Source: Marispirochaeta sp. (lineage in GTDB: Bacteria > Spirochaetota > Spirochaetia > JC444 > Marispirochaetaceae). Taken from it: DNA of 64,000 bases. Numbering within the stretch: the first letter of the stretch is position 1; every line of letters starts with the position of its first letter. The notes under the pieces are model-generated. The model made no database searches. It was not told the DNA's origin and was given only the letters and a program-made list of their open reading frames with translations. The position numbers and the translations under genes were made by a program. The DNA is taken from positions 1,664,001 through 1,728,000 of the forward strand of contig CAXXFF010000002.1 in assembly GCA_963676835.2 (NCBI GenBank), given 5' to 3'. Positions 1-64,000 of this stretch are shown in pieces.

Positions 1-1
1 G

Positions 2-2797
2 GGAGTCTTTTTTCAGAATCTTTATGCCCAGGAAGGTGCAGAACTTCTGTACCGTGAAGGCAGCTCCCGTTTTGAACGCGGTGATTATCAGGGAGCCGCT
101 GAGCGTTATAACGATTTCCTGCGCAGGTTCCCGGGGAATGAACATTATCCCGATGCTCTGTATCGGCTGGGAATTGCAAAGATTAAAACAGAAAAGTACA
201 GCGAAGGCATAGAACTGTTAAAGCGGCTTGAATCCAGATATCCCTCGGGACGATTCCGCTCAAGTTTCTGGATTGCCATGGCTTGCGATAAAACCGGTGA
301 GGAACAGGAAGCCCGTGAATACTGGGACCGATATCTTGAAACCGGCGATACACTCTACAGAAAAGAAGCTCTTCTCTCTTCTGCCTATGCACGGCGGGAT
401 ATGGCAAACATCGGGGAGTCTGAGAAACTGCTTTTAGAACTTCAGGTGCTTAATACCCGCTTTTTTACCACCGCCGGAGGTCTTGAACTTTTAGGTGATC
501 TTTATGCCCGGGAAAATCGCTGGGATGATCTGGCTGCTCTCGGAGCAGATATGCTCTCTAATGGGGAAGATATTCCCCCCCGGTTTATGCTGCGTTACGG
601 GGAATCCCTCAGTACAGTGGGTAACGCGGAAAAAGCCGAGGAGGTGTTTGTCGCCATAACCCTGGGGCCGGGGTCTGAAGTTCAGGCCGCAGCCTACGGC
701 TGGCTTTTTTCTATTTACGAAGAGTCCGGACGTTATCAGGATATGGAGCAGATGATCCTGGATGCAGAAGAGCGTCTGGCCGGAGACAGACAGGCCCTGG
801 CAGGATTCTGGTTCAGAGCCGGAGCTGTTCTTTCGGCGGGTGAAAATCCTGTCAGAGGATTGGGGTATCTCAAGCGGGCATGGGATGCCCGGAGTGAGGC
901 TGATCTTCCCGGTACCCTGCCTGTTTTTTATGCCAGGGCATTGATGGAGTCCGGAGATATTGAAGAGGCAATAGGTATTCTGGAGACAGCCCGAACGGAA
1001 TCCTTTGGTGATCCTGTCCGGCTTGCCTACAATCTGGCAGTACTCAAGGCTACCCGCGGAAACTGGCTGGAGGCGGAAGCCTTGCTGACCCCTTTTGAGG
1101 AAAAACTTTCTCCCGCAGGATCGCTTCTGTTATCCAAAGCCTATATGAATCTTGGTCTGTATACAGCCGGCCTGCATACTGCAGGAGCTGCCATGGAGAG
1201 AGTGAGTTCTTCACAATGGCAGATAGAGCTTCTTAATATTATCTGGCAGCTGCAGGCAACCATGGGACAGTATGACGGGGCAGTAAAAAGTTACGCCCAG
1301 ATGGTCCGCCTTGAAGGTGGTTCTAATGGTGACGAACCGGATCCGAAATATGCCCGGCTGTTATTCAATGCCGGACTGTATGATCAGGTTTTAAGAAAAC
1401 TGCCTGAGGAAAGTTCCGTCCCGGAAATTCAGGCCCTTCGCGGACTCTCGCTTGTCGGGACAGGTCAATATGCTGAAGCCCGTACTCTGCTTCAGGGGCT
1501 TTCATTAAAGGATCTGAGTGATGAGTATGCTGCTCTAACAGATTACTATATCTCCTGGTGCGCATACCGCCTTGGTGATTATAACGCCGCACTCTCGGGT
1601 TTTAATAAATTCCGGCAGCTCCATCCCGATCACAGCAGCGCTCTTGAGGCTGTCTATTTCGGCGGCTGGGCTGCTTTTTCCATGAAGCGCTTTGCTGTCG
1701 CCGCAGAGATGTTCGGAGAGTACCCTCAGAGCGGTCCAAGAATAGGAGATGTTCTTTTTGCCCGTGCCAAAGCTCTTGCCGCCGCAGGAAATGACGGCGA
1801 GGCTCTTCTCCTGGCGGAAAAGTATCTTGCCGGTATGGAAGACAAAGATAAACGGGCGGAAGCTCTCTACCTTATTTTTGAGATTAACCTGGAAAATAGT
1901 GACTTCAGCGGTGCAGAAGAAACCCTTACCCGTTTTGAATCTGAAAATATACGCGGAACCTGGTATTCCCGCAGTCTTTACCGTCTGGGTAAAGCGGAGT
2001 TTGATGCGGAAATGTATCCCGCCAGTGCTGCAAGACTGGACCGGTATAGAAAGCTTTACCCCCGGGGGGATAATGCCGCGGAGGTTCTCTACTACCGGGC
2101 TGAAGCAGCGGTTGCCATGAATGAAGTGCGGCTTGCTCTTCTGCTCTGGGACCGTATGATAAAAGAGTATCCCGACAGCAGGCTGCGGCCGGAAGCGCTC
2201 TCAAGGCGGGCGGGTATTCTTGTCTCGCTGGGTGAGTACCGTGAAGCCCTTAATGCCTATTCGAGCCTGATCGCAGGGTATCCCGCCCGTGCATCTTCCC
2301 TGGGAGCAGGAGAAGAGGTAAAGCGTCTGGAAGCTCTGCTGGTGGCAGCTTCATCCGAATTTGAACGCTTAAGAAAAGAGGCTGCCCGTGCCGGTGGCAC
2401 TGATTCTGTGGAAGGTCGTAATCTGCTCATACAGGCGGTTCACAGCGCCATTGCTGAAGGCAGGGCAGAAGAGTTTACCGAGGCAGACAATGTTGTGCAG
2501 GAACTGATGGAAGTGGAATCGGTGAACAGCCGGGAAAAAAGCAGCATTCTTTTTCTTGCCGGCGAATACCGGTTTCGGCAGAACGAATACAAGCAGGCAG
2601 CGTCTCTCTATCTTGAGGCAGCATCGACCTATACCGCAGACCCCGATTTTACCGCGGAAGCACTCTACCGCTCGGCCCAGATGTCTCTCTATGCGGGAGA
2701 CAGGCTCAGTTATCTCTCTGTCCTTGACAGGTTGAGACAGCGATACCCTGATAGCCCGTGGCTTGAGGCTGCGCAGAAACTGGAGGGACAGCTGTGA
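2..2797 (+). CDS. Large exported TPR-repeat protein (5' truncated by window edge)
   Basis: The frame is open from position 2 (GVFFQNLYAQEGAELLYREG...RRFPGNEHYPDALYRLG) into the ORF-track protein at 278. It has many YfiO/CpoB-like TPR units (e.g. YPDSRLRPEAL, YPRGDNAAEVLYY). LYA-QE looks like a signal peptidase site. Confidence 0.85.
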   Translation, partial: GVFFQNLYAQEGAELLYREGSSRFERGDYQGAAERYNDFLRRFPGNEHYPDALYRLGIAKIKTEKYSEGIELLKRLESRYPSGRFRSSFWIAMACDKTGEEQEAREYWDRYLETGDTLYRKEALLSSAYARRDMANIGESEKLLLELQVLNTRFFTTAGGLELLGDLYARENRWDDLAALGADMLSNGEDIPPRFMLRYGESLSTVGNAEKAEEVFVAITLGPGSEVQAAAYGWLFSIYEESGRYQDMEQMILDAEERLAGDRQALAGFWFRAGAVLSAGENPVRGLGYLKRAWDARSEADLPGTLPVFYARALMESGDIEEAIGILETARTESFGDPVRLAYNLAVLKATRGNWLEAEALLTPFEEKLSPAGSLLLSKAYMNLGLYTAGLHTAGAAMERVSSSQWQIELLNIIWQLQATMGQYDGAVKSYAQMVRLEGGSNGDEPDPKYARLLFNAGLYDQVLRKLPEESSVPEIQALRGLSLVGTGQYAEARTLLQGLSLKDLSDEYAALTDYYISWCAYRLGDYNAALSGFNKFRQLHPDHSSALEAVYFGGWAAFSMKRFAVAAEMFGEYPQSGPRIGDVLFARAKALAAAGNDGEALLLAEKYLAGMEDKDKRAEALYLIFEINLENSDFSGAEETLTRFESENIRGTWYSRSLYRLGKAEFDAEMYPASAARLDRYRKLYPRGDNAAEVLYYRAEAAVAMNEVRLALLLWDRMIKEYPDSRLRPEALSRRAGILVSLGEYREALNAYSSLIAGYPARASSLGAGEEVKRLEALLVAASSEFERLRKEAARAGGTDSVEGRNLLIQAVHSAIAEGRAEEFTEADNVVQELMEVESVNSREKSSILFLAGEYRFRQNEYKQAASLYLEAASTYTADPDFTAEALYRSAQMSLYAGDRLSYLSVLDRLRQRYPDSPWLEAAQKLEGQL

Positions 2798-4377
2798 TGC
2801 GTAAAATACTCCTGGCCTTTGGCTGCTTATGTATACTTTCATTAAGTCTTTATTCCCAGCAGGCAGCACAGGATGAACCCGAAGTGGAACTGCCCGAGCT
2901 GATTCTTCGCTTCGACGGTTCCTATACGGAGGAGCTTCCGCTGCTTGATATCTCCACCGATGAGGTTCTTCAGCCTGGGAAGCTCGAAGATCTGGAGATG
3001 ATTCCCGATATCAGCGCCCGGAACTTTGATCCGGTTCTACCGGTTCCGGATTACCAGACTCTGCCCTATGGTGCCGATGGTGCTCCTCTTTTCGGCAGGG
3101 GCTATATCGGTCTCGGATCGGCAAACTCTCTCTGGGGCGAGGTTGAAATTGCCACCCTGGGAACTGATCCGGGGTTCGGCCTCTCATATGCCCATAAATC
3201 TCTCGATGGTTTCGGTGCGGCAGCTCCCGGTGAAGGTTTTACCGTACGCAGGGAGGAGGCTCGCGGGGAAGCAGACTACTCGCTGCTCGGCGGTTCTTTC
3301 AGCTTTGACGGTACATTTATCGAGGAAGAGCGGGGACTGCAGCAGCAGAGCAGTTTTTCTTCAACCCTCTACCGGGATCTTGGAATACGTCTGGGCTATG
3401 ATTATTCCGCAGAGACCGGCTGGTTCTGGAACGCTGATGCCGCGTTAAGCGGGCTCTATCAGAACCTTTCCGGGATAAGTCCCGAAGATAATACACATAT
3501 GGAGTTCCGTCCCGCTGCCGAAGGTGGATATGCCTGGGATTTCCTGCGGCTTGGTCTCGGGGGTGTATACAACCTCCGCAGCAGCTCCGAAGGGGAGGCC
3601 GGCCAGTTTGCTCAAGCCCTGCTTTCTCTTGAGACGGATATTAACCCAAGTGTAGGGATTGCAGCCGAAGTTGGTGCCGGCTGGAACAGTGACGCCGGTA
3701 TAGGCGTTCCATTTACCCTCAGGGGAACCTTCGGAATCTCCCGCAGCCTTACCATGGAAGCATCGGGAGGTTATTATTTTCATCCCGCTGAATACTCGCC
3801 TCTTTTCGCTGAAAATTCCTTCCTCAGGCTTCCGGATGATTCTCTGGGTGTGGAAAAGGGGTGGGAAGCTGATCTCTCTTTCAGATTCCGCATCGGTACA
3901 GGGAAGTATCTAACCCTTGCCAGCGGTTTTACCAATGGTTCACTGTACCGGCCCTCCTCAATTTACGACCCGGCATCGCATCTGCTTATGGTGGAGCTCC
4001 AGGATACTGCCGAGTTTACTCCCCGGGGCAGACTTGATTTTTCACTGGGAGAAGCATTTTTTGCCGGAATTCAGTCGGAACTGCGATATGATTACCTTGA
4101 GGCAAGTATAGAGGAGGCAGAGGCGGAGTTTTCCCTCCGGACAGATTCTCCCACTGCCCATACCGGCTTCAGTTTTGACGCTGCGGTGGATCTGCTCACC
4201 CTGGACAGTATGCCGGTGCTGGGGGCATCTGCCTGGCTTGAACCGATAGACAGTGTTCGCTTTATTCTGCAGGGGGAAGATTTTCTTGCTCCCCTGGTAA
4301 AGGATGGAAGAATCGATGATTCTGGTCTTGAACTGCCGGGAATCACTCTTCGTCTGGCGGCGGAAATAAGTCTTTAA
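2797..4377 (+). CDS. Putative outer-membrane beta-barrel protein (TonB-receptor-like barrel without an evident plug)
   Basis: Signal peptide, alternating aromatic/Gly beta-strand pattern, and a C-terminal strand (ITLRLAAEISL). The ATG overlaps the upstream TGA. Confidence 0.6.
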   Translation: MRKILLAFGCLCILSLSLYSQQAAQDEPEVELPELILRFDGSYTEELPLLDISTDEVLQPGKLEDLEMIPDISARNFDPVLPVPDYQTLPYGADGAPLFGRGYIGLGSANSLWGEVEIATLGTDPGFGLSYAHKSLDGFGAAAPGEGFTVRREEARGEADYSLLGGSFSFDGTFIEEERGLQQQSSFSSTLYRDLGIRLGYDYSAETGWFWNADAALSGLYQNLSGISPEDNTHMEFRPAAEGGYAWDFLRLGLGGVYNLRSSSEGEAGQFAQALLSLETDINPSVGIAAEVGAGWNSDAGIGVPFTLRGTFGISRSLTMEASGGYYFHPAEYSPLFAENSFLRLPDDSLGVEKGWEADLSFRFRIGTGKYLTLASGFTNGSLYRPSSIYDPASHLLMVELQDTAEFTPRGRLDFSLGEAFFAGIQSELRYDYLEASIEEAEAEFSLRTDSPTAHTGFSFDAAVDLLTLDSMPVLGASAWLEPIDSVRFILQGEDFLAPLVKDGRIDDSGLELPGITLRLAAEISL

Positions 4378-4418
4378 CGCGAATGAATGAGAAGAACGGA
4401 TAAAAGAAGGAATAACGA

Positions 4419-5033
4419 ATGAACAGTTTTATGAGTCTTATGCAGGACGGCGGTCTGATTCTCTGGATAATTATGGCGTTATCCCTGGCTGCGGGGGCAA
4501 TAATTATCGAAAGGATGCTCTTTTTCAGACGCATTCGGGTTGATGAAGAGACTCTTCTGTCCCGCCTAAAGATGACCCTGCAGAAAGGGCATGCCGATGA
4601 AGCCCTCAGCATATGTGAAAGTAACCCTTCACCGTTAACCAACCTGGTTAAAGTGGGAATAGAAAACCGGCACAAAACCACGGGAGAGATTAAAGATCTG
4701 GTTGTAAGTGCAGCTAATCTGGAAATCCCCCAGCTGGAACGCTCTTTGAGCGCTCTGGGCACCATTGCCCATATTGCTCCGCTTCTGGGGCTCCTGGGTA
4801 CGGTAACCGGAAACATAGAGGCCTTTGGTGTCCTCGGTGAGTTTGGTGCTGTTGGCGACCCGGGACTGCTGGCGTCGGGAATTGCAGAGGCCCTGGTTAC
4901 CACTGCAGCGGGACTTATTGTCTCTATTCCTGCTATTGTTTTCTACAACCACCTGGTAAGCCGGGTAAACCATATTATTATCCGCCTGGAAAACCGGGTT
5001 AACGAGCTGGTACTCTTTCTGGGAGAGGTCTGA
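4419..5033 (+). CDS. exbB: MotA/TolQ/ExbB proton channel protein
   Basis: IAPLLGLLGTVTG and GIAEALVTTAAGL motifs. Confidence 0.9.
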   Translation: MNSFMSLMQDGGLILWIIMALSLAAGAIIIERMLFFRRIRVDEETLLSRLKMTLQKGHADEALSICESNPSPLTNLVKVGIENRHKTTGEIKDLVVSAANLEIPQLERSLSALGTIAHIAPLLGLLGTVTGNIEAFGVLGEFGAVGDPGLLASGIAEALVTTAAGLIVSIPAIVFYNHLVSRVNHIIIRLENRVNELVLFLGEV

Positions 5034-5434
5034 TGCAGTTCCGTAGGCGTCTGAAAACCAATGCCACCGTGGATCTGGTTCCCATGATCGATGTTGTGTT
5101 TCAGCTCGTAATTTTCTTCATGGTCTCCACTACCTTCATACTCACTCCCGGGATCAACCTGGCTTTGCCGGAATCCACAACTGCTGAGCCCGTGGCGGCA
5201 GCAAAGATTGTCATAACCGTGGCTTCCGAAGAAGAGGTGTATCTCAACAAGGACAAGGTTGAACTGGAAAGCCTTGTGCCTCTGCTGAAAGAGATGCGGG
5301 GCGGTGCAGAAGAAGGCAGCGTCATTGTTGAAGGAGACCAGCAGGTTTCCTATTCACTGCTTATACGGGTGCTGGATGTACTGCGCTCCGCAGGATTTTC
5401 CGGTGCCAATCTGAGGACCCTGGAGCAGGATTAG
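5033..5434 (+). CDS. exbD: ExbD/TolR biopolymer transport protein
   Basis: LVPMIDVVFQLVIFFMV motif; coupled to exbB. Confidence 0.9.
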   Translation: MQFRRRLKTNATVDLVPMIDVVFQLVIFFMVSTTFILTPGINLALPESTTAEPVAAAKIVITVASEEEVYLNKDKVELESLVPLLKEMRGGAEEGSVIVEGDQQVSYSLLIRVLDVLRSAGFSGANLRTLEQD

Positions 5435-5437
5435 GGC

Positions 5438-6424
5438 ATGACTCATTTGAATGCCGGAGAAAAGGAACGTATCCTCTTTGCCGCCGGAATTTCATTGCTG
5501 CTGCATTTTATTCTGGCAGCTGTGATTATGCTTATGCCCGGCAGCGCAATAAAACCAAGCCGGCCGGACTCACCGCCGATACATGTAGAGTTTGAACCGC
5601 TGGTGCGGACTGCAGAAATCCCGCTGCCCGAACCTCCCCGGGTGGAGGAGAAGATTGAAGAGGTAAGGCCGGAGGTTCCGGTTGACACACACACTGTACA
5701 GCCCAGACCGGTGCCCCAGCCGCAGCGGAACTCGAGTTCCGCCCTGTCTTCTACTGCTCCGGCAGCGCCCGGGCCGTCTGCGGCAGAGGAGTATCCTGCC
5801 TGGACTCCTCCGGAAGTTGAGGATGTTCAAACCAGTTTCAGCTCGGCACCTTCTGTCTCCTCCCAGGGTGGGCGCCAGCTTGACCCTTCCAGTTCATCCG
5901 ATTCGCAGGCTCTGCGGGGGACTACCGACCGCAATACCGGTGCTCTGGATGAGAGCCCCGTTGAAGTCTCCTCTCCATCAGGCAGTGCTGCTGCGGTTAT
6001 AAGTAATAAAGAGCTGGAAAAGCTGGATGAGGCAATCGCCGCCGGTGGATCCGGCAGTACCGGGACCGCCGGAAGTGCCTCCGGAGGGGTTGCCGAAGAA
6101 GAGAATGTAGGCGATATCCGTAATATTGTTTCCAAACTCAGTTATCGCGGGGCTCAGTATGCCGGTCCTCCCGCACCCACTGCGGATGTTGTGCAGGAGC
6201 TGCAGCAATACGGATTAACCACTGTCCCGGTGGAGATTTCCTTCACCATTTCTCCTGCGGGGATAATAACCGACTTGCAAACCTCCGCCGCTTCGATATA
6301 TCCTGCTCTGGACGCCTTTCTGAGGGATGAGCTGCCTGAGGTTCTTACTTTTGAGCCGCTGCCCCGGGAATCCCAGCATATCTGGCAGCAGGTTAATCTG
6401 GAACTGGTGGTCAAATCCAACTGA
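5438..6424 (+). CDS. TonB/TolA-like energy transducer
   Basis: N-terminal TM with SLLLH, Pro/Ser-rich linker, and a C-terminal domain with ISFTISPAGII; follows exbBD. Confidence 0.65.
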   Translation: MTHLNAGEKERILFAAGISLLLHFILAAVIMLMPGSAIKPSRPDSPPIHVEFEPLVRTAEIPLPEPPRVEEKIEEVRPEVPVDTHTVQPRPVPQPQRNSSSALSSTAPAAPGPSAAEEYPAWTPPEVEDVQTSFSSAPSVSSQGGRQLDPSSSSDSQALRGTTDRNTGALDESPVEVSSPSGSAAAVISNKELEKLDEAIAAGGSGSTGTAGSASGGVAEEENVGDIRNIVSKLSYRGAQYAGPPAPTADVVQELQQYGLTTVPVEISFTISPAGIITDLQTSAASIYPALDAFLRDELPEVLTFEPLPRESQHIWQQVNLELVVKSN

Positions 6425-6439
6425 TGCAAGCGATGGAAC

Positions 6440-7102
6440 ATGAAAATCCGCGGAGTAGCTTTTGACATAGACGGGACCCTGTACCCGAACCTTCATATGT
6501 ATCTGTTTTCTCTTATCCCCGGTCTCAAGCACCCAAGGCTCTCGCTTGCATTCGGCAGGGTGCGTAAAGAGATTCGCGAAATCCGGCCGGTGGACAATTT
6601 CCGGCATCTGCAGTCCCGTATGATTGCCGGATACCTTGGTACCACTCCGGAAAAGGCCTATGCCCTGGCGGAGAAATATCTCTACGACAGCTGGGCAATC
6701 TCCTATAAAGGACTTAAGGCCTATCCGGATGTACGGTCTGTTCTCGAAGAGTTCAAGTCCCGGGGACTGAAGCTTGCAGCCATGTCGGATTTTCCCATAC
6801 AGAACAAGTTTAAATATCTCGGTCTCACCGGTCTTTGGGATGCTGCATTTACCGCAGAAGATACCAACTATCTCAAACCCCACCCGGAGCCCTTTCAGCG
6901 TCTTATCGATGAACTTGATCTGCCTGCGGAGGAGATCCTCTATGTGGGCAACAGTTATTCCTACGATATCCTGGGAGGTAAAGGCGCAGGTATGCGCACC
7001 GCCCATTTAAGCCGCCGTCCCCACAGAGACAGCGTTGCGGACTTTACCTTTTTTCGCTATATGGACTTACGGGATTTCGTTTTTGATCATATTGGGGTAT
7101 AA
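6440..7102 (+). CDS. HAD-family hydrolase
   Basis: FDIDGTLY, KPHPEPF and YVGNSYSYD motifs. Confidence 0.9.
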   Translation: MKIRGVAFDIDGTLYPNLHMYLFSLIPGLKHPRLSLAFGRVRKEIREIRPVDNFRHLQSRMIAGYLGTTPEKAYALAEKYLYDSWAISYKGLKAYPDVRSVLEEFKSRGLKLAAMSDFPIQNKFKYLGLTGLWDAAFTAEDTNYLKPHPEPFQRLIDELDLPAEEILYVGNSYSYDILGGKGAGMRTAHLSRRPHRDSVADFTFFRYMDLRDFVFDHIGV

Positions 7103-7140
7103 TTACTCCGGGTCAATAGAAAAAAACTGGGAGTGGGGCA

Positions 7141-10100
7141 ATGCTATTCGACTCTTTTTTTCAGGCGGGTAATGTACTAACCCTTGCGATAGTACTGATA
7201 ATTCTCGCTGTTTACCGTCAGTTAGACAAAGATAACCGGTCTCTGGAGAAGGTGAAGAAATTTGCCGACCGCATGAAGGACGAAATAGGCGCCTATGTGG
7301 ACGACAAGAGCCGGGATATGCAGAACCTCGCCATAGAGCTGGATGTTCATCAGAAAACCGCCAAAGAAATTCTTTCCCGCCTCAACAGTGCCGAATCTGC
7401 TCTGGCAGAACGTTCCGGTGCCTTTGAAGAGGTGAGCGCTCATATCGCCGGCTATGATGCGGCTCTTAAAGAGCTGGGGGAAATGACCGGCAAGGTTGAG
7501 GAGAATCTCAAGCGTATCGCCTCTGAATCAGAGTTTGTGGATACCGTTGCCCGCAGGGTAAAAGCTGTGGCCGGGCAGCTCTCGGAACTTGAAAAAAATG
7601 CCCCCCAGATTGAAACACGTCTGCAGGATGAAAGCCGCAAGATTCTTGAAAATCTTAAAGAGGAAATTATCCGGGGTGTTTTTGATGAACTCGGCAGACT
7701 TAAAAAAGAGATGCGGGAGACCGGCTCCAGGGTTGATGAGTTTGCAGAGTCTGTCCGCAGTCTCAAGGAAGAGCAGAGTGACCTTGAGCGGGATACCATT
7801 GAATCCCTGAAAAACTCCGCTGAAGAGCTGCGGCAGGATCTTGACCGTACCAAAGGCAGCCTTGAAGAGGAATTCGAAGCAAAACTCTCTTCCCTGGGGG
7901 ATAGTGCCGAGAAGGATATCCTTGACCGCATTAACAGAGCAGCTGAATCCGGGCGTAATCTGGAAAGCGAAGTTCTGGAATCGCTTCGGGATTATATCGA
8001 AAACCGGGTGGGAGAGGTAAAAGCCGAAACCGCCGCCTGGAAGGTGAGCGCCGAACGCAGTATGGAAGAGCAGCAGGCTGGTCTCGGCCGCTCCCTCGAT
8101 AATCTGGAACAACTTTTTAACGGGGTAAAAACAGAGAGTGAAGGGTGGAAAAGCGAGGCCGAAACGGCTCTCGAAGGACACCGCCTGGGAATGCAGAAGA
8201 AACTTGCCGATCTTGAAACCCGTCTGCTTGAATATGAAGAAGATACAGGATACCGCTTTTCCCGGATCGAAGAGATTACCAGAGATATGGACCAGTTGGA
8301 GGAAAACCTCAAGGGATCCATGGACAGGGTTTCCGCCAGAATCCGCAAGGAGTTTGCCGACTTCTCTGCAGTATTAACCACCGAACGGGAAGCTGAGCGC
8401 CAGCAGGCTGAAGAGGAACTCAAATCCATCCATGCAGCCATGGGCCAGCTTGAAGAGGAGATCAATGCTCTCAAGGCAAAGGCCTACGACAGCATCAGCG
8501 AAAATCTCAAGCTTATGGAAGATGATTTCTTCTCCGACCTTCGGACCCGCAGTGCTGCCATGCAGGAACAGTTTCAGGATTGGCGGGAAAAAGTCCGGGA
8601 AAATCTGGATACTCTGGCCCAGGAATCTGAAAACCGCAGGAGTGATGTGGAGGAGCAGTACCGGGTAGATCTTGATCAGCGGCTCAATACCGTGAGGGAA
8701 GAGATAACCGGTCAGCTTGAATCCATGAGCGGTGAAGTGAACCAGTTCTATCAGCGGATGCAGCAGCAGATAGCCGGAACCGAGACGGACATGAAGTCCC
8801 TGGAGGATGCTATCCGCCAGGATGTTGAGGAAGCCCGCCGTCAGTCCCGGGCCTCTTTTGAGACAATCTTTACCGAGCATGATACCTCCATCAAGGATCA
8901 GGTAAAGAGAAACGAACGGGAGTTTCAGGCAGAGCTCAAACGTATCGGCGATGAACTTGGAACCGGGCGCAAGGAGCTGACCTCTCTGCTTGAAGCGGCA
9001 AAATCGGATGTTACTGTCTGGCAGGCTCAGGTTCTTCAGCAGCTGAAAGAGGCGGAAGCGGAGCTTGCGGAGGATCTCTCGGGCTTCAAGCTTTCCACAA
9101 AAGAGAATACCGCCGAACTGGTTAAAACCTATTCCGAAGAACAGGAAGAGCTGGTGCAGAACAGCCAGGCGGAACGGGCCCGTATTCGTAATGAGATAAA
9201 AAGCCTTAGTGAATCTGTTTTGGAGCTGCAGAATGAGCTGCGGAAGCGTTCTGAAGAGTCTCTGGACAGACATTCCCGGGATTCCGAAGAGGCCCTGACT
9301 GAATTTCAGCGCCGTTCCAGAGAACTCCTTTCTGAGTCCGATGAAACTCTTAAGGAGTTCAGGGTATCCGCTGCAGATATCAAGGATAAGGTTGAGACAG
9401 TTCAGACCAAACTCTTTGGCAAGATAGATGATCAGTACAAGATTCTCACCGTAAAGCTCCAGGAAATAGACAAGCGTCAGAAGAACTTTGTTGAGCAGAC
9501 CAAGATTTTTGACCGTGCGGATTCCCTGAAAACCAGCCTTGAGGAGACTCTGGAAGACCTGAAGTCTGAAATTGCCAGGGTCGATGCCATGAGCAAGGAG
9601 ATCAAGGAGTCAGAGCGTAAATTTGTCAAGGTTCAGAAACTCGGCGAAGAGGTGGGTGCCAAGTTTACCCGCTTCCTCAGTGAGCGGGGCAGAATCGAAG
9701 AGATGGAAGGAGACTTCAAAAAGCTTATAAACCTTTCCCAGGCAATTGATCTCAAGCTCAATGATGTCACTACCTCTCATGATACTCTCACTTCGCTGCA
9801 GGCACAGCTCAGGCAGCTTGAAGATGTGCAGAAAGAGGTTGATCTCAAGTTCGAACGCCTTGAGAGCAAGGGGAATGTTCTGGATGCAACCGCCGCTGGT
9901 GTGGATAAGAACTTTCAGTCTCTGGAAGAGCTGGAAGGCCGGGTTAAAGAGATTACCGGGCAGATTTCCGGACTGCCCAGGGGAATTGAGTCCATTAGAC
10001 AGGAGATTGCACAGCTTTCCGCCAACAAGGACCGGGCCGATGAGGCCATGGAAAAGCTTGAAGCTCTTGATGGTGTTCTTAGGGATATTGAAGAGCGATC

Positions 10101-10380
10101 CGGAAAAATGCAGCAGGCCCGGGAGTGGCTTGCCCGAACGGAAACCCGGCTGCAGGAAGTTGGAAAACAGGCTCAGGAGCAGGTCAAGCTCCTTGGTTCC
10201 ATAATGAAGGAAGAGACCCGCCGGGGAACCAAAGAGAAGGGCGCTCCCAACCTTGGGGCCCGCGAAGTGGTTACCAAGCTTGCTCACCAGGGCTGGTCCG
10301 TGGAAGAGATTGCCCGGGCAACCAAGCTCAGCCGCGGTGAGGTTGAGCTTATTCTGGAGCTTCTTCCCAAAAAAGGCTGA
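7141..10380 (+). CDS. Spirochaete membrane-anchored long coiled-coil protein (SpiroCoCo-type) with C-terminal HTH
   Basis: N-terminal TM followed by RQLDKDNRSLEKVKKF, about 1000 aa of heptad-rich sequence, and C-terminal GWSVEEIARATKLSRGEVELIL. Confidence 0.8.
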   Translation: MLFDSFFQAGNVLTLAIVLIILAVYRQLDKDNRSLEKVKKFADRMKDEIGAYVDDKSRDMQNLAIELDVHQKTAKEILSRLNSAESALAERSGAFEEVSAHIAGYDAALKELGEMTGKVEENLKRIASESEFVDTVARRVKAVAGQLSELEKNAPQIETRLQDESRKILENLKEEIIRGVFDELGRLKKEMRETGSRVDEFAESVRSLKEEQSDLERDTIESLKNSAEELRQDLDRTKGSLEEEFEAKLSSLGDSAEKDILDRINRAAESGRNLESEVLESLRDYIENRVGEVKAETAAWKVSAERSMEEQQAGLGRSLDNLEQLFNGVKTESEGWKSEAETALEGHRLGMQKKLADLETRLLEYEEDTGYRFSRIEEITRDMDQLEENLKGSMDRVSARIRKEFADFSAVLTTEREAERQQAEEELKSIHAAMGQLEEEINALKAKAYDSISENLKLMEDDFFSDLRTRSAAMQEQFQDWREKVRENLDTLAQESENRRSDVEEQYRVDLDQRLNTVREEITGQLESMSGEVNQFYQRMQQQIAGTETDMKSLEDAIRQDVEEARRQSRASFETIFTEHDTSIKDQVKRNEREFQAELKRIGDELGTGRKELTSLLEAAKSDVTVWQAQVLQQLKEAEAELAEDLSGFKLSTKENTAELVKTYSEEQEELVQNSQAERARIRNEIKSLSESVLELQNELRKRSEESLDRHSRDSEEALTEFQRRSRELLSESDETLKEFRVSAADIKDKVETVQTKLFGKIDDQYKILTVKLQEIDKRQKNFVEQTKIFDRADSLKTSLEETLEDLKSEIARVDAMSKEIKESERKFVKVQKLGEEVGAKFTRFLSERGRIEEMEGDFKKLINLSQAIDLKLNDVTTSHDTLTSLQAQLRQLEDVQKEVDLKFERLESKGNVLDATAAGVDKNFQSLEELEGRVKEITGQISGLPRGIESIRQEIAQLSANKDRADEAMEKLEALDGVLRDIEERSGKMQQAREWLARTETRLQEVGKQAQEQVKLLGSIMKEETRRGTKEKGAPNLGAREVVTKLAHQGWSVEEIARATKLSRGEVELILELLPKKG

Positions 10381-10635
10381 TTCCGGTGGATCGGGAATAG
10401 TTCCGCCGTAAGCCGCCTTTTCTGTCAGGTACCTGATTTGGGGTGTTTCATTTCGAAGGTATCTGCAACTGACATGCTTCGGGATCAGGGTGCAGACGCT
10501 GCAGGCTCTTAACTCCTTGTCTGCGGTAAAAATACATTCTTTTTAAATGTTCCTGCTGCTGGGACTTAACAACACTTGACGGATGCTGTGGTGTATTAGT
10601 AAATTATGCCACAAGATTCACTGACAGAGGTAGTT

Positions 10636-11277
10636 ATGTCTAAGCAGAACGATGAGGTAGTCGAAAATCAGCCTCAGGAGATTATCGACTTCCCGGAGAA
10701 TGGCGCATCCGAACCCGATGTTCAGGAAACCCCAACTACCGATGACCCTGCTGCATCAGGAAATGAACTGGAAACTCTCCAAACCCGTCTGGCTGAGCTT
10801 GAGGCTGAGAACAGCGAACTGAAGAGCCAGTATCTGCGTAAGAGTGCGGATTTTGAGAATTTCCGTAAACGAATGTTCAGAGAAAAAGAAGAGGCTGTTA
10901 AACATGCAAACTCGTCTCTTCTATCTGATATTGTAGCAATCATCGATGATTTTGAAAGGGCCATCAAGTCTTCCCAGGAATCAAAGGATTTTGAGTCCTT
11001 CCACAGTGGTATAGAACTGATTGAAAAGCAGTTTACCGGAATGCTGGAACGGAACTGGGGGCTTAAGCGGTTTGAAAGCGAAGGTGAGGTGTTTGATCCC
11101 CAGAAGCACGAAGCCATCGGTATGGAAGAGCGGGAAGGCCTGGATGAACAGACGGTAATCGAGGATTATCTGAAAGGTTATTTTCTTCACGACCGTGTAC
11201 TGAGACACGCGAAAGTGAAGGTTGGAATACCCAAACCTGCCGCGTCCGGCGGGGAAAAAAACGAAAATCAAGACTAA
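10636..11277 (+). CDS. grpE: Nucleotide exchange factor GrpE
   Basis: ADFENFRKR, FDPQKHEA and GYFLHDRVLRHAKV motifs. Start placed at the ATG after GAGG (ORF track starts at 10606). Confidence 0.95.
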   Translation: MSKQNDEVVENQPQEIIDFPENGASEPDVQETPTTDDPAASGNELETLQTRLAELEAENSELKSQYLRKSADFENFRKRMFREKEEAVKHANSSLLSDIVAIIDDFERAIKSSQESKDFESFHSGIELIEKQFTGMLERNWGLKRFESEGEVFDPQKHEAIGMEEREGLDEQTVIEDYLKGYFLHDRVLRHAKVKVGIPKPAASGGEKNENQD

Positions 11278-11300
11278 GGATTATATAGGAGAATTTAGCA

Positions 11301-13247
11301 ATGGGACGAATTATCGGCATCGACCTTGGAACAACAAACTCATGTGTCGCCGTAATGGAAGGCGGAGAGCCGACGGTAATCCAGAACGCTGAGGGACAGA
11401 GAACAACACCCTCAATTGTAGGATTTACAGCAAAAGGTGAACGACTTGTAGGTCAGCCTGCAAAGAACCAGATAGTAACCAACCCGGAAAATACCATCTA
11501 CTCAATCAAACGTTTCATGGGACGCCGTTTCGGCGAGGTGCCCGGTGAAATCAGCATGGTTCCCTACCAGATAAAAGAGGGAAGCGGCAACGAGGTACGG
11601 GTACTTGCTCACGAAAAGGAGTATTCACCTCAGGAAATTTCTGCAGCTATTCTTCAGAAGATGAAAAAGACTGCGGAGGACTATCTTGGAGAGTCGGTTA
11701 CAGAAGCGGTTATTACCGTACCTGCCTACTTTAACGATGCTCAGCGTCAGGCTACAAAAGACGCAGGTAAAATTGCCGGTCTTGAGGTAAAACGTATTGT
11801 AAATGAGCCTACCGCGGCATCTCTTGCTTACGGGTTCGGCAAAGACAAGAAAGAAGAGAAGATTGCCGTATATGACCTTGGAGGAGGAACCTTCGACGTT
11901 TCCGTACTCGAGCTCGGCGACGGTGTTTTCGAGGTAAAATCCACCAACGGTGATACCCATCTTGGAGGAGATAACTTTGACCAGCGGATTATTGACTGGC
12001 TTATTTCCAGTTTCAAATCCGACAGCGGCATTGACCTTACCCAGGATCGGATGGCCCTGCAGCGTCTGAAAGAGGCGGCAGAAAAGGCGAAGATTGAGCT
12101 TTCAAGTACTCAGTCTACAGAAATCAACCTTCCCTTTATTACAGCTGATGCCAGCGGCCCCAAACACCTGCAGTATACCCTTACCCGGGCGAAATTCGAG
12201 CAGATGGTTGATGATCTGGTTAAAGGAACCCGTGAGCCCTGTCTCAAGGCGATGAAAGATGCCGGTGTTTCTCCTTCAGATATCGATGAGGTTATTCTTG
12301 TGGGTGGTTCCACCCGTATGCCTGCGGTGCAGCAGCTGGTTAAGGATCTCTTTCAGAGAGAACCCCATAAAGGTGTAAACCCCGATGAAGTTGTGGCCAT
12401 GGGTGCAGCTATCCAGGGAGGTATTCTCGGTGGTGATGTAAAGGATGTGCTCCTTCTGGATGTTACTCCCCTTTCTCTGGGAATCGAGACTCTCGGAGGA
12501 GTTTTCACCAAGCTTATTGAGCGGAATACTACCATTCCTACCCGGAAGAGCCAGATTTTCTCTACTGCTGCTGATAATCAGACTGCGGTATCTATTCACG
12601 TGCTTCAGGGTGAGCGGGAAATGGCAACCCAGAACCGGACCCTCGGCCGTTTTGATCTTGTGGGAATCCCGGCCGCGCCCAGAGGAGTACCCCAGATAGA
12701 GGTAACCTTTGATATCGATGCCAACGGTATAGTGCATGTTTCCGCCAAGGATATGGGTACCGGAAAAGAGCAGAAGATCCGTATCGAAAGCTCTTCCGGA
12801 CTTTCCGAGGATGAGATCGACCGCATGGTTAAAGACGCTGAAGTCCACGCTGCGGAAGACAAGAAAGAGCGCGAAAAAATCGAGGTACGCAACGAAGCGG
12901 ACAACCTGATTTATGCAACCGAGAAGAGCCTCAGTGAGTACGGTGACAAGGTTGGCGATGCTGACAAGCAGGCAATTCAGACTGCTCTGGATGATCTCAA
13001 GGGAAGTCTTGATTCTGCCAGTGTAGAAGATATCAAAGCCAAGATTCAGACCCTTACACAGGCCTCACACAAGCTTGCTGAAGAGATGTACAAGCAGACA
13101 GGTGCTGACCAGCAGGCCGGTGCTGCAGGTGCCGGCGAGCAGGCTGCCGGTGGAGATGGCCCTCAGAATGCCTCCGGACCGGATGATTCCGGCAATGTTG
13201 AAGATGTCGATTACGAAGTAGTCGACGATGACGAAAAAGATAATTAA
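11301..13247 (+). CDS. dnaK: Chaperone DnaK
   Basis: [20 protein letters not shown] and other Hsp70 signatures. Confidence 0.99.
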
Positions 13248-13278
13248 GCTGTGTAAGGTTTAAAGCCTTGCAATCAGA

Positions 13279-13310
13279 GCCCGGAGCGGTTTGCCGTTCC
13301 GGGCGCTTTC
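13279..13310 (+). terminator. GC-rich hairpin between dnaK and dnaJ (partial terminator or mRNA stabiliser)
   Basis: GCCCGGAGCGG-tttg-CCGTTCCGGGC followed by a weak gctttc tail. Confidence 0.55.
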
Positions 13311-13361
13311 TGTTCCCGGAGATGCCGGGGGGTAAAGTTTTTTTGAAGGACGGATGCTGCT

Positions 13362-14492
13362 TTGGCAAAACGCGATTACTACGAAGTCCTTGGGGTAGCC
13401 AAGGATGCGAATAAAGAAGATATAAAGAAAGCCTACCGCAAGCTTGCGGTCCAGAATCACCCCGATAAGAATCCCGGAGATAAAGAGGCAGAAGAGCGTT
13501 TCAAAGAAGCTACCGAGGCATATGAAGTCCTGGGTGATGAGCAGAAACGGCAGACATATGACCAGTTCGGCTTTGCCGGTCTTGAGGGTATGGCCGGAGG
13601 CGGCGGTCATGACTACTCCACTGTTTTCCGTGATTTTGAAGATATCTTCGGAGATTTCGGCGGTATTTTTGATTCCTTCTTTGGCGGCGGAGGCCGTGGC
13701 GGCCGGCGTAGATCTTCCGGGGCGGCTAACCGGGGAGCAGACCTGAGGTTTAACCTTGAAATCAGCTTTCGGGATGCCGTATTCGGCACAAAGACGGAAA
13801 TCTCCTACCGCAAGAACGCCTCATGTCCCACTTGTGAAGGTAAGGGAACAAGCTCAGGGAGCGGTCGGAAAACCTGTCCCACCTGCGGAGGGTCCGGTCA
13901 GGTAAGGAGAAGCTCCGGCTTCTTTTCCATCGCTTCTCCCTGTCCAACCTGTTCCGGCGAGGGATACATTATTGAAAATCCCTGTACCAGCTGTCACGGC
14001 AGCGGTGTACAGCAGAAGAACCAGAAAATCAAGGTTACCATTCCCGCAGGTATTGAACACGGCAAACGAATCAATATTCCCGGTCAGGGAGATTCCGGCC
14101 CCAACGGCGGCCCGGCGGGTGATCTTTATGTATATATCAGTGTAGCACCTCACAAGTTTTTTGAGCGGGACCGCAATGATCTCTACTGTGTAATTCCCAT
14201 ATCTATAACCCAGGCAGCCCTTGGTGGTGAGATTATGGTTCCTACCCTGGATGATAAGAAGATCAAGCTGAAAATACCTGCGGGAACACAGAATGGAAAA
14301 ATTCTGCGTATTCGTGGCGAAGGCGTTCCGCATCTGCATAATTCCCAGACCCGGGGGGATATGTACATTAAGATAAGCGTGGAAATTCCAACCAAGCTTT
14401 CCGGTAAAGCCAAGGGTATTTTAAAGGAATTCGCGGAAATCGAAGGGGAAAACAGCACTCCCGATCCGATTCCTCTTTCCCGGCTGCGGTAA
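13362..14492 (+). CDS. dnaJ: Chaperone DnaJ
   Basis: J-domain HPD, G/F region and four CxxCxGxG repeats; TTG start. Confidence 0.98.
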   Translation: MAKRDYYEVLGVAKDANKEDIKKAYRKLAVQNHPDKNPGDKEAEERFKEATEAYEVLGDEQKRQTYDQFGFAGLEGMAGGGGHDYSTVFRDFEDIFGDFGGIFDSFFGGGGRGGRRRSSGAANRGADLRFNLEISFRDAVFGTKTEISYRKNASCPTCEGKGTSSGSGRKTCPTCGGSGQVRRSSGFFSIASPCPTCSGEGYIIENPCTSCHGSGVQQKNQKIKVTIPAGIEHGKRINIPGQGDSGPNGGPAGDLYVYISVAPHKFFERDRNDLYCVIPISITQAALGGEIMVPTLDDKKIKLKIPAGTQNGKILRIRGEGVPHLHNSQTRGDMYIKISVEIPTKLSGKAKGILKEFAEIEGENSTPDPIPLSRLR

Positions 14493-14521
14493 TTGCATTA
14501 AAGTAAAAAAGGGAGGCTGAT

Positions 14522-15043
14522 GTGGCAGCAAAAAAACGGAAACAGATTGTCATAGATAAAAACTTTCAGTACAGGATGGTTTCTGCCTTCCTTTTTTCCA
14601 TCCTCGCCGCGCTGCTTATATTTTCTCTCCTTATAGGAGGCTACTACTGGCTTTCCAGTATGGCCGGAGAGAATATTTTCAAGGAATTTATTACCATCGA
14701 CCGTCAGGTTACCCGTGAGACTACAGTAATCGAGAACGGTGTTGAGAAGATTGTAAAGGTTCCGGCTACGGAGTCTATAGTCGGGGTAAAACGCTGGGAG
14801 ATTGTTCTTCCGGTAATCCTGGTGAATAACCTGGTACTTATGGTGGTTTTCTCTTTTCTCGGGCTCCGCTATTCCCACAGAATAGCCGGTCCGGTTTACC
14901 GTATATCCAAGGATATAGACCGGGTCCTTCAGGGCGAACAGGGGGTGCGGGTCAAGCTCCGGTCAAAGGACAGACTTCAGGAGCTCAGTATCCAGGTTAA
15001 CCGGCTTATAGAGAAAACCGAGTCTTCCGGGGAGCCGTCTTAA
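14522..15043 (+). CDS. Two-TM membrane protein with short HAMP-like tail
   Basis: Two TM helices, then SHRIAGPVYRI...LRSKDRLQEL; GTG start after GGGAGG. Confidence 0.7.
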   Translation: MAAKKRKQIVIDKNFQYRMVSAFLFSILAALLIFSLLIGGYYWLSSMAGENIFKEFITIDRQVTRETTVIENGVEKIVKVPATESIVGVKRWEIVLPVILVNNLVLMVVFSFLGLRYSHRIAGPVYRISKDIDRVLQGEQGVRVKLRSKDRLQELSIQVNRLIEKTESSGEPS

Positions 15044-15067
15044 GATACTGTCATACTCTGCCGATAG
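15041..15067 (+). promoter_or_regulatory. Sigma28 (FliA/SigD)-like promoter
   Basis: TAAG-N15-GCCGATAG versus consensus TAAA-N15-GCCGATAA. Confidence 0.65.
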
Positions 15068-15116
15068 TCAGAAGTGAAGCTAACTCTTCAAAAATTCCTG
15101 CCGAGGATTTGTCTTT

Positions 15117-15542
15117 ATGCGGAAACTTCTGATTGTTTTATGTGCCCTTATTTTTGCCGGTTTTCTCTTTGCCAATAACCAGGTGTCCACCGACGAGAAC
15201 GGAGACGGGAAGCCTGATACCTGGACAGCATTTGATGATAAGGGCAATCGAAGTGCCATCTATTACGATAGTGATTTTGACGGTGCCATAGATTATGTTC
15301 ACGTATTTAATAAGGATAATCAACGTATTGAGGAACATCTCGATTACAACCGGGACGGTGAAATGGATGATTTTTACTATTTTGCCAATGATGTTCTTCA
15401 GCGGCGGGAAATAGATACGAATTTTGATACCAAAGTAGATGTCTGGGTATATCTGACTGAAGGTATTTATATTAACCGATATGAGCAGGATACTGACTTT
15501 GACGGGGAAATTGACAAGGTGAAATCATTCGGTGAGCAGTGA
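15117..15542 (+). CDS. Exported protein with five DxDxDG-type repeats (putative Ca2+-binding)
   Basis: Signal peptide; DENGDGKPD, DSDFDGAID, DYNRDGEMD, DTNFDTKVD and DTDFDGEID at roughly 22-23 aa spacing. Confidence 0.75.
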   Translation: MRKLLIVLCALIFAGFLFANNQVSTDENGDGKPDTWTAFDDKGNRSAIYYDSDFDGAIDYVHVFNKDNQRIEEHLDYNRDGEMDDFYYFANDVLQRREIDTNFDTKVDVWVYLTEGIYINRYEQDTDFDGEIDKVKSFGEQ

Positions 15543-16263
15543 GTTTTTAACTGGTTTTCATGCCATAGAAGAGGCATTGGCGGCAGCATCCCGAGGAAGC
15601 GGCCGGCTTTATATTTCCGGGAAAGGACCTCGGATTAAAAAAATTGAAGAGCTTGCAGGAAAAAAGCGTACTCCTGTACAGCGAATCACATCGGATGAGT
15701 TAAGCAAGATAACCGGCCGGGATCACAAAGGTATTGCCCTCGAAATAGTGGCCGCAAGGATGGGCTCTTCTTTTGAAGAGTTTATGGAGAAGCTTGATGA
15801 TTCCCGTGAAAACGTGCTTGTCCTGCTGTTGGATGGAATAACCGACCCTCATAATCTCGGGGCTATCCTCCGTTCTGCCGATCAGTTTCAGGCCGATTTC
15901 GTGCTGTTTCCTGAAAGGCGTTCTGCATCCGAAACCGAAGTTGTAGCAAACACTTCGGCGGGAGCTGTACATCATGTGCCTCATGCCCAAGTCAAGAATC
16001 TGAACAGAACAGTGGAACTGCTGAAAAAGAAGCAGTTCTGGATTTACGGTGCAGCCATGGGCGGTGGGAACATCAATCAGACTGATCTGCGTGGAAGGGT
16101 TGCTCTGGTGATGGGCAGTGAAGGGCAGGGGCTGTCCGCATTGCTGGCAAAAAACTGTGATGCTGAAATTGCCATCCCAACCAGAGGTAAAGTAGACTCC
16201 CTCAACGTTTCCGTTGCCACGGGAGTCATCCTCTATGAAATTCGCCGTCAGCAGGGCTGGTAG
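15532..16263 (+). CDS. rlmB: 23S rRNA (Gm2251) methyltransferase, SpoU family
   Basis: DPHNLGAILRSA, GSEGQGL and DSLNVSVA motifs. Confidence 0.9.
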   Translation: MSSEFLTGFHAIEEALAAASRGSGRLYISGKGPRIKKIEELAGKKRTPVQRITSDELSKITGRDHKGIALEIVAARMGSSFEEFMEKLDDSRENVLVLLLDGITDPHNLGAILRSADQFQADFVLFPERRSASETEVVANTSAGAVHHVPHAQVKNLNRTVELLKKKQFWIYGAAMGGGNINQTDLRGRVALVMGSEGQGLSALLAKNCDAEIAIPTRGKVDSLNVSVATGVILYEIRRQQGW

Positions 16264-16272
16264 ACAGCCCTG

Positions 16273-18150
16273 TCAGTTTGTCAGGCGAAACCGGTTCAGC
16301 GGCCAGAAGGTCATTACCGCTTTTCCAAGAATATAATCATCATCTAAAAGATGGGGCTCAAGATTAGACCGGTACTGTATGGAAAATGGGTCATCCGGAT
16401 CCAGTGACTTCTGTCTGGAGGGGTCGTCGGAAAAACGGAAATCCAGTGAGTTGTACCGGTTGTCACCCATAAGGAAAAAGCTTCCTTCGGGGATATAGGT
16501 ACCGTCTCCCGCAGGTGTTACCGGAAAGTTCCGGCTGTCGTAAAAATGTATGTAATCTATAAGTTGATCATCCTGCTGACGCATGGATAATCTTTCCCCT
16601 GCAATGCTGTTGAGAGGCAGCTTTTTAAGGATACTTTCGCTGTACGCTGCAAGACGGTTTGTCTGATCAATCTTATACAGAAGATTCACCTTCTTGGTCG
16701 ATTCAATGTATGGGTCGGAAGCTCCTGCCATGGCAGAAGTTATAGCTCCCTGAGTGTAATTCTGGATTATGCCCGGCTCATCGGTGAGGTTTCTGTAGAG
16801 CAGGAGCAGCTCATACAGTTCTCTATCAAGCGGGTTGGGTTTCATGAGCAGGTTCTGACTTTCGTGAACACCATATTTTTCAAAACTGTATTCCCATGCC
16901 TCTATGTAATGATCAACTGTTTTTCCATTGTTTTCTGCCAGAGGTGACAGGTAGTACTCTCTGAAGAAATTCACATCTTCCCGGGAAAACTGACTGCTTA
17001 GTTTTGTGAGGTCCTGCTGGGCCTGTTCCAGGCTCAATGCGAGTGAACCCAGGGTATGACTGTTTTTTCTTTCATCAATTGCGTCGAAGCGGGCTCTCCG
17101 TGCACTGTCAACACGGATCCATTCAATTTTTTCAACTACTGAAGCGGGTTCAGTGTACAGGTCGACGTTGGAGAAATCTCTGTCTGCCTCAAGGGGGTGA
17201 TACTCTTCGCCGTCTTTTTTCACATATAGAACATCGTCCACCATGAAGATCTTCTCTCCCGGTTCGGCTACAAGACGCTTTACAATAAACTGTTTCCGGG
17301 GATTGCCGTATTCATCTTCATCGATATTTACCATGGTGAGGGTCATATAAAAAATAACCTGCTGAAAAATGCGCCGGGCAAGACTTTTGTACTCGTAGGT
17401 TGGTTTCTGGAATACAACAATATCTCCCCGTTTGGGTTCGCTCATAACCGGAAAGCGCCATTTAGTCAGAGGGATGGAGGGGCCGGACTGAAACTTGGTA
17501 ACCATGGTCCGGTCTTTGGCCAGAAATGTAGGCACCATCGATTCTGTTGGAATTACGTAGAGCTGAAAAATAAAATGCTGCAGAAGAATAACGATAATTA
17601 TTGCCTGAACAACTGCATCTACATTCTCCCAGATAACCGCCGCCGGAGAGCGTTTTACCTGTTTCTCTTTTTCTTCCGCCCTCAGGCGTTTCTGCTCTTT
17701 TTTTGAAACGTACACTCCCCATTTTTCCTGTACCGGTTTAAGCCACAGGGAAATATAAAGCAGCAATGGAAAGAGTGTAGAGATGAATGATGATATCCAG
17801 AGGCGGAGATATGTGCCGTTATCAAGAATGCCTGCCATATCCCAGGACATTCTGGGGAGGTTGTAGAACACGTAGACAAACACAATAAAGTAACCGGCGT
17901 AGGTTTTACAGTACTTAAGCCATTTTTTGTTTTCACGTACGAGAAGCTGAAGGAAAAAAAGCCCGTTCAGGCCGATAATCAGTAATTTTATCAGAATGGA
18001 GGAGATTAAGGCCCAGTCTGTATAACGGAACCCGGTGGCGAAGATTGAAAAAAGTGCATTCAAAGACCAGAGCAGCAGTAGTGCCGCCGGCAGCAGCCGG
18101 GAGTAGTCAGATCTGATTCTGGTCATGGCATCGGTAATATCTTGCTTCAT
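16273..18150 (-). CDS. lepB: Signal peptidase I, long form
   Basis: IPTESMVPT (Ser), FIVKRLVA (Lys) and MGDNRYNSLDFR motifs; extra N-terminal TMs and a large insertion. Confidence 0.9.
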   Translation of the reverse strand: MKQDITDAMTRIRSDYSRLLPAALLLLWSLNALFSIFATGFRYTDWALISSILIKLLIIGLNGLFFLQLLVRENKKWLKYCKTYAGYFIVFVYVFYNLPRMSWDMAGILDNGTYLRLWISSFISTLFPLLLYISLWLKPVQEKWGVYVSKKEQKRLRAEEKEKQVKRSPAAVIWENVDAVVQAIIIVILLQHFIFQLYVIPTESMVPTFLAKDRTMVTKFQSGPSIPLTKWRFPVMSEPKRGDIVVFQKPTYEYKSLARRIFQQVIFYMTLTMVNIDEDEYGNPRKQFIVKRLVAEPGEKIFMVDDVLYVKKDGEEYHPLEADRDFSNVDLYTEPASVVEKIEWIRVDSARRARFDAIDERKNSHTLGSLALSLEQAQQDLTKLSSQFSREDVNFFREYYLSPLAENNGKTVDHYIEAWEYSFEKYGVHESQNLLMKPNPLDRELYELLLLYRNLTDEPGIIQNYTQGAITSAMAGASDPYIESTKKVNLLYKIDQTNRLAAYSESILKKLPLNSIAGERLSMRQQDDQLIDYIHFYDSRNFPVTPAGDGTYIPEGSFFLMGDNRYNSLDFRFSDDPSRQKSLDPDDPFSIQYRSNLEPHLLDDDYILGKAVMTFWPLNRFRLTN

Positions 18151-18158
18151 AGAAGTAG

Positions 18159-18187
18159 ATAGTAGAGGGTTGCTGGCAAAATGACAA
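18159..18187 (-). promoter_or_regulatory. Sigma70-like promoter of lepB, overlapping an inverted repeat
   Basis: TTGTCA-N17-TACTAT, 8 nt before the ATG. It overlaps AGAGGGTTGC...GCAACCCTCT (18164-18197). Confidence 0.55.
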
Positions 18188-18224
18188 GCAACCCTCTCTT
18201 GTTTTCATGCAGGGATACTGTTGT

Positions 18225-18629
18225 TTAACAGTTGATTTTCAGCATCCTTTCGGCAAGGTGTACGGCATTGAGTACGCCCTGTTTGCCTATTCCCATGGTG
18301 GCGCAGGGAATACCCTTGGGGAGCTGCAGAATGGAGAGAAGTGCATCCATTCCGCTTAAGGGGCCGGCTACGAGGGGTATACCCAGTACCGGTTTGGAAG
18401 AAATGGAGGCAACCACGCCCGGAAGTGCTGCTGAAAGGCCTGCAGCGGCTATGATAATCTTGTATTCATTCTCATTTTCCTTGAGAAAAACCTGCAGTTC
18501 TTCCAGGTTTCTGTGAGCTGAATATACTTTGAGGTCGTTGCTGATGCCCTTTTCCTGCATCAGATCAAGACCGGGTTTTACCGCATCTCTGTCAGATTCG
18601 GAACCAATAAGAAACAGTACATCTTTCAT
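18225..18629 (-). CDS. purE: PurE family (N5-CAIR mutase/AIR carboxylase)
   Basis: GSESD, SAHR and AGLSAALPGV motifs; last gene of the pur operon. Confidence 0.9.
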   Translation of the reverse strand: MKDVLFLIGSESDRDAVKPGLDLMQEKGISNDLKVYSAHRNLEELQVFLKENENEYKIIIAAAGLSAALPGVVASISSKPVLGIPLVAGPLSGMDALLSILQLPKGIPCATMGIGKQGVLNAVHLAERMLKINC

Positions 18630-18659
18630 TCTTCTATTCTCCTGAACTCTGGTGGACGG

Positions 18660-19919
18660 TTATTGTGCGTCTACAAAGAATTTCTTGCCGATATCGGGCC
18701 GGTACCAGCCGCCGCGGAATTTTACATCCTGAACAGCGTCATAAGCCTTGACCCGGGCGCTGAGGAGGCTTGAGCCGAATCCCACCACGGTAAAACAGCG
18801 TCCGCCGCCGGTAACAACAGCGTCATCACCATCATTCAGGGTGGACGCATGAAATGTTACTGATTCTTTTTCGTTTTTTTTCGGCAGCTTTTCTACCAGT
18901 GTTCCCTTGGGATAGGATCCAGGGTAACCTTCTGCGGCAACTACGACGCCAAGGGCGCTGCGTTCGGATATGCGCAGGGGAAAATCGGCCAGTTTGCCTC
19001 CGGCCATTGCATCGATAAGGTTGCCGAAATCAGACTCAATCAACGGGATAAGCACCTGGGCTTCGGGATCTCCGAAGCGTACATTATATTCCAGTACTTT
19101 AGGGCCTGCTTCGGTCATCATGAGTCCAACGTAGAGCACGCCGGTGTACATGAGGCCGTCTTTCCGCAATCCTTCAACCGTAGGTTTGAGTACCTTCTCT
19201 TCGATATCTGCGATCATGCTGCCCGTTACTGTTGGTACCGGGCATATGGAACCCATGCCGCCGGTATTCAGTCCGGTGTCATTTTCGCCGGCTTTTTTAA
19301 AGTCTGCACAGGTGGGCAGGATGCGGTAGTCTTTTCCGTCCATCAGCAGGAATATGGAGATCTCATATCCGGTGAGGAACTCTTCCAGGATGAGTGCATC
19401 ATCTTTCAGTACTTTCTCGGCAAAGCTGAGCAGTTCGGCTTTATTGTCTGACTCCAGTACACCTTTACCGGCGGCAAGGCCGCTCTTTTTCAGGACTACC
19501 TTTGTGTTGCGCTTGTCGAACTCTTTTTCCAGCTGGTCAAGGGAGCTAATCTCTATGCTTTCTGCTGTGGGGACATTGTTCCGGAACATGAACTCCTTGG
19601 AGAACTGTTTGCTCGATTCAAGCTGGGCAGGAACTTTTTCCGGTCCGATTGCGGCTATTCCCGCTTCTTTCAGGACATCAACAGCACCTGCTGCGAGGGG
19701 AACTTCCGGGCCTACAAAAACATGGCTGACACCAAGCTTTACGGCGGCTTCACGAATAGACGCGGGATCTTCCGGATCTACATCGGGGACATTTTCTCCC
19801 AGTTCGGCTGTTCCGGCATTACCCGGTGCTATATAAAGACCTGATATTCGTTTGCTGGCATTGAATTTCCAGGCAAGAGCATGTTCTCGGGCTCCGGAAC
19901 CTACGATAAGTACCTTCAA
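18660..19919 (-). CDS. purD: Phosphoribosylamine-glycine ligase
   Basis: GSGAREHA, GLNTGGMG and EYNVRFGDPE motifs. Confidence 0.97.
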   Translation of the reverse strand: MKVLIVGSGAREHALAWKFNASKRISGLYIAPGNAGTAELGENVPDVDPEDPASIREAAVKLGVSHVFVGPEVPLAAGAVDVLKEAGIAAIGPEKVPAQLESSKQFSKEFMFRNNVPTAESIEISSLDQLEKEFDKRNTKVVLKKSGLAAGKGVLESDNKAELLSFAEKVLKDDALILEEFLTGYEISIFLLMDGKDYRILPTCADFKKAGENDTGLNTGGMGSICPVPTVTGSMIADIEEKVLKPTVEGLRKDGLMYTGVLYVGLMMTEAGPKVLEYNVRFGDPEAQVLIPLIESDFGNLIDAMAGGKLADFPLRISERSALGVVVAAEGYPGSYPKGTLVEKLPKKNEKESVTFHASTLNDGDDAVVTGGGRCFTVVGFGSSLLSARVKAYDAVQDVKFRGGWYRPDIGKKFFVDAQ

Positions 19920-19987
19920 AGGTTTAGCTCCTCAGATTGAAATTGATGTTATTCGGCAGTCTTTCGACGCGAAGACCCTAACGTGTA

Positions 19988-20569
19988 TTAAGTGTTTGCA
20001 GGGGTTGAATATCCTTCAAGGATACCCAAGATTACCTCAGGATAGAGGCGATGTTCAAGGGCATGAATACGCTCTTCAAATGCTTCAAGGCTCTCACCTT
20101 CTATGCGGCGTATTTTGCCCTGCTGTATTACCGGACCGGTATCGAGGCCGTAATCGACCCGGTGAACGGTTACTCCAAGCTCGGCATCCCCGGAGGCATA
20201 GCTCTCTTCGATGCCGTGGGTTCCCGGGTATTTCGGCAGCAGGCTCGGGTGGATATTTATGATTCGACCGGGAAATGCATCGATCAGAACCGGAGTCAGA
20301 AGGCGCATGAACCCGGCCAGCACTATAAGCTCCGGCTGGTAGGGCTCAAGCCGCCTGAGCAGCTCCTTTTCAAGTTCCTGTCTGTCCGTGTTCTTTGTGT
20401 AGCGCAGATCTTCAACGGGGATTCCGGCCTCGGCTGCACGGGTCCGGGCATAGGCTTTCTGTCTGTCGCAGACCAGAACACTGATAATGTGCTCCGTCGT
20501 TTTGAAGGCATCAATAAAAGCCTGAAAGTTGGATCCGTTGCCGGAGGCGAAGACTGCAATCTTTCCCAT
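19988..20569 (-). CDS. purN: Phosphoribosylglycinamide formyltransferase
   Basis: SGNGSNFQA and NIHPSLLP motifs. Confidence 0.97.
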   Translation of the reverse strand: MGKIAVFASGNGSNFQAFIDAFKTTEHIISVLVCDRQKAYARTRAAEAGIPVEDLRYTKNTDRQELEKELLRRLEPYQPELIVLAGFMRLLTPVLIDAFPGRIINIHPSLLPKYPGTHGIEESYASGDAELGVTVHRVDYGLDTGPVIQQGKIRRIEGESLEAFEERIHALEHRLYPEVILGILEGYSTPANT

Positions 20570-20572
20570 GTG

Positions 20573-21535
20573 TTACTGTTCCCTGGGCTCAACAGATCCG
20601 ATAACAAAGGCTTCTGTGTTTTCCCTGCGGCATAGTTCCAAAAGCGATTCTTTTTCTGCTTCAGGAACAATCAGGGCCATGCCTATACCCATATTGAATA
20701 CCCGGTACATCTCTTCTGTATCAACCCCGCCTTTATCCTGAATAGCTGCAAAGATGGCAGGTACTTCCCAGTCTCTTGTCAGAACCGGTTTCAGCTTATC
20801 CGGAAGCACCCGGCTTATATTGCCTTCAAGTCCGCCTCCGGTAATATGGGCAGCACCGAGGATGAGGCCCGCGTCAATAATGGGGGAGAGTTCTTTTATG
20901 TAGATTTTAGTGGGGACAAGAAGCTCTCTGAACAGCTCGGTATCTGTTTCGGATATGGCTTTCCGCGCCAGGGAGAGACCGTTTGAATGGATGCCTGATG
21001 AAGGGAGACCTACGATCACATCTCCTGCCTGCATTTTGTCTTTTACGGGAAGCATCCGGCTTTTTTCAACCATGCCTACCGCAAACCCTGCAAGGTCAAA
21101 TTCATCCTTTGCATAAAGGTCGGGCATTTCAGCAGTTTCGCCTCCAGCCAGACGGCACTCGGCCTGCTCGCAGCCTTCTATTACACCCCGTACCAGGGGG
21201 TGAAGAATATCGTCATTAAGTCCCCCGACGGCAATATAGTCCAGAAAGAGCATGGGGCGGGCACCGCAGACAATAAGGTCGTTAACGCTCATGGCAACCA
21301 GGTCGATGCCGACGGTATCGTAGATGCCGAGCTTCTGGGCAACCAGCAGTTTGGTGCCTACTCCGTCGGTGCAGGAGAGGAGTACCGGCTGCTTGTAGCC
21401 GCTCATATCCAGTTCCATGCCTCCTGCAAACCCGCCGATACCGGGCCCCAGGGCCGGCGACTTTATTGAAGCGATAAATTGTGCAAAGCGGTCGCCGCCT
21501 TCAATATCTACACCTGCGTCTTTATAGGTACTCAT
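20573..21535 (-). CDS. purM: AIR synthetase
   Basis: YKDAGVDI, DGVGTK, GGETAEMP and HITGGG motifs; start placed after the CAGGAG RBS. Confidence 0.97.
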   Translation of the reverse strand: MSTYKDAGVDIEGGDRFAQFIASIKSPALGPGIGGFAGGMELDMSGYKQPVLLSCTDGVGTKLLVAQKLGIYDTVGIDLVAMSVNDLIVCGARPMLFLDYIAVGGLNDDILHPLVRGVIEGCEQAECRLAGGETAEMPDLYAKDEFDLAGFAVGMVEKSRMLPVKDKMQAGDVIVGLPSSGIHSNGLSLARKAISETDTELFRELLVPTKIYIKELSPIIDAGLILGAAHITGGGLEGNISRVLPDKLKPVLTRDWEVPAIFAAIQDKGGVDTEEMYRVFNMGIGMALIVPEAEKESLLELCRRENTEAFVIGSVEPREQ

Positions 21536-21566
21536 CTGTAACTCCTGTTCAGTATTAGCGAAATTA

Positions 21567-22979
21567 TCAGCTGCACGAACTTGCCCCGCTGACTTCAAGG
21601 GGGTATTCACCTGAGAAACAGGCGTAGCAGTAGCCGTCTCCGTCTTTCAGGCAGTCGTGAAGACGCTTGCGGGAGAGGAATCGGACTGAATCCGCGTTAA
21701 TATGGGCTGCAATTTCTTCCGGACTTTTACTGTTTGAAATCAACTCTTCCCTGGTGGGGATATCTATCCCGTAATAGCAGGGAAATTTTATTTCCGGTGA
21801 TGATAAGCGGAGGTGAACCTCTGCCGCACCGGCTTCCCGCATAAGCTGGATGAGGATCCGACTGGTGGTACCTCTGACCAGGGAGTCATCAATGAGAATG
21901 ACCTTTTTGCCCCGGACGGCCTCCCTTACGGGGTGCAGCTTCATGCGTACGGCGAGTTCACGCATGGAGGTTGTTGGCATGATGAAGGAGCGTCCGGCAT
22001 AGTGGTTTCTTGTAAGGCCCTGCTCAAAGGGGAGTCCGGATTGCTCCGCATATCCAAGGGCTGCGCTGTTGCCGGAATCCGGGACAGGAATAACCATATC
22101 CCCTTCCACGGTTTCATCCAGAGCAAGAGCTGCCCCCATTGCTTTGCGCTTTAAGTGTACAGACTCGTCGAATACCATAGAATCCGGACGGGCGAAGTAG
22201 ATGAGTTCAAAGACACAGCGTTTAAGGGGTGCTGCAGGGGCGGCAAACTGCTCGCTTTTCAGCCCTTTATTATTGATCCAGATCATTTCGCCGGGTTTTA
22301 CCTCGCGAAACTCTCTGATCTTTAAAATATCCAGGGCACATGTCTCTGACGCAACCACTGTTGTGTCTCCGGAAAAGCCTATGTAAAGAGGCCTGAATCC
22401 CCAGGGGTCCCGGAATGCTACAAGGGTGTCCTCGTGGATCATGACAATACTGAAAGCACCTTCCAGTCTGGAGACAGATTCCTTCAGGGCTGAAGGGAAG
22501 TCGGGCTGCCGGGACCTTGCTATCATGTGCAGAATAAGCTCAGTGTCCGAGGAGCTTTGAAAAATCTGGCCCCCTTCGTAGAGCTCATCGTTAATGCATG
22601 AGGCATTGGAAATGTTGCCGTTATGGGCAATGGCGATGGACCCTTTATTGCAGCTTGCAGTAAAGGGCTGGGCGTTTTCAATCCTGTTGCCCCCTCTGGT
22701 CGAATAGCGGACATGTCCGATGCCGACAGTGGAAGGGTGGGGCTTTCTCAGGTACCGTTCAAGTACGCTCGATACCATACCAAGGTCCTTATAGGTGACT
22801 ATTCGGCCGGTACCGTCTTCGGGAGTCTCTTTTCTGTATGATATTCCAGCACTTTCCTGTCCTCTGTGCTGAAGGGAGAAAAGTCCATAGAATAATTTTT
22901 CCGGAATATTATCGGGGTTTGCGCTGTGGATACCCACAACCCCGCAATAATGTCTGGGGGAGTCGCTAGCTGGTTCCAT
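21567..22979 (-). CDS. purF: Amidophosphoribosyltransferase (propeptide / Fe-S type)
   Basis: Short propeptide then CGVVG, QHRGQESAG and DDSLVRGTT; Fe-S cysteines in CVFE, PCYYG and CYACF. Confidence 0.96.
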   Translation of the reverse strand: MEPASDSPRHYCGVVGIHSANPDNIPEKLFYGLFSLQHRGQESAGISYRKETPEDGTGRIVTYKDLGMVSSVLERYLRKPHPSTVGIGHVRYSTRGGNRIENAQPFTASCNKGSIAIAHNGNISNASCINDELYEGGQIFQSSSDTELILHMIARSRQPDFPSALKESVSRLEGAFSIVMIHEDTLVAFRDPWGFRPLYIGFSGDTTVVASETCALDILKIREFREVKPGEMIWINNKGLKSEQFAAPAAPLKRCVFELIYFARPDSMVFDESVHLKRKAMGAALALDETVEGDMVIPVPDSGNSAALGYAEQSGLPFEQGLTRNHYAGRSFIMPTTSMRELAVRMKLHPVREAVRGKKVILIDDSLVRGTTSRILIQLMREAGAAEVHLRLSSPEIKFPCYYGIDIPTREELISNSKSPEEIAAHINADSVRFLSRKRLHDCLKDGDGYCYACFSGEYPLEVSGASSCS

Positions 22980-23031
22980 TGAGAAGATATACCACCCTTT
23001 AAGCTCTCTGGTCAACATGCTCAATATCCGC

Positions 23032-23065
23032 AAAAAGAAAAGACCCCGGTTGAGGGGTCTTTTCT
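23032..23065 (-). terminator. Intrinsic terminator downstream of the dehydratase gene
   Basis: AGAAAAGACCCC-N6-GGGGTCTTTTCT with a T-run on the minus strand. Confidence 0.7.
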
Positions 23066-23097
23066 GGCTGAATACTGTGGTGAGGTTTTTTGTAAAA

Positions 23098-23253
23098 GGG
23101 CAGCTCTAAAAACTACTCTTTTCTCCATGTCCTGCGTCGTCAAGATTTCCCGCGGTCCTCCCCTGCACCAAAACAATTTTGGTGCAGGGTGCGGGCGCTA
23201 CAAAATCTCTCCTCCTTGGCTATGGCAAAAATACCACGTTTTTAGAGGTGTCC
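23098..23253. mobile_element. 156-bp MITE/REP-like element
   Basis: Terminal inverted repeats GGGCAGCTCTAAAAAC / GTTTTTAGAGGTGTCC (14/16 match), and a central perfect 13-bp hairpin CCCTGCACCAAAA-caa-TTTTGGTGCAGGG (23161-23189). Confidence 0.65.
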
Positions 23254-23258
23254 AGAAA

Positions 23259-24392
23259 TTATTTAATAAGGGTAGAATCCAGTGTATATCTGCGGGCTTC
23301 TTCGCTTAAGGTGAATCCCAGTCCGTTTCCGGAGGGCAGGTACATGCGGCCGTCCTTGATTTCCAGCCTCTCGTTGAACAGGGGTTCAAGCCACTCAAAA
23401 TGTTCAACCCAGGGTTCTGAGGGATAGCATGCGCTGGTGTGAATGTGGATTTCCATCACGAAGTGAGGGGCCATGCCGAGACCTTCCTGGGCTGCCTGGC
23501 TTGCCAGTTCCAGGTAAGGGGTAATGCCGCCGATTCTCGGCACATCGGGCTGCAGAATGTCAATTGAATGGTGCTCAATCAGTTTTTTATGCTCTGTTAC
23601 ACTGGAAAGCATCTCCCCTGTAGCAATAGGCGTATCCAGTTCGGCTGCGAGCATTGCATGACCTTCGGCATCATAGGTGTTAAGAGGTTCCTCTATCCAT
23701 ACCAGGTTAAACTCTTCCACGCTGCGGCCGAAACGCATGGCGGTAATTCTGTCCCACTGTTGATTGGCGTCAATCATAATGGGGACGTCATCTCCCAGGG
23801 CCTTCCTCAGGGCTTTTACCCTCTGAAAGTCCTTCTGAAAGTCAGGCTGCCCGACTTTCATTTTAACCCCTCGGATTCCCCGTGCCAGCGACGCCTGAGC
23901 CTTTTCTATGACTTCTTCGATGGAAGCCTGAAGATAGCCTCCGGAAGTGTTGTAGCATGGGACAGAATCCCGGTAGGATCCCATCAGTTTGGACAGGGGA
24001 AGATTGGCTCGTTTCGCTTTCAGGTCCCACAGTGCTGTGTCTATAGCGGCAATGGCCTGAACAGCAATACCGCTTCTGCCTACGGAGGCACCTGCCCACA
24101 TGAGCTTGTCCCAGATCTTTGCAATATCACTGGGATCATCTCCGATAATTAGGGAGGCAATCTCTTTGGCGTGTGCATACTGGCCGTCTCCGCCTACACG
24201 CAGAGAGTAGCTGAATCCCATTCCGGAAAATCCCTGTTCTGTCTCAATTTCCGCAAACAGCAGAGAAACGTCTTTCAGGGGTTTCTGCCGGCCTGTAAGA
24301 ACTTTTGCATCGCTTACGGGAATTTTAAGGGGGAGCAGGGCTGTGGAAAGCTTAATTGAACGTATAGAGTCGCTTTGGGTTATTCGGTTCAT
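23259..24392 (-). CDS. Enolase-superfamily acid-sugar dehydratase, L-talarate/galactarate dehydratase-like
   Basis: SDAKVLTGRQKP, KMK, DANQQW, EEP, GEM, HFVMEIH and WVEHFEWLEPLF motifs. Confidence 0.85.
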   Translation of the reverse strand: MNRITQSDSIRSIKLSTALLPLKIPVSDAKVLTGRQKPLKDVSLLFAEIETEQGFSGMGFSYSLRVGGDGQYAHAKEIASLIIGDDPSDIAKIWDKLMWAGASVGRSGIAVQAIAAIDTALWDLKAKRANLPLSKLMGSYRDSVPCYNTSGGYLQASIEEVIEKAQASLARGIRGVKMKVGQPDFQKDFQRVKALRKALGDDVPIMIDANQQWDRITAMRFGRSVEEFNLVWIEEPLNTYDAEGHAMLAAELDTPIATGEMLSSVTEHKKLIEHHSIDILQPDVPRIGGITPYLELASQAAQEGLGMAPHFVMEIHIHTSACYPSEPWVEHFEWLEPLFNERLEIKDGRMYLPSGNGLGFTLSEEARRYTLDSTLIK

Positions 24393-24492
24393 TGGTATCT
24401 CCTGATGTTACTCTGTATTTTAATAATGTATGCAAAATATGCTATGGAATATTCAGCAAATATTTGTACTATAAACACAAAAAATCATAAAA

Positions 24493-25497
24493 TTATTCAG
24501 AGATTGAGGAGCTCAGTTCCTGCAGAAAGGTATTGAAATATTTCCGGTATTCTTCGGCGCTTTCACAATGGACAAGATTGTTGCGGAAGGCGGCAGAGCC
24601 GGGAATCCCCTTTGAGTAGGCGCACAGCTGCTTTTTCATCTCTTTAATGGCTGTACGTTCCGGTTTGGTTTCCAGTACCCGTTCAAGATGTGTCAGGGCG
24701 GTGCGTATCCGTTCTTCCGCTGTTGGCGAGGGCAGGTGGTTTCCAGCTCCCAGGAGTGAACGGATTTCCCTGAAGAGAAAAGGATTGCCGATACCGCCGC
24801 GGGCGATCATGATTCCGTCACAGCCTGTCTGTTCTAGCATTCGCTGTGCGTCATCAGCGCGGAATATGTCGCCATTGCCGATTACGGGAATATCAAGCTT
24901 CTGTTTCAGCTCGGCAATCTTGTCCCAGTCGGCACTGCCTCCGTAGGCCTGGCTCCTGGTTCTGCCGTGCATGGTTATGCATACCGCTCCCGCATCCTGT
25001 GCGCGAAGTCCGGCTTCGATGAATGTATAGGAGTTGTGGTCCCATCCGGTGCGGATTTTTACACTCACCGGAATATCCGTTGCCTTCCGTACTGCTGCTA
25101 CAAGTCTGCCTATTTTCTCAGGATCTTTCATCAGTGCCGCTCCGGCACCGTTTTTTATCACCTTGGGTACGGGACAGCCGCAGTTGATATCAATAACCGC
25201 AGGTTTCCAACGGGCAAGGATTGCGGCTGCCGGACCTGCCGCTTCTTCCGAGGATGTGAAAATCTGGATTCCGTAGATATCTTCATTCTCTCCCCGCTCC
25301 AGAAGGTCGAAGGTTTTACTGTTGTCCCTTACCAGGGCTTCGCATGAGACCATTTCTGTGTAGCAGAGCGAGGCTCCGAAGGAGCGGGCAAGTTCGCGAA
25401 AGGCTTTATCTGTGTACCCCGCCAGGGGGGCACACAGAATGTTTCCGTCAGTAGTTATGGAGCCGAAGGTAAGGGGGTGAAAAAGGGGAGAGGCCAC
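24493..25497 (-). CDS. dusB: tRNA-dihydrouridine synthase
   Basis: DINCGCPVPKV, HGRT and NGDI motifs. Confidence 0.9.
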   Translation of the reverse strand: MASPLFHPLTFGSITTDGNILCAPLAGYTDKAFRELARSFGASLCYTEMVSCEALVRDNSKTFDLLERGENEDIYGIQIFTSSEEAAGPAAAILARWKPAVIDINCGCPVPKVIKNGAGAALMKDPEKIGRLVAAVRKATDIPVSVKIRTGWDHNSYTFIEAGLRAQDAGAVCITMHGRTRSQAYGGSADWDKIAELKQKLDIPVIGNGDIFRADDAQRMLEQTGCDGIMIARGGIGNPFLFREIRSLLGAGNHLPSPTAEERIRTALTHLERVLETKPERTAIKEMKKQLCAYSKGIPGSAAFRNNLVHCESAEEYRKYFNTFLQELSSSISE

Positions 25498-25509
25498 GCC
25501 TGGGGTTTT

Positions 25510-26283
25510 CTACTCCTGAATACCGAAAAAGCGGCAGGCGTTATCGTAAAGAATATCCGACATCTCTTCTTTATCTATACCCCGGAGTTCTGCAAGAAAT
25601 TCTGCAGTGGAGCCGATGTATGAAGGTCTGTTACGTTTTCCCCGGTAGGCTGCGGGCACCATGAAGGGGCTTTCCGACTCGATGAGCATCCGGTCCAGGG
25701 GCATGTTGAGGGCTGTCTCATGCAGGTTTTTTGCGTTTCTATAGGTGACATTGCCGGCAAAGGAGATGTAGAGATTCAGCTCCAGAGCCTTCTGGGCATA
25801 CTGCCAGTCTTCGGAATAGCAATGGAGAACTCCGCCTTTGTCCGGAAGTTTTTCCCTGAGAATTTCAAGAACATCCTGACCAGCTTCCCTGTTATGAATA
25901 ATCACCGGAAAATCAAGCTTTGATGCAATCTCCAGCTGCCGGATAAACAGCTCTATCTGACTGTCCCGGTTGCCGAATTTACGGAAATAATCGAGTCCAA
26001 TCTCACCAATAGCCACAATTCGTTCAAAAGCGGCGCCTTCGATAACTTTTCTTTCCCATTCTTTGCCGGGATGCGCAACTTCTGAGGGGGAAACGCCGAT
26101 ACTGTGATATATATGGTTAGCAGTTTTCAGGTTTTCATATACCTGAAAAAAATCCTGCAGATTATTGCAGATGGAGACAATATGCTGAACCCCGGCCTGT
26201 TTGGCCTCGGAAACAATTATAAGCTGATCAATGGGGTCCTCATTGATAAGCCCTATATGAGCGTGAGTGTCAAAAAACTTCAT
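25510..26283 (-). CDS. tatD: TatD-family nuclease
   Basis: FDTHAH, GEIGLDY, IHNREA and LHCYS motifs; start trimmed to MKFFDTH. Confidence 0.9.
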   Translation of the reverse strand: MKFFDTHAHIGLINEDPIDQLIIVSEAKQAGVQHIVSICNNLQDFFQVYENLKTANHIYHSIGVSPSEVAHPGKEWERKVIEGAAFERIVAIGEIGLDYFRKFGNRDSQIELFIRQLEIASKLDFPVIIHNREAGQDVLEILREKLPDKGGVLHCYSEDWQYAQKALELNLYISFAGNVTYRNAKNLHETALNMPLDRMLIESESPFMVPAAYRGKRNRPSYIGSTAEFLAELRGIDKEEMSDILYDNACRFFGIQE

Positions 26284-26334
26284 GTTGGCATCCAGTGTGT
26301 GAGGATTACGCGGACTCGTGGCGTATACAAGGCC

Positions 26335-26363
26335 AAAATACCACGAAGTCCTGTTGTCGTCAA
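26335..26363 (-). promoter_or_regulatory. Sigma70-like promoter for tatD-dusB
   Basis: TTGACG-N17-TATTTT with an extended TG. Confidence 0.55.
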
Positions 26364-26370
26364 TAATTAT

Positions 26371-26399
26371 TTGACAAAGTTTTGCCAACATGGTAGTCT
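26371..26399 (+). promoter_or_regulatory. Sigma70-like promoter for the M23 peptidase gene
   Basis: TTGACA-N17-TAGTCT with an extended TG. Confidence 0.6.
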
Positions 26400-26443
26400 T
26401 TCACCGTTCCGGGCTTTTGACTGCAGTCCCCGAGGAGTAGGTT

Positions 26444-27451
26444 GTGTCCCCCGCTAACCAGTATAAAAAGGTAGAGAATAAAGTATTTCTCACCGTTGGC
26501 AGACTGTTCTTCAGGCTTTTTTCCTCCATCGGCAACTTCTTCAGCCGGCTTATAGCCCTCGGACGCCAGCGATTCACGGTTATGTTTATTCCCCATTCAG
26601 AAAAGAAGATCTTCAATTTCAAGATCTCTGTTTTTGCAATGGTTTTCTTTGCTGTTCTTCTCTCGGGAGTTGTCTCCTTTTTCTTCTTTTACGGAACTCA
26701 TTTTTCCGGTATCTCCTCCCTGCTGCAGAACCGCTCTGCTTCTCTGGAAAATACCCAGGCAAACCTTGAACTGATCCGTGATGAGATCACAACCCTGAAA
26801 AAGTCTTCCCGTGTTTTTGAAACATCCCTCAATGAAGCTCTTTCCACGTTGGGACTTCAGGAGAGAACTTCTCCCCAGCCCAGTGCCGAGGGTGACCTTT
26901 CCAGCTTCCTCGGTATGGAGGAGCAGCAGGAAGGGGTAATGCGGGAGTTGAGTGATCTCCAGAGTATGGGAGCCCTCTTTCTTGATTCCTCGAAATCACT
27001 GGAGAGTATATCAAAGCTGCTTTCAGCCCAGGGCGACCTTCTGTATGATCTTCCCTCCATCTGGCCCGTTGAAGGCGGTATTGGTCGCATAACCAACCAT
27101 TTCGGTCCTGCAGAGCATCCCTTTACCCATCAGTGGTATCTGCATAAAGGGATTGATATTGCATACGGCTATGGTATCCCGATTATTGCCTCTGCCAATG
27201 GAAAGATCGTAGAACGAAAATATGAGCCCCTTGGATTTGGTAATTACGTCCTTATCCGGCATAAGTACGGGTTCTATACCAAATATGCCCATATGGGCCG
27301 GGTTTTTGTCCGCGAGGGTGATACGGTAACCCAGGGACAGAAGCTCGGAACTATGGATTCAACAGGACTCTCAACCGGTCCTCATCTGCATTATGAAGTC
27401 CGTATCGGATCTCAGGTTGTAGATCCTGCCCGCTTCCTTAATATTAAATAG
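26444..27451 (+). CDS. Membrane-anchored M23 (LytM) peptidoglycan peptidase
   Basis: TM, coiled coil, and HKGIDI, YAHM and STGPHLHYEV motifs. Confidence 0.92.
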   Translation: MSPANQYKKVENKVFLTVGRLFFRLFSSIGNFFSRLIALGRQRFTVMFIPHSEKKIFNFKISVFAMVFFAVLLSGVVSFFFFYGTHFSGISSLLQNRSASLENTQANLELIRDEITTLKKSSRVFETSLNEALSTLGLQERTSPQPSAEGDLSSFLGMEEQQEGVMRELSDLQSMGALFLDSSKSLESISKLLSAQGDLLYDLPSIWPVEGGIGRITNHFGPAEHPFTHQWYLHKGIDIAYGYGIPIIASANGKIVERKYEPLGFGNYVLIRHKYGFYTKYAHMGRVFVREGDTVTQGQKLGTMDSTGLSTGPHLHYEVRIGSQVVDPARFLNIK

Positions 27452-27568
27452 CAGAAACAGAAAATACCTTCTTCTCTTTTTGTCTCTTTGTATAACTCTC
27501 CTTGATAAATTCCAGTACAGCGGGTAGTATTATGTACGATTTCCTAAAAAGAGACGGTTTTTATTAAG

Positions 27569-27973
27569 ATGAGCGATGTAATCGGTGCCGACGGCGCTTT
27601 TATTAATTCATTTATTGGAGAGGGGACCCGCTTTGAAGGCAACATAGAGTTGTCCGGTCTTCTAAGAATCGACGGAGACTACCAGGGATCTGTCCGTACG
27701 GAAGGCAAGGTTCTGGTGGGCAAGAGCGGCCGGGTAGAAGGCATGATCAGTGCCCGTACGGTTGTAATCGGCGGTGCAGTAAAGGGTGATATCCAGTGCA
27801 GTGAGAAGGTTGTTATTCTTTCCAGCGGCCTTGTACTGGGAAATATCCGTTCCCCGAAGATGATTGTGGAATCCGGGGTTATCTTTCATGGAGAGTGTAC
27901 TGTCGCCGGAGACAGCGAGGATCTTGAAAATATCACCGACGATGCCAGGGCATACCAGCCTTTTGGGGCCTGA
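27569..27973 (+). CDS. Bactofilin
   Basis: IGEGTRFEGNI...LRIDG...V.G.I beta-helix repeats. A candidate promoter TTGATA-N17-TAGTAT lies at 27502-27530. Confidence 0.9.
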   Translation: MSDVIGADGAFINSFIGEGTRFEGNIELSGLLRIDGDYQGSVRTEGKVLVGKSGRVEGMISARTVVIGGAVKGDIQCSEKVVILSSGLVLGNIRSPKMIVESGVIFHGECTVAGDSEDLENITDDARAYQPFGA

Positions 27974-28455
27974 TGGACAGAATTGATCCGCTGACAGGGT
28001 CTGCTATTCCATTCAGGCAGGCTGAAAAAAAGCGGGTAGATAAAAAGAAGAAGGTATCCGGCGGTTTTCTGTCTACATTACAGGAAAGCTCCGGTGCCGG
28101 TACTGTCATGCCGGATATGGATCTTACTGAAGCGGATCTTGAAGCGCTTCTGGATGAGATTCACTCTGCGGGAGAAAATCTTGCGGAAGATCCGGGCATG
28201 CGGAACGTAATGCAGTATAAGAAAGCCGTTCAGCGTTTTCTGCACTTTGTTGTGAAGAACAACAGGCAGCTGGAACACCAGGAAGGCGCACGGTTAAGTA
28301 TCTTCAAGCAGCCCAAGCGCTACACCCTGATTGCTGTGGTGGATCGCAAACTTGAACAGCTTGCTGCGGGGGTGCTGCAGAATCAGGCTGATAAACTTGA
28401 AATCCTTAAAAGGGTAGAAGAAATTCAGGGTCTTCTGGTTGATATAGCCGGTTGA
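27973..28455 (+). CDS. YaaR/DUF327-family protein
   Basis: YKKAVQRFL and VEEIQGLLVD motifs; lies upstream of a PSP1 gene, as is usual. Confidence 0.8.
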   Translation: MDRIDPLTGSAIPFRQAEKKRVDKKKKVSGGFLSTLQESSGAGTVMPDMDLTEADLEALLDEIHSAGENLAEDPGMRNVMQYKKAVQRFLHFVVKNNRQLEHQEGARLSIFKQPKRYTLIAVVDRKLEQLAAGVLQNQADKLEILKRVEEIQGLLVDIAG

Positions 28456-28490
28456 GTAACCGGTTATTTCCGGAAGACTGAGGATGTACT

Positions 28491-29357
28491 ATGGATAATA
28501 ATCAGGAAAATCCTGTTGAGACTTGTTGTTACCGGATAAAGATAAAGCATTCAAGCGAAACTCATCATATTGTCTATCCTGCAGCCGAAGCGCTGCAGAG
28601 AGGAGACAATGTGGTGGTTAACTCCCGCTATGGAAAAGACCTTGCTGAGGTTTTAGGGCCTTCCTGCTGTCATGAGGCAAACAGCAAGAATAGTGATGAG
28701 GTTGGCGTTATCAAGAAGGCAGATGAGCAGGACCTTGCCAGATATGAAGCCAATATCGAACGGGAGCGGGAAGCCCTGAGCATATGCCGGGAGAAGGTTG
28801 AAGCCCGCCAGCTGGATATGAAGCTGGTTTCCGCCCATTATCTTGAAGATGAGTCAAAATTGCTCTTTTTCTTTTCTGCTGAAGCCCGGGTTGACTTCCG
28901 CGAACTGGTCAAGGATCTTGTGGCAATCTTCAAGACGCGTATTGAGCTTCGCCAGATTGGTGTGCGTGATGAATCCAGGGTACTCGGCGGTGTTGCTGTA
29001 TGCGGACGAGTGCTCTGCTGTAACGGCATTACGGATAAACTTAATCCGGTATCCATCAAGATGGCTAAAGAGCAGAATCTGAGCCTCAATTCAATGAAAA
29101 TTTCCGGGCCTTGCGGCCGTCTTCTCTGCTGTCTCTCTTATGAGTATGATTTCTACAAAGAAGAGAAGCGGACATTTCCGCCGGAAGGTGCACGACTTCC
29201 CTTCGGCGGCCTCACATACAAGGTTGCAGAGGTGAATGTTCTGTCCAGGATGGTAAAGCTTCATTCCTCTGAAGGCGGGATAACAGATCAGCCTCTGGAT
29301 AATTTTGAAAGGGATCAGGAGTCCCGCCGCTGGCGTATTGTCCGGATGGAAGAGTAG
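28491..29357 (+). CDS. ricT: PSP1/RicT (YaaT)-family Fe-S protein
   Basis: RVDFRELVKDL, RQIGVRDE, CGRVLCC and SGPCGRLLCCL motifs. Confidence 0.88.
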   Translation: MDNNQENPVETCCYRIKIKHSSETHHIVYPAAEALQRGDNVVVNSRYGKDLAEVLGPSCCHEANSKNSDEVGVIKKADEQDLARYEANIEREREALSICREKVEARQLDMKLVSAHYLEDESKLLFFFSAEARVDFRELVKDLVAIFKTRIELRQIGVRDESRVLGGVAVCGRVLCCNGITDKLNPVSIKMAKEQNLSLNSMKISGPCGRLLCCLSYEYDFYKEEKRTFPPEGARLPFGGLTYKVAEVNVLSRMVKLHSSEGGITDQPLDNFERDQESRRWRIVRMEE

Positions 29358-29362
29358 AACTA

Positions 29363-29392
29363 TTGACTCCCTGAGCCAGAGCGTGCTAAATT
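29363..29392 (+). promoter_or_regulatory. Sigma70-like promoter for the small Zn-ribbon ORF
   Basis: TTGACT-N18-TAAATT with an extended TG. Confidence 0.5.
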
Positions 29393-29478
29393 CAGCCACG
29401 ATTTTCACAAACCCGGAAATGGATCACGGCGATACTGAATGTCGTTGTGTAATTATAAATCCGAAAAGGAGTTAAACG

Positions 29479-29649
29479 ATGGCACAGATAAGTAAGAACG
29501 CCCGTGCAGGTTCCGCGACCCAGAAATTTGAGTGCCCCTGCGGCGGCGAAGTAAAAATGAAGTCTATTTTCGCCAATGGACGGCTTAGAAATGTTGCGGA
29601 ATGTGAAAAGTGCAAACGCACTGAAAGACGGCCGCGGGATTTCCGTTAG
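29479..29649 (+). CDS. Small basic 56-aa protein with CxC...CxxC (not in ORF track)
   Basis: MAQISKNARAGSATQKFECPCGGEVKMKSIFANGRLRNVAECEKCKRTERRPRDFR; AGGAG RBS, upstream promoter and downstream hairpin. Confidence 0.8.
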   Translation: MAQISKNARAGSATQKFECPCGGEVKMKSIFANGRLRNVAECEKCKRTERRPRDFR

Positions 29650-29670
29650 AAACATTTTTTTGTGATTGAT

Positions 29671-29700
29671 GAGGCCGCACCTCGTGCGGCCTCTTATTCT
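29671..29700 (+). terminator. Intrinsic terminator
   Basis: GAGGCCGCAC-ctc-GTGCGGCCTC-ttattct. Confidence 0.7.
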
Positions 29701-29701
29701 C

Positions 29702-29730
29702 TTGACAGGAAAGGATTTATCTGGTAGTGT
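29702..29730 (+). promoter_or_regulatory. Sigma70-like promoter of the rpsT operon
   Basis: TTGACA-N17-TAGTGT with an extended TG. Confidence 0.6.
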
Positions 29731-29774
29731 ACCAGTTCAAAGCCAACCTGATTATACCAACATGGGGGTTGTAA

Positions 29775-30053
29775 GTGCCTGGAAAAGGTTCGGCCGCAAA
29801 GCGGCACCGACAGAGCCGGGAACGCCGTATGCGTAACCGTGTTCGAAAAAGCGCCATTCTTACAGCAAGAAAGAGCTTTTTAAGCGCTGTAAAAGAAAAT
29901 GACGCAACTGAAGCAGAAAGCCGCTTTCAGTATGTTACCAAATTGATTGATACCGCTACCGGTAAGGGTGTTTATCACGCGAATACCGCAGCGAGAAAAA
30001 AATCTCGACTCAACAAGATTCTTAAACAGTTGAAGCAAGGAGCCGAGGCTTAA
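29775..30053 (+). CDS. rpsT: 30S ribosomal protein S20
   Basis: SAAKRHRQS and KGVYHANTAARKKSRL motifs. Confidence 0.96.
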   Translation: MPGKGSAAKRHRQSRERRMRNRVRKSAILTARKSFLSAVKENDATEAESRFQYVTKLIDTATGKGVYHANTAARKKSRLNKILKQLKQGAEA

Positions 30054-30106
30054 GCAGCCTCGTCTCCGCTCCCGTATCTGGATCGACGAGAAAGGAGCTT
30101 AAGCAG

Positions 30107-30406
30107 GTGAGTAACAAGCTCACGAAAGCCGAAATTATCGATAACATTTTCGAGAGAACCGGCGTAAACCGTAAAGATGTCCATCGTATCCTCGATGAAT
30201 TTTTTGACGAGCTTAAGGAAGGCTTGCAGACTGACCGTGTTGTCGAGCTGCGCGGCTTCGGGACTTTTGAGATCCGAACCAGAAAAGGCCGGGAGAAAGC
30301 CAGGAATCCGAAGACCGGCGAAATAGTGCCGGTCAACGCTCATGGGGTTGCGGTATTCCGCCCCGGTAAAGAGCTTAAACAGCTGGCCTGGCCCCTCAGA
30401 TCCTGA
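30107..30406 (+). CDS. HU/IHF-family DNA-binding protein (Hbb-like)
   Basis: VELRGFGTF, ARNPKTGE and FRPGKELK motifs. Confidence 0.95.
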   Translation: MSNKLTKAEIIDNIFERTGVNRKDVHRILDEFFDELKEGLQTDRVVELRGFGTFEIRTRKGREKARNPKTGEIVPVNAHGVAVFRPGKELKQLAWPLRS

Positions 30407-30438
30407 TAACACCTTAATAACATGTTCTGTTCTCAAGG

Positions 30439-32061
30439 ATGAAAACCGTGATCAACCCGCAGAAGCTGATGGGTAATCTGGTGCAGTTTCTTATAAACAT
30501 TGCCCTGTTGACCCTTTCGTCCCTGATTTTCGCGCTCTCATTCCCCAGTTTTCTCTCATACCGGGGATGGGGAGTTCTCGCATTTTTTTCCATAATCCCG
30601 GCTTTTATAGTGGTTCACCGTTCCGGATGGTTTGGTTCATTTATTCTGGGATGGCTGTACGGGCTTATTTGCTATGCCATTTTTAACTACTGGTTGGCGA
30701 TATTTCATCCGCTGGCCATTTTTATTGTGCCCCTTATCTATTCCGCCTATTTTCTTGTTCTTTTTCCCTTGCTGAAGGCGGCAGACCGTCTGTTTCCCCG
30801 TTATGGTTATCTTGTTCAGGTTCTGCTCTGGATGGGCTATGAACTTTTACGCACCAAGGGATTTCTGGGGTATCCTTACGGAAATCTCGGGTATTCTCAG
30901 TATGAGTTTCTTCCCCTCATTCAAATAGCTTCCATTACCGGTATGTGGGGTGTTTCGGTACTGGTTTTGTTTCCCTCCGCCTTTCTGGGCAATGCCCTTA
31001 AGAAGCTGAAAAAGGACGATTTTTTGCAGTTTATAGGGGTGCATAAGCTTGAAGCTTTAGTTTATGCGGGCCTCATGCTTCTGGTCATAGGTGGCGGAGC
31101 TATTTCAATGCAGGATTATTCCTCTGAAAAGCAGTGGAAAGTAGCCCTCATACAGCAGAACGAAGATCCCTGGCGCAGTAATGTGGATGCTTACCGGGAT
31201 GCCCTTGATACTTTGATCGATCTCAGTGATAAAGCACTGAAAGAGGATCCGGAAATTGTTATCTGGTCTGAAACAGCATTTGTGCCGCGGATCGACTGGC
31301 ATAACCGCTACCGCACAAGCAGGCCTCATTATGAGCTGGTGCGTGATCTCCTTGATTATCTTGCAGTACAGGATGTGCCCTTTCTGGTTGGAAATGATCA
31401 TGCCGAAAACGGAGCGGCTCCAGGAAAGCCTCTTGAGCCCGTTGATTACAACGCGGCCATCCTTTTTGACCGGGGCGAGGTTCTGGATATTTACAAGAAG
31501 ACTCACCTTGTTCCCTTTACCGAACATTTTCCCTATGAAAAAACTCTGTCTGCCATGCACCGTATGCTTGTTGAGGCGGATACCCATTTCTGGGAAAAGG
31601 GAACCGAATATACGGTATTCAACTCCCGGGGAGTTAAATTTTCTACCCCCATCTGCTTTGAAGATGTTTTCGGCTATCTGAGCCGTGAATTTGTTCTGGC
31701 CGGAGCCGAGGTTATTGTCAATATTACCAATGACTCATGGTCCGGTTCGGTGGCTTCGGAGATGCAGCATGCCGGCATGGCTGTCTTCCGGGCGGTGGAG
31801 AACCGCCGCAGTATGGTGCGGAGCACTAACGGGGGCATTACCTGTATAATCGACCCCGATGGACGGATGGTGCAGGAACTTACTCCCTTTACATCAGATT
31901 ACCTTGTAGGTAATGTCCCGGTTTATACCGGTTCAAAAAGCATATATTCCCGTTTCGGCGACTGGTTTGCATGGCTGATGCTTCTCGGTGGCATTGCCGC
32001 CCTGGTTGCAGGCGTTATTCGGGCCTTTATGCAGAGATCTCGCGACACCCGGGAACAGTGA
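30439..32061 (+). CDS. lnt: Apolipoprotein N-acyltransferase
   Basis: Multiple TMs; WSE, KTHLVPFTE, PICFE, NITNDSW and RAVENRR motifs. Confidence 0.95.
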   Translation: MKTVINPQKLMGNLVQFLINIALLTLSSLIFALSFPSFLSYRGWGVLAFFSIIPAFIVVHRSGWFGSFILGWLYGLICYAIFNYWLAIFHPLAIFIVPLIYSAYFLVLFPLLKAADRLFPRYGYLVQVLLWMGYELLRTKGFLGYPYGNLGYSQYEFLPLIQIASITGMWGVSVLVLFPSAFLGNALKKLKKDDFLQFIGVHKLEALVYAGLMLLVIGGGAISMQDYSSEKQWKVALIQQNEDPWRSNVDAYRDALDTLIDLSDKALKEDPEIVIWSETAFVPRIDWHNRYRTSRPHYELVRDLLDYLAVQDVPFLVGNDHAENGAAPGKPLEPVDYNAAILFDRGEVLDIYKKTHLVPFTEHFPYEKTLSAMHRMLVEADTHFWEKGTEYTVFNSRGVKFSTPICFEDVFGYLSREFVLAGAEVIVNITNDSWSGSVASEMQHAGMAVFRAVENRRSMVRSTNGGITCIIDPDGRMVQELTPFTSDYLVGNVPVYTGSKSIYSRFGDWFAWLMLLGGIAALVAGVIRAFMQRSRDTREQ

Positions 32062-32114
32062 AATCAAGTCGACATTGACAAGTAAAGCCACATGTAGGAA
32101 TATATATATCAGGA

Positions 32115-32870
32115 ATGAGTATGGAAACGAAGACGAAAATTCTTATAGTAGATGACGAGCCTATCAACCGCGATTTCTTCGACGTAATGTTGAGCAAACT
32201 GGGGTTTGAAGTAAATAAAGCCGAAGACGGTGAAGATGCCCTTGAGAAGATCCCCGTTGAACGGCCTGATCTTATTATTCTCGATAATATAATGCCCAAG
32301 ATGTCGGGATGGAAGCTGACACGGATTCTGAAAAAGAGCGAAGAGTATGCCGAGTTCCGGGATATTCCCATTATAATGTTTTCCGCCATGGATGATGTGA
32401 AGGATAAGATTGAGGGATTTGAACTTGGTGTAGAAGATTATATTACCAAGCCTTTCAATTTTTCTGAAGTTCTTGCACGGATTCGTGCAGTACTCCGGGG
32501 GCGGGAACTGTCTCGTCAGGTTGTGCTGAAACAGCGCAAGATTGCCTCCATAGAATCCCTTAACCAGTCTCTTATCTATTTTACCGAGCATCTGAAAGCG
32601 CCTGTAGAGGCCCTTACGCAGCGGGTTGAAGAGCTTGATGTTGCAAAAACAGATGATGTTGCTGCCTTTGTCGAGGCTGTACGCAGCGAAACAAAGCAGG
32701 TCCTGGTAACCCTCCGCGGCCTTGAAGATGAAATTCAGGATCTCAAGTCGAAGACTGATGTTGAGGAAGAGGGCAAACTGGGTGATATTATGGCTGACCT
32801 GGAAGACAAGTTTCAGAAACATTTTGCCAGCTGGAAGGAGAATCAGGAGATTTCCGGAGTATCCCAGTGA
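32115..32870 (+). CDS. Response regulator (REC domain plus helical tail)
   Basis: ILIVDDE, LDNIMP and YITKPF motifs; no recognisable DNA-binding domain. Confidence 0.88.
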   Translation: MSMETKTKILIVDDEPINRDFFDVMLSKLGFEVNKAEDGEDALEKIPVERPDLIILDNIMPKMSGWKLTRILKKSEEYAEFRDIPIIMFSAMDDVKDKIEGFELGVEDYITKPFNFSEVLARIRAVLRGRELSRQVVLKQRKIASIESLNQSLIYFTEHLKAPVEALTQRVEELDVAKTDDVAAFVEAVRSETKQVLVTLRGLEDEIQDLKSKTDVEEEGKLGDIMADLEDKFQKHFASWKENQEISGVSQ

Positions 32871-33088
32871 TCAGTGAAGAAAAACAAAAAGTTCTTGATC
32901 TCTTTGCAGAAGGACGGCGACATTACAAATTAATGAATTTTGATGATGCCCGGAACTGTTTTGCAAAAGCCCTGGAAATCCTGCCCGATGACGGACCTTC
33001 CAAGGTGTATTACCTGCGCTGTAAACACTACATTGAGAATCCGCCTCCCGAAGATTGGGATGGCGTGTTTGTAATGAAAACAAAATAA
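32867..33088 (+). CDS. Small TPR-like protein resembling the C-terminal tail of class III adenylate cyclases
   Basis: Single TPR, then DGPSKVY...PPPEDWDGVFVMKTK; GTG start overlapping the regulator's stop. Confidence 0.7.
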   Translation: MISEEKQKVLDLFAEGRRHYKLMNFDDARNCFAKALEILPDDGPSKVYYLRCKHYIENPPPEDWDGVFVMKTK

Positions 33089-33104
33089 ACGGAATACTTT
33101 TTAC

Positions 33105-33521
33105 ATGGCAATTCTTGACCCCAACAATCTTGACAGACCAACCACCACCCTTGGACAGACCACCCGCTTTACCGGGGATCTCAAGTTCTCAACTTCACTT
33201 CGCATAGAAGGTAAATATTCGGGGAAAATCGAATCTCCCGGAACCCTGCATATTGCTGCAGGTGCCAGAGTCGAAGCGGATATCGTTGTGCGGTCCGTTG
33301 TCGTTGCGGGGACGGTTGTCGGTAATATACTGGCCCATGAAAGGCTTGAGATAGAGTCCACCGGACAGGTGGTTGGAAATATCAAAACCTCGAGTCTGAA
33401 GGTTGCAGAAGGCGTTTCTTTCAAAGGACGCTGTGATATGCTCCCCGAAGGAGAGAGTGTTGATATCTTTTCTGCAAAACCGGATAAGCTGAAGAAGATA
33501 CTTACCCATACCAATGGCTGA
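33105..33521 (+). CDS. Bactofilin (second copy)
   Basis: FTGDLKF..SLRIEG, V.G.V.GNI.A and VAEGVSFKGRC motifs. Confidence 0.9.
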   Translation: MAILDPNNLDRPTTTLGQTTRFTGDLKFSTSLRIEGKYSGKIESPGTLHIAAGARVEADIVVRSVVVAGTVVGNILAHERLEIESTGQVVGNIKTSSLKVAEGVSFKGRCDMLPEGESVDIFSAKPDKLKKILTHTNG

Positions 33522-34242
33522 TCAGAAAACCACAGCTCTATCTTCTTTTGTTGTATGCGGTCTTACTCCTGAAGGGGTCAAGGCGCGTGCGGCAGATCTG
33601 GCGATTAATCTGTCGGCAGATATGAATGTTGAGCCATGGGAGTACGGCAGCATATTAAGTTTATCTTCGCAGGACGATGCTGAGCTGGAGAAAGCAGTAA
33701 TAAGCGCTTTTTCTCCGTTTATCTATGAATTTACTTCTGAACCCGGTTCTATCCTGGTTAAGGCAGCGGTTGCTGCTTCAATAACAGTGGTTATGGCGGA
33801 ATCCTGCACCGGCGGTATGGCCGGCGAACTGGTAACTGCTGTTTCCGGCAGTTCCGATATCTTCTGGGGCTCCATGGTGACCTATGCCAACAGCGCCAAA
33901 GAACGTATTCTCGGGGTTGATACCCTGAAAGATTATGGTGCAGTTTCAGAAGAGACTGTACGCAGTATGACTGCAGGTGCATTACGGGTTTCAGGTGCTG
34001 ATGCGGCACTTGCTGTTTCCGGCATCGCCGGGCCTGGAGGCGGTACCCCTGCCAAGCCTGTCGGCACGGTCTGGTTCTCTTTTGAAGCAAAGGGGCAGAG
34101 CACTACTCTCTGCTGCCGTTTTTCCGGAGACCGGGAGAATGTGCGCAAAAAAGCTGCTGCAACTGCTCTTGCGGGTTGTGCAAATCAAATAGGCAGCCCT
34201 TTACTTGACACCTCATGGATAGGTAGGTATACTTTTTATTAA
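33514..34242 (+). CDS. CinA C-terminal/PncC family (NMN deamidase)
   Basis: AESCTGG, YANSAK, GAVSEE and SGIAGPGGG..KPVGTV motifs. Confidence 0.88.
   Translation: MADQKTTALSSFVVCGLTPEGVKARAADLAINLSADMNVEPWEYGSILSLSSQDDAELEKAVISAFSPFIYEFTSEPGSILVKAAVAASITVVMAESCTGGMAGELVTAVSGSSDIFWGSMVTYANSAKERILGVDTLKDYGAVSEETVRSMTAGALRVSGADAALAVSGIAGPGGGTPAKPVGTVWFSFEAKGQSTTLCCRFSGDRENVRKKAAATALAGCANQIGSPLLDTSWIGRYTFY
34205..34233 (+). promoter_or_regulatory. Strong sigma70 promoter of rho
   Basis: TTGACA-N17-TATACT. Confidence 0.75.
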
Positions 34243-34423
34243 CGCATCACGCATTTATTGTCTGCGTTCTTTTCCTGAACCAGACCTCCTAATATTAAAC
34301 GGAAATCCAAATCATGATTGCCTTCCAAGGTAGAAGTGTTGTTTATCCCATACGTTATGGATTACATACAAACTCCTGTGCTGAACGCACACTCCCGGGA
34401 GCAATGAACATGAGGAGACAATA

Positions 34424-36088
34424 GTGGAAACCTCCGAAATGGCCCAGAATGAACTGAGTCTTGAGGACAATGAAACAGCAAATACTGCGGCAGAAAATCC
34501 AGCAGGCATCCAGGATGATGCCCCGAAAAAGCGCAAAATCCGGCGAAAAGCTGTAGAAGCCGGTGATCCTGGAGAATCCGACAACGGTTCATCAGATGTA
34601 ACCGCTGTCCCCAGGAAGCGGCCGAAAAAGAAGAAAATACGGGTTGAACTTATTAAGGATTCATCCATGGAGGATGAAATCCCTTCTGAAACAGCTTCCG
34701 CGCCGGAAACCGGCAGTTCTGCCTCAGAGTCGGCAGCAGCGGAAAACTTCTACCCCGAACAGGCCTCATCTGCGCCTTCAAACCGGAATAACGGAAACTC
34801 CGGCAAAGAGCGGGATAAGCTGAGTATCAACGAACTTACCAGAATGAATATGGGAGATCTCAGAGCCTTTGCCATTGATAAAGGCGTTTCTCCCGATAAT
34901 CTGGGATCCATGAAGAAGCAGGAAGTTATTTTTGCTATCCTCAAGGCGCATACTTCAGTGGGCGGTGCCATTACGGCATATGGCTCACTGGAAATTCTCC
35001 CCGACGGATACGGATTTCTCCGTTCTCCCCAGAACAGTTATCTTCCCGGGCAGGATGATATTTACATTTCGCCCTCCCAGATCCGTCTGTTCAACCTGAG
35101 AACCGGTGATACTGTCTCCGGACATATTCGTCCTCCCAAAGAGGGTGAGCGCTTCTTTGCAATGCTCAGGGTTGATTCCGTCAACTTCCGTGATCCTTCC
35201 GAGGCACAGACGAGAATCCCCTTTGATAACCTTACTCCCCTGTATCCGGATGAACGGATTAACATGGAGGGTGAAAAGGGTGAAATATCCACCAGGATGA
35301 TAAACCTTTTCTGTCCTATCGGAAAGGGCCAGCGGGGACTGATTGTTTCTCCGCCGAGAACAGGTAAAACCATCCTGCTTCAGCGGGTAGCCAATGCTAT
35401 TACCACCAATCATCCCGAGGTTTACCTCATTGTTCTTCTGATCGATGAACGTCCTGAAGAGGTAACGGACATGCGCCGGAATGTTAAAGGTGAGGTTATA
35501 GCTTCCACCTTTGACGAGCAGGCAACACGGCACGTTCAGGTAGCCGAAATGGTGCTTGAGAAGGCAAAGAGACTGGTTGAGCATGGCAACGATGTGGTTA
35601 TTCTGCTTGATTCAATCACCAGACTTGCCCGGGCATATAACCAGACTGTGCCTACCTCCGGTAAGATTCTCTCCGGTGGTGTTGACTCCAATGCCCTGCA
35701 CAAGCCGAAACGCTTCTTCGGCGCCGCCCGTAATATTGAGAACGGAGGCAGCCTGACCATTGTTGCTACTGCTCTTATCGAGACCGGCAGCCGTATGGAC
35801 GAGGTTATTTTTGAGGAGTTCAAAGGTACGGGTAACATGGAGATCAATCTTGACCGCCGTATGTCCGACCGTCGGCTTTTCCCTGCCATCAATATCAAGA
35901 AGTCCGGAACCCGGAAGGAAGAGCTTCTGCTCACCGAGACGGAACTTCAGAAAATGTGGGTTCTGCGCAAGGTTATCAACCCCATGGATGATACGGAGAT
36001 CACCGAACTGATGATTGACAGAATGCGTAAAACCAAGAATAATGAGGCCTTCCTCCGGTCAATGAATACCTCAAGTGTTACCGATTAG
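34424..36088 (+). CDS. rho: Transcription termination factor Rho with N-terminal extension
   Basis: [24 protein letters not shown] and EEFKGTGN motifs; GTG start after GAGGAG. Confidence 0.98.
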
Positions 36089-36186
36089 TCCGGGACAGGA
36101 AGCCTGAATTAGAAATTTTTAGCCCTGTGACGTATTCCCCCTTTTTAGGGTGAGGGTAATCACCGGGTAGCTATAGGAGAAATACA

Positions 36187-36393
36187 ATGAAGAGCGATAT
36201 TCATCCGAATTATGAATTCACTACCATCAAGTGCGCTTGCGGAAACGAGATTAAAACCCGTTCCACCGCAAAGGATCTTGAGGTGGAAATCTGCTCCGCC
36301 TGCCACCCCTTCTTCACCGGTAAGCAGAAGCTTGTAGACACCGCAGGACGGGTCGAACGCTTCAAGAAGAAGTACGGTATCAAAGACGAGTAG
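36187..36393 (+). CDS. rpmE: 50S ribosomal protein L31 (Zn-binding type)
   Basis: IHPNY, CACG and [10 protein letters not shown] motifs. Confidence 0.97.
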
Positions 36394-36403
36394 AATCATT
36401 CGG

Positions 36404-36431
36404 GAGCGGCCTCAAGGGGCCGCTCTTTTTT
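36404..36431 (+). terminator. Intrinsic terminator after rpmE
   Basis: GAGCGGCC...GGCCGCTC-TTTTTT. Confidence 0.85.
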
Positions 36432-36565
36432 GCTAAATCCTTACTATTCCCTCACATACGACGCTCTCCAGGGGATTCTTGTTGCATTGGCACAGGTTTT
36501 CCAGTAAGATGGGGTAGTGTATTTTCGTAATACGCAGCCGTATGGTTGTCAGTGAAGGAAGTTGA

Positions 36566-37735
36566 ATGAAAAAGCTGCACGCCCAGCACCAGGAGGAGTA
36601 CGGAAGGGCTCCGGACTTCATTGCCTGTGCTCCCGGGGTGGTTAATCTCATGGGTGAACATACCGATTACAGTGACGGTTTTGTCCTTCAGGCAGCTCTT
36701 CCCATGTATGCCAATGTGGCCGTGTCCCTCCGCGACGATGTTTCCCTGCGCTTTTTTACCGCCGATGCAGGGGAACGAAAAAAGACTTCCGTACCCAATC
36801 TGAAATATAAACGCGAAGACCGCTGGGCAAACTACATAAAAGGTGTCCTTGCGGAGCTTGAGGAGCGGGGAGTTCGGCTACCCGGGCTTGAGTTCTCCAT
36901 TTCTTCAAATATTCCCCAGAATATCGGTCTGGGCAGTTCTGATGCCCTCTGTGCTGCAGCGGCTATAGCTGTCTGCCGGGTGCTGGATGTTAAGCTTGAT
37001 ACCCAGGAACTCATTGATGTTGCCTATGGAGCAGAAGCACGGTTTATCGGGCTGATAAAAGAGCCCACCGATGTTGCCACAAGTCTGCTGGCGGAAAAAG
37101 GAAAAGCTCTCTATTTAGATATGCGCAGCCTGGAGTACCGGCAGATTGATATTAATCTGAAGGATGCAACTCTTGTACTTACCAACTCCCATGTGCCCCA
37201 TATCAGCGCAGATGACTATATCGCCGAGAGACGGGATGAGTGCCGTGAGTGTGTGGAACACCTGCAGTCCAGGCACGCTGGAGATTCCCTGCGGGACTAC
37301 TCCTCTGAAGACCTGAAGAGCGGTATTGGACTGCTTCCTGAATCCCTGCGCAGGTTATGCCTGCATGTGGTTGAAGAAAATGTGCGGGTTCAGGAAGCGG
37401 TAGAGCTGCTTCCCCGGGGTGATCTGGATACTCTCGGCCGCCTGATGGGGCGTTCTCATGAGTCTCTGAGGGATTCTTATGAGGTTTCCTGTCCCGAACT
37501 CGACTGGCTGGTAAAACGGGCCGGAGAGATTGAGGGTGTTTACGGCTCCCGTCTGACCGGTCCAGGTTTCGGCGGCTGTACCCTGAGCTTGATTAAAGGT
37601 GATGCTTTGGGGGATTATACAGAGAAACTCGGGGAGTATGAGCGTATATTCGGTTTTGCCGCCGAGGCTATTCCCTTTGAGGTATGTGACGGAGCCGGAG
37701 TATTAAATCATGAAAATTCTGCTGACAAACGATGA
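36566..37735 (+). CDS. galK: Galactokinase family (GHMP) protein
   Basis: APGVVNLMGEHTDY, GLGSS and RLTGPGFGGC motifs; some substrate-site residues are atypical. Confidence 0.75.
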   Translation: MKKLHAQHQEEYGRAPDFIACAPGVVNLMGEHTDYSDGFVLQAALPMYANVAVSLRDDVSLRFFTADAGERKKTSVPNLKYKREDRWANYIKGVLAELEERGVRLPGLEFSISSNIPQNIGLGSSDALCAAAAIAVCRVLDVKLDTQELIDVAYGAEARFIGLIKEPTDVATSLLAEKGKALYLDMRSLEYRQIDINLKDATLVLTNSHVPHISADDYIAERRDECRECVEHLQSRHAGDSLRDYSSEDLKSGIGLLPESLRRLCLHVVEENVRVQEAVELLPRGDLDTLGRLMGRSHESLRDSYEVSCPELDWLVKRAGEIEGVYGSRLTGPGFGGCTLSLIKGDALGDYTEKLGEYERIFGFAAEAIPFEVCDGAGVLNHENSADKR

Positions 37736-38456
37736 CGGTATTGATAGTCCCGGGCTGATTGCCCTTAAAAAGGCCCTTTCGGGGCATGAAGTCTGTGTAG
37801 TTGCACCGGACGGTGAACGTTCCGGTAATTCCCATCATATAACCCTTAAGCAACCCGTAAAAATGGAAGAGACCGCTGAGCTTTCCTATGCCTGCAGCGG
37901 TACGCCGGCGGATTGTGTTCTCTATTCTGTCCGCGGGGCTATTGATTTTAAGCCCGATGTGGTGGTTTCCGGAATAAACATCGGGCCAAATCTTGGTACC
38001 GATCTTATCTATTCCGGAACAGCCGCAGCTGCCAGACAGGCGGCCTTTATGGGCATTCCCGGTATTGCCATGTCCCAGATGCTTAAAGGCAACGAGATTG
38101 ACTATTCCGCGGCGGCGGCTTTTATTAAAGTGAATATTGAAAAACTTGTTGCTGCCTGTGATAAAGAACACTTTATTAATATAAACTGCCCCTTTCCGGA
38201 AGGAGAGGATATGGAGGTTGTTATTACCAATCCTTCAAGAAGGATTTATCAGGATAATGTTGCCTCCTACACTTCTCCCGACGGGCATACCTATCATTTT
38301 CTCCATGGACCCTGGCCGGGTGCGGAGCCCGAGGAGGGCACCGACTGGGATGCTGTAAGTAAGGGAAATATTTCTGTTTCACCAATTTATCTTTATCCGG
38401 TTGGCGGTCCCGATCTGGATTCTTTCGGCAGAAACCTGAAGGCAGCTGTTAAGTAA
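37710..38456 (+). CDS. surE: 5'/3'-nucleotidase SurE
   Basis: LTNDDG, GTPADC and SGINIGPNLG..YSGT motifs. Confidence 0.95.
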   Translation: MKILLTNDDGIDSPGLIALKKALSGHEVCVVAPDGERSGNSHHITLKQPVKMEETAELSYACSGTPADCVLYSVRGAIDFKPDVVVSGINIGPNLGTDLIYSGTAAAARQAAFMGIPGIAMSQMLKGNEIDYSAAAAFIKVNIEKLVAACDKEHFININCPFPEGEDMEVVITNPSRRIYQDNVASYTSPDGHTYHFLHGPWPGAEPEEGTDWDAVSKGNISVSPIYLYPVGGPDLDSFGRNLKAAVK

Positions 38457-38477
38457 ACAGTTTTATTAAGGAATAGA

Positions 38478-39152
38478 ATGGCGGATTTACAGGAAATTGA
38501 ACGGCTGTACAGGAGTAAACGCTACGATAAAGCCTTGAGGGCGCTCCTTGCCATGGATGCAGATCCGGCGGAGAATGTGGAAGTGAGTTACTATCTGGGC
38601 CTCTGCTATACCCAGCTCAAGCAGTATGATGAAGCACTGCTCTTTCTTGAGCAGGTTGTTACCAATCATGCCAATCTTCTGCAGATTTATCAGAGCCGCA
38701 TGATCCTCAGCCTGATTTATGCTACAACCAGGCGCTACAGGCTGGCCAGATTCGAGCTGGACCAGCTACTGGCCGGCGGATACGAGTCAACCCAGGTGTA
38801 TGCCGTCTACGGCTACGTACTGAATGAACTTGGTGAAACCGACGAAAGTCTCAATATGCTGCAGAAAGCGCTGACCCTTGATCCTGATAATGCCAACGCC
38901 CTCAATTCGCTGGGGTATATTATGGCGGAAAAAGAGCTCGACCCGGCTACTGCAATCAACTACTGCCGGGAGGCGGTAAAGCTGAAACCACGAAGTTACG
39001 CTTATATGGACTCCCTGGGATGGGCCTGTCTTAAAGCAGGAAAGCTTGAGGAAGCACGTATCCTGCTGCGTCAGGCTATGGATCTTTCCGGGGGAAACTC
39101 GGTGATTGCCGGGCACATGCGTACCGTTCTTGATGAAATTGATGCTAATTAA
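38478..39152 (+). CDS. TPR protein
   Basis: ALNSLGY...DSLGW TPR pattern. Confidence 0.85.
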   Translation: MADLQEIERLYRSKRYDKALRALLAMDADPAENVEVSYYLGLCYTQLKQYDEALLFLEQVVTNHANLLQIYQSRMILSLIYATTRRYRLARFELDQLLAGGYESTQVYAVYGYVLNELGETDESLNMLQKALTLDPDNANALNSLGYIMAEKELDPATAINYCREAVKLKPRSYAYMDSLGWACLKAGKLEEARILLRQAMDLSGGNSVIAGHMRTVLDEIDAN

Positions 39153-39173
39153 GCTGCTGCAAACAGCCGATAC
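39146..39173 (+). promoter_or_regulatory. Sigma28-like promoter
   Basis: TAAT-N16-GCCGATAC. Confidence 0.5.
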
Positions 39174-39194
39174 TGTAAGTGGAGGAGGATAACG

Positions 39195-39356
39195 ATGAGT
39201 GTTGATTCAATGCTGACCATTCAGCCCAACCCCGTAACGCCCTCCAGCGAACCGGCTATTATGGATATGCAGGATATGAAGCGTATTCTTATGCTGGGTA
39301 TACGGGGAGAAATATCGCTGCCCGGAGAAGAACATGAGGTAGATGTATACGCCTGA
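39195..39356 (+). CDS. Small 53-aa protein ending in VDVYA (not in ORF track)
   Basis: MSVDSMLTIQPNPVTPSSEPAIMDMQDMKRILMLGIRGEISLPGEEHEVDVYA; strong GGAGGAGG RBS; fills the intergenic gap. Confidence 0.75.
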   Translation: MSVDSMLTIQPNPVTPSSEPAIMDMQDMKRILMLGIRGEISLPGEEHEVDVYA

Positions 39357-39376
39357 GTCGGGGTATACTTTTACAG

Positions 39377-41434
39377 ATGAAGCACCAAAAAGCTGTATTC
39401 TTCATTGCCTTTCTACTGCTCCTGTCTCTGACTGTTCTTACCGGGCAGGAGCTTGACTGGGATTCATACCGGGGAAGCGAAGAGTTTCGATTCGGTGTTC
39501 AAGCCTATCACAACGGATTATTTGACAACGCACTTCTCTCATTTGAGCGGGCCCTCGGGTTTTCTCCCGATGACGCTGTATTCAAGGAGTGGCTCGGGCG
39601 GACCTATCACCGTCTTGGAAGCGACGCTTCTGCCCTGGCTTTATGGCGGGAGGTTCTTGATGCAGGTTATGGTTCCGCACTGCTGCAGCAGCGTATTGAT
39701 GTTATTTCTGCACAGAGAAGCCTTGAGAAGGAAAAGGCTTCTGCCGGAAGATATATTCTGGGAGAGACCCTTCAGGGCATCTTTTCCGAGTACACCCTTT
39801 TCAGCCGGCCAACCGGGATTGAAGCCTGGCGTGACGGCAGCTATTACCTTGCATCGTTTGCCCAGAACGAGGTGTATCAGTTCAATTTGAACGGAGCCCT
39901 TCAGAAAACCCTTCAGGGTGGTATCCTCGGTTTTGACAAGCCTTTTGATGTGCTGGCTTACAGCAGTGACCGGCTGTTTGTTTCCGAGTTCGGCTCCGAC
40001 CGTATATCATCCTGCAGTCCCGATGGAACTTCCCTTGAACGCTTCGGCAGCTCCGGAGGGGGCGCCGGTGAACTTTCGGGACCACAGTATCTTGCCCGGG
40101 ATGATTCCGGATATATCTATGTAACCGAAGCGGGAAACCGGCGGGTAAGTAAATTTTCACCCGACGGGGAATTTGTTCTCAGCTTCGGCAGGAGGGGGGA
40201 CGGCTTTGCCGGTTTGTCTGCGCCTTCCGGGATTGCAGTGGTTGGCAGCACAGTCTTTATTGCGGATATCCGCAGACAGGCAATCTTCTGTTTTGATCTT
40301 TCCGGTAATTTTCTGTATCAGACAGGTGATGATCTTCTTATACGTCCCGAAGGTATCTCCATTCTCGGACCTGAGCGTCTGCTTATTTCTGATGAAGAGC
40401 GGCTTATGGTCTACCATATTCCCTCCCGGTCTTACGAACTGCTTGCAGATTTTAAGGGTGAACATCGCCGTATTGTGGATGCTGTGAAGGATGTTAACGG
40501 TAATATTCTTATGAGCGATTTCAACCGTAATGAGATCGGCGTTTTAAGCGAACTTTCCGCAATGTATTCCGGCGTCTTTGTAGAAATTGAACGGATTGAT
40601 TCCGACTCCTTTCCGGAAGTGTTCATGGATGTTTCGGTACGGGACAGGTTGGGATCTCCTATTGTGGGGCTGCGGGAAAGCAATTTTATCCTCTCCGAAG
40701 GTCACGGTATGCCCGGCTCGCCCGCCCTGCTTGCCCAGGGGGACGCAATCGACGGTATAGAGGTTGCTGTAATCATCGAGCGTTCAAGCTACACCATGAA
40801 TGAGCAGGAGGAGATTGCCGCCGGGGTGGGGGAGATTTATAAGGCTCTTCCCGCGGGCAGTCGAATGCGCCTTTACTCTGCCGGTGACGTATCCGCTCTG
40901 GAAGTTCCTGCCGGCAAAGAACTGAATGACTATCTGGAGGCTGCAGGACGGGGCAGCAGCGGCGGTACAGATTTTGCCCTGCCGGAAACACTGCGTCAGG
41001 CAGCTCTTGAGCTTGCTCCTTTGAGGGGCCGGAAAATGATTGTGAGTATCGGTTCGGGAAACATGCCTCCGGAAAACGCATCCGGAATCCGACCTTCTGC
41101 GGCGTCCCTTGGAAGTCTACTGGCTACCAACGGAATCCGCTACCTGAGTATCCAGCTGGGCAGAACGCTTACGGAAACGCCATATAGTGAATCCTTCCGT
41201 TATCTGACCAGTGAGAGCGACGGGGGAATGTACGCACTCCGGCGGGCGGAAGGGATAAGCCTGGTGATTAAAGATTTCGGCACCAGGCCCACCGGACGGT
41301 ATTATCTGAAGCTTGTATCCCAGCGTGATCCGGATTATGGAAAACGCTATCTGCCTGTTGAGGTTGAAGTTTCCTACTATAACCGTACCGGACGGGATGA
41401 ACTTGGCTATTATGCAGCTCCCCCGTACAATTAA
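39377..41434 (+). CDS. Exported TPR + NHL beta-propeller + vWA-like protein (BB0236/TP0421-like)
   Basis: Signal peptide, N-terminal TPR, NHL repeats (LSGPQYLA..IYVTEAGNRRV) and a C-terminal alpha/beta domain; galK-surE-TPR context. Confidence 0.7.
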   Translation: MKHQKAVFFIAFLLLLSLTVLTGQELDWDSYRGSEEFRFGVQAYHNGLFDNALLSFERALGFSPDDAVFKEWLGRTYHRLGSDASALALWREVLDAGYGSALLQQRIDVISAQRSLEKEKASAGRYILGETLQGIFSEYTLFSRPTGIEAWRDGSYYLASFAQNEVYQFNLNGALQKTLQGGILGFDKPFDVLAYSSDRLFVSEFGSDRISSCSPDGTSLERFGSSGGGAGELSGPQYLARDDSGYIYVTEAGNRRVSKFSPDGEFVLSFGRRGDGFAGLSAPSGIAVVGSTVFIADIRRQAIFCFDLSGNFLYQTGDDLLIRPEGISILGPERLLISDEERLMVYHIPSRSYELLADFKGEHRRIVDAVKDVNGNILMSDFNRNEIGVLSELSAMYSGVFVEIERIDSDSFPEVFMDVSVRDRLGSPIVGLRESNFILSEGHGMPGSPALLAQGDAIDGIEVAVIIERSSYTMNEQEEIAAGVGEIYKALPAGSRMRLYSAGDVSALEVPAGKELNDYLEAAGRGSSGGTDFALPETLRQAALELAPLRGRKMIVSIGSGNMPPENASGIRPSAASLGSLLATNGIRYLSIQLGRTLTETPYSESFRYLTSESDGGMYALRRAEGISLVIKDFGTRPTGRYYLKLVSQRDPDYGKRYLPVEVEVSYYNRTGRDELGYYAAPPYN

Positions 41435-41744
41435 GAATATTAAAGATTGGTTTTATCGCAGGAGACTCACCTGGGAGAGCCTCTGTAATCAATGCGGTAT
41501 CTGCTGTTATGAAAAAAAAGTAGTACGCGGTAAAGCTGTTGTAGACTATGCCGCACCCTGCCCATATCTGAATACCTCTAAAATGACCTGTGCTGTATAC
41601 TCAAACCGCTTTAAAAAGTGCCGTCAGTGTCGCCCCATGACCTTGTGGCATGCCCTTTTTGCAGAGTACCTGCCCGACAGCTGTGGCTATGTGCAGCGCT
41701 ACCGCTTTTATCAAAACTGGTTTAGAAAAGGCCATTCTTCTTGA
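41412..41744 (+). CDS. YkgJ/YcgN-like CxxCxxCC cysteine-cluster protein
   Basis: WESLCNQCGICC, CPYL...CAVY..R...C and LPDSCGY motifs; start uncertain. Confidence 0.75.
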   Translation: MQLPRTIKNIKDWFYRRRLTWESLCNQCGICCYEKKVVRGKAVVDYAAPCPYLNTSKMTCAVYSNRFKKCRQCRPMTLWHALFAEYLPDSCGYVQRYRFYQNWFRKGHSS

Positions 41745-41791
41745 TTCTTCCCGCTATTATTTGCATCTTAATTGAGAAACGGAGGGTCTGA

Positions 41792-42091
41792 ATGTTTGAC
41801 TATGTTAATTTTGAGCAGAAAGACGGAAACCGCAGCGCTGGAAGCCTGAAGCTGTTTGCCTTGTCTACCTGCGGTTTTTGTAAAAAGGCCATGGCTTTTC
41901 TGGAGGAAAACAGCATTTCCTACCAGTACATATATGTGGATTCGGTGGCCGCGGAGATAAAATCCAAAATTAAAGACGAGTTTCAGCAGAAGTTCGATAA
42001 GAAAATGCTTTTTCCGTCGCTGGTTATTGATGACAAGGATTTTCTGGTCGGATTTGTCCGTTATCACTGGCAGAAACTGGTGGATGCATGA
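41792..42091 (+). CDS. Glutaredoxin/NrdH-like protein
   Basis: ALSTCGFC and FPSLVIDD motifs. Confidence 0.85.
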   Translation: MFDYVNFEQKDGNRSAGSLKLFALSTCGFCKKAMAFLEENSISYQYIYVDSVAAEIKSKIKDEFQQKFDKKMLFPSLVIDDKDFLVGFVRYHWQKLVDA

Positions 42092-42432
42092 GCAGCAGTA
42101 AAACCCCGGGAGATACACAGAAGTTTATTAAGGCGGTTGCAGACCATAAAGGCTGGATACTGAACCGTGACAGTGAGTATATCGAGTTTCTTGTTAACGG
42201 ACTGACGGTTAATCATGAACGTTACGGGTTTTACCAGTGTCCCTGCCGTGATTCCTACGGGGATAAGGTAAAGGATAAGGATATCCATTGTCCCTGTGAG
42301 TATGCCGCTGCGGATATACAGGAGTACGGCCAGTGTTTCTGCGGTCTTTTTCTTGATGCGGATTATTACTCAAGCCATGAGGATGTGGACGGAATCCCTG
42401 AGCGCCGTCCGGATGAGCTCTTTCCGGACTAA
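42088..42432 (+). CDS. Ferredoxin:thioredoxin reductase catalytic-subunit family
   Basis: CPCR, CPC and CFCGLF motifs. Confidence 0.88.
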   Translation: MSSSKTPGDTQKFIKAVADHKGWILNRDSEYIEFLVNGLTVNHERYGFYQCPCRDSYGDKVKDKDIHCPCEYAAADIQEYGQCFCGLFLDADYYSSHEDVDGIPERRPDELFPD

Positions 42433-43100
42433 CCGTTTTCGTTGATCAGTTCTATGGTTCCCCGGGAAAGGTTCTTGCGCAGGATTCCTTCATAGAAAAG
42501 ATATCTGCCGTCTCCTGAGCGGAGGAGGTAGAGCCCCTTCCAGAACTTGGCAAGCCAGTTGTTTATGCTTATTTCAACTTCCACGGCTTTTTCCCGTATT
42601 CCGTGAACTGTTATTGTTTTCTCTTCTTTACGAACCGCCCGTAAGGAGCTGAGTTTAAGATTCTGGGGCTGGATGAACCAGAAGGAGCGTTCTGTCTCTT
42701 CCCGGGTAACAAACTCTTCCATACCGAAAGGAAAAATCTGGTGCCAGGGCGAATCATCCTTTATCTGATACTCTTCTGTTTTTGTCCGGCGGCCCTTTTC
42801 CTGTATAAGACTAATCCTGTTTCCGTCTCTTGAGGCTTCTATGTAGAGGTCTTCAGCGTAATTCTGAAAGTACCAGCTTTGAGTATCACCTTCTGCATCC
42901 ACCACAATATGTTCCACACTCAGTACTGTTTCATCCAGGGTCTTTGTGAGGGTGTACTCCTTACGGCCATTGGCTTCGTTAATGGAAAGGGTTAGATCCG
43001 TGCAGTCTCCGTCAAGATTCTCATGGTAGAGAAGGTTGTCCCCGTATAGCAGCGTTCCAAGTGATATAAAAATGAGCAGGATTAAGGAAATCTTAGGCAT
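42429..43100 (-). CDS. Exported hypothetical protein
   Basis: Signal peptide MPKISLILLIF...; start set by the adjacent promoter (ORF track gives 43124). Confidence 0.65.
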   Translation of the reverse strand: MPKISLILLIFISLGTLLYGDNLLYHENLDGDCTDLTLSINEANGRKEYTLTKTLDETVLSVEHIVVDAEGDTQSWYFQNYAEDLYIEASRDGNRISLIQEKGRRTKTEEYQIKDDSPWHQIFPFGMEEFVTREETERSFWFIQPQNLKLSSLRAVRKEEKTITVHGIREKAVEVEISINNWLAKFWKGLYLLRSGDGRYLFYEGILRKNLSRGTIELINENG

Positions 43101-43106
43101 AGGCGT

Positions 43107-43135
43107 ATAGTAAAAGAGGTCCATATAAGTGTCAA
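43107..43135 (-). promoter_or_regulatory. Sigma70 promoter, leaderless geometry
   Basis: TTGACA-N17-TACTAT-N6-ATG. Confidence 0.7.
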
Positions 43136-43194
43136 TTGCAGTCAGCAGGCAGATCTATCTATATGAGTTACGAGGGAGTGAATTAACAGAAAAC

Positions 43195-43890
43195 TCATCG
43201 TTCAAGCTTGAAGGTAAAGTCCTTGATGATTTTTATCGCTTTACCGGGAGGCTCGAAGCTCCAGGATGAGATTACCGTGTCGATAACCGTGCGGTCCAGG
43301 ATGGGATATCCGGAAGAGCGCTGAACCTCCACTGCGGTAATGGACCCGTCTTCCGCAATGGAGATAAGGGCCCGGACGGTGCCTTCGTAGCCGAAGCGCC
43401 TGGCAGCATCCGGATATTGGGGTACATCAAGCACCCGGCCCCGGGTAAGGCCCTGCCACGTGATTGGTGCTGCTGCGGGTGACGCTTCGGATGTGCTGTT
43501 GTTCCCTGCGGATGCCTGCATTGTATCTGTTGATTCTGCTGCCGGAGCTTCTGCTGCAACTTTATTCTGTAGAGAAGCATTTTCCGTCAGAGACTGCTGT
43601 TCTGGTTCCGGGTTCTCGGGTTGTGCTGTCTCTGCCGGGGGAGGCTCCGATACAGGCCTTTTTTCTCTCATCGGCTGCTCCGCCTGTTTCGGAACTGCAG
43701 GTGCAGATACCTCCGGCGGCAGTACTCTGAGTTTTATTTCAGGGAACCGTGGTACTTCTATGGCGTTCTGAGGTGACTGCAGCTGTACCAGGATATAAAG
43801 AGTGATGCCTGCTCCATGGAGGAGCAGGGAGAGCGTCCATGCGGTAAGCGAGGTTCTATTCGACAACAAGGTACGGAGTTTGTGGACCAT
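43195..43890 (-). CDS. tonB: Energy transducer TonB
   Basis: SLLLH TM, Pro/Ala-rich linker, and YPDAARRFGYEGTV...SSGYPILD...WSFEP. Confidence 0.9.
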   Translation of the reverse strand: MVHKLRTLLSNRTSLTAWTLSLLLHGAGITLYILVQLQSPQNAIEVPRFPEIKLRVLPPEVSAPAVPKQAEQPMREKRPVSEPPPAETAQPENPEPEQQSLTENASLQNKVAAEAPAAESTDTMQASAGNNSTSEASPAAAPITWQGLTRGRVLDVPQYPDAARRFGYEGTVRALISIAEDGSITAVEVQRSSGYPILDRTVIDTVISSWSFEPPGKAIKIIKDFTFKLER

Positions 43891-44953
43891 CTGATGCGGA
43901 TAAGTCTACCTGACTGTAGCTGTTTTGTGTATCCAGGAGCATTATGGAATCGCCGCCGAAGTTGGCTACCACTAAAAGCCCTGTACTACTGTCATAAACT
44001 GCACCGGCATAAAGGTCCGTCTGGGGGTTCGAGAGAGATTTCAGATGATGGTCTGCAGGCAGGGACGGTGTTGCCGCATCGTAATAGTCCAGGCCGTAGG
44101 TTCCGGTAAGGTAGACAAAGCCTGTGTCAGAGTTATATGCGCCGGTGTTGTATGCAGGTGAACCGCCCACTGCAAGTCTTGTAATTTCGGATATGGAAGC
44201 CGGAGAAGCCGGAGTGGAAATATCCAGAACCAGGATTTCACCATCATCATCGGACTGGCCGCCGCTGAGATAAACATGCAGCTCGTCCGCAGAAGGGAAT
44301 CCCAGGCATGTCTGGGGGTTGCTTCCTGTACCGGTAGCGTAGGAACCAATATAGCTGTAGGGGGAGACTGCGCTGAAAACGGAAACTGACCCATCGCCGA
44401 TGGTACTGCCGGTATTCGCGCTATTACAGATATAGAGATAATCGCCGACTACGGTTCCGTCCTGGGGCCGGTTAAGACTGAAGGCATCATCCTTGAGTGT
44501 CGCAGTAAGCTCCAGGGTTGCGAGGTTTATAACGGAAATTGAATTGTCCACATAGTTCGGCACAAATGCGGTTGTCGGTTCTGATGCGGAACCGGTAATA
44601 ATGGAGTAGGGGTTTTTCCCTGCACCCAAGTAAATGTTATCGGTGTTTTCAAAGGTTGATTCATTAACAACCTGTATAGTGTTGTCTGTGCTGCAGACAA
44701 TAAAGAGCTGGTCGTTGTAGAACAGCATATCATTGGGAACTGCCCCGGTAAGGAAGACGTTGTTGTAAAGGGTTTGTGTATCCGGATGCAGTACTGAGAC
44801 TGTTTCCGCCAGATTGTTGAGAATAAATATTTCGCGGGATTTATCTTCAAAGCTTCTGCTTCCGTATTCAGTCTCGGGGGTGCAGCTTTGAATAAGCGGA
44901 AAGATGATCAGTAGAAGAAGGCTGAGAACAATAAAAGGATTCTTAAAACGCAT
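43856..44953 (-). CDS. YncE-like beta-propeller lipoprotein (BtuG-like position)
   Basis: Lipobox LIQS-C; repeats such as TGAVPNDM, LGAGKNPY, TGTGSNPQ and VGGSP. Confidence 0.7.
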   Translation of the reverse strand: MRFKNPFIVLSLLLLIIFPLIQSCTPETEYGSRSFEDKSREIFILNNLAETVSVLHPDTQTLYNNVFLTGAVPNDMLFYNDQLFIVCSTDNTIQVVNESTFENTDNIYLGAGKNPYSIITGSASEPTTAFVPNYVDNSISVINLATLELTATLKDDAFSLNRPQDGTVVGDYLYICNSANTGSTIGDGSVSVFSAVSPYSYIGSYATGTGSNPQTCLGFPSADELHVYLSGGQSDDDGEILVLDISTPASPASISEITRLAVGGSPAYNTGAYNSDTGFVYLTGTYGLDYYDAATPSLPADHHLKSLSNPQTDLYAGAVYDSSTGLLVVANFGGDSIMLLDTQNSYSQVDLSASDGPQTPYLVVE

Positions 44954-47057
44954 AACGGAGCTCCATGCTGAGTTCTATTCCGGGAACCGGATACTCCCGT
45001 ATATCCACATAGGCGATATTGAAGAGGTTTGTGCCGCTTAACACGAAATCGAGGTTGTCCCTAACCGCAATTGTTGCCGAGGCATCGGTAATAAAACAGG
45101 GATCGTACCATTTGGTGTTGGCAGCGGTTATGTAGCGGAGGCCTATGTAGCGGCCTTCCAGCCGCAGGGAATGCCCTTTCGTTGTTGTCAGGGTTGCGGT
45201 TGAGTTGGCTGTCCATACCGGTTTTCGGGGGATTATCTTGCCGTAGGTGGCGGTGCCTTCGGTACGGTCTTCTGCGTGGAGCCAGGTGCCGTTGGCGGTG
45301 AGTTCAAGGTAGGAATCAATCGCGGGCAGATCCAAAAGGCTGCGTACTTCGGACTCTATGCCCCAGAAGCGGCTGCTGCCGATATTGATGGGCCGCCATT
45401 TGCCGTTGGGGCCGGGGTTCCACTGAATAAGGTTGGTAACTTGACGGTAAAACCCGGCGGCTTCGATCTTTAAAAAAGGCAGGGGCTGCATCAGCACGCC
45501 GCCGTCTGCATACCAGGACTCTTCCGGTTTCAGATCGGGATTGCCCGTGGCAAAGGAGGTGGATGGCCAGAAGAGGTCGTCGAAGGAGGGGGCACGGTAG
45601 GCGGTTCCTCCGCTTGCTTTCAGGGTATATTTCTCGTCCCTGTCCAGAGGGGACAGGATTCCCATTTTCCAGGTTGCCTGAGTCCCTGAGGAGGATTCTG
45701 CTGTTGTATAGCCGTCGATAGCCCAGCTGTCGACTCTGACTGCGGGAAAGAGGGCCAGCCTGCACACATCTGAATCTGCAAAAGGAAAGAACCGCAGCTC
45801 TCCCCGGCTGAAGCCTGCGTTACGGATCCGGGTAACGCCGGAGTCGGAGAACTCGCTGCCCCCGGTATCGGTAAAGGAGGTGGAGTCCAGGGTATCCAGG
45901 CGAAAGCTGTATCCGCTTAAAAGGGATGCGGCCCAGCGTGTAAAGGAGAACTGCTGTTCGTAGCGGCTTTCTCCTTCAAAGGCCAGGTTCTCGTGCCGGT
46001 CGTCTATGGGGCCGAGATAAAAGTCCGGGTCTTCGTATTCCCGCACCTGCCGGGTAAAGCTGAGAGTCCCGGTGATATCTCCCCAGCTGTTGAGCCAGCT
46101 TGTTTCCACTGATCCGGTTTCCCGTTCGTCCGCCATGCGGGCGGTAACCGAGGGAAACTCCACGGTGCCGGGAACGCCTTTGTCGTCGAAATAGACGGAG
46201 GAATCAACTGCGATGTTCAGGTTCTCCAGAGGGGAAACATGCATAGAGGCTGCTGCACCGCCCTGGAGGACATCGGCGTTCTCTCGTTCCAGGGTGCCGA
46301 AGTTCTCATCCTCAAAGCTGTAGTTGCCGTCACTGGTTAAGCCGTGGATGGATAGGCTGCCTCCGAGGGTTTCATCCTGGTTACTGCTGGAAAGAGAAAC
46401 GGACCCGAAAGCGGTGTTCTGGGATGCGTAACCTCCGCGGGCACTGCCGGAGAAAATATCCGGTTCCGGGGATTTTGTTATCACGTTGATAACGCCCCCC
46501 ACGGCATTTTCGCCGTAAACAGCAGAATCCCCGCCGCGGTAGATTTCGATGCGTTCGATGATATCGGGATTGATGGTGGAGAGGTCCGCGCCGCCTCCCT
46601 GGGCGGTGTTGATGCGTTTGCCGTTAAGGAGAACCAGTACCTGTTCCGCTGAAGATCCACGAATAGAGACTAATGCGGATGAACCGGTGCCGCCGTAGCG
46701 GGTAAGGGATACGCCCAGTGCCGGTTCCAGTACCTCCGTCAGGGTCTTCGGGGCTGAGGCTGCAATTTCCTCTGCGGTTATTACCGTCATCTGCCCGGGC
46801 AGGGAACGGGGATCGGGAGCGTCGATGCGGGCTTTGATGATTATTTCCTGGGGCTGTGACGAATCTTCTTCTTCATCGTTTGCTGAAGGGCTCGTCTCAA
46901 GTGTTTCCGTATCGTCAATGATTATAAAGGCTTCTTCCCCGTCGTCGACGATAATGGTTTCCTGGGCGTAGACGGTGCCGGGGACTATAAAAATAGAGAG
47001 AGTAAGAAGTGTAGAAAAAGCCCGGCAGAATAATGTCATTCTTAAATTAATTTCCAA
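44943..47057 (-). CDS. btuB: TonB-dependent receptor, cobalamin (BtuB-like)
   Basis: Plug motifs SIRGSSAEQVLVLLNG and IERIEIYRG..SAVYGENAVGGVINVIT; GNPDLKPE; C-terminal F; downstream of a cobalamin riboswitch. Confidence 0.8.
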   Translation of the reverse strand: MEINLRMTLFCRAFSTLLTLSIFIVPGTVYAQETIIVDDGEEAFIIIDDTETLETSPSANDEEEDSSQPQEIIIKARIDAPDPRSLPGQMTVITAEEIAASAPKTLTEVLEPALGVSLTRYGGTGSSALVSIRGSSAEQVLVLLNGKRINTAQGGGADLSTINPDIIERIEIYRGGDSAVYGENAVGGVINVITKSPEPDIFSGSARGGYASQNTAFGSVSLSSSNQDETLGGSLSIHGLTSDGNYSFEDENFGTLERENADVLQGGAAASMHVSPLENLNIAVDSSVYFDDKGVPGTVEFPSVTARMADERETGSVETSWLNSWGDITGTLSFTRQVREYEDPDFYLGPIDDRHENLAFEGESRYEQQFSFTRWAASLLSGYSFRLDTLDSTSFTDTGGSEFSDSGVTRIRNAGFSRGELRFFPFADSDVCRLALFPAVRVDSWAIDGYTTAESSSGTQATWKMGILSPLDRDEKYTLKASGGTAYRAPSFDDLFWPSTSFATGNPDLKPEESWYADGGVLMQPLPFLKIEAAGFYRQVTNLIQWNPGPNGKWRPINIGSSRFWGIESEVRSLLDLPAIDSYLELTANGTWLHAEDRTEGTATYGKIIPRKPVWTANSTATLTTTKGHSLRLEGRYIGLRYITAANTKWYDPCFITDASATIAVRDNLDFVLSGTNLFNIAYVDIREYPVPGIELSMELRYAF

Positions 47058-47961
47058 TCATGCTGAGATCAACAGCACCGCTGATTTCAGGAGATACTTC
47101 GTTGAGCATTCCTGCAATGAGGAATATTCCGCTCTGGATTTTAATAAAACGGATAGAATCAAGGACTACCGGATTCCCTGAGGAATCAACTGCATCATCA
47201 ATATCAAAACGGTTTGCGCTCCGGTAGGAGGATCCGAAGGGGAGTGCGGCATCCAGATCGGTTCCGCTGTAATTCTCTGCATAGCCTTCGGTAAACAGGC
47301 TGTCATAGTCTACCCAGATGTCATCAGCGTTAAGATACTTGCTGTCCGGCAGTTTTACACCGTTAAGGGTTATTTCGGTGGCACTGCCGTAGCCGTCCCA
47401 CCACCATCCGGCGGATACACTGCTTTCGGGGTATCCGGGGACAAGCTCCACTCCTGTATTGCCCTGGTTGTCTGTCCAGGTGATGTTGGAACTGTCATAG
47501 GCGGGTTGTGAATAGGTAACCTGGTAATCCTGTATGTAGCCTGTTTGGCCGGTTTCGCTGCCCGCAAGTTCGTACCACGGTTCTTCCGGGTCGGGATATC
47601 CGTTGCTGTTGGTATCCTGTTTTACGAAGACAGCAGCCGGTTCATTTCCGGTTCCTGGTTGTGTATAGACAGCAAAATCATACCCAGTGACATTGCTTAT
47701 ATCGTGATCGAAGCCGGCTTCTATAAAACCACCCCAACCGCCGAGCATTACATAGGACGAAGATGTGCCGATGAACTTTGCCATCTGTTCTTCTTTTGTT
47801 CCTATTGTTGAAGCATGCTGTCCTGGACCGTAAGTGTAGTCGTAGACGGTGCTTATGTAGGGAGAATCACCAGAGCTGGAAGAGCTTGCATTTTCGCAGG
47901 AACTTATAACGAGGGGGACGAGAAGAAATAACAGCGGGATGGAAAATGTAAATCTTCGCAT
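47047..47961 (-). CDS. Surface lipoprotein resembling Bacteroidota B12-locus cell-surface proteins
   Basis: Lipobox VISS-C; YTYGPGQH, LGGWGGFIEAGFDHDI.N..GYDF, EP..VFVKQD.N.NG.PD..WYELAGSE and FDIDDAVD..G..V.L..IRFIK motifs. Confidence 0.65.
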   Translation of the reverse strand: MRRFTFSIPLLFLLVPLVISSCENASSSSSGDSPYISTVYDYTYGPGQHASTIGTKEEQMAKFIGTSSSYVMLGGWGGFIEAGFDHDISNVTGYDFAVYTQPGTGNEPAAVFVKQDTNSNGYPDPEEPWYELAGSETGQTGYIQDYQVTYSQPAYDSSNITWTDNQGNTGVELVPGYPESSVSAGWWWDGYGSATEITLNGVKLPDSKYLNADDIWVDYDSLFTEGYAENYSGTDLDAALPFGSSYRSANRFDIDDAVDSSGNPVVLDSIRFIKIQSGIFLIAGMLNEVSPEISGAVDLSMIGN

Positions 47962-48029
47962 AAAAATACCTTTTAAAGCAGATATCCCGACCACCTGCCA
48001 CGGGTACGGGATACCATACTTTTGGAGAG

Positions 48030-49076
48030 TTATTGCCGTTCCGCTCCGTTGGAGCTGTAATCGAAGTAACCGTCTGCATAGGTTACGCTGCTTTCTGCCT
48101 CAGATGCTGTATCAAAAACAGTATTAGGCCAGGTCCCTGCATCAGCCGGGGTTGCATCTTTATATCCCTGGGTAAAATCCATGGTTAGACTGTCGGTTGC
48201 ATTCTGTACCCAGCGAAAAACCTGGTATTTACCTACTTCTCCTGTACCAGTACTATCGACTTCGGTGAACTGGATTACCGCATATCCGGGATCATTGGTG
48301 GAAGATGACTGTCCTGAAAAAGTTGTTTCTGATGCATTGAGTCCGCTATTGGAATAGCTGACAATATCAGCTTTGAAGACTGTTGCGGCACCTGAACCGT
48401 AGTCTGTGGAGTATTCAATTGTGGAATCGGTAATAACCCAGTACTCAGTGCCGTAAGTTCCTGCCAGTTCCCAGGATCCTTCTGCCCGGATAATTTCTTC
48501 AGCACCTTCAGAAGCTGCCCCGAAAAAGCCGTTGGTGTTTGTTACGTTCTGTATAGCTTCTGCAGCTGTGTCATACACTGTGTTTGGCCAGGTCCCCGCA
48601 TCATCCGGGGTGGCATCTTTGTAGCCCTGGGTGAAGTCCTTGTCGGCTGAATCAGACTGGTTCTCCGCCCAGCGAAAAATTTGGTATTTACCTACTTCCC
48701 CGTCTCCTGTCGTAGCAACTTCAGTAAACTGAATTACTGCATAGCCCAGTCCAGTTGTTGAAGAGCTAACAGACGATGTAATTGATGTATCGCCGGCGTT
48801 AAGCCCGGTGTTTGAAAAACTAATAATGTCTGCTTTGTAATTAGTGCTGAACCCTGATCCCCAATCGGATAGATACTCGATGGTGGATTCGGTTATTACC
48901 CATTTCTCAGTTCCATATGCCCCTGTTAATTCCCATATACCTTCGGCTGCTATGGTTGCTGTTGTTCCGCCACCGCTTCCGGCTCCGGTATCCTGACATC
49001 CGCTCAAGAGCGAGACAAAGGCCACCATGGCCACTAACACTGAGATTTTTAAAAACTTTCCTGTAAGGTTTTTCAT
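48030..49076 (-). CDS. Lipoprotein with two tandem ~150-aa domains of unknown family
   Basis: Lipobox LLSG-C27; aa 44-195 and aa 198-348 share GYAVIQFTEV, GEVGKYQ.FRW and DFTQGYKDATP.DAGTWPNTV. Confidence 0.85.
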   Translation of the reverse strand: MKNLTGKFLKISVLVAMVAFVSLLSGCQDTGAGSGGGTTATIAAEGIWELTGAYGTEKWVITESTIEYLSDWGSGFSTNYKADIISFSNTGLNAGDTSITSSVSSSTTGLGYAVIQFTEVATTGDGEVGKYQIFRWAENQSDSADKDFTQGYKDATPDDAGTWPNTVYDTAAEAIQNVTNTNGFFGAASEGAEEIIRAEGSWELAGTYGTEYWVITDSTIEYSTDYGSGAATVFKADIVSYSNSGLNASETTFSGQSSSTNDPGYAVIQFTEVDSTGTGEVGKYQVFRWVQNATDSLTMDFTQGYKDATPADAGTWPNTVFDTASEAESSVTYADGYFDYSSNGAERQ

Positions 49077-49165
49077 GTTTCTTCCCCTTGGGGCAGAAGA
49101 AGCGGGGCTGCGGCGAGCTTGAATTTAACGGCAGGCTGTTCTATTCAGAAGGCATCGCCCATTCC

Positions 49166-49334
49166 GACTTTTTCCGCGAAGTCTAAAAATGGTTTTGTTT
49201 CCGTATCAACGTCTCCTGGCTGACGGATATCATCCGCCGCGCCTTCCCGGGGGTACCCAGTGGCATATGCGGCGGCTTTTCCGATCACAGTGACGGGATC
49301 GCGAAGGATTTGCACCTTCTTCCGTTAAATACAG
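49166..49334 (-). ncRNA. Cobalamin riboswitch
   Basis: Minus strand reads AACGGAAGAAGGTGCAAATCCTTCGCGATCCCGTCACTGTGA...GCCACTGGG...GGGAAGGC...AGCCAGGAGAC. Closing helix CTGTATTTAACG/CGTTGATACGG; downstream hairpin GACTT-CGCGGAAA-AAGTC. Confidence 0.9.
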
Positions 49335-49340
49335 TAAGCA

Positions 49341-49369
49341 ATAGTATCATGGTGAAAGACGGGGAGCAA
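49341..49369 (-). promoter_or_regulatory. Sigma70 promoter of the B12 operon
   Basis: TTGCTC-N17-TACTAT with an extended TG; predicted start near the riboswitch 5' end. Confidence 0.6.
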
Positions 49370-49431
49370 TATGATCACTGGTATGGTAGGTGTAAGTGGG
49401 TAAGAAAATACCATGGATAGTATAATAGTTG

Positions 49432-49468
49432 TACCCGGATGCATCTGTTACCGGTATGCATCCGGGTA
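49432..49468. terminator. 13-bp stem hairpin after the BspA-like gene
   Basis: TACCCGGATGCAT-N11-ATGCATCCGGGTA; no clear U-tract. Confidence 0.5.
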
Positions 49469-49489
49469 TGGGCTAATTTGTGTTTCTGC

Positions 49490-50566
49490 TCAGTTCCAAC
49501 TGGGATAGGGGTGGAATGCTTCCCTCAGGAGTGACCCAGAACTGAATGCTGTATGATCGATAGGGCGTTCGACTGTTCCTGTTTCCGGAACATGTTCGCT
49601 CCAGGAGGAGATATCCTGGTCGAAGGCCTCTGTGCCGTAGAACATCCAGCTCATATCTGTAGCACTGTCGGGGCTCCAACCGCCGATATCCTGACTGAAC
49701 TGTTCATTCTGAAAAAACATCTGTTCAAAATCCTCAACCTTAGAAACATCCCAGCTGCCGATATCATGATCGAAGAGGGTATCAGAGAACATGCAGCGCA
49801 TGGTGGTAACTGCCCCGGTTTTCCAGTTGGAGAGATCCTGATCAAAGGCTGATGCCCCGGCAAACATGGCTTCCATGGAGGTTACCTTCTGTACATCCCA
49901 TGCTGAGATATCTCCATTAAAGGTTGATGCTCCGTAGAACATGAAGTACATGTTTTCCACATTACCTACATTCCAGGTTGAGAGATTCTGGTTGAACCCG
50001 CTTACCCCGTCAAACATGAAACCCATGGTGGTGACATTGCTGACGTCCCAGCCGGATATGTCCTGATTGAAGCTGGTATTGCCGACGCAGAGCTGATGCA
50101 TGTTCGTTATTTCCGAGGTGTCCACCCGGGTGACGTCTTCGTCGTTGTTGATCATGGCTTTCAGCTGGTCGAAGTTGACGGTCATTTTCACAACAACGGT
50201 GTAGTCTGAAGTGTCACCGCTTTCAGCGGTGACGGTGTAGATAACATCCCCGGAGAAATTGTTTTCGGTGATGCCGGATTCCTGGGGTGTGAGGCCTACG
50301 GCTGCGCTTTCTCCTGCCAGAGTGAAGGATGCAATAAGGGCTGTATAGTCTGTGCCGTAGGGAACTCTGAGCAGGATGGTTTCGTCGGTGATTGTTCCAA
50401 TTACATCGCCAGACAGTTCCGATGGGTTGTCGGCAGCGGTAAAAGTGAAGGCTGTTATTGCGGATGAGCTTGATGGACCGGGAGTCGCTCCGGTACCTGC
50501 CTCCTCGCAGCTGGTCACCAGCAATAGTGTTGCTAAAACTGATAGTAGAGATATGATTTTTTTCAT
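49490..50566 (-). CDS. BspA/DUF285-type repeat surface lipoprotein with N-terminal Ig/cadherin-like domain
   Basis: Lipobox LVTS-C; YTVTAESG..DYTVVV; about six 25-aa repeats of the type FNQDISGWDVSNVTTMGFMF. Confidence 0.85.
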   Translation of the reverse strand: MKKIISLLSVLATLLLVTSCEEAGTGATPGPSSSSAITAFTFTAADNPSELSGDVIGTITDETILLRVPYGTDYTALIASFTLAGESAAVGLTPQESGITENNFSGDVIYTVTAESGDTSDYTVVVKMTVNFDQLKAMINNDEDVTRVDTSEITNMHQLCVGNTSFNQDISGWDVSNVTTMGFMFDGVSGFNQNLSTWNVGNVENMYFMFYGASTFNGDISAWDVQKVTSMEAMFAGASAFDQDLSNWKTGAVTTMRCMFSDTLFDHDIGSWDVSKVEDFEQMFFQNEQFSQDIGGWSPDSATDMSWMFYGTEAFDQDISSWSEHVPETGTVERPIDHTAFSSGSLLREAFHPYPSWN

Positions 50567-50631
50567 GCAATTTTCTCCTTGCGTTGATTGATGCTGCAGA
50601 ATGTATCCCGGATCCGGCCTGATTTTTCAGG

Positions 50632-50655
50632 TAAAAAGTCCATATGGACTTTTTA
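50632..50655. repeat. Perfect 24-bp palindrome
   Basis: TAAAAAGTCCATATGGACTTTTTA, flanked by TTTCAGG / CCTGAAA. Confidence 0.8.
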
Positions 50656-50685
50656 TGTTGCCTGAAATGCTTTCTACTGCCTGCC

Positions 50686-50784
50686 GCGTTACGGATTGGA
50701 GGGGCGCCGGCAGGCGGTGCGGAGCACGGGACCCCCGCAAAGCCGGACCGCTGACGCTCCGGAGGGGCGGCAGGGGTAACGCCC
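50686..50784 (+). ncRNA. GC-rich structured intergenic element, Flavo-1-like
   Basis: CGG-ATTGGA-GGGG...CCCC-CGCAAAG-CCGGACC...GGGGTAACGCCC, with outer pairing GCGTTAC/GTAACGC. Confidence 0.4.
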
Positions 50785-50811
50785 GGAAGATGTTTGAAAA
50801 GCTGTATCCCA

Positions 50812-50840
50812 TTGACAGACGGGTATATAAGGCGTACTCT
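50812..50840 (+). promoter_or_regulatory. Sigma70 promoter of prfC
   Basis: TTGACA-N17-TACTCT. Confidence 0.6.
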
Positions 50841-50885
50841 ATGCACTACCTCAGAACCCCATTTTTCCCATAGGTACGTTTAATT

Positions 50886-52520
50886 ATGCCGAATCAGAAT
50901 ACTGCAAGAGAGGGAAGTATCTCTCCGCTACAGCAGGAAATAGATAAACGACTCACGTTCGCCATCATCTCTCACCCGGATGCGGGTAAGACCACCATTA
51001 CCGAGAAGCTGCTGCTTTTTGGAGGGGCTATTCATATGGCCGGGGCGGTTAAGAGCAAGAAGAATGCCCGGCAAACGGTTTCCGACTTTATGAAGATGGA
51101 GCAGGAGAGGGGTATTTCGATTTCCACCTCGGTTATGGGCTTTCATTACCGGGACCGCCTGGTGAATCTGCTGGATACTCCCGGGCACGCCGACTTTTCC
51201 GAGGATACCTACCGGACTTTGACGGCGGTGGACTCGGTGCTGATGGTGATCGACTCGGTGAAGGGTGTGGAGGAACGGACCCGGAAGCTCTGCGAGGTCT
51301 GTAAGATGCGCAGGACGCCGATTATCACTTTCTTAAACAAGTACGACCGGGAAGGCAAGGAGGCCATTGAGCTTCTGGACGAGGTTGAGGCTGAGCTGAA
51401 CATCAAGGCCTGCCCCATGAGCTGGCCGGTGGGACAGGGAAACTCCTTTAAGGGTGTGTACAGCATTTACGAAAAGAAGCTGATTCTCTTTAAGCCCCAC
51501 GATGTGCAGCAGGTTGAGAGTTCCATCGAGATAAAGAGTCTTGATGATCCTCTTCTGGACGAGAAGCTTGGTTCTCTTGCGGACAAGCTGCGTGAGGAGC
51601 TGGATCTGGTTTTAGGGGTGTACCCTGAGTTTAATCTGGATGAGTACCTTGCCGGGACCATTACGCCGACTTTTTTCGGTTCTGCTTTGAACAACTTCGG
51701 TGTCCGGGAGCTTCTGGATGCTTTTATTGATATTGCACCGGCTCCCCGGAGTCAGGAGGCAAAGGAGCGGGTGGTTGCGCCCGGGGAGGAGAAGTTCTCC
51801 GGGCTGATTTTCAAGATTCACGCCAATCTTGATCCCAACCACCGGGACAGGATTGCCTTTATGCGCATCTGTTCCGGTACTTTTGAGCGGAACAAGCTGT
51901 ATCATCATGTACGGTCGGGAAAAAGTTTCCGCTCCGCCAACCCCACGGCCTTTATGGCCCAGGACCGGAGTATTATCGACAATGCCTTTCCCGGCGACAT
52001 TATCGGCCTGCACGATACGGGAACCCTGAAGATCGGCGATACTATTACCGAGGGCGAGAGCCTTGAGTATACCGGGATTCCCAGCTTTGCTCCCCAGATT
52101 TTCCGGCAGGTGATAAATCTTGAGCCCATGCGCAGCAAGCAGCTGAACAAGGGGCTTGAGCAGCTTACCGAAGAGGGGGTTGCCCAGCTCTTTATTAAGG
52201 AGCACACCCAGGACAAGCTGCTGGGGGTTGTGGGTATGCTGCAGTTTGAGGTTATTGCCCACCGCCTGCAGGAGGAGTATAAGGCTTCCGTACGCTTTGA
52301 GCCGGTGGAATACGGCGGGGCGGCCTGGATAGACGCGGATAACGAGAAGGTGCTGAATGATTTCCTGCGCTTTCACGGTAATAATGTGGCCTTTGACCGT
52401 GATGGGGAGCGGGTATTTCTATACCGCAACCAGTGGGCGGCGGCCCGGGCCATGGATGAGAATCCGGGGGTACGCTTCTATTTTACTTCGGATAAAAAAG
52501 AGCTGCTGAAAGCCCATTAG
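50886..52520 (+). CDS. prfC: Peptide chain release factor 3
   Basis: HPDAGKTT, ERGISI, DTPGHADFSEDTYR and RDRIAF motifs. Confidence 0.98.
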   Translation: MPNQNTAREGSISPLQQEIDKRLTFAIISHPDAGKTTITEKLLLFGGAIHMAGAVKSKKNARQTVSDFMKMEQERGISISTSVMGFHYRDRLVNLLDTPGHADFSEDTYRTLTAVDSVLMVIDSVKGVEERTRKLCEVCKMRRTPIITFLNKYDREGKEAIELLDEVEAELNIKACPMSWPVGQGNSFKGVYSIYEKKLILFKPHDVQQVESSIEIKSLDDPLLDEKLGSLADKLREELDLVLGVYPEFNLDEYLAGTITPTFFGSALNNFGVRELLDAFIDIAPAPRSQEAKERVVAPGEEKFSGLIFKIHANLDPNHRDRIAFMRICSGTFERNKLYHHVRSGKSFRSANPTAFMAQDRSIIDNAFPGDIIGLHDTGTLKIGDTITEGESLEYTGIPSFAPQIFRQVINLEPMRSKQLNKGLEQLTEEGVAQLFIKEHTQDKLLGVVGMLQFEVIAHRLQEEYKASVRFEPVEYGGAAWIDADNEKVLNDFLRFHGNNVAFDRDGERVFLYRNQWAAARAMDENPGVRFYFTSDKKELLKAH

Positions 52521-52671
52521 ACCGGGGGTTAGCAGTATCTTTATTATAAAGATACTTTCTATAGATACTTCAGGGGCGCGGTAAAATGCGGTTTGAATGA
52601 GTGTCTTGTAGAGATATAGAAAAAGTTTACCTGTTTTAACGAAGGGAAAGGGAAATTTTAGGAGGAATCCA

Positions 52672-52995
52672 ATGAAACATACAGACATTATGCGCATGGA
52701 GCGCGAGAAGAGGCGGGCAGAAAAAAAATCCGACCGCCTGATGAAGGGCGGGGCAGATGCCCGTTCGGTAAAGGATTTTATCGACGAACTGCACGATCTG
52801 TTTTTCTTTGATGAGAACAAGATCTACAACATTAAGGATAATGTTGAGATTATGGAACTCTTTGAAGATATGATGGAAGAGATTTCCGATAAGCAGTGGG
52901 ATAATGTTCTTCGCAAAGCGATCCGAAAGGCAAAGGTTGCCCAGAAGGACGAGGCCTACAACGAGCTGAAGGCTATTTTCGACGAGCTGAGCTGA
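52672..52995 (+). CDS. Hypothetical protein
   Basis: Strong AGGAGG RBS; helical, charged 107-aa ORF. Confidence 0.75.
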   Translation: MKHTDIMRMEREKRRAEKKSDRLMKGGADARSVKDFIDELHDLFFFDENKIYNIKDNVEIMELFEDMMEEISDKQWDNVLRKAIRKAKVAQKDEAYNELKAIFDELS

Positions 52996-53040
52996 TATTA
53001 TCGGTAGAAAGCAGAGAGCTGAAAGTATTGGTAGATAGTA

Positions 53041-54234
53041 TCACCGTATCTGCAAGAGCAGACCTTTCAGGTATTCACCTTCCGGCTGAAAGATATTGAT
53101 TGGATGATCAGCCGGCTGGGTGAGTCTTCCCAGCACCCGGATGCTGCGGCCCGCTTCGATGGCCGCGGCCCGGACTGCTCCTTCAAAAAGTTCCTGACCG
53201 ACAACCTGACTGCAGGAGAAGGTAAGCACCAGTCCTCCTGCCGGAATAACCCCGAAAGCGGCCTGATTGAGCCGTTTGTACCCCTGCACCGCCTGGTGTC
53301 GGGCGCTTTTATGTTTGGCGAAGGCCGGCGGATCAAGAATTATAAGATCAAACTCACTGCCTCTGTCTCTAAGTACGGGATACACCTCGCTGCGTGCGCT
53401 TTCGTGGCGTTCCGCTCCGCTGTTGAGCTTGAGGTTCTCTTCCAGCATGTCCATGGCGTGGGCTGAGGAGTCTACGGAGAGTACTTTCTCTGCACCTGAT
53501 TTCAGAGCGTAGATGGAAAAGCCTCCGGAGTAGCTGAAGGCGTTGAGCACCTTCTTTCCTTCCGCAAGACTGCCTAAAAGGGCCCTGTTGTCCCGCTGAT
53601 CCAGAAAGAAGCCGGTTTTCTGGCCCTCTTCCCAGTTTACCCGGAAGGTATGGCCGTTTTCCTGTATGTCTGCGGCGGGGAAGGGTTCTCCTTCGGTATA
53701 GAGGTAGCGGTTTTCAATTTCCCCCAGTTTCCGTCCTCCCAGGGTTCCGGCAGATTTGTCGTACACCTGTTTTAACCCCTCACCGATTACCTCTTTCAGG
53801 CTGTCGGCGATAAGTTCCGCATTGCGGTAGATGCCGTAACTGTGGGCCTGGATAACGGCGGTGCCCTTGTACCAGTCGACTATTAAACCGGGGATGCCGT
53901 CGCCGTCGCCGTGAACCAGGCGGAAGGCGTTTGTCTTATCTGAGCCGGTGAGCCTTAGGGATGAGCGCAGTTTCCAGGCTTCGCTCAGCTTTTTTATAAA
54001 CAGCTCCCGCCCGATGGCTTCGCCCTTGAAGCTGAGAATACGTACGGCGATGCTGCCCCCTTCATAGAAGCCTGTGCCCAGGAGGTCGCCGTTGGCGGCA
54101 TGTACCGCGATGGTGTCGCCGGGTTGGGGATCACCTTCTGTGCGGCTGACTGCTCCGGAAAATATCCAGGGGTGAAAGCGGCGGACTGATGCGTCCTTGC
54201 CTTTTTTTAAGATGAGTTTACAATTCTCGCTCAT
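53041..54234 (-). CDS. rlmI: RlmI-family rRNA m5C methyltransferase
   Basis: HPWIFSG, GQKTGFFLDQR, LDPPAF and FSCS motifs. Confidence 0.88.
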   Translation of the reverse strand: MSENCKLILKKGKDASVRRFHPWIFSGAVSRTEGDPQPGDTIAVHAANGDLLGTGFYEGGSIAVRILSFKGEAIGRELFIKKLSEAWKLRSSLRLTGSDKTNAFRLVHGDGDGIPGLIVDWYKGTAVIQAHSYGIYRNAELIADSLKEVIGEGLKQVYDKSAGTLGGRKLGEIENRYLYTEGEPFPAADIQENGHTFRVNWEEGQKTGFFLDQRDNRALLGSLAEGKKVLNAFSYSGGFSIYALKSGAEKVLSVDSSAHAMDMLEENLKLNSGAERHESARSEVYPVLRDRGSEFDLIILDPPAFAKHKSARHQAVQGYKRLNQAAFGVIPAGGLVLTFSCSQVVGQELFEGAVRAAAIEAGRSIRVLGRLTQPADHPINIFQPEGEYLKGLLLQIR

Positions 54235-54270
54235 GGCAAAATCCTTGTGTATACAGCTGATGTCTGGCAG

Positions 54271-56286
54271 CTACTGAATATTCATTACCGAGGGAATGGT
54301 GCGGATGCTTTTAAGAACGGTTTTAAAGTCCTCTTTTCTGTCCAGCTCCATGGTGAAGAATCCGGTAAGGTTGCCCCGGTCGTTTTCTTCAACCTTTCCT
54401 TCTATGAGGTGTCCTTTGTATTTGCGTACCGCCCCTTCGATTTCGGAAAAGAGGTCCGAGGTCATTCTGGCGGTAATCTGAAAGCGCCGTGTTGCCCTTG
54501 GGGTGGAGGCTTCCCATTCCACCTCAACACTGCGCACGTCGAACTCGTTTATGCCTGCCAGGTTCGGGCAGTCTTTGCGGTGAACTATAATGCCGCGCCC
54601 CCGGGATATATAGCCGATAATCTCGTCCCCGGTGGTGGGCATGCAGCACTTGGCCATGGTGATCATCATGTTGCGCTCGCCGCCGATTTTGAAGGCTACT
54701 TTGGACTGGTCGACAATCTGCTTGATAACTGCTTCGGTTGTCTCTTCCGCCTTTTCCTCTTCCGGCGGTCCCGGTACTTCCGGCTCCTGACGCTTTTTGG
54801 CGATGATGTTCTTGTCAATGATCAGGCTGTCATCGTGGGCATTGAGCCAGTGCCGTATTTTTCCCTTGGCCCGGGAGGTTTTTACAAACTTCAGCCAGTT
54901 TACATGGGGATGGGCGGTGTTGTTGGTCATTATGTCCACCACCTGGGTATTCTTCAGCTCCGTGTTGAGGGAGATGATTGAGCCGTCAGCCTTGGCTCCC
55001 AGGCAGTGATTGCCCACTTCGGTGTGGATGTGATAGGCAAAATCCAGGGCGGTTGCCCCCTTGGGCATTTCGATAATGTCGCCCCGGGGGGTAAACACAT
55101 AGATGGTGTCCCGGAGGAGTTCGCTCTTGATTTCTGTAAGAAATTCCGAGGAGGTATAGCCCTTGCCGTTGAGGCTTTTCAGTTTGCTTATTATAGCCAG
55201 ATCGGCATGCTGGATGCGGTCCTTGTTCTGTCCTCTTTTATAGGCCCAGTGGGCGGCGATTCCCATTTCCGCTGTGGCATGCATGGCGTGGGTACGGATC
55301 TGGATCTCCAGCTGTTTGCCTCCCCAGCACATTACCGTTGTATGCAGGCTCTGATACTGGTTTGATTTGGGCATGGCTATATAGTCTTTAAAGCGTCCTT
55401 CGATGGGGGGCCAGAGTTTATGCACAAGCCCTAAGAGGGTGTAGCACTCACTGGTTGTATCGCAGAGAATCCTCAGGCCGAGAAGGTCGTGGATTTCGTT
55501 AAAGCTTTTCTGCCGGCGGCGCATTTTGTTGTAGATGGAATAGAAGTGCTTGGCCCGGCTGTAGACGTCTATTTTAATGCCCTCTTTGCTGGCCTGCTGC
55601 TGGATGGTGCGTTCCACCTTTTTGAGGTAGTCAGCCCGTTTCCGCTTCTTCTCGGTCATGGCTTCTTTTATCTGGGTATAGACCTGGGGGTGCAGGTGTT
55701 TGAGGGCAAGGTCTTCCAGTTCGATTTTCATCCAGGAGATACCGAGCCGGTCCGCCAGGGGTGCGTAGATATCCAGACACTCCTGGGCTATGCGTTTGCG
55801 CTTTTCTTCCGGCAGGTACTCCAGGGTGCTCATGTTGTGGAGCTTATCGGCGAGTTTTATCAGGATAACCCGGATGTCCTTGGTCATGGCAAAGAGCATT
55901 TTGCGGATGGTTTCCGCTCCCTGAACGCTCTTGCTCTTTGCACGCAGGATAGAGATCTTGGTTACGCCGTTAACCAGAGAGACAACTTCCTTGCCGAAAC
56001 GGCGCTGCATCTCTTTTTTCGAGCCTTCTGTATCTTCCAGAACATCATGGAGCAGGGCGGCGATAATAGCTTCGCAGTCCATTTCAAGCTGAATGAGAAT
56101 TTCCGCTACATGCAGGGGGTGGACATAGTAGGGCTCGCCGGAGGCTCGCTTCTGGTCGCCGTGGAGTTCATGACCCCACTCGACAGCTTCAATTATTTTG
56201 TCCTGTTCTTTTTCTGAGTAGCGTTCGAGTTTTTGTCGAAACTGCTGAATCTGTGCTTCCATGGTCCCTTGTGCTGTAATCTCCAT
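54271..56286 (-). CDS. rel: Bifunctional (p)ppGpp synthetase/hydrolase
   Basis: HD domain (ALLHDVLED), RFKDYIAMPK, YQSLHT, TGS and ACT domains. Confidence 0.96.
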   Translation of the reverse strand: MEITAQGTMEAQIQQFRQKLERYSEKEQDKIIEAVEWGHELHGDQKRASGEPYYVHPLHVAEILIQLEMDCEAIIAALLHDVLEDTEGSKKEMQRRFGKEVVSLVNGVTKISILRAKSKSVQGAETIRKMLFAMTKDIRVILIKLADKLHNMSTLEYLPEEKRKRIAQECLDIYAPLADRLGISWMKIELEDLALKHLHPQVYTQIKEAMTEKKRKRADYLKKVERTIQQQASKEGIKIDVYSRAKHFYSIYNKMRRRQKSFNEIHDLLGLRILCDTTSECYTLLGLVHKLWPPIEGRFKDYIAMPKSNQYQSLHTTVMCWGGKQLEIQIRTHAMHATAEMGIAAHWAYKRGQNKDRIQHADLAIISKLKSLNGKGYTSSEFLTEIKSELLRDTIYVFTPRGDIIEMPKGATALDFAYHIHTEVGNHCLGAKADGSIISLNTELKNTQVVDIMTNNTAHPHVNWLKFVKTSRAKGKIRHWLNAHDDSLIIDKNIIAKKRQEPEVPGPPEEEKAEETTEAVIKQIVDQSKVAFKIGGERNMMITMAKCCMPTTGDEIIGYISRGRGIIVHRKDCPNLAGINEFDVRSVEVEWEASTPRATRRFQITARMTSDLFSEIEGAVRKYKGHLIEGKVEENDRGNLTGFFTMELDRKEDFKTVLKSIRTIPSVMNIQ

Positions 56287-56320
56287 GCTCTCTTATCGGC
56301 TTCCTTTTACAGGAAAACGC

Positions 56321-57151
56321 TTATCTGCAGCCCCGGGCATCCCGCGGCCGGCCGCTCAAGTCTTTAATTATGTCGACATCCCGGTAGCCGTACTTGACCA
56401 TGGTATCCGCAATCCGCGGTACCAGAGCGGGGGAAGCCTCTACTATAAGATAACCATTCTCGACAAGACGATCCATACTCTCTGTCAAAAGTCGGGGGAT
56501 GAGGGCGAAGCCGTCTTCTCCGCCGTCCAGAGCCAGTACCGGTTCCGGCCAGCCACGGCTGACCATTCCTTCAACGTAATCATGCTCAACGTAGGGCGGA
56601 TTACAGGTTATCAGATCGAAGGGGCCTTCCACGGCATAGAGCAGGTCGCTCACTTGTGCCGGGAGGGGCATTTTAAGGAGGGAGCGGAAGTTGAAGTCCG
56701 CAACCTCCAGGGCTTCCGGTGATATGTCGGAAACGGAAATTTCCAGCCCGGGGATTTCCGACTTGAGTGCTGCAGCAATGCAGCCGCTGCCGGTGCAGCT
56801 GTCGTGGACCCGGCTGAAGCGGGGGGTTGCCCGCAGTATACGCAGAGCCTCCTCCACCAGCACCTCAGTATCCGGCCGGGGGACCAGTACCCGGGAGTCC
56901 ACGTAGAACTCCATGTCCCAGAACTCCTTGCGGTTGCGGATGTAGGATACAGGTTCTCCCTTAAGACGCCGCTTGAGAAGTTCCCGGAAAAAACCTTCGG
57001 TCACCATGGGGACTTCGTCGGGAAGACTTGCCAGAAGCCGTTCCTTTGATACCCCGGAGGCGTGGCACAGCAGTACCAGGGCATCCAGATAGGGAGAGTC
57101 CGTTGATTCCAGCTCCCTGCTGGCGGATTGAAGAAGATCGCGGAATGTCAT
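56321..57151 (-). CDS. prmC: Release factor glutamine methyltransferase
   Basis: VLVPRPDTE, CTGSGCI and NPPY motifs. Confidence 0.95.
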   Translation of the reverse strand: MTFRDLLQSASRELESTDSPYLDALVLLCHASGVSKERLLASLPDEVPMVTEGFFRELLKRRLKGEPVSYIRNRKEFWDMEFYVDSRVLVPRPDTEVLVEEALRILRATPRFSRVHDSCTGSGCIAAALKSEIPGLEISVSDISPEALEVADFNFRSLLKMPLPAQVSDLLYAVEGPFDLITCNPPYVEHDYVEGMVSRGWPEPVLALDGGEDGFALIPRLLTESMDRLVENGYLIVEASPALVPRIADTMVKYGYRDVDIIKDLSGRPRDARGCR

Positions 57152-57160
57152 GTAAACAGA

Positions 57161-58231
57161 TCAGGAGGAAATGCTTTTAAGCATCTCTTCTCGTACGCTC
57201 ACCTTCAGGGATTCCAGCAGCTCTTCCATGGAGCCTTCTATAATGGAATCCAGCTTGTAGAGGGTAAGGTTGATGCGATGATCGGTTACCCGGTTCTGGG
57301 GGAAGTTGTAGGTTCGGATCCGCTCGGAGCGGTCTCCGGAGCCGATCTGGCTTTTTCTGGCTTCCGAGCGCTCCGCCTGTTTTCTGCTCTCTTCCGCTTC
57401 GAAAAGGCGGGCCCGCAATACCTTGAGTGCCTTTGCCTTGTTCTTGTGCTGGGACTTCTCATCCTGACAGGAGACAACCAGCCCGGTGGGAAGGTGGGTT
57501 ATACGGATAGCCGAATCGGTGGTGTTAACATGCTGTCCTCCAGCTCCCTGGGCGCGGAAGGTATCTATTCTCAGCTCGCTCTCGTTTACTTCGATATCCG
57601 TCTCTTCCGCTTCGGGAAGTACCGCCACGGTTACCGCGGAGGTATGGATACGTCCACCGGACTCGGTGGCGGGAACCCGCTGTACCCGGTGAACACCGCT
57701 CTCGTAGCGGAGGTTTTCATAGACGTTCTTCCCGCTGACGGTATAGACAATCTCCTTGAAGCCCCCCAGTTCCATCTGGTTGGATTCCATTATCTCGATT
57801 TTCCAGCCTTTGCCTTCGGCGAAGCGGGTGTACATCCGGTAGAGGTCGGCAGCGAAGAGGGCTGCTTCGTCTCCGCCGGTACCGGCCCGGATTTCCATGA
57901 TAATGTTCTTTGCATCCAGGGGATCTTTGGGGATAATCAGGAATTTGAGTTCCTGTTCCAGTTCTTCCAGCTGTTTTTCGAGGTCCGACAGCTCTTCTTT
58001 GGCCATCTCTTTCATTTCCGGATCGGTCTCGCTCTCGGCAAGCTCTTTGGCATCGGAGAATTCGCTTTTCAGCTCTTTATATCTGGTATATACACTAACG
58101 ATTTCGTTAACCTGGGAGTGCTCCTGCATCAGGTCCCGATACCGCTTTATATCTTTCATAATATCCGGATCGGAGATCAGGGTTTCCAGTTCTTTATGTC
58201 GCAGGACATACTCTTCCAGTTTATCAAACAT
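57161..58231 (-). CDS. prfA: Peptide chain release factor 1
   Basis: PAT anticodon motif and GGQ; start placed at MFDKLEE (ORF track gives 58255). Confidence 0.97.
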
Positions 58232-58406
58232 AGGGCTTTCGCTCTCTCCTCTCACCGGCGGGCCGGAATGGGTACCGGATACATAGTGCGTTTATGAAGG
58301 TATAGAATAGCAGATCTTGAGGCCTGTATAAAGAGGTCTGGATATTCTCATATGGATGGTGGTATATTGAGCTTAAGTTAATCTTGTAAAACAGTAAGGA
58401 GATAAT

Positions 58407-59390
58407 ATGAAAAAGATTATTAACCTTTCCATGGCCGTGCTTGCGGCTCTAATTTTCCTTGCCGGTTGTGCCGGCGGCGGTACTTCATCTTCCGGTTCCG
58501 GCAGTGGAATTTCTCTTTCCAACCCTGTAACAACAGCAGATTTTTCTTCTACCGATTATTCCGGTGGAGCTATCGCCCTGCCTGAGGATGCGGAAGACTC
58601 CCTCGAGCTTGCCGGATATCTGCTTGAACCGGTTGTGCTGAACAGCTTTACCTATCTTGCAGGGTTGTATGCTACCAGTACTCTGGATGACTGGTTGAAC
58701 GCAAACTTCGCTTTGACAACACCGACTGAAGATCTTGAAGCACTGTTTTCAGCTCTTATGAACAAACACGCATTTCCGAGCACGATTCTTGGTGTTGAAG
58801 CCAACGATGCTCCTTTCGGCACATTTGCTCAGCTTGGCGGAGAAGTCACCGGTACTATCGATACAGTTTTTTATGACGATGAAGAAACCAAGGCAGCCTC
58901 GGAAGTGTTTTCCCTGAGCCTGGATAATATTGATTACGATATTATTGCACCCCTTGCGTCAACCACCACCAGCGTTGAAGAGGGCCGATTGACCTTTTCT
59001 CTCAATCTCAACGCAACACTGGATTACACCTATGATGATTCGGGTGTTTTAACATCCGCTGATTGTGAGTACAGCATTTCTCTCCGGGGAATGCTTGCGT
59101 TAAGCGGCAGCTATAATCTTGACAATGATCTTAAGACAACCGGAGACCAGATGCAGGGACATGTTCTTGCTGATTTTGCCTTTGATGACAGCGACTCAAT
59201 TATCCTGACAGCTGCTATGCTGGTTGATCACTCTCTTATTGGAGCTGTTATCGGACCAGATAATTTCTCTTTCTCAATTCAGGCATACGGTGATCCTGCC
59301 GGTGATGCGGTTGTAGATGATAGCCTTTCACTTGAAGACCTGTTTTCCCTTATTGAAGATATGATTCCTACTGTACCGGCTGTTCCCTGA
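58407..59390 (+). CDS. Acidic lipoprotein of unknown function
   Basis: Lipobox FLAG-C, Gly/Ser tether and AAGGAG RBS. Confidence 0.75.
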   Translation: MKKIINLSMAVLAALIFLAGCAGGGTSSSGSGSGISLSNPVTTADFSSTDYSGGAIALPEDAEDSLELAGYLLEPVVLNSFTYLAGLYATSTLDDWLNANFALTTPTEDLEALFSALMNKHAFPSTILGVEANDAPFGTFAQLGGEVTGTIDTVFYDDEETKAASEVFSLSLDNIDYDIIAPLASTTTSVEEGRLTFSLNLNATLDYTYDDSGVLTSADCEYSISLRGMLALSGSYNLDNDLKTTGDQMQGHVLADFAFDDSDSIILTAAMLVDHSLIGAVIGPDNFSFSIQAYGDPAGDAVVDDSLSLEDLFSLIEDMIPTVPAVP

Positions 59391-59414
59391 TTATAACTGG
59401 TTTATAATTTCAGT

Positions 59415-60020
59415 TTATTCACCCTCCGGCTCAATCCGGGGGGTATTTTTTTGCTCTTTTTTCTGTCTGTCTTTGCTGTTGAACCCGAAAAGTGATCCGC
59501 AGATACCTCCCAGAATATGTGCGGTCTGGGATATCTCGTCGCTGCCGGTGATCATAATAAACTCTTTCAGCAGGTAGAGCACTACAATAAGAATAAAGGT
59601 TAAGGGAATGTCCCCGTTTCTGACATTGGTAAAGGATGCCAGGAGGATCATCATAAAGACGATTCCCGATGCTCCAAGAAGGGCGGTGTGAAAGAAGATG
59701 GTGTTTACTACTCCCGTTACCAGGGCGGTAAAAAAAATCATCCACAGAAGCCGCGGGGAGCCGTATTTCTCTTCAAGAATCGGCCCTATAAGCAGAATAA
59801 TGGCATAGTTGCTTAAGAGGTGCTCCCAGTTGGCATGGCCGATTACATGACTGACCAGCCGCACCCAGGCAAAGGGGTTTGAGAAGGAGAAGTAGCCCTG
59901 GGGCAGGGCGGTAAACAGCTTGAGCGTCAGATTGGCTCCGGTAGTACTGTCTATGAGCAGTACGGCTGCTGCAGCGAGGGTAAAGGTAAGGGTAACCGGG
60001 GCGTTGTAGCGGATGCGCAT
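59415..60020 (-). CDS. Rhomboid intramembrane serine protease
   Basis: HANWEHLLSN, GASG and AHILG motifs. Confidence 0.9.
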   Translation of the reverse strand: MRIRYNAPVTLTFTLAAAAVLLIDSTTGANLTLKLFTALPQGYFSFSNPFAWVRLVSHVIGHANWEHLLSNYAIILLIGPILEEKYGSPRLLWMIFFTALVTGVVNTIFFHTALLGASGIVFMMILLASFTNVRNGDIPLTFILIVVLYLLKEFIMITGSDEISQTAHILGGICGSLFGFNSKDRQKKEQKNTPRIEPEGE

Positions 60021-60141
60021 GGGTGTTTCTCCATATTCCAGCAGATTGCTTCGGACAGTGTAGCATGGAAAAAATTTTTGTTCAGCTGATGCATTTTCGG
60101 CAATAATTGCTTACATTTATTACGGAAGGAGGAGCGGCGTT

Positions 60142-60714
60142 GTGACCCCCACTAATCAGAAAGGTATCAATCTTCTGCAGAATGGCAAGTACACCGAAGC
60201 CATTGATGTGTTTCTGGAGGTACTCTACGACGATCCTCTCGACCAGGAAGCCATGCGCAATATCGGCATCGCATATACCGAAGCCGGCATGAATAATGAA
60301 TCCATCAAGGCCCTGAATTCCTACCTGAATATGTGGCCCGACGACGCGGAAGCCCTGGAAGGACTGGGCTGCGCCTACTACCGGCAGAAAGCTTTTTTCA
60401 AATCCCAGGAGATTTTCAGGAAATCCCTTGAAATCCACCCCGACAACTCCTCGGTCTACCGGAATCTCGGTCTGTCACAGCTTGCTCTGAACCAGAAGGA
60501 AGAGGGATATGAGAACCTGAAGAGGGCCCATATGCTCAACCTTTTTGACTACAAAACCGCCTATGCCTTTGCAGCGGCCTGTCAGAAAACAGGACGGACC
60601 GATGAAGCTATGGAAATACTTACCGAGCTGCTTCAGGATCACATACCCAAGGATCTTGAAGAGAGTGTGCGCAGAGAACTGGAAGCTTTAAGGAAGTCCT
60701 CCAGGTTACGTTAA
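60142..60714 (+). CDS. TPR protein
   Basis: Five TPR-like units; GTG start after GGAGGAG. Confidence 0.85.
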   Translation: MTPTNQKGINLLQNGKYTEAIDVFLEVLYDDPLDQEAMRNIGIAYTEAGMNNESIKALNSYLNMWPDDAEALEGLGCAYYRQKAFFKSQEIFRKSLEIHPDNSSVYRNLGLSQLALNQKEEGYENLKRAHMLNLFDYKTAYAFAAACQKTGRTDEAMEILTELLQDHIPKDLEESVRRELEALRKSSRLR

Positions 60715-60823
60715 CCTTTATCTCTTTCATTATTAAGCCGCCTTTGTCCTTGTGTTCACCTTTGAGTAGGCTGCAATGTCTTCGTTGACCATAGACCTCA
60801 GGCCCTGATACACTCATTTATAT

Positions 60824-62032
60824 ATGAATATGCGGCGCAAGATCTCGAATGCCTACTCCAGCAAAAGCAGCTCTAATAACGAAAAGGTTGAGAATACTCC
60901 TCAGGAGAATGAAAAAAAACCTGAGGTGCGTTCGATCAGCTGGCGGCAGTTTGAAAAACCGGCTGCGGCAAAGAAGCCTGCAGGCACCGGCTCTGCCAAA
61001 GCTGCCGATGTTCCTCCGGGTCTGCTGAAAACCGGTCGGGAGCCTTCGGATAATGAGGGTGTACAGAAGGCTGCCAAGTTTCTACTGCTTCTGGGGCAGG
61101 AAGAGGCTGCGGAAATTATGCGGCATCTCAACGAAGACGAGCTGTTTGAGATTTCTTCCGCCATGGCTGCAATTAAACAGGTTTCGAAAGGGGAAGCCGA
61201 AGGGATTCTCAAGGAGTTTGGCTTTCTCAAGGTTCCGCCCCATTCCTCTTCCGGCGGCGTGGATGTGGCCAAATCTTTTCTTACCACAGCCTTCGGTACG
61301 GAAAAAGCCGGGGCGGTACTGAAAAAGGTTCTGCCCTTCGGCGATGAAAAACCCTTTGCCTTTCTTGAGGATTATGAGGCCCATCAGATAAGTGCGCTCC
61401 TGAAAAAAGAGCCCTCCCGTGTGGTTGCCATTGTAATGCGCTTTCTTGACGCAAAAAAAGCTTCCGCTATTCTTCAGGCACTGCCTACCTCTCTTCGTGT
61501 GGATGTAATGAAAAGCCTCGGTCATATGGATCGCCTGGATACCAATGCTCTTGAGCGTATGCAGGATGTACTGAGGGAGAAAATCCGGTCACAGGGAAAA
61601 GTTGTAACCCAGGAAGTTGATGGAGCCTCTGCACTGGCAAACATTCTAAAACATATGTCCCTGGAACAGGAGGAGCGTCTTCTCGGTGTTATCGATGAAG
61701 CTAATCCTGAGCTTGGCAGGGAAATAAAGGAAAAAGTCTATACCCTGGATCTTATTCTCAATCTTGAAGACCGGGAGCTTCAGATGGTTCTGCGCACCCA
61801 TCCCGATGAAGATATAGCCCGGATGCTCAAGGGCCGGGATATGCGGGTAAAGGAAAAGATTATGCAGAACCTTTCCGAACGCCGGCGCCAGCTGATAGAG
61901 GAAGAAATCGGGTACATGGGGGCAATTCCCCGGCGTGAGGCCGATGAAGCTGCCAAGGAGTTTCTTGATTACCTGATTAAGCTTTCAGATCAGGGAGAGA
62001 TTCACTTTCTGGACAGGGAAGAACTGATTTAA
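60824..62032 (+). CDS. fliG: Flagellar motor switch FliG paralogue (FliG1-like)
   Basis: KAAKFLLLLG, GGVDVAK, PFAFL and NLSERRR motifs; 75-aa low-complexity N-terminus. A candidate promoter TTGACC-N18-TACACT lies at 60785-60814. Confidence 0.85.
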   Translation: MNMRRKISNAYSSKSSSNNEKVENTPQENEKKPEVRSISWRQFEKPAAAKKPAGTGSAKAADVPPGLLKTGREPSDNEGVQKAAKFLLLLGQEEAAEIMRHLNEDELFEISSAMAAIKQVSKGEAEGILKEFGFLKVPPHSSSGGVDVAKSFLTTAFGTEKAGAVLKKVLPFGDEKPFAFLEDYEAHQISALLKKEPSRVVAIVMRFLDAKKASAILQALPTSLRVDVMKSLGHMDRLDTNALERMQDVLREKIRSQGKVVTQEVDGASALANILKHMSLEQEERLLGVIDEANPELGREIKEKVYTLDLILNLEDRELQMVLRTHPDEDIARMLKGRDMRVKEKIMQNLSERRRQLIEEEIGYMGAIPRREADEAAKEFLDYLIKLSDQGEIHFLDREELI

Positions 62033-62061
62033 TTCACATTTTGTATGAAATTCAGGCAGCT

Positions 62062-62481
62062 CTATTTAAAGTCTGAAAAATGATACTCGATTCCGCCGTT
62101 TGCACGTATTTCCATACTGGCGTACCCTCGCTGGGCCATGCTTTCAAGAATTTTGGAAGCAGTGGTTATGGTGAGTTCAGTCTCAACTGCAGCTAAGGCA
62201 GGGGTAAGAACGCCGCCGTTTTCTTTTGCACATTTGAGAATAAGCCGTTCCTGTTCATCTCCGCTGAGGGGCTTAGGCTGAGTTTCTCTGCGTGGTTTAT
62301 CTATTCTCTGTGTAGGCCGGGAACTGATACGCCGGTCTATGCCCTTCATGATCGGCAGGATTCCCGCAAAAAAGAGAGGAATGGCAATAAAAGGGTTATG
62401 CAGCCAGATTGCGAGGAACCCGAAAAATGCGGTGAAGCCTATGCCGGTAAATATCTGACTGTTTCCTGAATGTCTACCCAT
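62062..62481 (-). CDS. Two-TM protein with C-terminal winged-helix-like domain
   Basis: TM pair, then ILKCAKENGGVLTPA...GGIEYHF. Confidence 0.75.
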   Translation of the reverse strand: MGRHSGNSQIFTGIGFTAFFGFLAIWLHNPFIAIPLFFAGILPIMKGIDRRISSRPTQRIDKPRRETQPKPLSGDEQERLILKCAKENGGVLTPALAAVETELTITTASKILESMAQRGYASMEIRANGGIEYHFSDFK

Positions 62482-62487
62482 GGGTGT

Positions 62488-62516
62488 ATAGTAGCCGAAG
62501 CCTGCCTGTCTTGCAA
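62488..62516 (-). promoter_or_regulatory. Sigma70 promoter, leaderless geometry
   Basis: TTGCAA-N17-TACTAT-N6-ATG. Confidence 0.65.
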
Positions 62517-62525
62517 TGATCCGTA

Positions 62526-62861
62526 TTAAAGATCGTCCCGGGGGGGAGAAAAAATATCCAGCAGTACAGAAGGCTCTTCAAAGGTTCTCGCACTATGTTC
62601 TACCCCGACCGGAGCATGATACCAGTCGCCGGGAAGAAGCTCCTGTACCTTTCCTCCGATGGTCATTCCCATTCTGCCGGAGACAAGATAGCCCATCTGT
62701 TCGTTTGCGCTGTGTGAATGAGGGGGAAACTCCTTATGGGCGGGAAAGTGATATTCCACCACCTGAAGGTTGTCCCCGGTGTAGATAAAGCGTTCTACAT
62801 CCCCTTCAACAATTTCTTTTTTCATTGTTCCGGAATTGAAAAAATTAAGAATCTCTTTCAT
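62526..62861 (-). CDS. Cupin-domain protein
   Basis: PHSHSANEQMGY and PVGVEHS motifs; ATG lies 6 nt after TATAGT. Confidence 0.85.
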   Translation of the reverse strand: MKEILNFFNSGTMKKEIVEGDVERFIYTGDNLQVVEYHFPAHKEFPPHSHSANEQMGYLVSGRMGMTIGGKVQELLPGDWYHAPVGVEHSARTFEEPSVLLDIFSPPRDDL

Positions 62862-62965
62862 GGTGAAACTATACAACAGCTTTCTCCGGAAGTCATCCGG
62901 GGCTTTTCGGCTTTTCTTGAGCCGGGAGAAAAAAAACAGTACTATATGAGGCAGGGAGTAGAAAA

Positions 62966-63499
62966 GTGTATTCAGTTGGTCTGGCGTATCTGTTATGGCT
63001 TATCTCCGGATTCGGCGCACTCGGCTTACACCGGTTTTATATGGGAAAAATCGGGACCGGAATTCTGTATGTTCTTACCGGCGGGCTTGGCGGGCTCGGT
63101 GGCCTCTACGATCTTATTACCCTGCCTATGCAGGTTCGGGAACGAAATCTGCAGCTTTCCTACGAGGCCGCCCTTAATCCCGGCAGGCGGCGTAATAGTA
63201 CAGGCAGCCGTTTCCGGGATGATTTTCGGGAAGAGGTTAACAAGGAGTTCGGCAGCAGAGGAAAGAAGGAGCCCCTTGAGCTGGTTATTCTTAAGACAGC
63301 CCGCCGTAACGGAGGAAGGGTTACCCCTGCGGTAATTTCCCTGGAGGCGGATGTTAGTCTTGATGCTGCGGGAAAGGCCCTGGATGCCCTTGTTGCCGGC
63401 GGTTTTGCCCAGCTGCGGACTACAAAAAGCGGCAGCCTGGTTTATCTTTTCACCGAGTTTGCCGACCATGAAGACGAGATTGATCTGGAGGATATTTAG
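62966..63499 (+). CDS. TM2-domain protein with C-terminal winged-helix-like domain
   Basis: AYLLW...GLHRFYMGKIGTGILY (TM2), then ILKTARRNGGRVTPA...LVYLF. Confidence 0.85.
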   Translation: MYSVGLAYLLWLISGFGALGLHRFYMGKIGTGILYVLTGGLGGLGGLYDLITLPMQVRERNLQLSYEAALNPGRRRNSTGSRFRDDFREEVNKEFGSRGKKEPLELVILKTARRNGGRVTPAVISLEADVSLDAAGKALDALVAGGFAQLRTTKSGSLVYLFTEFADHEDEIDLEDI

Positions 63500-63502
63500 A
63501 CT

Positions 63503-63712
63503 ATGAGTTCCGGCGGTTTTATTTCAGTACCCATAGGAGAAGCCCTGGTCAGGCAGGAAGAGCTGACCGTGGACCAGGTGGATCAGGTTCTCAAAATGCA
63601 GAAAGACGGAGACAAGCGGTTGTTCGGAGAGATTGCCATCGACCTCGGCTATATAGATCTGTTGACAGTTATCCGCTTTCTCGAGTCCGAAGACCGGGGT
63701 GATTACGAGTGA
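63503..63712 (+). CDS. Small stand-alone MshEN-like protein
   Basis: IGEALVRQEELTVDQVDQVLKMQ and RLFGEIAIDLGYID. Confidence 0.6.
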   Translation: MSSGGFISVPIGEALVRQEELTVDQVDQVLKMQKDGDKRLFGEIAIDLGYIDLLTVIRFLESEDRGDYE

Positions 63713-63724
63713 GTTGTCAAAATC

Positions 63725-63754
63725 TTGACAGCATGACTTTTTCGCCTGTACTAT
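63725..63754 (+). promoter_or_regulatory. Sigma70 promoter of alaS
   Basis: TTGACA-N18-TACTAT, 9 nt before the ATG. Confidence 0.65.
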
Positions 63755-63763
63755 TCAAGGCCT

Positions 63764-64000
63764 ATGACAGGCAACGAACTACGCAGCAAATATTTAGAGT
63801 TTTTCAAGCGCAATAACCACGCGGTTATCTCAGGCGCGAGTCTCATACCCGAAAATGATCCCACCGTTCTCTTTACCACGGCGGGAATGCACCCTCTTGT
63901 TCCCTACATTCTGGGCGAACCCCACCCGGCGGGCAACCGGCTGACGGATGTACAGAAGTGTATCCGTACCGGTGATATCGATGCTGTCGGCGACCCGAGT
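63764..64000 (+). CDS. alaS: Alanine-tRNA ligase (3' truncated; not in ORF track)
   Basis: [14 protein letters not shown]...[22 protein letters not shown]...[14 protein letters not shown]. Confidence 0.95.

Follow-up and report, generated by a model that had tools for sequence, protein, structure and literature searches.

A riboswitch-led operon of a spirochaete probably encodes a Bacteroides-type, lipoprotein-assisted outer-membrane importer of vitamin B12

Introduction

The outer-membrane B12 importers closest to the locus described here are the minimal E. coli/Leptospira-type unit, in which a cobalamin riboswitch leads a TonB-dependent B12 receptor, and the Btu relay of Bacteroides thetaiotaomicron. 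Locus 1 of that relay reads btuK1-K2-H1-B1-GH-J1, and its BtuB-BtuG complexes are available as PDB 8BLW, 8BMX and 8P97/8P98. In Bacteroides, the release of B12 by the BtuG lid relies on an aromatic residue of receptor loop 8, and a Bacteroidota lipoprotein export signal located after the Cys has been described (PMC6143338). In the published view, lidded receptors are Bacteroidota-specific.

Here, we analyse an operon from a 64-kb stretch of DNA (the window) of a free-living spirochaete. The operon almost certainly serves B12 uptake, and we consider it probable that it encodes a lipoprotein-assisted outer-membrane B12 importer of the Bacteroides type, acquired in exchange for a bare receptor-TonB unit. 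No description of it was found in the mostly open-access spirochaete BtuG/BtuH/BtuB literature searched.

Results

The operon reads, in order, cobalamin riboswitch, first lipoprotein (LP1), BtuH domain, BtuB1-like receptor, BtuG-like propeller and tonB (Table 1). A first-pass annotation had proposed a cobalamin riboswitch, three minus-strand lipoproteins and an operon-encoded TonB in a spirochaete host, and all of these held: the aptamer clears the RF00174 gathering threshold of 31.5 bits and is the sole Rfam match within the window, the three lipoprotein ORFs carry lipobox-like motifs, the last gene of the operon has a TonB_C domain, and all 14 LP1 loci with a named source belong to Spirochaetota. 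G411, assigned to the class to which the genome of the window belongs, has a locus identical over 15,430 nt to L014 (Spirochaetia). Likewise, no btuFCD or exbBD gene is present among the operon ORFs. Two other claims stood in part. The last four genes were said to overlap, which is the case for receptor and propeller (11 nt) and for propeller and tonB (35 nt), whereas the BtuH-type lipoprotein overlaps the receptor only if the latter starts at TTG; with ATG, a gap of 7 nt remains. The proposed promoter can be read in the sequence but is absent from the list of a consensus promoter scan, the sites of which are at chance level (8 versus 8.6 expected).

Table 1. Positions of the features in the window
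Feature	Coordinates	Strand	Remarks
Candidate promoter TTGCTC-17 nt-TG.TACTAT	49369-49341	minus	read from sequence
Cobalamin riboswitch aptamer (RF00174)	49323-49211	minus	80.2 bits, E 3.9e-18
Expression platform	49210-49077	minus	P13-like hairpin 49183-49166 and hairpin over LP1 Shine-Dalgarno
LP1 lipoprotein	49076-48030	minus	ORF 348 aa; lipobox-like LSGC, Cys27
LP1 domains	48956-48492 and 48491-48030	minus	unnamed, predicted lipocalin-like family
Second (BtuH-type) lipoprotein	47961-47047	minus	ORF 304 aa; lipobox-like ISSC, Cys22
TonB-dependent receptor	47039 (ATG) or 47057 (TTG) to 44943	minus	plug and barrel above Pfam cut-offs
Beta-propeller lipoprotein	44953-43856	minus	ORF 365 aa; IQSC, Cys24
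TonB	43890-43195	minus	TonB_C 60 bits
DUF285/PARCEL-repeat lipoprotein	49490-50566	minus	upstream of riboswitch, within swapped segment; PF03382 E 1.5e-78
Swapped segment	43114-50685		alignment with congener G402 ends at 43113 (82% identity) and resumes at 50686 (88%)
Two small genes	41792-42432	plus	
ExbB/TolQ- and ExbD/TolR-like genes	4419-5434	plus	matches all below equivalog cut-offs

The riboswitch is predicted to act by translational control of LP1. The scan detected no terminator-like site in the leader, and folding predicts a hairpin of -9.0 kcal/mol covering the LP1 Shine-Dalgarno, the unpaired probability of which is 0.19 without the sequence up to P13 and 0.45-0.47 with it.

Judged by sequence comparison, the second lipoprotein is a stand-alone BtuH-type domain with predicted B12 binding. 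It matches the B12-binding domain of BtuH2 (7BIZ) over residues 23-301 with an E-value of 7.4e-30, and the H domain of 8BLW_B with 2.5e-26. The BtuH two-metal site (E406, E584, D522, N399, S582), read by hand from the alignment with residue names from PMC13616437 and PMC8941943, corresponds to E, E, E, Q and S in the window protein (three identical, two conservative). The corrin and nucleotide contacts Q333, Y475 and L578 are identical and Y510 is a W, while, of the 14 BtuH2 contact residues that have been named, five differ in the window protein (F334, F401, H476, W511, W577), W577 being kept in four of seven relatives. The closest named relatives outside spirochaetes are Rapidithrix and Limibacter proteins (51-52% identity).

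LP1, already read as a tandem-domain lipoprotein in the first-pass annotation, consists of two repeats of ~155 aa that are 65% identical to each other, and no match was found for it in Pfam, NCBIfam or PDB sequences. Its domain family comprises 121 clusters in which every named member is spirochaetal; neither the window protein nor the 68 of the 121 family members scanned gave a Pfam match to this domain, DUF4465 (BtuJ) and the lipocalin models included. Lipocalin_4 reached a feature-score lead of only 0.77, and CEACAM matches, with E-values above 0.2, were dismissed as noise. The AF2 model (pLDDT 94) is best matched in fold by Treponema pallidum Tp0751 (PDB 5JK2; Z 9.2, rmsd 3.1 A, 100 aligned) and BACOVA_00364 (PDB 4GZV; Z 8.2, rmsd 3.2 A, 105 aligned), and most of the top matches are lipocalin-like; Foldseek returned nothing at E 0.001 or better. 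The matches listed are barrels, in contrast to the augmented jelly-roll of BtuJ, and BtuJ, BtuK and HmuY chains do not figure in these lists, although a family outside them may still match. An N-terminal G-x-W is the lipocalin/calycin signature; in LP1 the G is present in 100% of 118 and the W in 98% of 119 aligned domains. Among 72,556 plasmids, none matched LP1.

At 23 of the 24 non-redundant loci with upstream DNA, the unit that contains LP1 is led by a cobalamin riboswitch; at the remaining locus, an AdoCbl match falls below the threshold. L067, the first gene of which is a weak LP1 match (78.4), was left out of this count because its upstream DNA is missing, and the first gene of L076 was rejected as LP1 (probability 1.9). 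LP1 is optional, being absent from four BtuH-anchored riboswitch loci (L068, L070, L072, L074). A short BtuH-like protein occurs at seven loci (L004, L005, L007, L012, L029, L030, L033); these proteins match BtuH over 74 columns only (probability 90.9) and have no PDB sequence match.

The balance of evidence tips slightly towards LP1 binding a cobamide, which makes it a candidate binder. The mostly open-access literature searched contained no paper on a lipocalin lipoprotein binding cobalamin or corrinoids. Linkage to a riboswitch does not prove binding, because the riboswitch-controlled B12-operon lipoproteins BtuL and BtuK2 of B. thetaiotaomicron do not bind B12 (PMC12751083). B12 could therefore be imported as proposed with LP1 as a non-binding scaffold, vesicle or export accessory like these two, a serious possibility that we rate below binding. 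Such a role would suit the lack of likeness between LP1 and any solved B12 binder, its absence from several complete-looking loci and the large number of lipocalin-like lipoproteins in spirochaetes, as seen among its structure neighbours. However, a natural LP1-BtuH fusion (P0033), tandem duplication of the domain in 6 of 128 proteins and its display at the tip of Ig/PKD stalks as in BtuH2 are typical of ligand-catching heads. Moreover, the closest solved fold, Tp0751, binds the tetrapyrrole heme with a Kd of 11.7 uM (PMC7521688), and LP1 lies under the riboswitch even at L029 and L030, where it precedes tonB-btuFCD together with the short BtuH-like gene and the operon includes neither a receptor nor a propeller.

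The receptor profile finds its best PDB match, which spans the full length (columns 4-638, E 1.2e-58), in BtuB1 of B. thetaiotaomicron. BtuB proteins fill the top ten PDB rows, above iron and heme receptors, in agreement with the earlier reading of a B12 receptor. The receptor scores 164.6 against the 599.7-bit cut-off of the NCBIfam BtuB model TIGR01779 and 119.2 against the cut-off of 836 of NF007926, thresholds that Bacteroides BtuB may or may not pass itself. The following gene, said to encode a beta-propeller lipoprotein, indeed yields a seven-bladed model (pLDDT 92.8), the lipobox-like motif at Cys24 being read by eye. This model aligns full-length with BtuG chains at TM 0.73-0.78, and BtuG2 ranks best or joint-best in fold, since its Z of 33.2 lies within 1 unit of those of the archaeal YVTN propeller 1L0Q (32.7) and a lactonase (32.6). 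In the profile search 1L0Q came first by E-value, BtuG1 second (5.5e-12) and BtuG2/3 at 5e-5 to 5e-4; phmmer with the propeller alone found no BtuG. The gene adjoins the BtuB-like gene under the cobalamin riboswitch. The propeller probably acts as a receptor lid.

The loop-8 Trp of the receptor aligns ungapped to BtuB3 Tyr538, in a loop of Bacteroides length, and is invariant in 13 of 13 receptors. An aromatic residue is found at this position in 18/18 propeller-linked receptors versus 0/5 riboswitch-led lid-less receptors of congeners, counts that come from related and not independent sequences. There are exceptions: the lid-less receptor L034 shares the Trp, and a Tyr is found there in two non-riboswitch receptors, the loop of which is longer. 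The tree used in this analysis was a quick build without clade test or true root. This tracking of an extracellular residue with the propeller gene, and the position of that gene directly 3' of the receptor gene, as for btuG, at 10 of the 10 LP1 loci reaching that far, speak against a periplasmic arrangement, in which the lipoproteins would be post-receptor buffers or shuttles of B12 to BtuF and the receptor would be lid-less like E. coli BtuB. We regard that arrangement as unlikely, even though the periplasm is home to many lipoproteins of spirochaetes, a location argued for Tp0751 (PMC7521688), monoderm Firmicutes also have BtuH homologues (PMC13616437), and the operons of L029 and L030 hold no receptor.

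The functions that the first-pass annotation expected in trans are found elsewhere: a second cobalamin riboswitch leads btuFCD in another part of the genome, and ExbBD-like genes lie in the window. The ExbB-like gene is the only non-MotA-sized MotA_ExbB match in the genome and the operon's TonB the only TonB_C match; these ExbBD-like genes are likely the motor for this TonB. A MetH-sized B12-binding protein is present, and MetE, CbiC and CobS were not found in the genome (97% complete). From this gene content, the host appears to need B12 but to lack genes to make it. Import of another metal-tetrapyrrole or a cobalt complex by a merely B12-regulated cassette is very improbable: the receptor does reach 149 and 113 bits with heme and siderophore models, and heme is the ligand of the solved protein closest in fold to LP1, but the BtuH homology, the BtuB-first ranking, the lack of a corrin-ring synthesis marker that would need cobalt and the absence of any other TonB-dependent receptor or plug domain in the genome all speak against a cargo other than B12.

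At the equivalent slot, all five congeners examined hold a riboswitch-receptor-tonB unit unrelated to the cassette, and BtuH is found in none of them; in G402 this different unit lies on the other strand between the matching flanks. The cassette has therefore likely been swapped in, probably at the expense of a bare receptor-TonB unit. Its junctions showed neither a repeat nor a second genomic copy. The DUF285/PARCEL gene was rejected as a core member, with no match in 14 LP1 loci, and is probably a passenger. The next gene beyond tonB (43124-42429, 231 aa) is not counted as part of the operon, since it has a promoter-like site of its own (43135-43107) and is kept in 5/5 congeners, where it is divergent from the receptor gene.

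Discussion

The match to the BtuH2 domain, BtuB1 as best receptor relative and BtuG as best or joint-best propeller uphold the earlier proposal of a spirochaete version of the Bacteroides BtuB/BtuG/BtuH capture machine, and the extra, unrecognised component of that proposal turns out to be LP1, the family of which is predicted to be lipocalin-like and is linked to cobalamin riboswitches. In such an importer, scarcity of B12 would lead the riboswitch to free the LP1 ribosome-binding site. Outside the receptor, cobamides would be caught by the BtuH domain and by LP1, which is predicted to form two barrels of lipocalin-like fold, and handed to the propeller, which would cover the receptor as BtuG does. 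Loop 8, where the conserved Trp lies, would then dislodge the vitamin into the barrel, and the operon's TonB, powered by the ExbBD at 4.4-5.4 kb of the window, would open the plug. Finally, the separately riboswitch-controlled BtuFCD may carry B12 into the cytoplasm, for MetH.

More tentatively, and with less confidence than for cobamide binding itself, LP1 could be the first lipocalin-fold cobamide binder, a spirochaete invention within a lidded BtuB-BtuG importer derived from Bacteroidota. The cassette would move between spirochaete families and overwrite lid-less btuB units in place, and lidded receptors would therefore be a portable upgrade rather than something peculiar to Bacteroidota. 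A full H-B-G set in spirochaetes, with a release loop that tracks the lid gene, challenges the Bacteroidota-only view and raises the question of how spirochaetes would place such lipoproteins on the surface. LP1, which is small and modelled with confidence, is a candidate for a new fold that binds B12, and close relatives that differ in whether the receptor at one locus is lidded offer a natural experiment on the lid's worth at low B12.

Compared with known systems, the window operon shares its riboswitch-led TonB-dependent receptor with the E. coli/Leptospira-type unit, the minimal type found in the congeners; that unit has no surface lipoproteins, and loop 8 of E. coli BtuB is shorter. Tp0751 and BACOVA_00364 are lipoproteins with the barrel fold predicted for LP1 and have 8-9% identity to it; LP1 alone is strongly acidic and riboswitch-linked, and no B12 link was found for lipoproteins of their type in the literature searched. 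With the B. thetaiotaomicron relay, the operon has in common the H-B-G order of locus 1 (BT1488-1490, PMC12751083), the cobalamin riboswitch, the lipoprotein signals, the loop-8 aromatic and a btuFCD partly in trans. Its BtuH is stand-alone as is BtuH1 (BT1488), and it has metal-site residues in common with BtuH2 (BT1956) without the PKD stalk of the latter. Structural alignments show an identity of only 13-17% between the propeller and BtuG. Unlike the relay, the operon belongs to Spirochaetota, includes a dedicated tonB and the genome's only TonB-dependent receptor, and starts with a predicted lipocalin-like protein in place of BtuK (PKD and propeller) or BtuJ (jelly-roll).

Organization of the operon and its leader

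The cobalamin riboswitch is the sole Rfam match in the window and leads five genes (table below), the first of which encodes LP1, a lipoprotein of two tandem domains predicted to be lipocalin-like. The hydrophobic leaders of the three lipoproteins terminate, as read by eye, in LSGC, ISSC and IQSC. According to the first-pass annotation, the last four genes overlap: overlaps of 11 and 35 nt do join the receptor, propeller and tonB genes, whereas an overlap of the second lipoprotein gene with the receptor gene requires a TTG start. A promoter-like sequence (TTGCTC-17-TG.TACTAT, 49369-49341) was recognized by reading; it is absent from the list of our promoter scan, which performed at chance level.

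Positions of the operon features in the window
Feature	Position	Strand	Score
Cobalamin riboswitch	49323-49211	minus	80.2 bits (cut-off 31.5)
LP1	49076-48030	minus	
Second lipoprotein (BtuH domain)	47961-47047	minus	
TonB-dependent receptor	start 47039 or 47057, end 44943	minus	
Propeller lipoprotein	44953-43856	minus	
TonB	43890-43195	minus	

A scan of the leader found no terminator-like site, and fold prediction gave a P13-like hairpin together with a -9.0 kcal/mol hairpin covering the Shine-Dalgarno sequence, whose predicted unpaired probability drops from 0.45-0.47 to 0.19 in a fold lacking the sequence up to P13. Taken together, the lack of a terminator-like site and the predicted P13-dependent accessibility of the Shine-Dalgarno sequence suggest that the riboswitch would control LP1 at translation. 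The neighboring gene at 42429-43124 (minus strand) encodes a 231-aa conserved exported protein without a family match and has its own promoter-like site; a paralogue lies at G000:C2:1203679-1204296.

The second lipoprotein is a BtuH domain

Matches to 7BIZ (E 7.4e-30) and, in 8BLW, to the H domain of BtuG1 (E 2.5e-26) identify the second lipoprotein as a BtuH-type B12-binding domain that stands alone. A hand-read alignment (offset +100) was used to compare the 14 BtuH2 residues named in PMC13616437 and PMC8941943: six are identical, three conservative and five changed, and the metal site gripping the nucleotide loop is retained. Its nearest named relatives outside spirochaetes belong to Bacteroidota (51-52% identity).

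At many riboswitch loci, short divergent BtuH-like lipoproteins fill the BtuH slot (L004:10486-11256, L005, L007, L012, L029, L030, L033, L075, L076 and L087). This family gives a partial profile match to BtuH only and no PDB sequence match, and is a second candidate B12 binder. A degenerate gene, BtuF-like by eye, lies between BtuH and the receptor at L009:9780-10562, where the protein has no Pfam match, and at L014:11490-12419. Locus L073:289-7526 contains two cobalamin riboswitches, one preceding a 635-aa BtuH-domain protein and the other large lipoproteins labelled by eye as an FG-GAP-like repeat protein and an Fn3/FGE-sulfatase-like protein; no receptor was found within the 8 kb fetched.

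The receptor and its predicted lid

The receptor carries the genome's only plug domain and the operon TonB is its only TonB_C match. A profile of 13 spirochaete receptors ranked BtuB1 of B. thetaiotaomicron first, at full length (E 1.2e-58). The ten top rows of this profile are all BtuB proteins, ahead of iron and heme receptors. The receptor itself falls far short of the NCBIfam BtuB cut-off. As a single query the propeller finds no BtuG, and its profile retrieves BtuG1 (E 5.5e-12) and BtuG2/3 (5e-5 to 5e-4) with an archaeal YVTN propeller on top. The propeller model (pLDDT 92.8) has a TM of 0.73-0.78 to BtuG chains, and its Z of 33.2 against BtuG is level with unrelated seven-bladed propellers. 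By position and fold we consider the propeller BtuG-like, a predicted role and not proven BtuG membership.

As reported in PMC10404256, B12 is freed from the BtuG lid by loop 8, the ligand contact being Tyr538 in BtuB3, Trp in BtuB1 and Phe in BtuB2. Loop 8 of the window receptor aligns without gaps and has Trp at the Tyr538 position, counted on the 8P98 alignment, to which the loop-tip numbering in PMC10404256 is not exactly equal. Among 27 spirochaete receptors, this position is aromatic in each of the 18 encoded near a propeller gene (Trp in 17, Tyr in one) and in none of the five riboswitch-led, lid-less receptors found at the same slot in the nearest relatives examined (hereafter congeners), counts that are not independent events because the receptor sequences are related. 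As for the remaining four, L075 has no aromatic residue there, two receptors that lack a riboswitch place a Tyr within a longer loop, and L034 keeps Trp without a propeller gene. This last locus (L034:534-3283) reads riboswitch, receptor, LP1, with LP1 in the usual btuG place, where it might act as a lid. At L003:7552-7893, a further TonB-dependent receptor match lies upstream of the LP1 riboswitch.

LP1 is a riboswitch-linked, predicted lipocalin-like component

The extra unrecognised component proposed in the first-pass annotation is LP1: its two ~155-aa repeats, the first at 48956-48492 and 65% identical to the second, match nothing in the Pfam, NCBIfam or PDB sequence libraries, and are predicted to be lipocalin-like. 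The domain model (pLDDT 94) is a barrel with modest scores to Tp0751, its best fold match (Z 9.2, rmsd 3.1, 100 aligned), and to a Bacteroides lipocalin (Z 8.2); Foldseek gave no significant match. A profile search collected 121 clusters among 1.84 billion representatives. None of 68 members scanned has a Pfam match across the LP1 domain, and several bear Ig, PKD or cadherin-like stalks N-terminal of it. Four residues of the domain, N54, R95, W96 and F145 in profile numbering, are almost invariant. Tandem domains occur in 6/128 proteins, and a lipobox-like Cys, by a loose pattern, in 106 of 126 Met-starting ones. Organism-named members are all spirochaetes, the majority of members carrying no name, and LP1 is rare (8/401 sampled genomes of the phylum, including that of the window).

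LP1 loci were collected by protein search alone, without use of the riboswitch. All 14 genome loci have a cobalamin riboswitch 208-681 nt upstream of the LP1 domain. Eight regions from the phylum sample include six over the cut-off, one sub-threshold (AdoCbl match of 46.5 versus 50 bits, E 7e-7) and one at a contig edge; two of six metagenome loci are new, both with a riboswitch, the other four duplicating earlier loci, and L069, reached through BtuH, is one further riboswitch-led LP1 locus. Thus, 23 of the 24 non-redundant LP1 loci with upstream DNA are over the cut-off, the window not counted; L033 and L034 have an extra gene between riboswitch and LP1. At the 14 genome loci, LP1 is followed in nine by a BtuH domain, in four by a short BtuH-like protein and in one by the contig end, and receptor and propeller lie downstream in 10/10 loci long enough to show them. 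In protein P0033, an LP1 domain is fused to a BtuH domain that shares 45% identity with its counterpart in the window.

We predict, by a narrow preference, that LP1 binds B12. The Tp0751 barrel binds heme (PMC7521688), which argues for binding. Against it count the absence of LP1 from four BtuH-anchored riboswitch loci (L068, L070, L072 and L074) and the non-binders BtuL and BtuK2 inside B12 operons, described in PMC12751083. Over their first 118 residues, the LP1-family protein P0017 and a protein of L068 agree at 116 before continuing into an LP1 and a BtuH head, respectively, a likeness that deletion or assembly collapse explains most simply. The first gene behind the L070 riboswitch (L070:243-800) encodes, instead of LP1, a small protein predicted to be an outer-membrane barrel. 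Loci L029:5728-11042 and L030:4752-9993 read riboswitch, LP1, short BtuH-like gene, tonB and btuFCD, an operon without a TonB-dependent receptor.

Metabolic setting

Seven matches to B12-binding domains occur in the 97% complete genome, one being a 1130-aa MetH-like protein; MetE, CbiC and CobS were not found in it. From its gene content, the organism looks to depend on scavenged cobamides, and this operon would be its sole energised route for them across the outer membrane. Genes for the functions expected in trans, btuFCD and exbBD, are present: btuF-btuC-btuD lie on another contig behind a second riboswitch (75 bits), and ExbB/TolQ- and ExbD/TolR-like genes at 4419-5434. The latter sit in a plus-strand cluster (278-6424) with a TPR protein, an outer-membrane-barrel-like protein predicted at 2794-4377 without a Pfam match, and a proline-rich TonB/TolA-like protein at 5438-6424 without a family match. 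Possibly, this cluster encodes an envelope motor of its own, with its ExbBD also serving the TonB of the B12 operon.

Probable replacement of a lid-less unit by the operon

In all five congeners, the slot holds riboswitch, receptor and tonB on the opposite strand and lacks the operon's lipoprotein genes, bounded by the same 231-aa gene and prfC (85-97% identical); BtuH was not found in any of them. With congener G402, the aligned flanks are 82% identical as far as 43113 and 88% identical beginning at 50686, so that 7.6 kb in the window occupies the place of about 3.2 kb. Local matches, obtained for four of the five congener receptors, are 24-36% identical to that of the window. In a quick, midpoint-rooted tree, the closest partner of the window receptor is the receptor of G210, a member of another family (SH-aLRT 99). 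A clade of their own unites the receptors of four congeners (100), and the G404 receptor differs from both groups. Parsimony favours gain of the cassette by replacement in the window's lineage, as read from these sequences. Three of the five congeners have a ~480-aa gene between tonB and prfC (L078:14859-16310, L079:14166-15593, L081:13843-15279). At 41792-42432 (plus strand), a CGFC gene overlaps one with CPC/CPC/CFC motifs, both kept in congeners; we take the pair to be a glutaredoxin-like protein and one like the ferredoxin-thioredoxin reductase catalytic subunit. Bacteroidetes B12 loci are known as mobile (PMC8759732).

Comparison with known systems

According to published work, BLASTP found no BtuG homologues outside Bacteroidetes (PMC6143338), lipoprotein-capped receptors seem exclusive to Bacteroidetes (PMC10404256), receptor-lid pairs are nearly all in Bacteroidota, with one exception (preprint 10.1101/2023.03.17.533168), and BtuH beyond Bacteroidota is limited to three Firmicutes (2026 review, PMC13616437). 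Spirochaetota do have BtuJ homologues and Leptospira a riboswitch-led btuB. Within the passages of text that it covered, our literature search yielded no account of this operon or of a B12-binding lipocalin. The riboswitch score, the BtuH match and the BtuB1-first receptor profile support a spirochaete version of Bacteroides-type B12 capture. Its products would bind B12, form a lid and be displayed on the cell surface, and their expression would be regulated. The function class is already known; new, as far as searched, are its occurrence in this phylum, the predicted lipocalin-like component and the probable exchange, at one chromosomal site, of a lid-less unit for the cassette.

Follow-up and report, generated by a model that had tools for sequence, protein, structure and literature searches.

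What does the first gene behind a cobalamin riboswitch do when its product belongs to no recognised family? The question is raised by a 348-aa lipoprotein, read from the open reading frame at 48030-49076 on the minus strand of the window, that is, the whole 64,000-nt stretch of Marispirochaeta sp. DNA that was analysed. An initial annotation had called it a candidate new cobamide-binding family, and that candidate status stands: homologues are linked to cobalamin riboswitches and BtuB-like receptors, and no match to a non-B12 family was found. The main finding is this linkage, which is phylum-wide, together with a predicted calycin fold. Lipoprotein-assisted B12 capture has been described, in the literature consulted, for Bacteroidota, where the folds are those of a propeller, a jelly-roll and BtuH. 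If the present family binds B12, a calycin barrel joins the corrinoid-binding folds.

The lipoprotein and its operon

The riboswitch, the sole Rfam match within the window, lies 134 nt upstream of the start codon (Table 1), which bears out the placement of the gene first behind a B12 element. A possible hairpin covers the ribosome-binding site, and in an alternative fold the same anti-Shine-Dalgarno bases pair with the upstream leader; translational control through this hairpin is unproven, its stability being no better than that of shuffled sequences. Promoter and terminator scans likewise gave no excess over shuffles (7 sites against 8.0, and 6 against 7.7, respectively).

Table 1. Features of the locus in window coordinates
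Feature	Position	Strand	Evidence
Cobalamin riboswitch aptamer core, RF00174 model positions 47-167	49211..49323	-	80.2 bits, E 3.9e-18, cut-off 31.5
Possible hairpin over ribosome-binding site (translational control; weak)	49081..49102	-	-9 kcal/mol, z 0.46
Lipoprotein signal peptide, ending in lipobox LSGC (Cys27)	48996..49076	-	Judged from sequence
Gly/Thr-rich tether, residues 28-43	48948..48995	-	Sequence
Domain A, residues 44-197 (154 aa), predicted lipocalin-like barrel	48486..48947	-	Homology to domain B
Domain B, residues 198-348 (151 aa) and stop codon, predicted eight-stranded lipocalin-like barrel	48030..48485	-	
BtuH-like lipoprotein, B12-binding domain only, likely start ATG at 47961	47047..47994	-	7BIZ E 6.8e-30, 8BLW_B E 2.4e-26
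BtuB-like TonB-dependent receptor	44943..47057	-	Best model TIGR01779, below its cut-off; 38-receptor profile
YncE/BtuG-like beta-propeller lipoprotein (weak family match)	43856..44953	-	PF21783 E 1.7e-4, TIGR03866 E 5.6e-9
TonB	43195..43890	-	PF03544 E 2.5e-16

The lipobox (residues 24-27) and the tether reported in the initial annotation are both present, and at least 90% of 107 aligned rows have the lipobox Cys. The two copies of about 150 aa, starting at 48947 and 48485, correspond to residues 44 and 198 and are identical at 100 of 151 aligned residues (66%); their alignment scores 523, whereas none of 500 shuffles exceeded 50.5, and all four sequence blocks quoted earlier recur in both. 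Among 96 identical residues, only 35 have the same third codon base, which indicates that silent sites are saturated, that the duplication is old and that both copies have been kept by selection. The protein contains no His and, apart from the lipobox Cys, no Cys. Its charge per residue is -0.104; since an unrelated lipoprotein at 58407 (-0.148) and the nearby DUF285 protein (-0.113) are equally or more acidic, the acidic character once cited in favour of corrinoid binding carries no weight as evidence.

Four genes follow on the same strand, overlapping or nearly abutting, and encode BtuH-like, BtuB-like, BtuG-like and TonB proteins; the first two genes of the cassette have low GC3 (0.43 and 0.48). 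Compared with 7BIZ, and with an inferred offset to the residue numbers available from PMC13616437, the BtuH-like protein keeps Gln333, Glu406, Ser582 and Glu584 but not His476. In a search with a profile of 38 related receptors, B. thetaiotaomicron BtuB1 ranked first and further BtuB structures came after it, closely followed by the colicin I receptor. For the propeller, no PDB sequence match to BtuG was found.

The host genome (97% complete) holds seven matches to B12-binding domains, including corrinoid proteins and a 1130-aa MetH-like protein (labelled by eye), and it encodes an adenosyltransferase; CbiC and CobS had no match in it. Most likely, the organism imports complete cobamides. The second cobalamin riboswitch of the genome (G000:C4:445882-446060; L072) precedes btuF-, btuC- and btuD-like genes, and a plasmid search gave no match.

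In all five same-genus genomes compared, riboswitch, receptor and TonB are present and the lipoprotein family is absent; thus, the family is not essential. A 231-aa hypothetical protein without a Pfam match (42429-43124, minus strand) is encoded beside the B12 cassette in each of the five, and next to its orthologue lies a plain riboswitch-receptor-TonB unit on the opposite strand (L122-L126, in G402-G406), whose receptor is distantly related to that of the window, with 25-26% identity over two long matches. Just upstream of the window riboswitch, 49490-50566 (minus strand) encodes a DUF285/PARCEL-repeat lipoprotein that was not seen at the site in the five genomes; its gene may have arrived with the cassette. 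Comparison of 43195-50566 with the same-genus sites suggests cassette exchange at one site.

Extent of the family and linkage to riboswitches

Searches with the query returned no match in Pfam, one match in NCBIfam (E 0.043) and PDB sequences at E 0.2 at best; the PDB matches to CEACAM (E 0.2 or above) were dismissed as chance. Alignments of 107 and 95 members and 50 further proteins led to no known family in Pfam and PDB sequence searches, and Pfam lipocalin or HmuY models matched none of the 107 members or the 50 further proteins. These results agree with the earlier remark that the family could not be recognised, and the accompanying check for a known non-B12 family found none. In the Atlas, relatives bear automatic 'lipocalin-like' names only and have no Pfam family in common. 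Only one cultured member has an accession; it is recorded as hypothetical or lipoprotein. We found no description of the family in the open-access literature, although regulon tables in supplements and subscription journals, which lie outside that scope, could mention its genes. The main texts of PMC8941943 and PMC10404256 do not contain 'spiroch', whereas PMC3953431 and bioRxiv 10.1101/2025.01.03.631275 note spirochaete BtuB and, in their available portions, do not mention the lipoprotein family. The family is unnamed and is a new structural variant among the accessory lipoproteins of B12 uptake.

Close relatives numbered 18 and 6 proteins, and clustering at 50% identity gave 122 clusters, the query included. 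Profile comparison relates this set to a more distant subfamily of 59 (probability 99.8%), whose profile has a match in 62 of 401 genomes of the phylum. All named sources are spirochaetes; outside the phylum, genome-wide coverage consisted of a pattern scan. The typical member is a single-domain lipoprotein of 150-200 aa, and a single domain of 17 kDa makes an easy object for binding and structure work. If corrinoid binding holds, more than 100 clusters of hypothetical proteins would gain a function.

Linkage was counted genome by genome as a match to RF00174 or its clan within 700 nt upstream on the same strand. The initial annotation had asked whether homologues sit behind cobalamin riboswitches or near btuB, and they do: a riboswitch match lies upstream of the family gene in 92 of 104 other genomes (65 at or above the Rfam cut-off). 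The first set comprised 55 genomes with near-full-length matches, 51 of the 81 other genomes matched in one search and 4 from another; the remaining 30 of the 81 were left out for weak matches, mainly to the signal peptide, with G265 re-entering via a full-length match. Within this set, 51 of 55 genomes have a riboswitch (48 by RF00174 and three by a clan match in a finer scan), 45 above the cut-off. Of the other four genomes, one lacks a riboswitch; in two, the family gene is placed second or third in line after one, and in the last the contig breaks off 77 nt upstream of the gene. The second set, all 49 new genomes from the distant-subfamily profile search, yielded a riboswitch in 41: among 24 mixed genomes there were 22 matches, 20 of them at or above the cut-off, and among 25 AT-rich genomes of one genus there were 19, all below it at 20-30 bits. 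The surveyed genomes carry 0-7 riboswitch matches in 2-6 Mb, and by our own estimate chance placement would occur about once per 1000 genes. Related genomes are not independent of one another, but more than 20 families show the linkage. Fetched loci, which come partly from the same genomes as the sets, gave a riboswitch in 12 of 13 and 10 of 11, the two misses having no upstream DNA.

From 71 distinct loci chosen for fetching, 54 include 5 kb of downstream sequence. A TonB-dependent receptor is encoded in 46 of these 54, a BtuH-like protein in 22 and a BtuG-like protein in 21; in 25 loci, the receptor is accompanied by neither a BtuH- nor a BtuG-like gene, as judged by profiles that miss some divergent BtuH-like genes. 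At loci where the family occurs, it accompanies spirochaete btuB more regularly than BtuH or BtuG do. The family almost certainly plays a role in B12 uptake.

Such a role need not involve binding. As the sole recognised accessory by the receptor in 25 loci, often abutting it, the protein could be a structural partner (a lid, plug or assembly factor) or a BtuL-like helper that is merely co-regulated. In the available portions of PMC12751083, BtuK2 and BtuL are precedents for non-binding accessories, and no universally conserved polar surface patch has been demonstrated in the present family. However, the tandem, triple, stalked and arrayed forms described below fit poorly with a fixed one-to-one subunit, and in G253 and G343 copies lie apart from any receptor, with a weak riboswitch match of their own. 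We consider this explanation unlikely. At the two loci of these copies (L029 and L175), the riboswitch match scores 24-29 bits, and the genomes encode many TonB-dependent receptors.

Several arrangements recur around the family gene. Back-to-back cobalamin riboswitches, each heading one of two divergent units, one of which starts with the family gene, occur at L013:3712-4170, G606:C1:92633-93110 and G662:C6:90203-90611. The second-gene slot may hold very divergent BtuH-like lipoproteins without a Pfam or PDB match (L006:8425-9189, L027:9543-10628, L117:5609-6568 and L031:1023-1736); a profile of these proteins found no PDB match, although several are connected to the BtuH-like protein of the window by an iterated profile.

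Predicted fold and comparison with known systems

The model of domain B (151 residues) has eight strands and one helix at a pLDDT of 97, and the domain is predicted to be an eight-stranded antiparallel calycin or lipocalin-like barrel. A GxW motif on the first strand is a hallmark of lipocalins; in the family, G3 is conserved at 98% and W5 at 95%. In the structural comparison advised in the initial annotation, Foldseek with the domain model found no match at E 0.001; in wide fold searches, calycin barrels were the best matches among the 50 best rows, with heme binders and a zinc-binding ZinT-like domain in the list. BtuJ, BtuH and BtuG chains were not among the best 50 rows of either wide search.

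Cobalt transporters are also under B12 riboswitch control, and, with heme and zinc binders in the fold list, the protein might bind something other than a corrinoid while still answering to B12, for instance heme or cobalt ion. His, Met and Cys were rejected as metal ligands: the window protein lacks His, and Cys other than the lipobox residue, and in the alignments of both subfamilies each of the three residues stays at or below 42% in every column. The neighbours, moreover, are BtuH-, BtuB- and BtuFCD-like, and another cargo seems very improbable.

The nearest fold is that of Tp0751 (5JK2) of Treponema pallidum, with 8% identity and about 96 of 151 residues aligned; compared with Tp0751, BACOVA_00364 and YxeF, the family has long insertions between strands 4 and 5 and between strands 7 and 8. 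Tp0751 binds a tetrapyrrole, heme, with a Kd of 11.7 uM, and the available portions of PMC7521688 report no B12 link for it.

Among known capture proteins, BtuJ1 and BtuJ2 (DUF4465, PF14717) of Bacteroides thetaiotaomicron resemble the family in being small, Tyr-rich, riboswitch-controlled lipoproteins of a btuB operon, and BtuJ, like the window protein, is often duplicated; it has been proposed as an extracellular B12 reservoir (PMC13616437, in part). BtuJ, however, is a jelly-roll with shown B12 binding, whereas the family has a predicted eight-stranded barrel for which binding is inferred. PF14717 matched none of 107 members at E 0.01, was not found in the host genome and matched none of 401 genomes of the class; the family may therefore fill the BtuJ role. 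With BtuH1, BtuH2 and the BtuGH fusion (7BIZ, 8BLW), the family shares the operon, Ig/PKD-type stalks and fusions to other modules, but size and predicted fold differ from BtuH. Neither the query nor the 107-row profile has a sequence match to BtuH chains (7BIZ), whereas the neighbouring gene matches at E 7e-30. According to the portions of these papers available, PKD stalks precede the BtuH2 domain (PMC13616437), and both halves of BtuGH bind B12 (PMC12751083). BtuG is likewise a lipoprotein companion of BtuB, yet it is, like BtuK, a seven-bladed propeller, unlike the family domain with its eight strands and one helix, and the window operon has a separate propeller gene.

Architecture, duplication and proposed function

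The domain also occurs in larger assemblies. In P0038, a single record, it is joined directly to a BtuH domain that is 46% identical to the BtuH-like protein of the window; the fusion is probably genuine, since the BtuH signal peptide is gone. Stalks precede the domain in some members, with Big_2 (Ig-like) modules in 4 of 107 and cadherin-like modules in 2 of 107. In the AT-rich genus, arrays contain up to four recognised paralogues, and several of the genes have a weak riboswitch match of their own. Taken with repeated tandem duplication, these paralogue arrays fit a free capture module.

On which side of the outer membrane the protein acts bears on its function. Two operons (L027 and L028, in G386 and G308) consist of the family gene, a BtuH-like gene, TonB and BtuFCD, with the receptor elsewhere in both genomes. 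Such a neighbourhood would suit a corrinoid binder in the periplasm that holds cargo or shuttles it between BtuB and BtuF, and lipocalin-fold lipoproteins such as TP0751 have been argued to be periplasmic small-molecule binders (PMC7521688, in part). However, BtuF is already present in the same operons, BtuH and BtuG of Bacteroides are described as acting at the surface, and one family member is fused to BtuH; stalks and diversified arrays, too, would be typical of surface proteins. We regard the periplasmic explanation as quite unlikely, and surface location as likelier than periplasmic.

Direct corrinoid binding is probable. This estimate rests on the BtuH fusion, the stalks and repeats, the tetrapyrrole-binding nearest fold and a base rate from B. 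thetaiotaomicron, where B12 binding was seen for 8 of the 10 accessory lipoproteins encoded in btu operons, BtuK2 and BtuL being the exceptions (our own count, BtuF left out, from the available portions of PMC12751083). We therefore favour, with moderate confidence, a surface capture protein with a lipocalin-like barrel that binds corrinoids and feeds BtuB. By analogy, it would work as a capture reservoir like Bacteroides BtuJ or BtuH while being a member of neither family. When B12 is scarce, the riboswitch would let the operon be expressed, and the lipid-anchored protein would be displayed outside the outer membrane. Each barrel may hold a corrinoid on its open-end loops by aromatic stacking and hydrogen bonds, with no His ligand to cobalt. 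The cargo would pass to BtuB via BtuH and the BtuG-like lid where these are present, or directly in operons with only the family gene and the receptor, and BtuFCD, behind the second riboswitch of the genome, would finish import. If this is true, spirochaetes in habitats ranging from sediments to animal guts use a capture protein of their own in the competition for cobamides. The two-gene operons are the simplest system for asking how a capture protein passes B12 to BtuB, a handover that a 2026 review (PMC13616437, available in part) names as the key question for BtuJ. A bolder version is offered tentatively and is rather doubtful. In it, the family would be the first lipocalin-fold corrinoid binder and the phylum-wide counterpart of BtuJ and BtuG in spirochaetes; it would capture B12 unaided in two-gene operons, hand it straight to BtuB, and sample different cobamides with its tandem, stalked and arrayed copies.

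The initial annotation had stressed bivalence, an emphasis that proves misplaced: most members have one domain, and only 11 of 133 proteins have two or three. On a quick tree used for the duplication history, the tandem label changes 10 times, at least six of these changes being forced by well-supported branches, which indicates that duplication recurred. Duplication is thus secondary, with several origins, and the tandem repeat is incidental. Domains A and B of the window group with A and B of one close tandem relative (P0002); identity is 78% within a type, including window domain A against that of P0002, and 56-66% between types.

It had also been suggested that the two copies might prefer different cobamides; a variant would divide cobinamide and complete cobamides between them, and either would be compatible with surface capture. 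The separation of the A and B lineages since before the split from P0002 is consistent with such specialisation, as are 25 A/B differences common to the two proteins, several of them in loops at positions 26-37, 77-81 and 143-146 that would lie at the open end. However, of the 27 columns conserved across the family, 23 hold the same residue in A and B, and Tyr and Phe are exchanged in the remaining four, so that the suggestion gains no positive support from the conserved positions. Shared ancestry in only two genomes also predicts fixed differences, and capture proteins such as BtuJ are described as promiscuous for axial ligands (PMC13616437, in part). A gain in capacity explains the two copies more simply, and the most likely effect of duplication is to double capacity and reach; specialisation of the copies, although possible, appears improbable.

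In the AT-rich genus (26-29% GC; L158, L159, L165, L166 and L167), arrays of small lipoproteins precede the BtuB-like receptor; in these arrays, members of the family stand beside at least two further unnamed types, and copy number differs between genomes. The last residue is Gln in most single-domain members (alignments A1 and A6) and in domain B, while fused and first-position domains have no free end.
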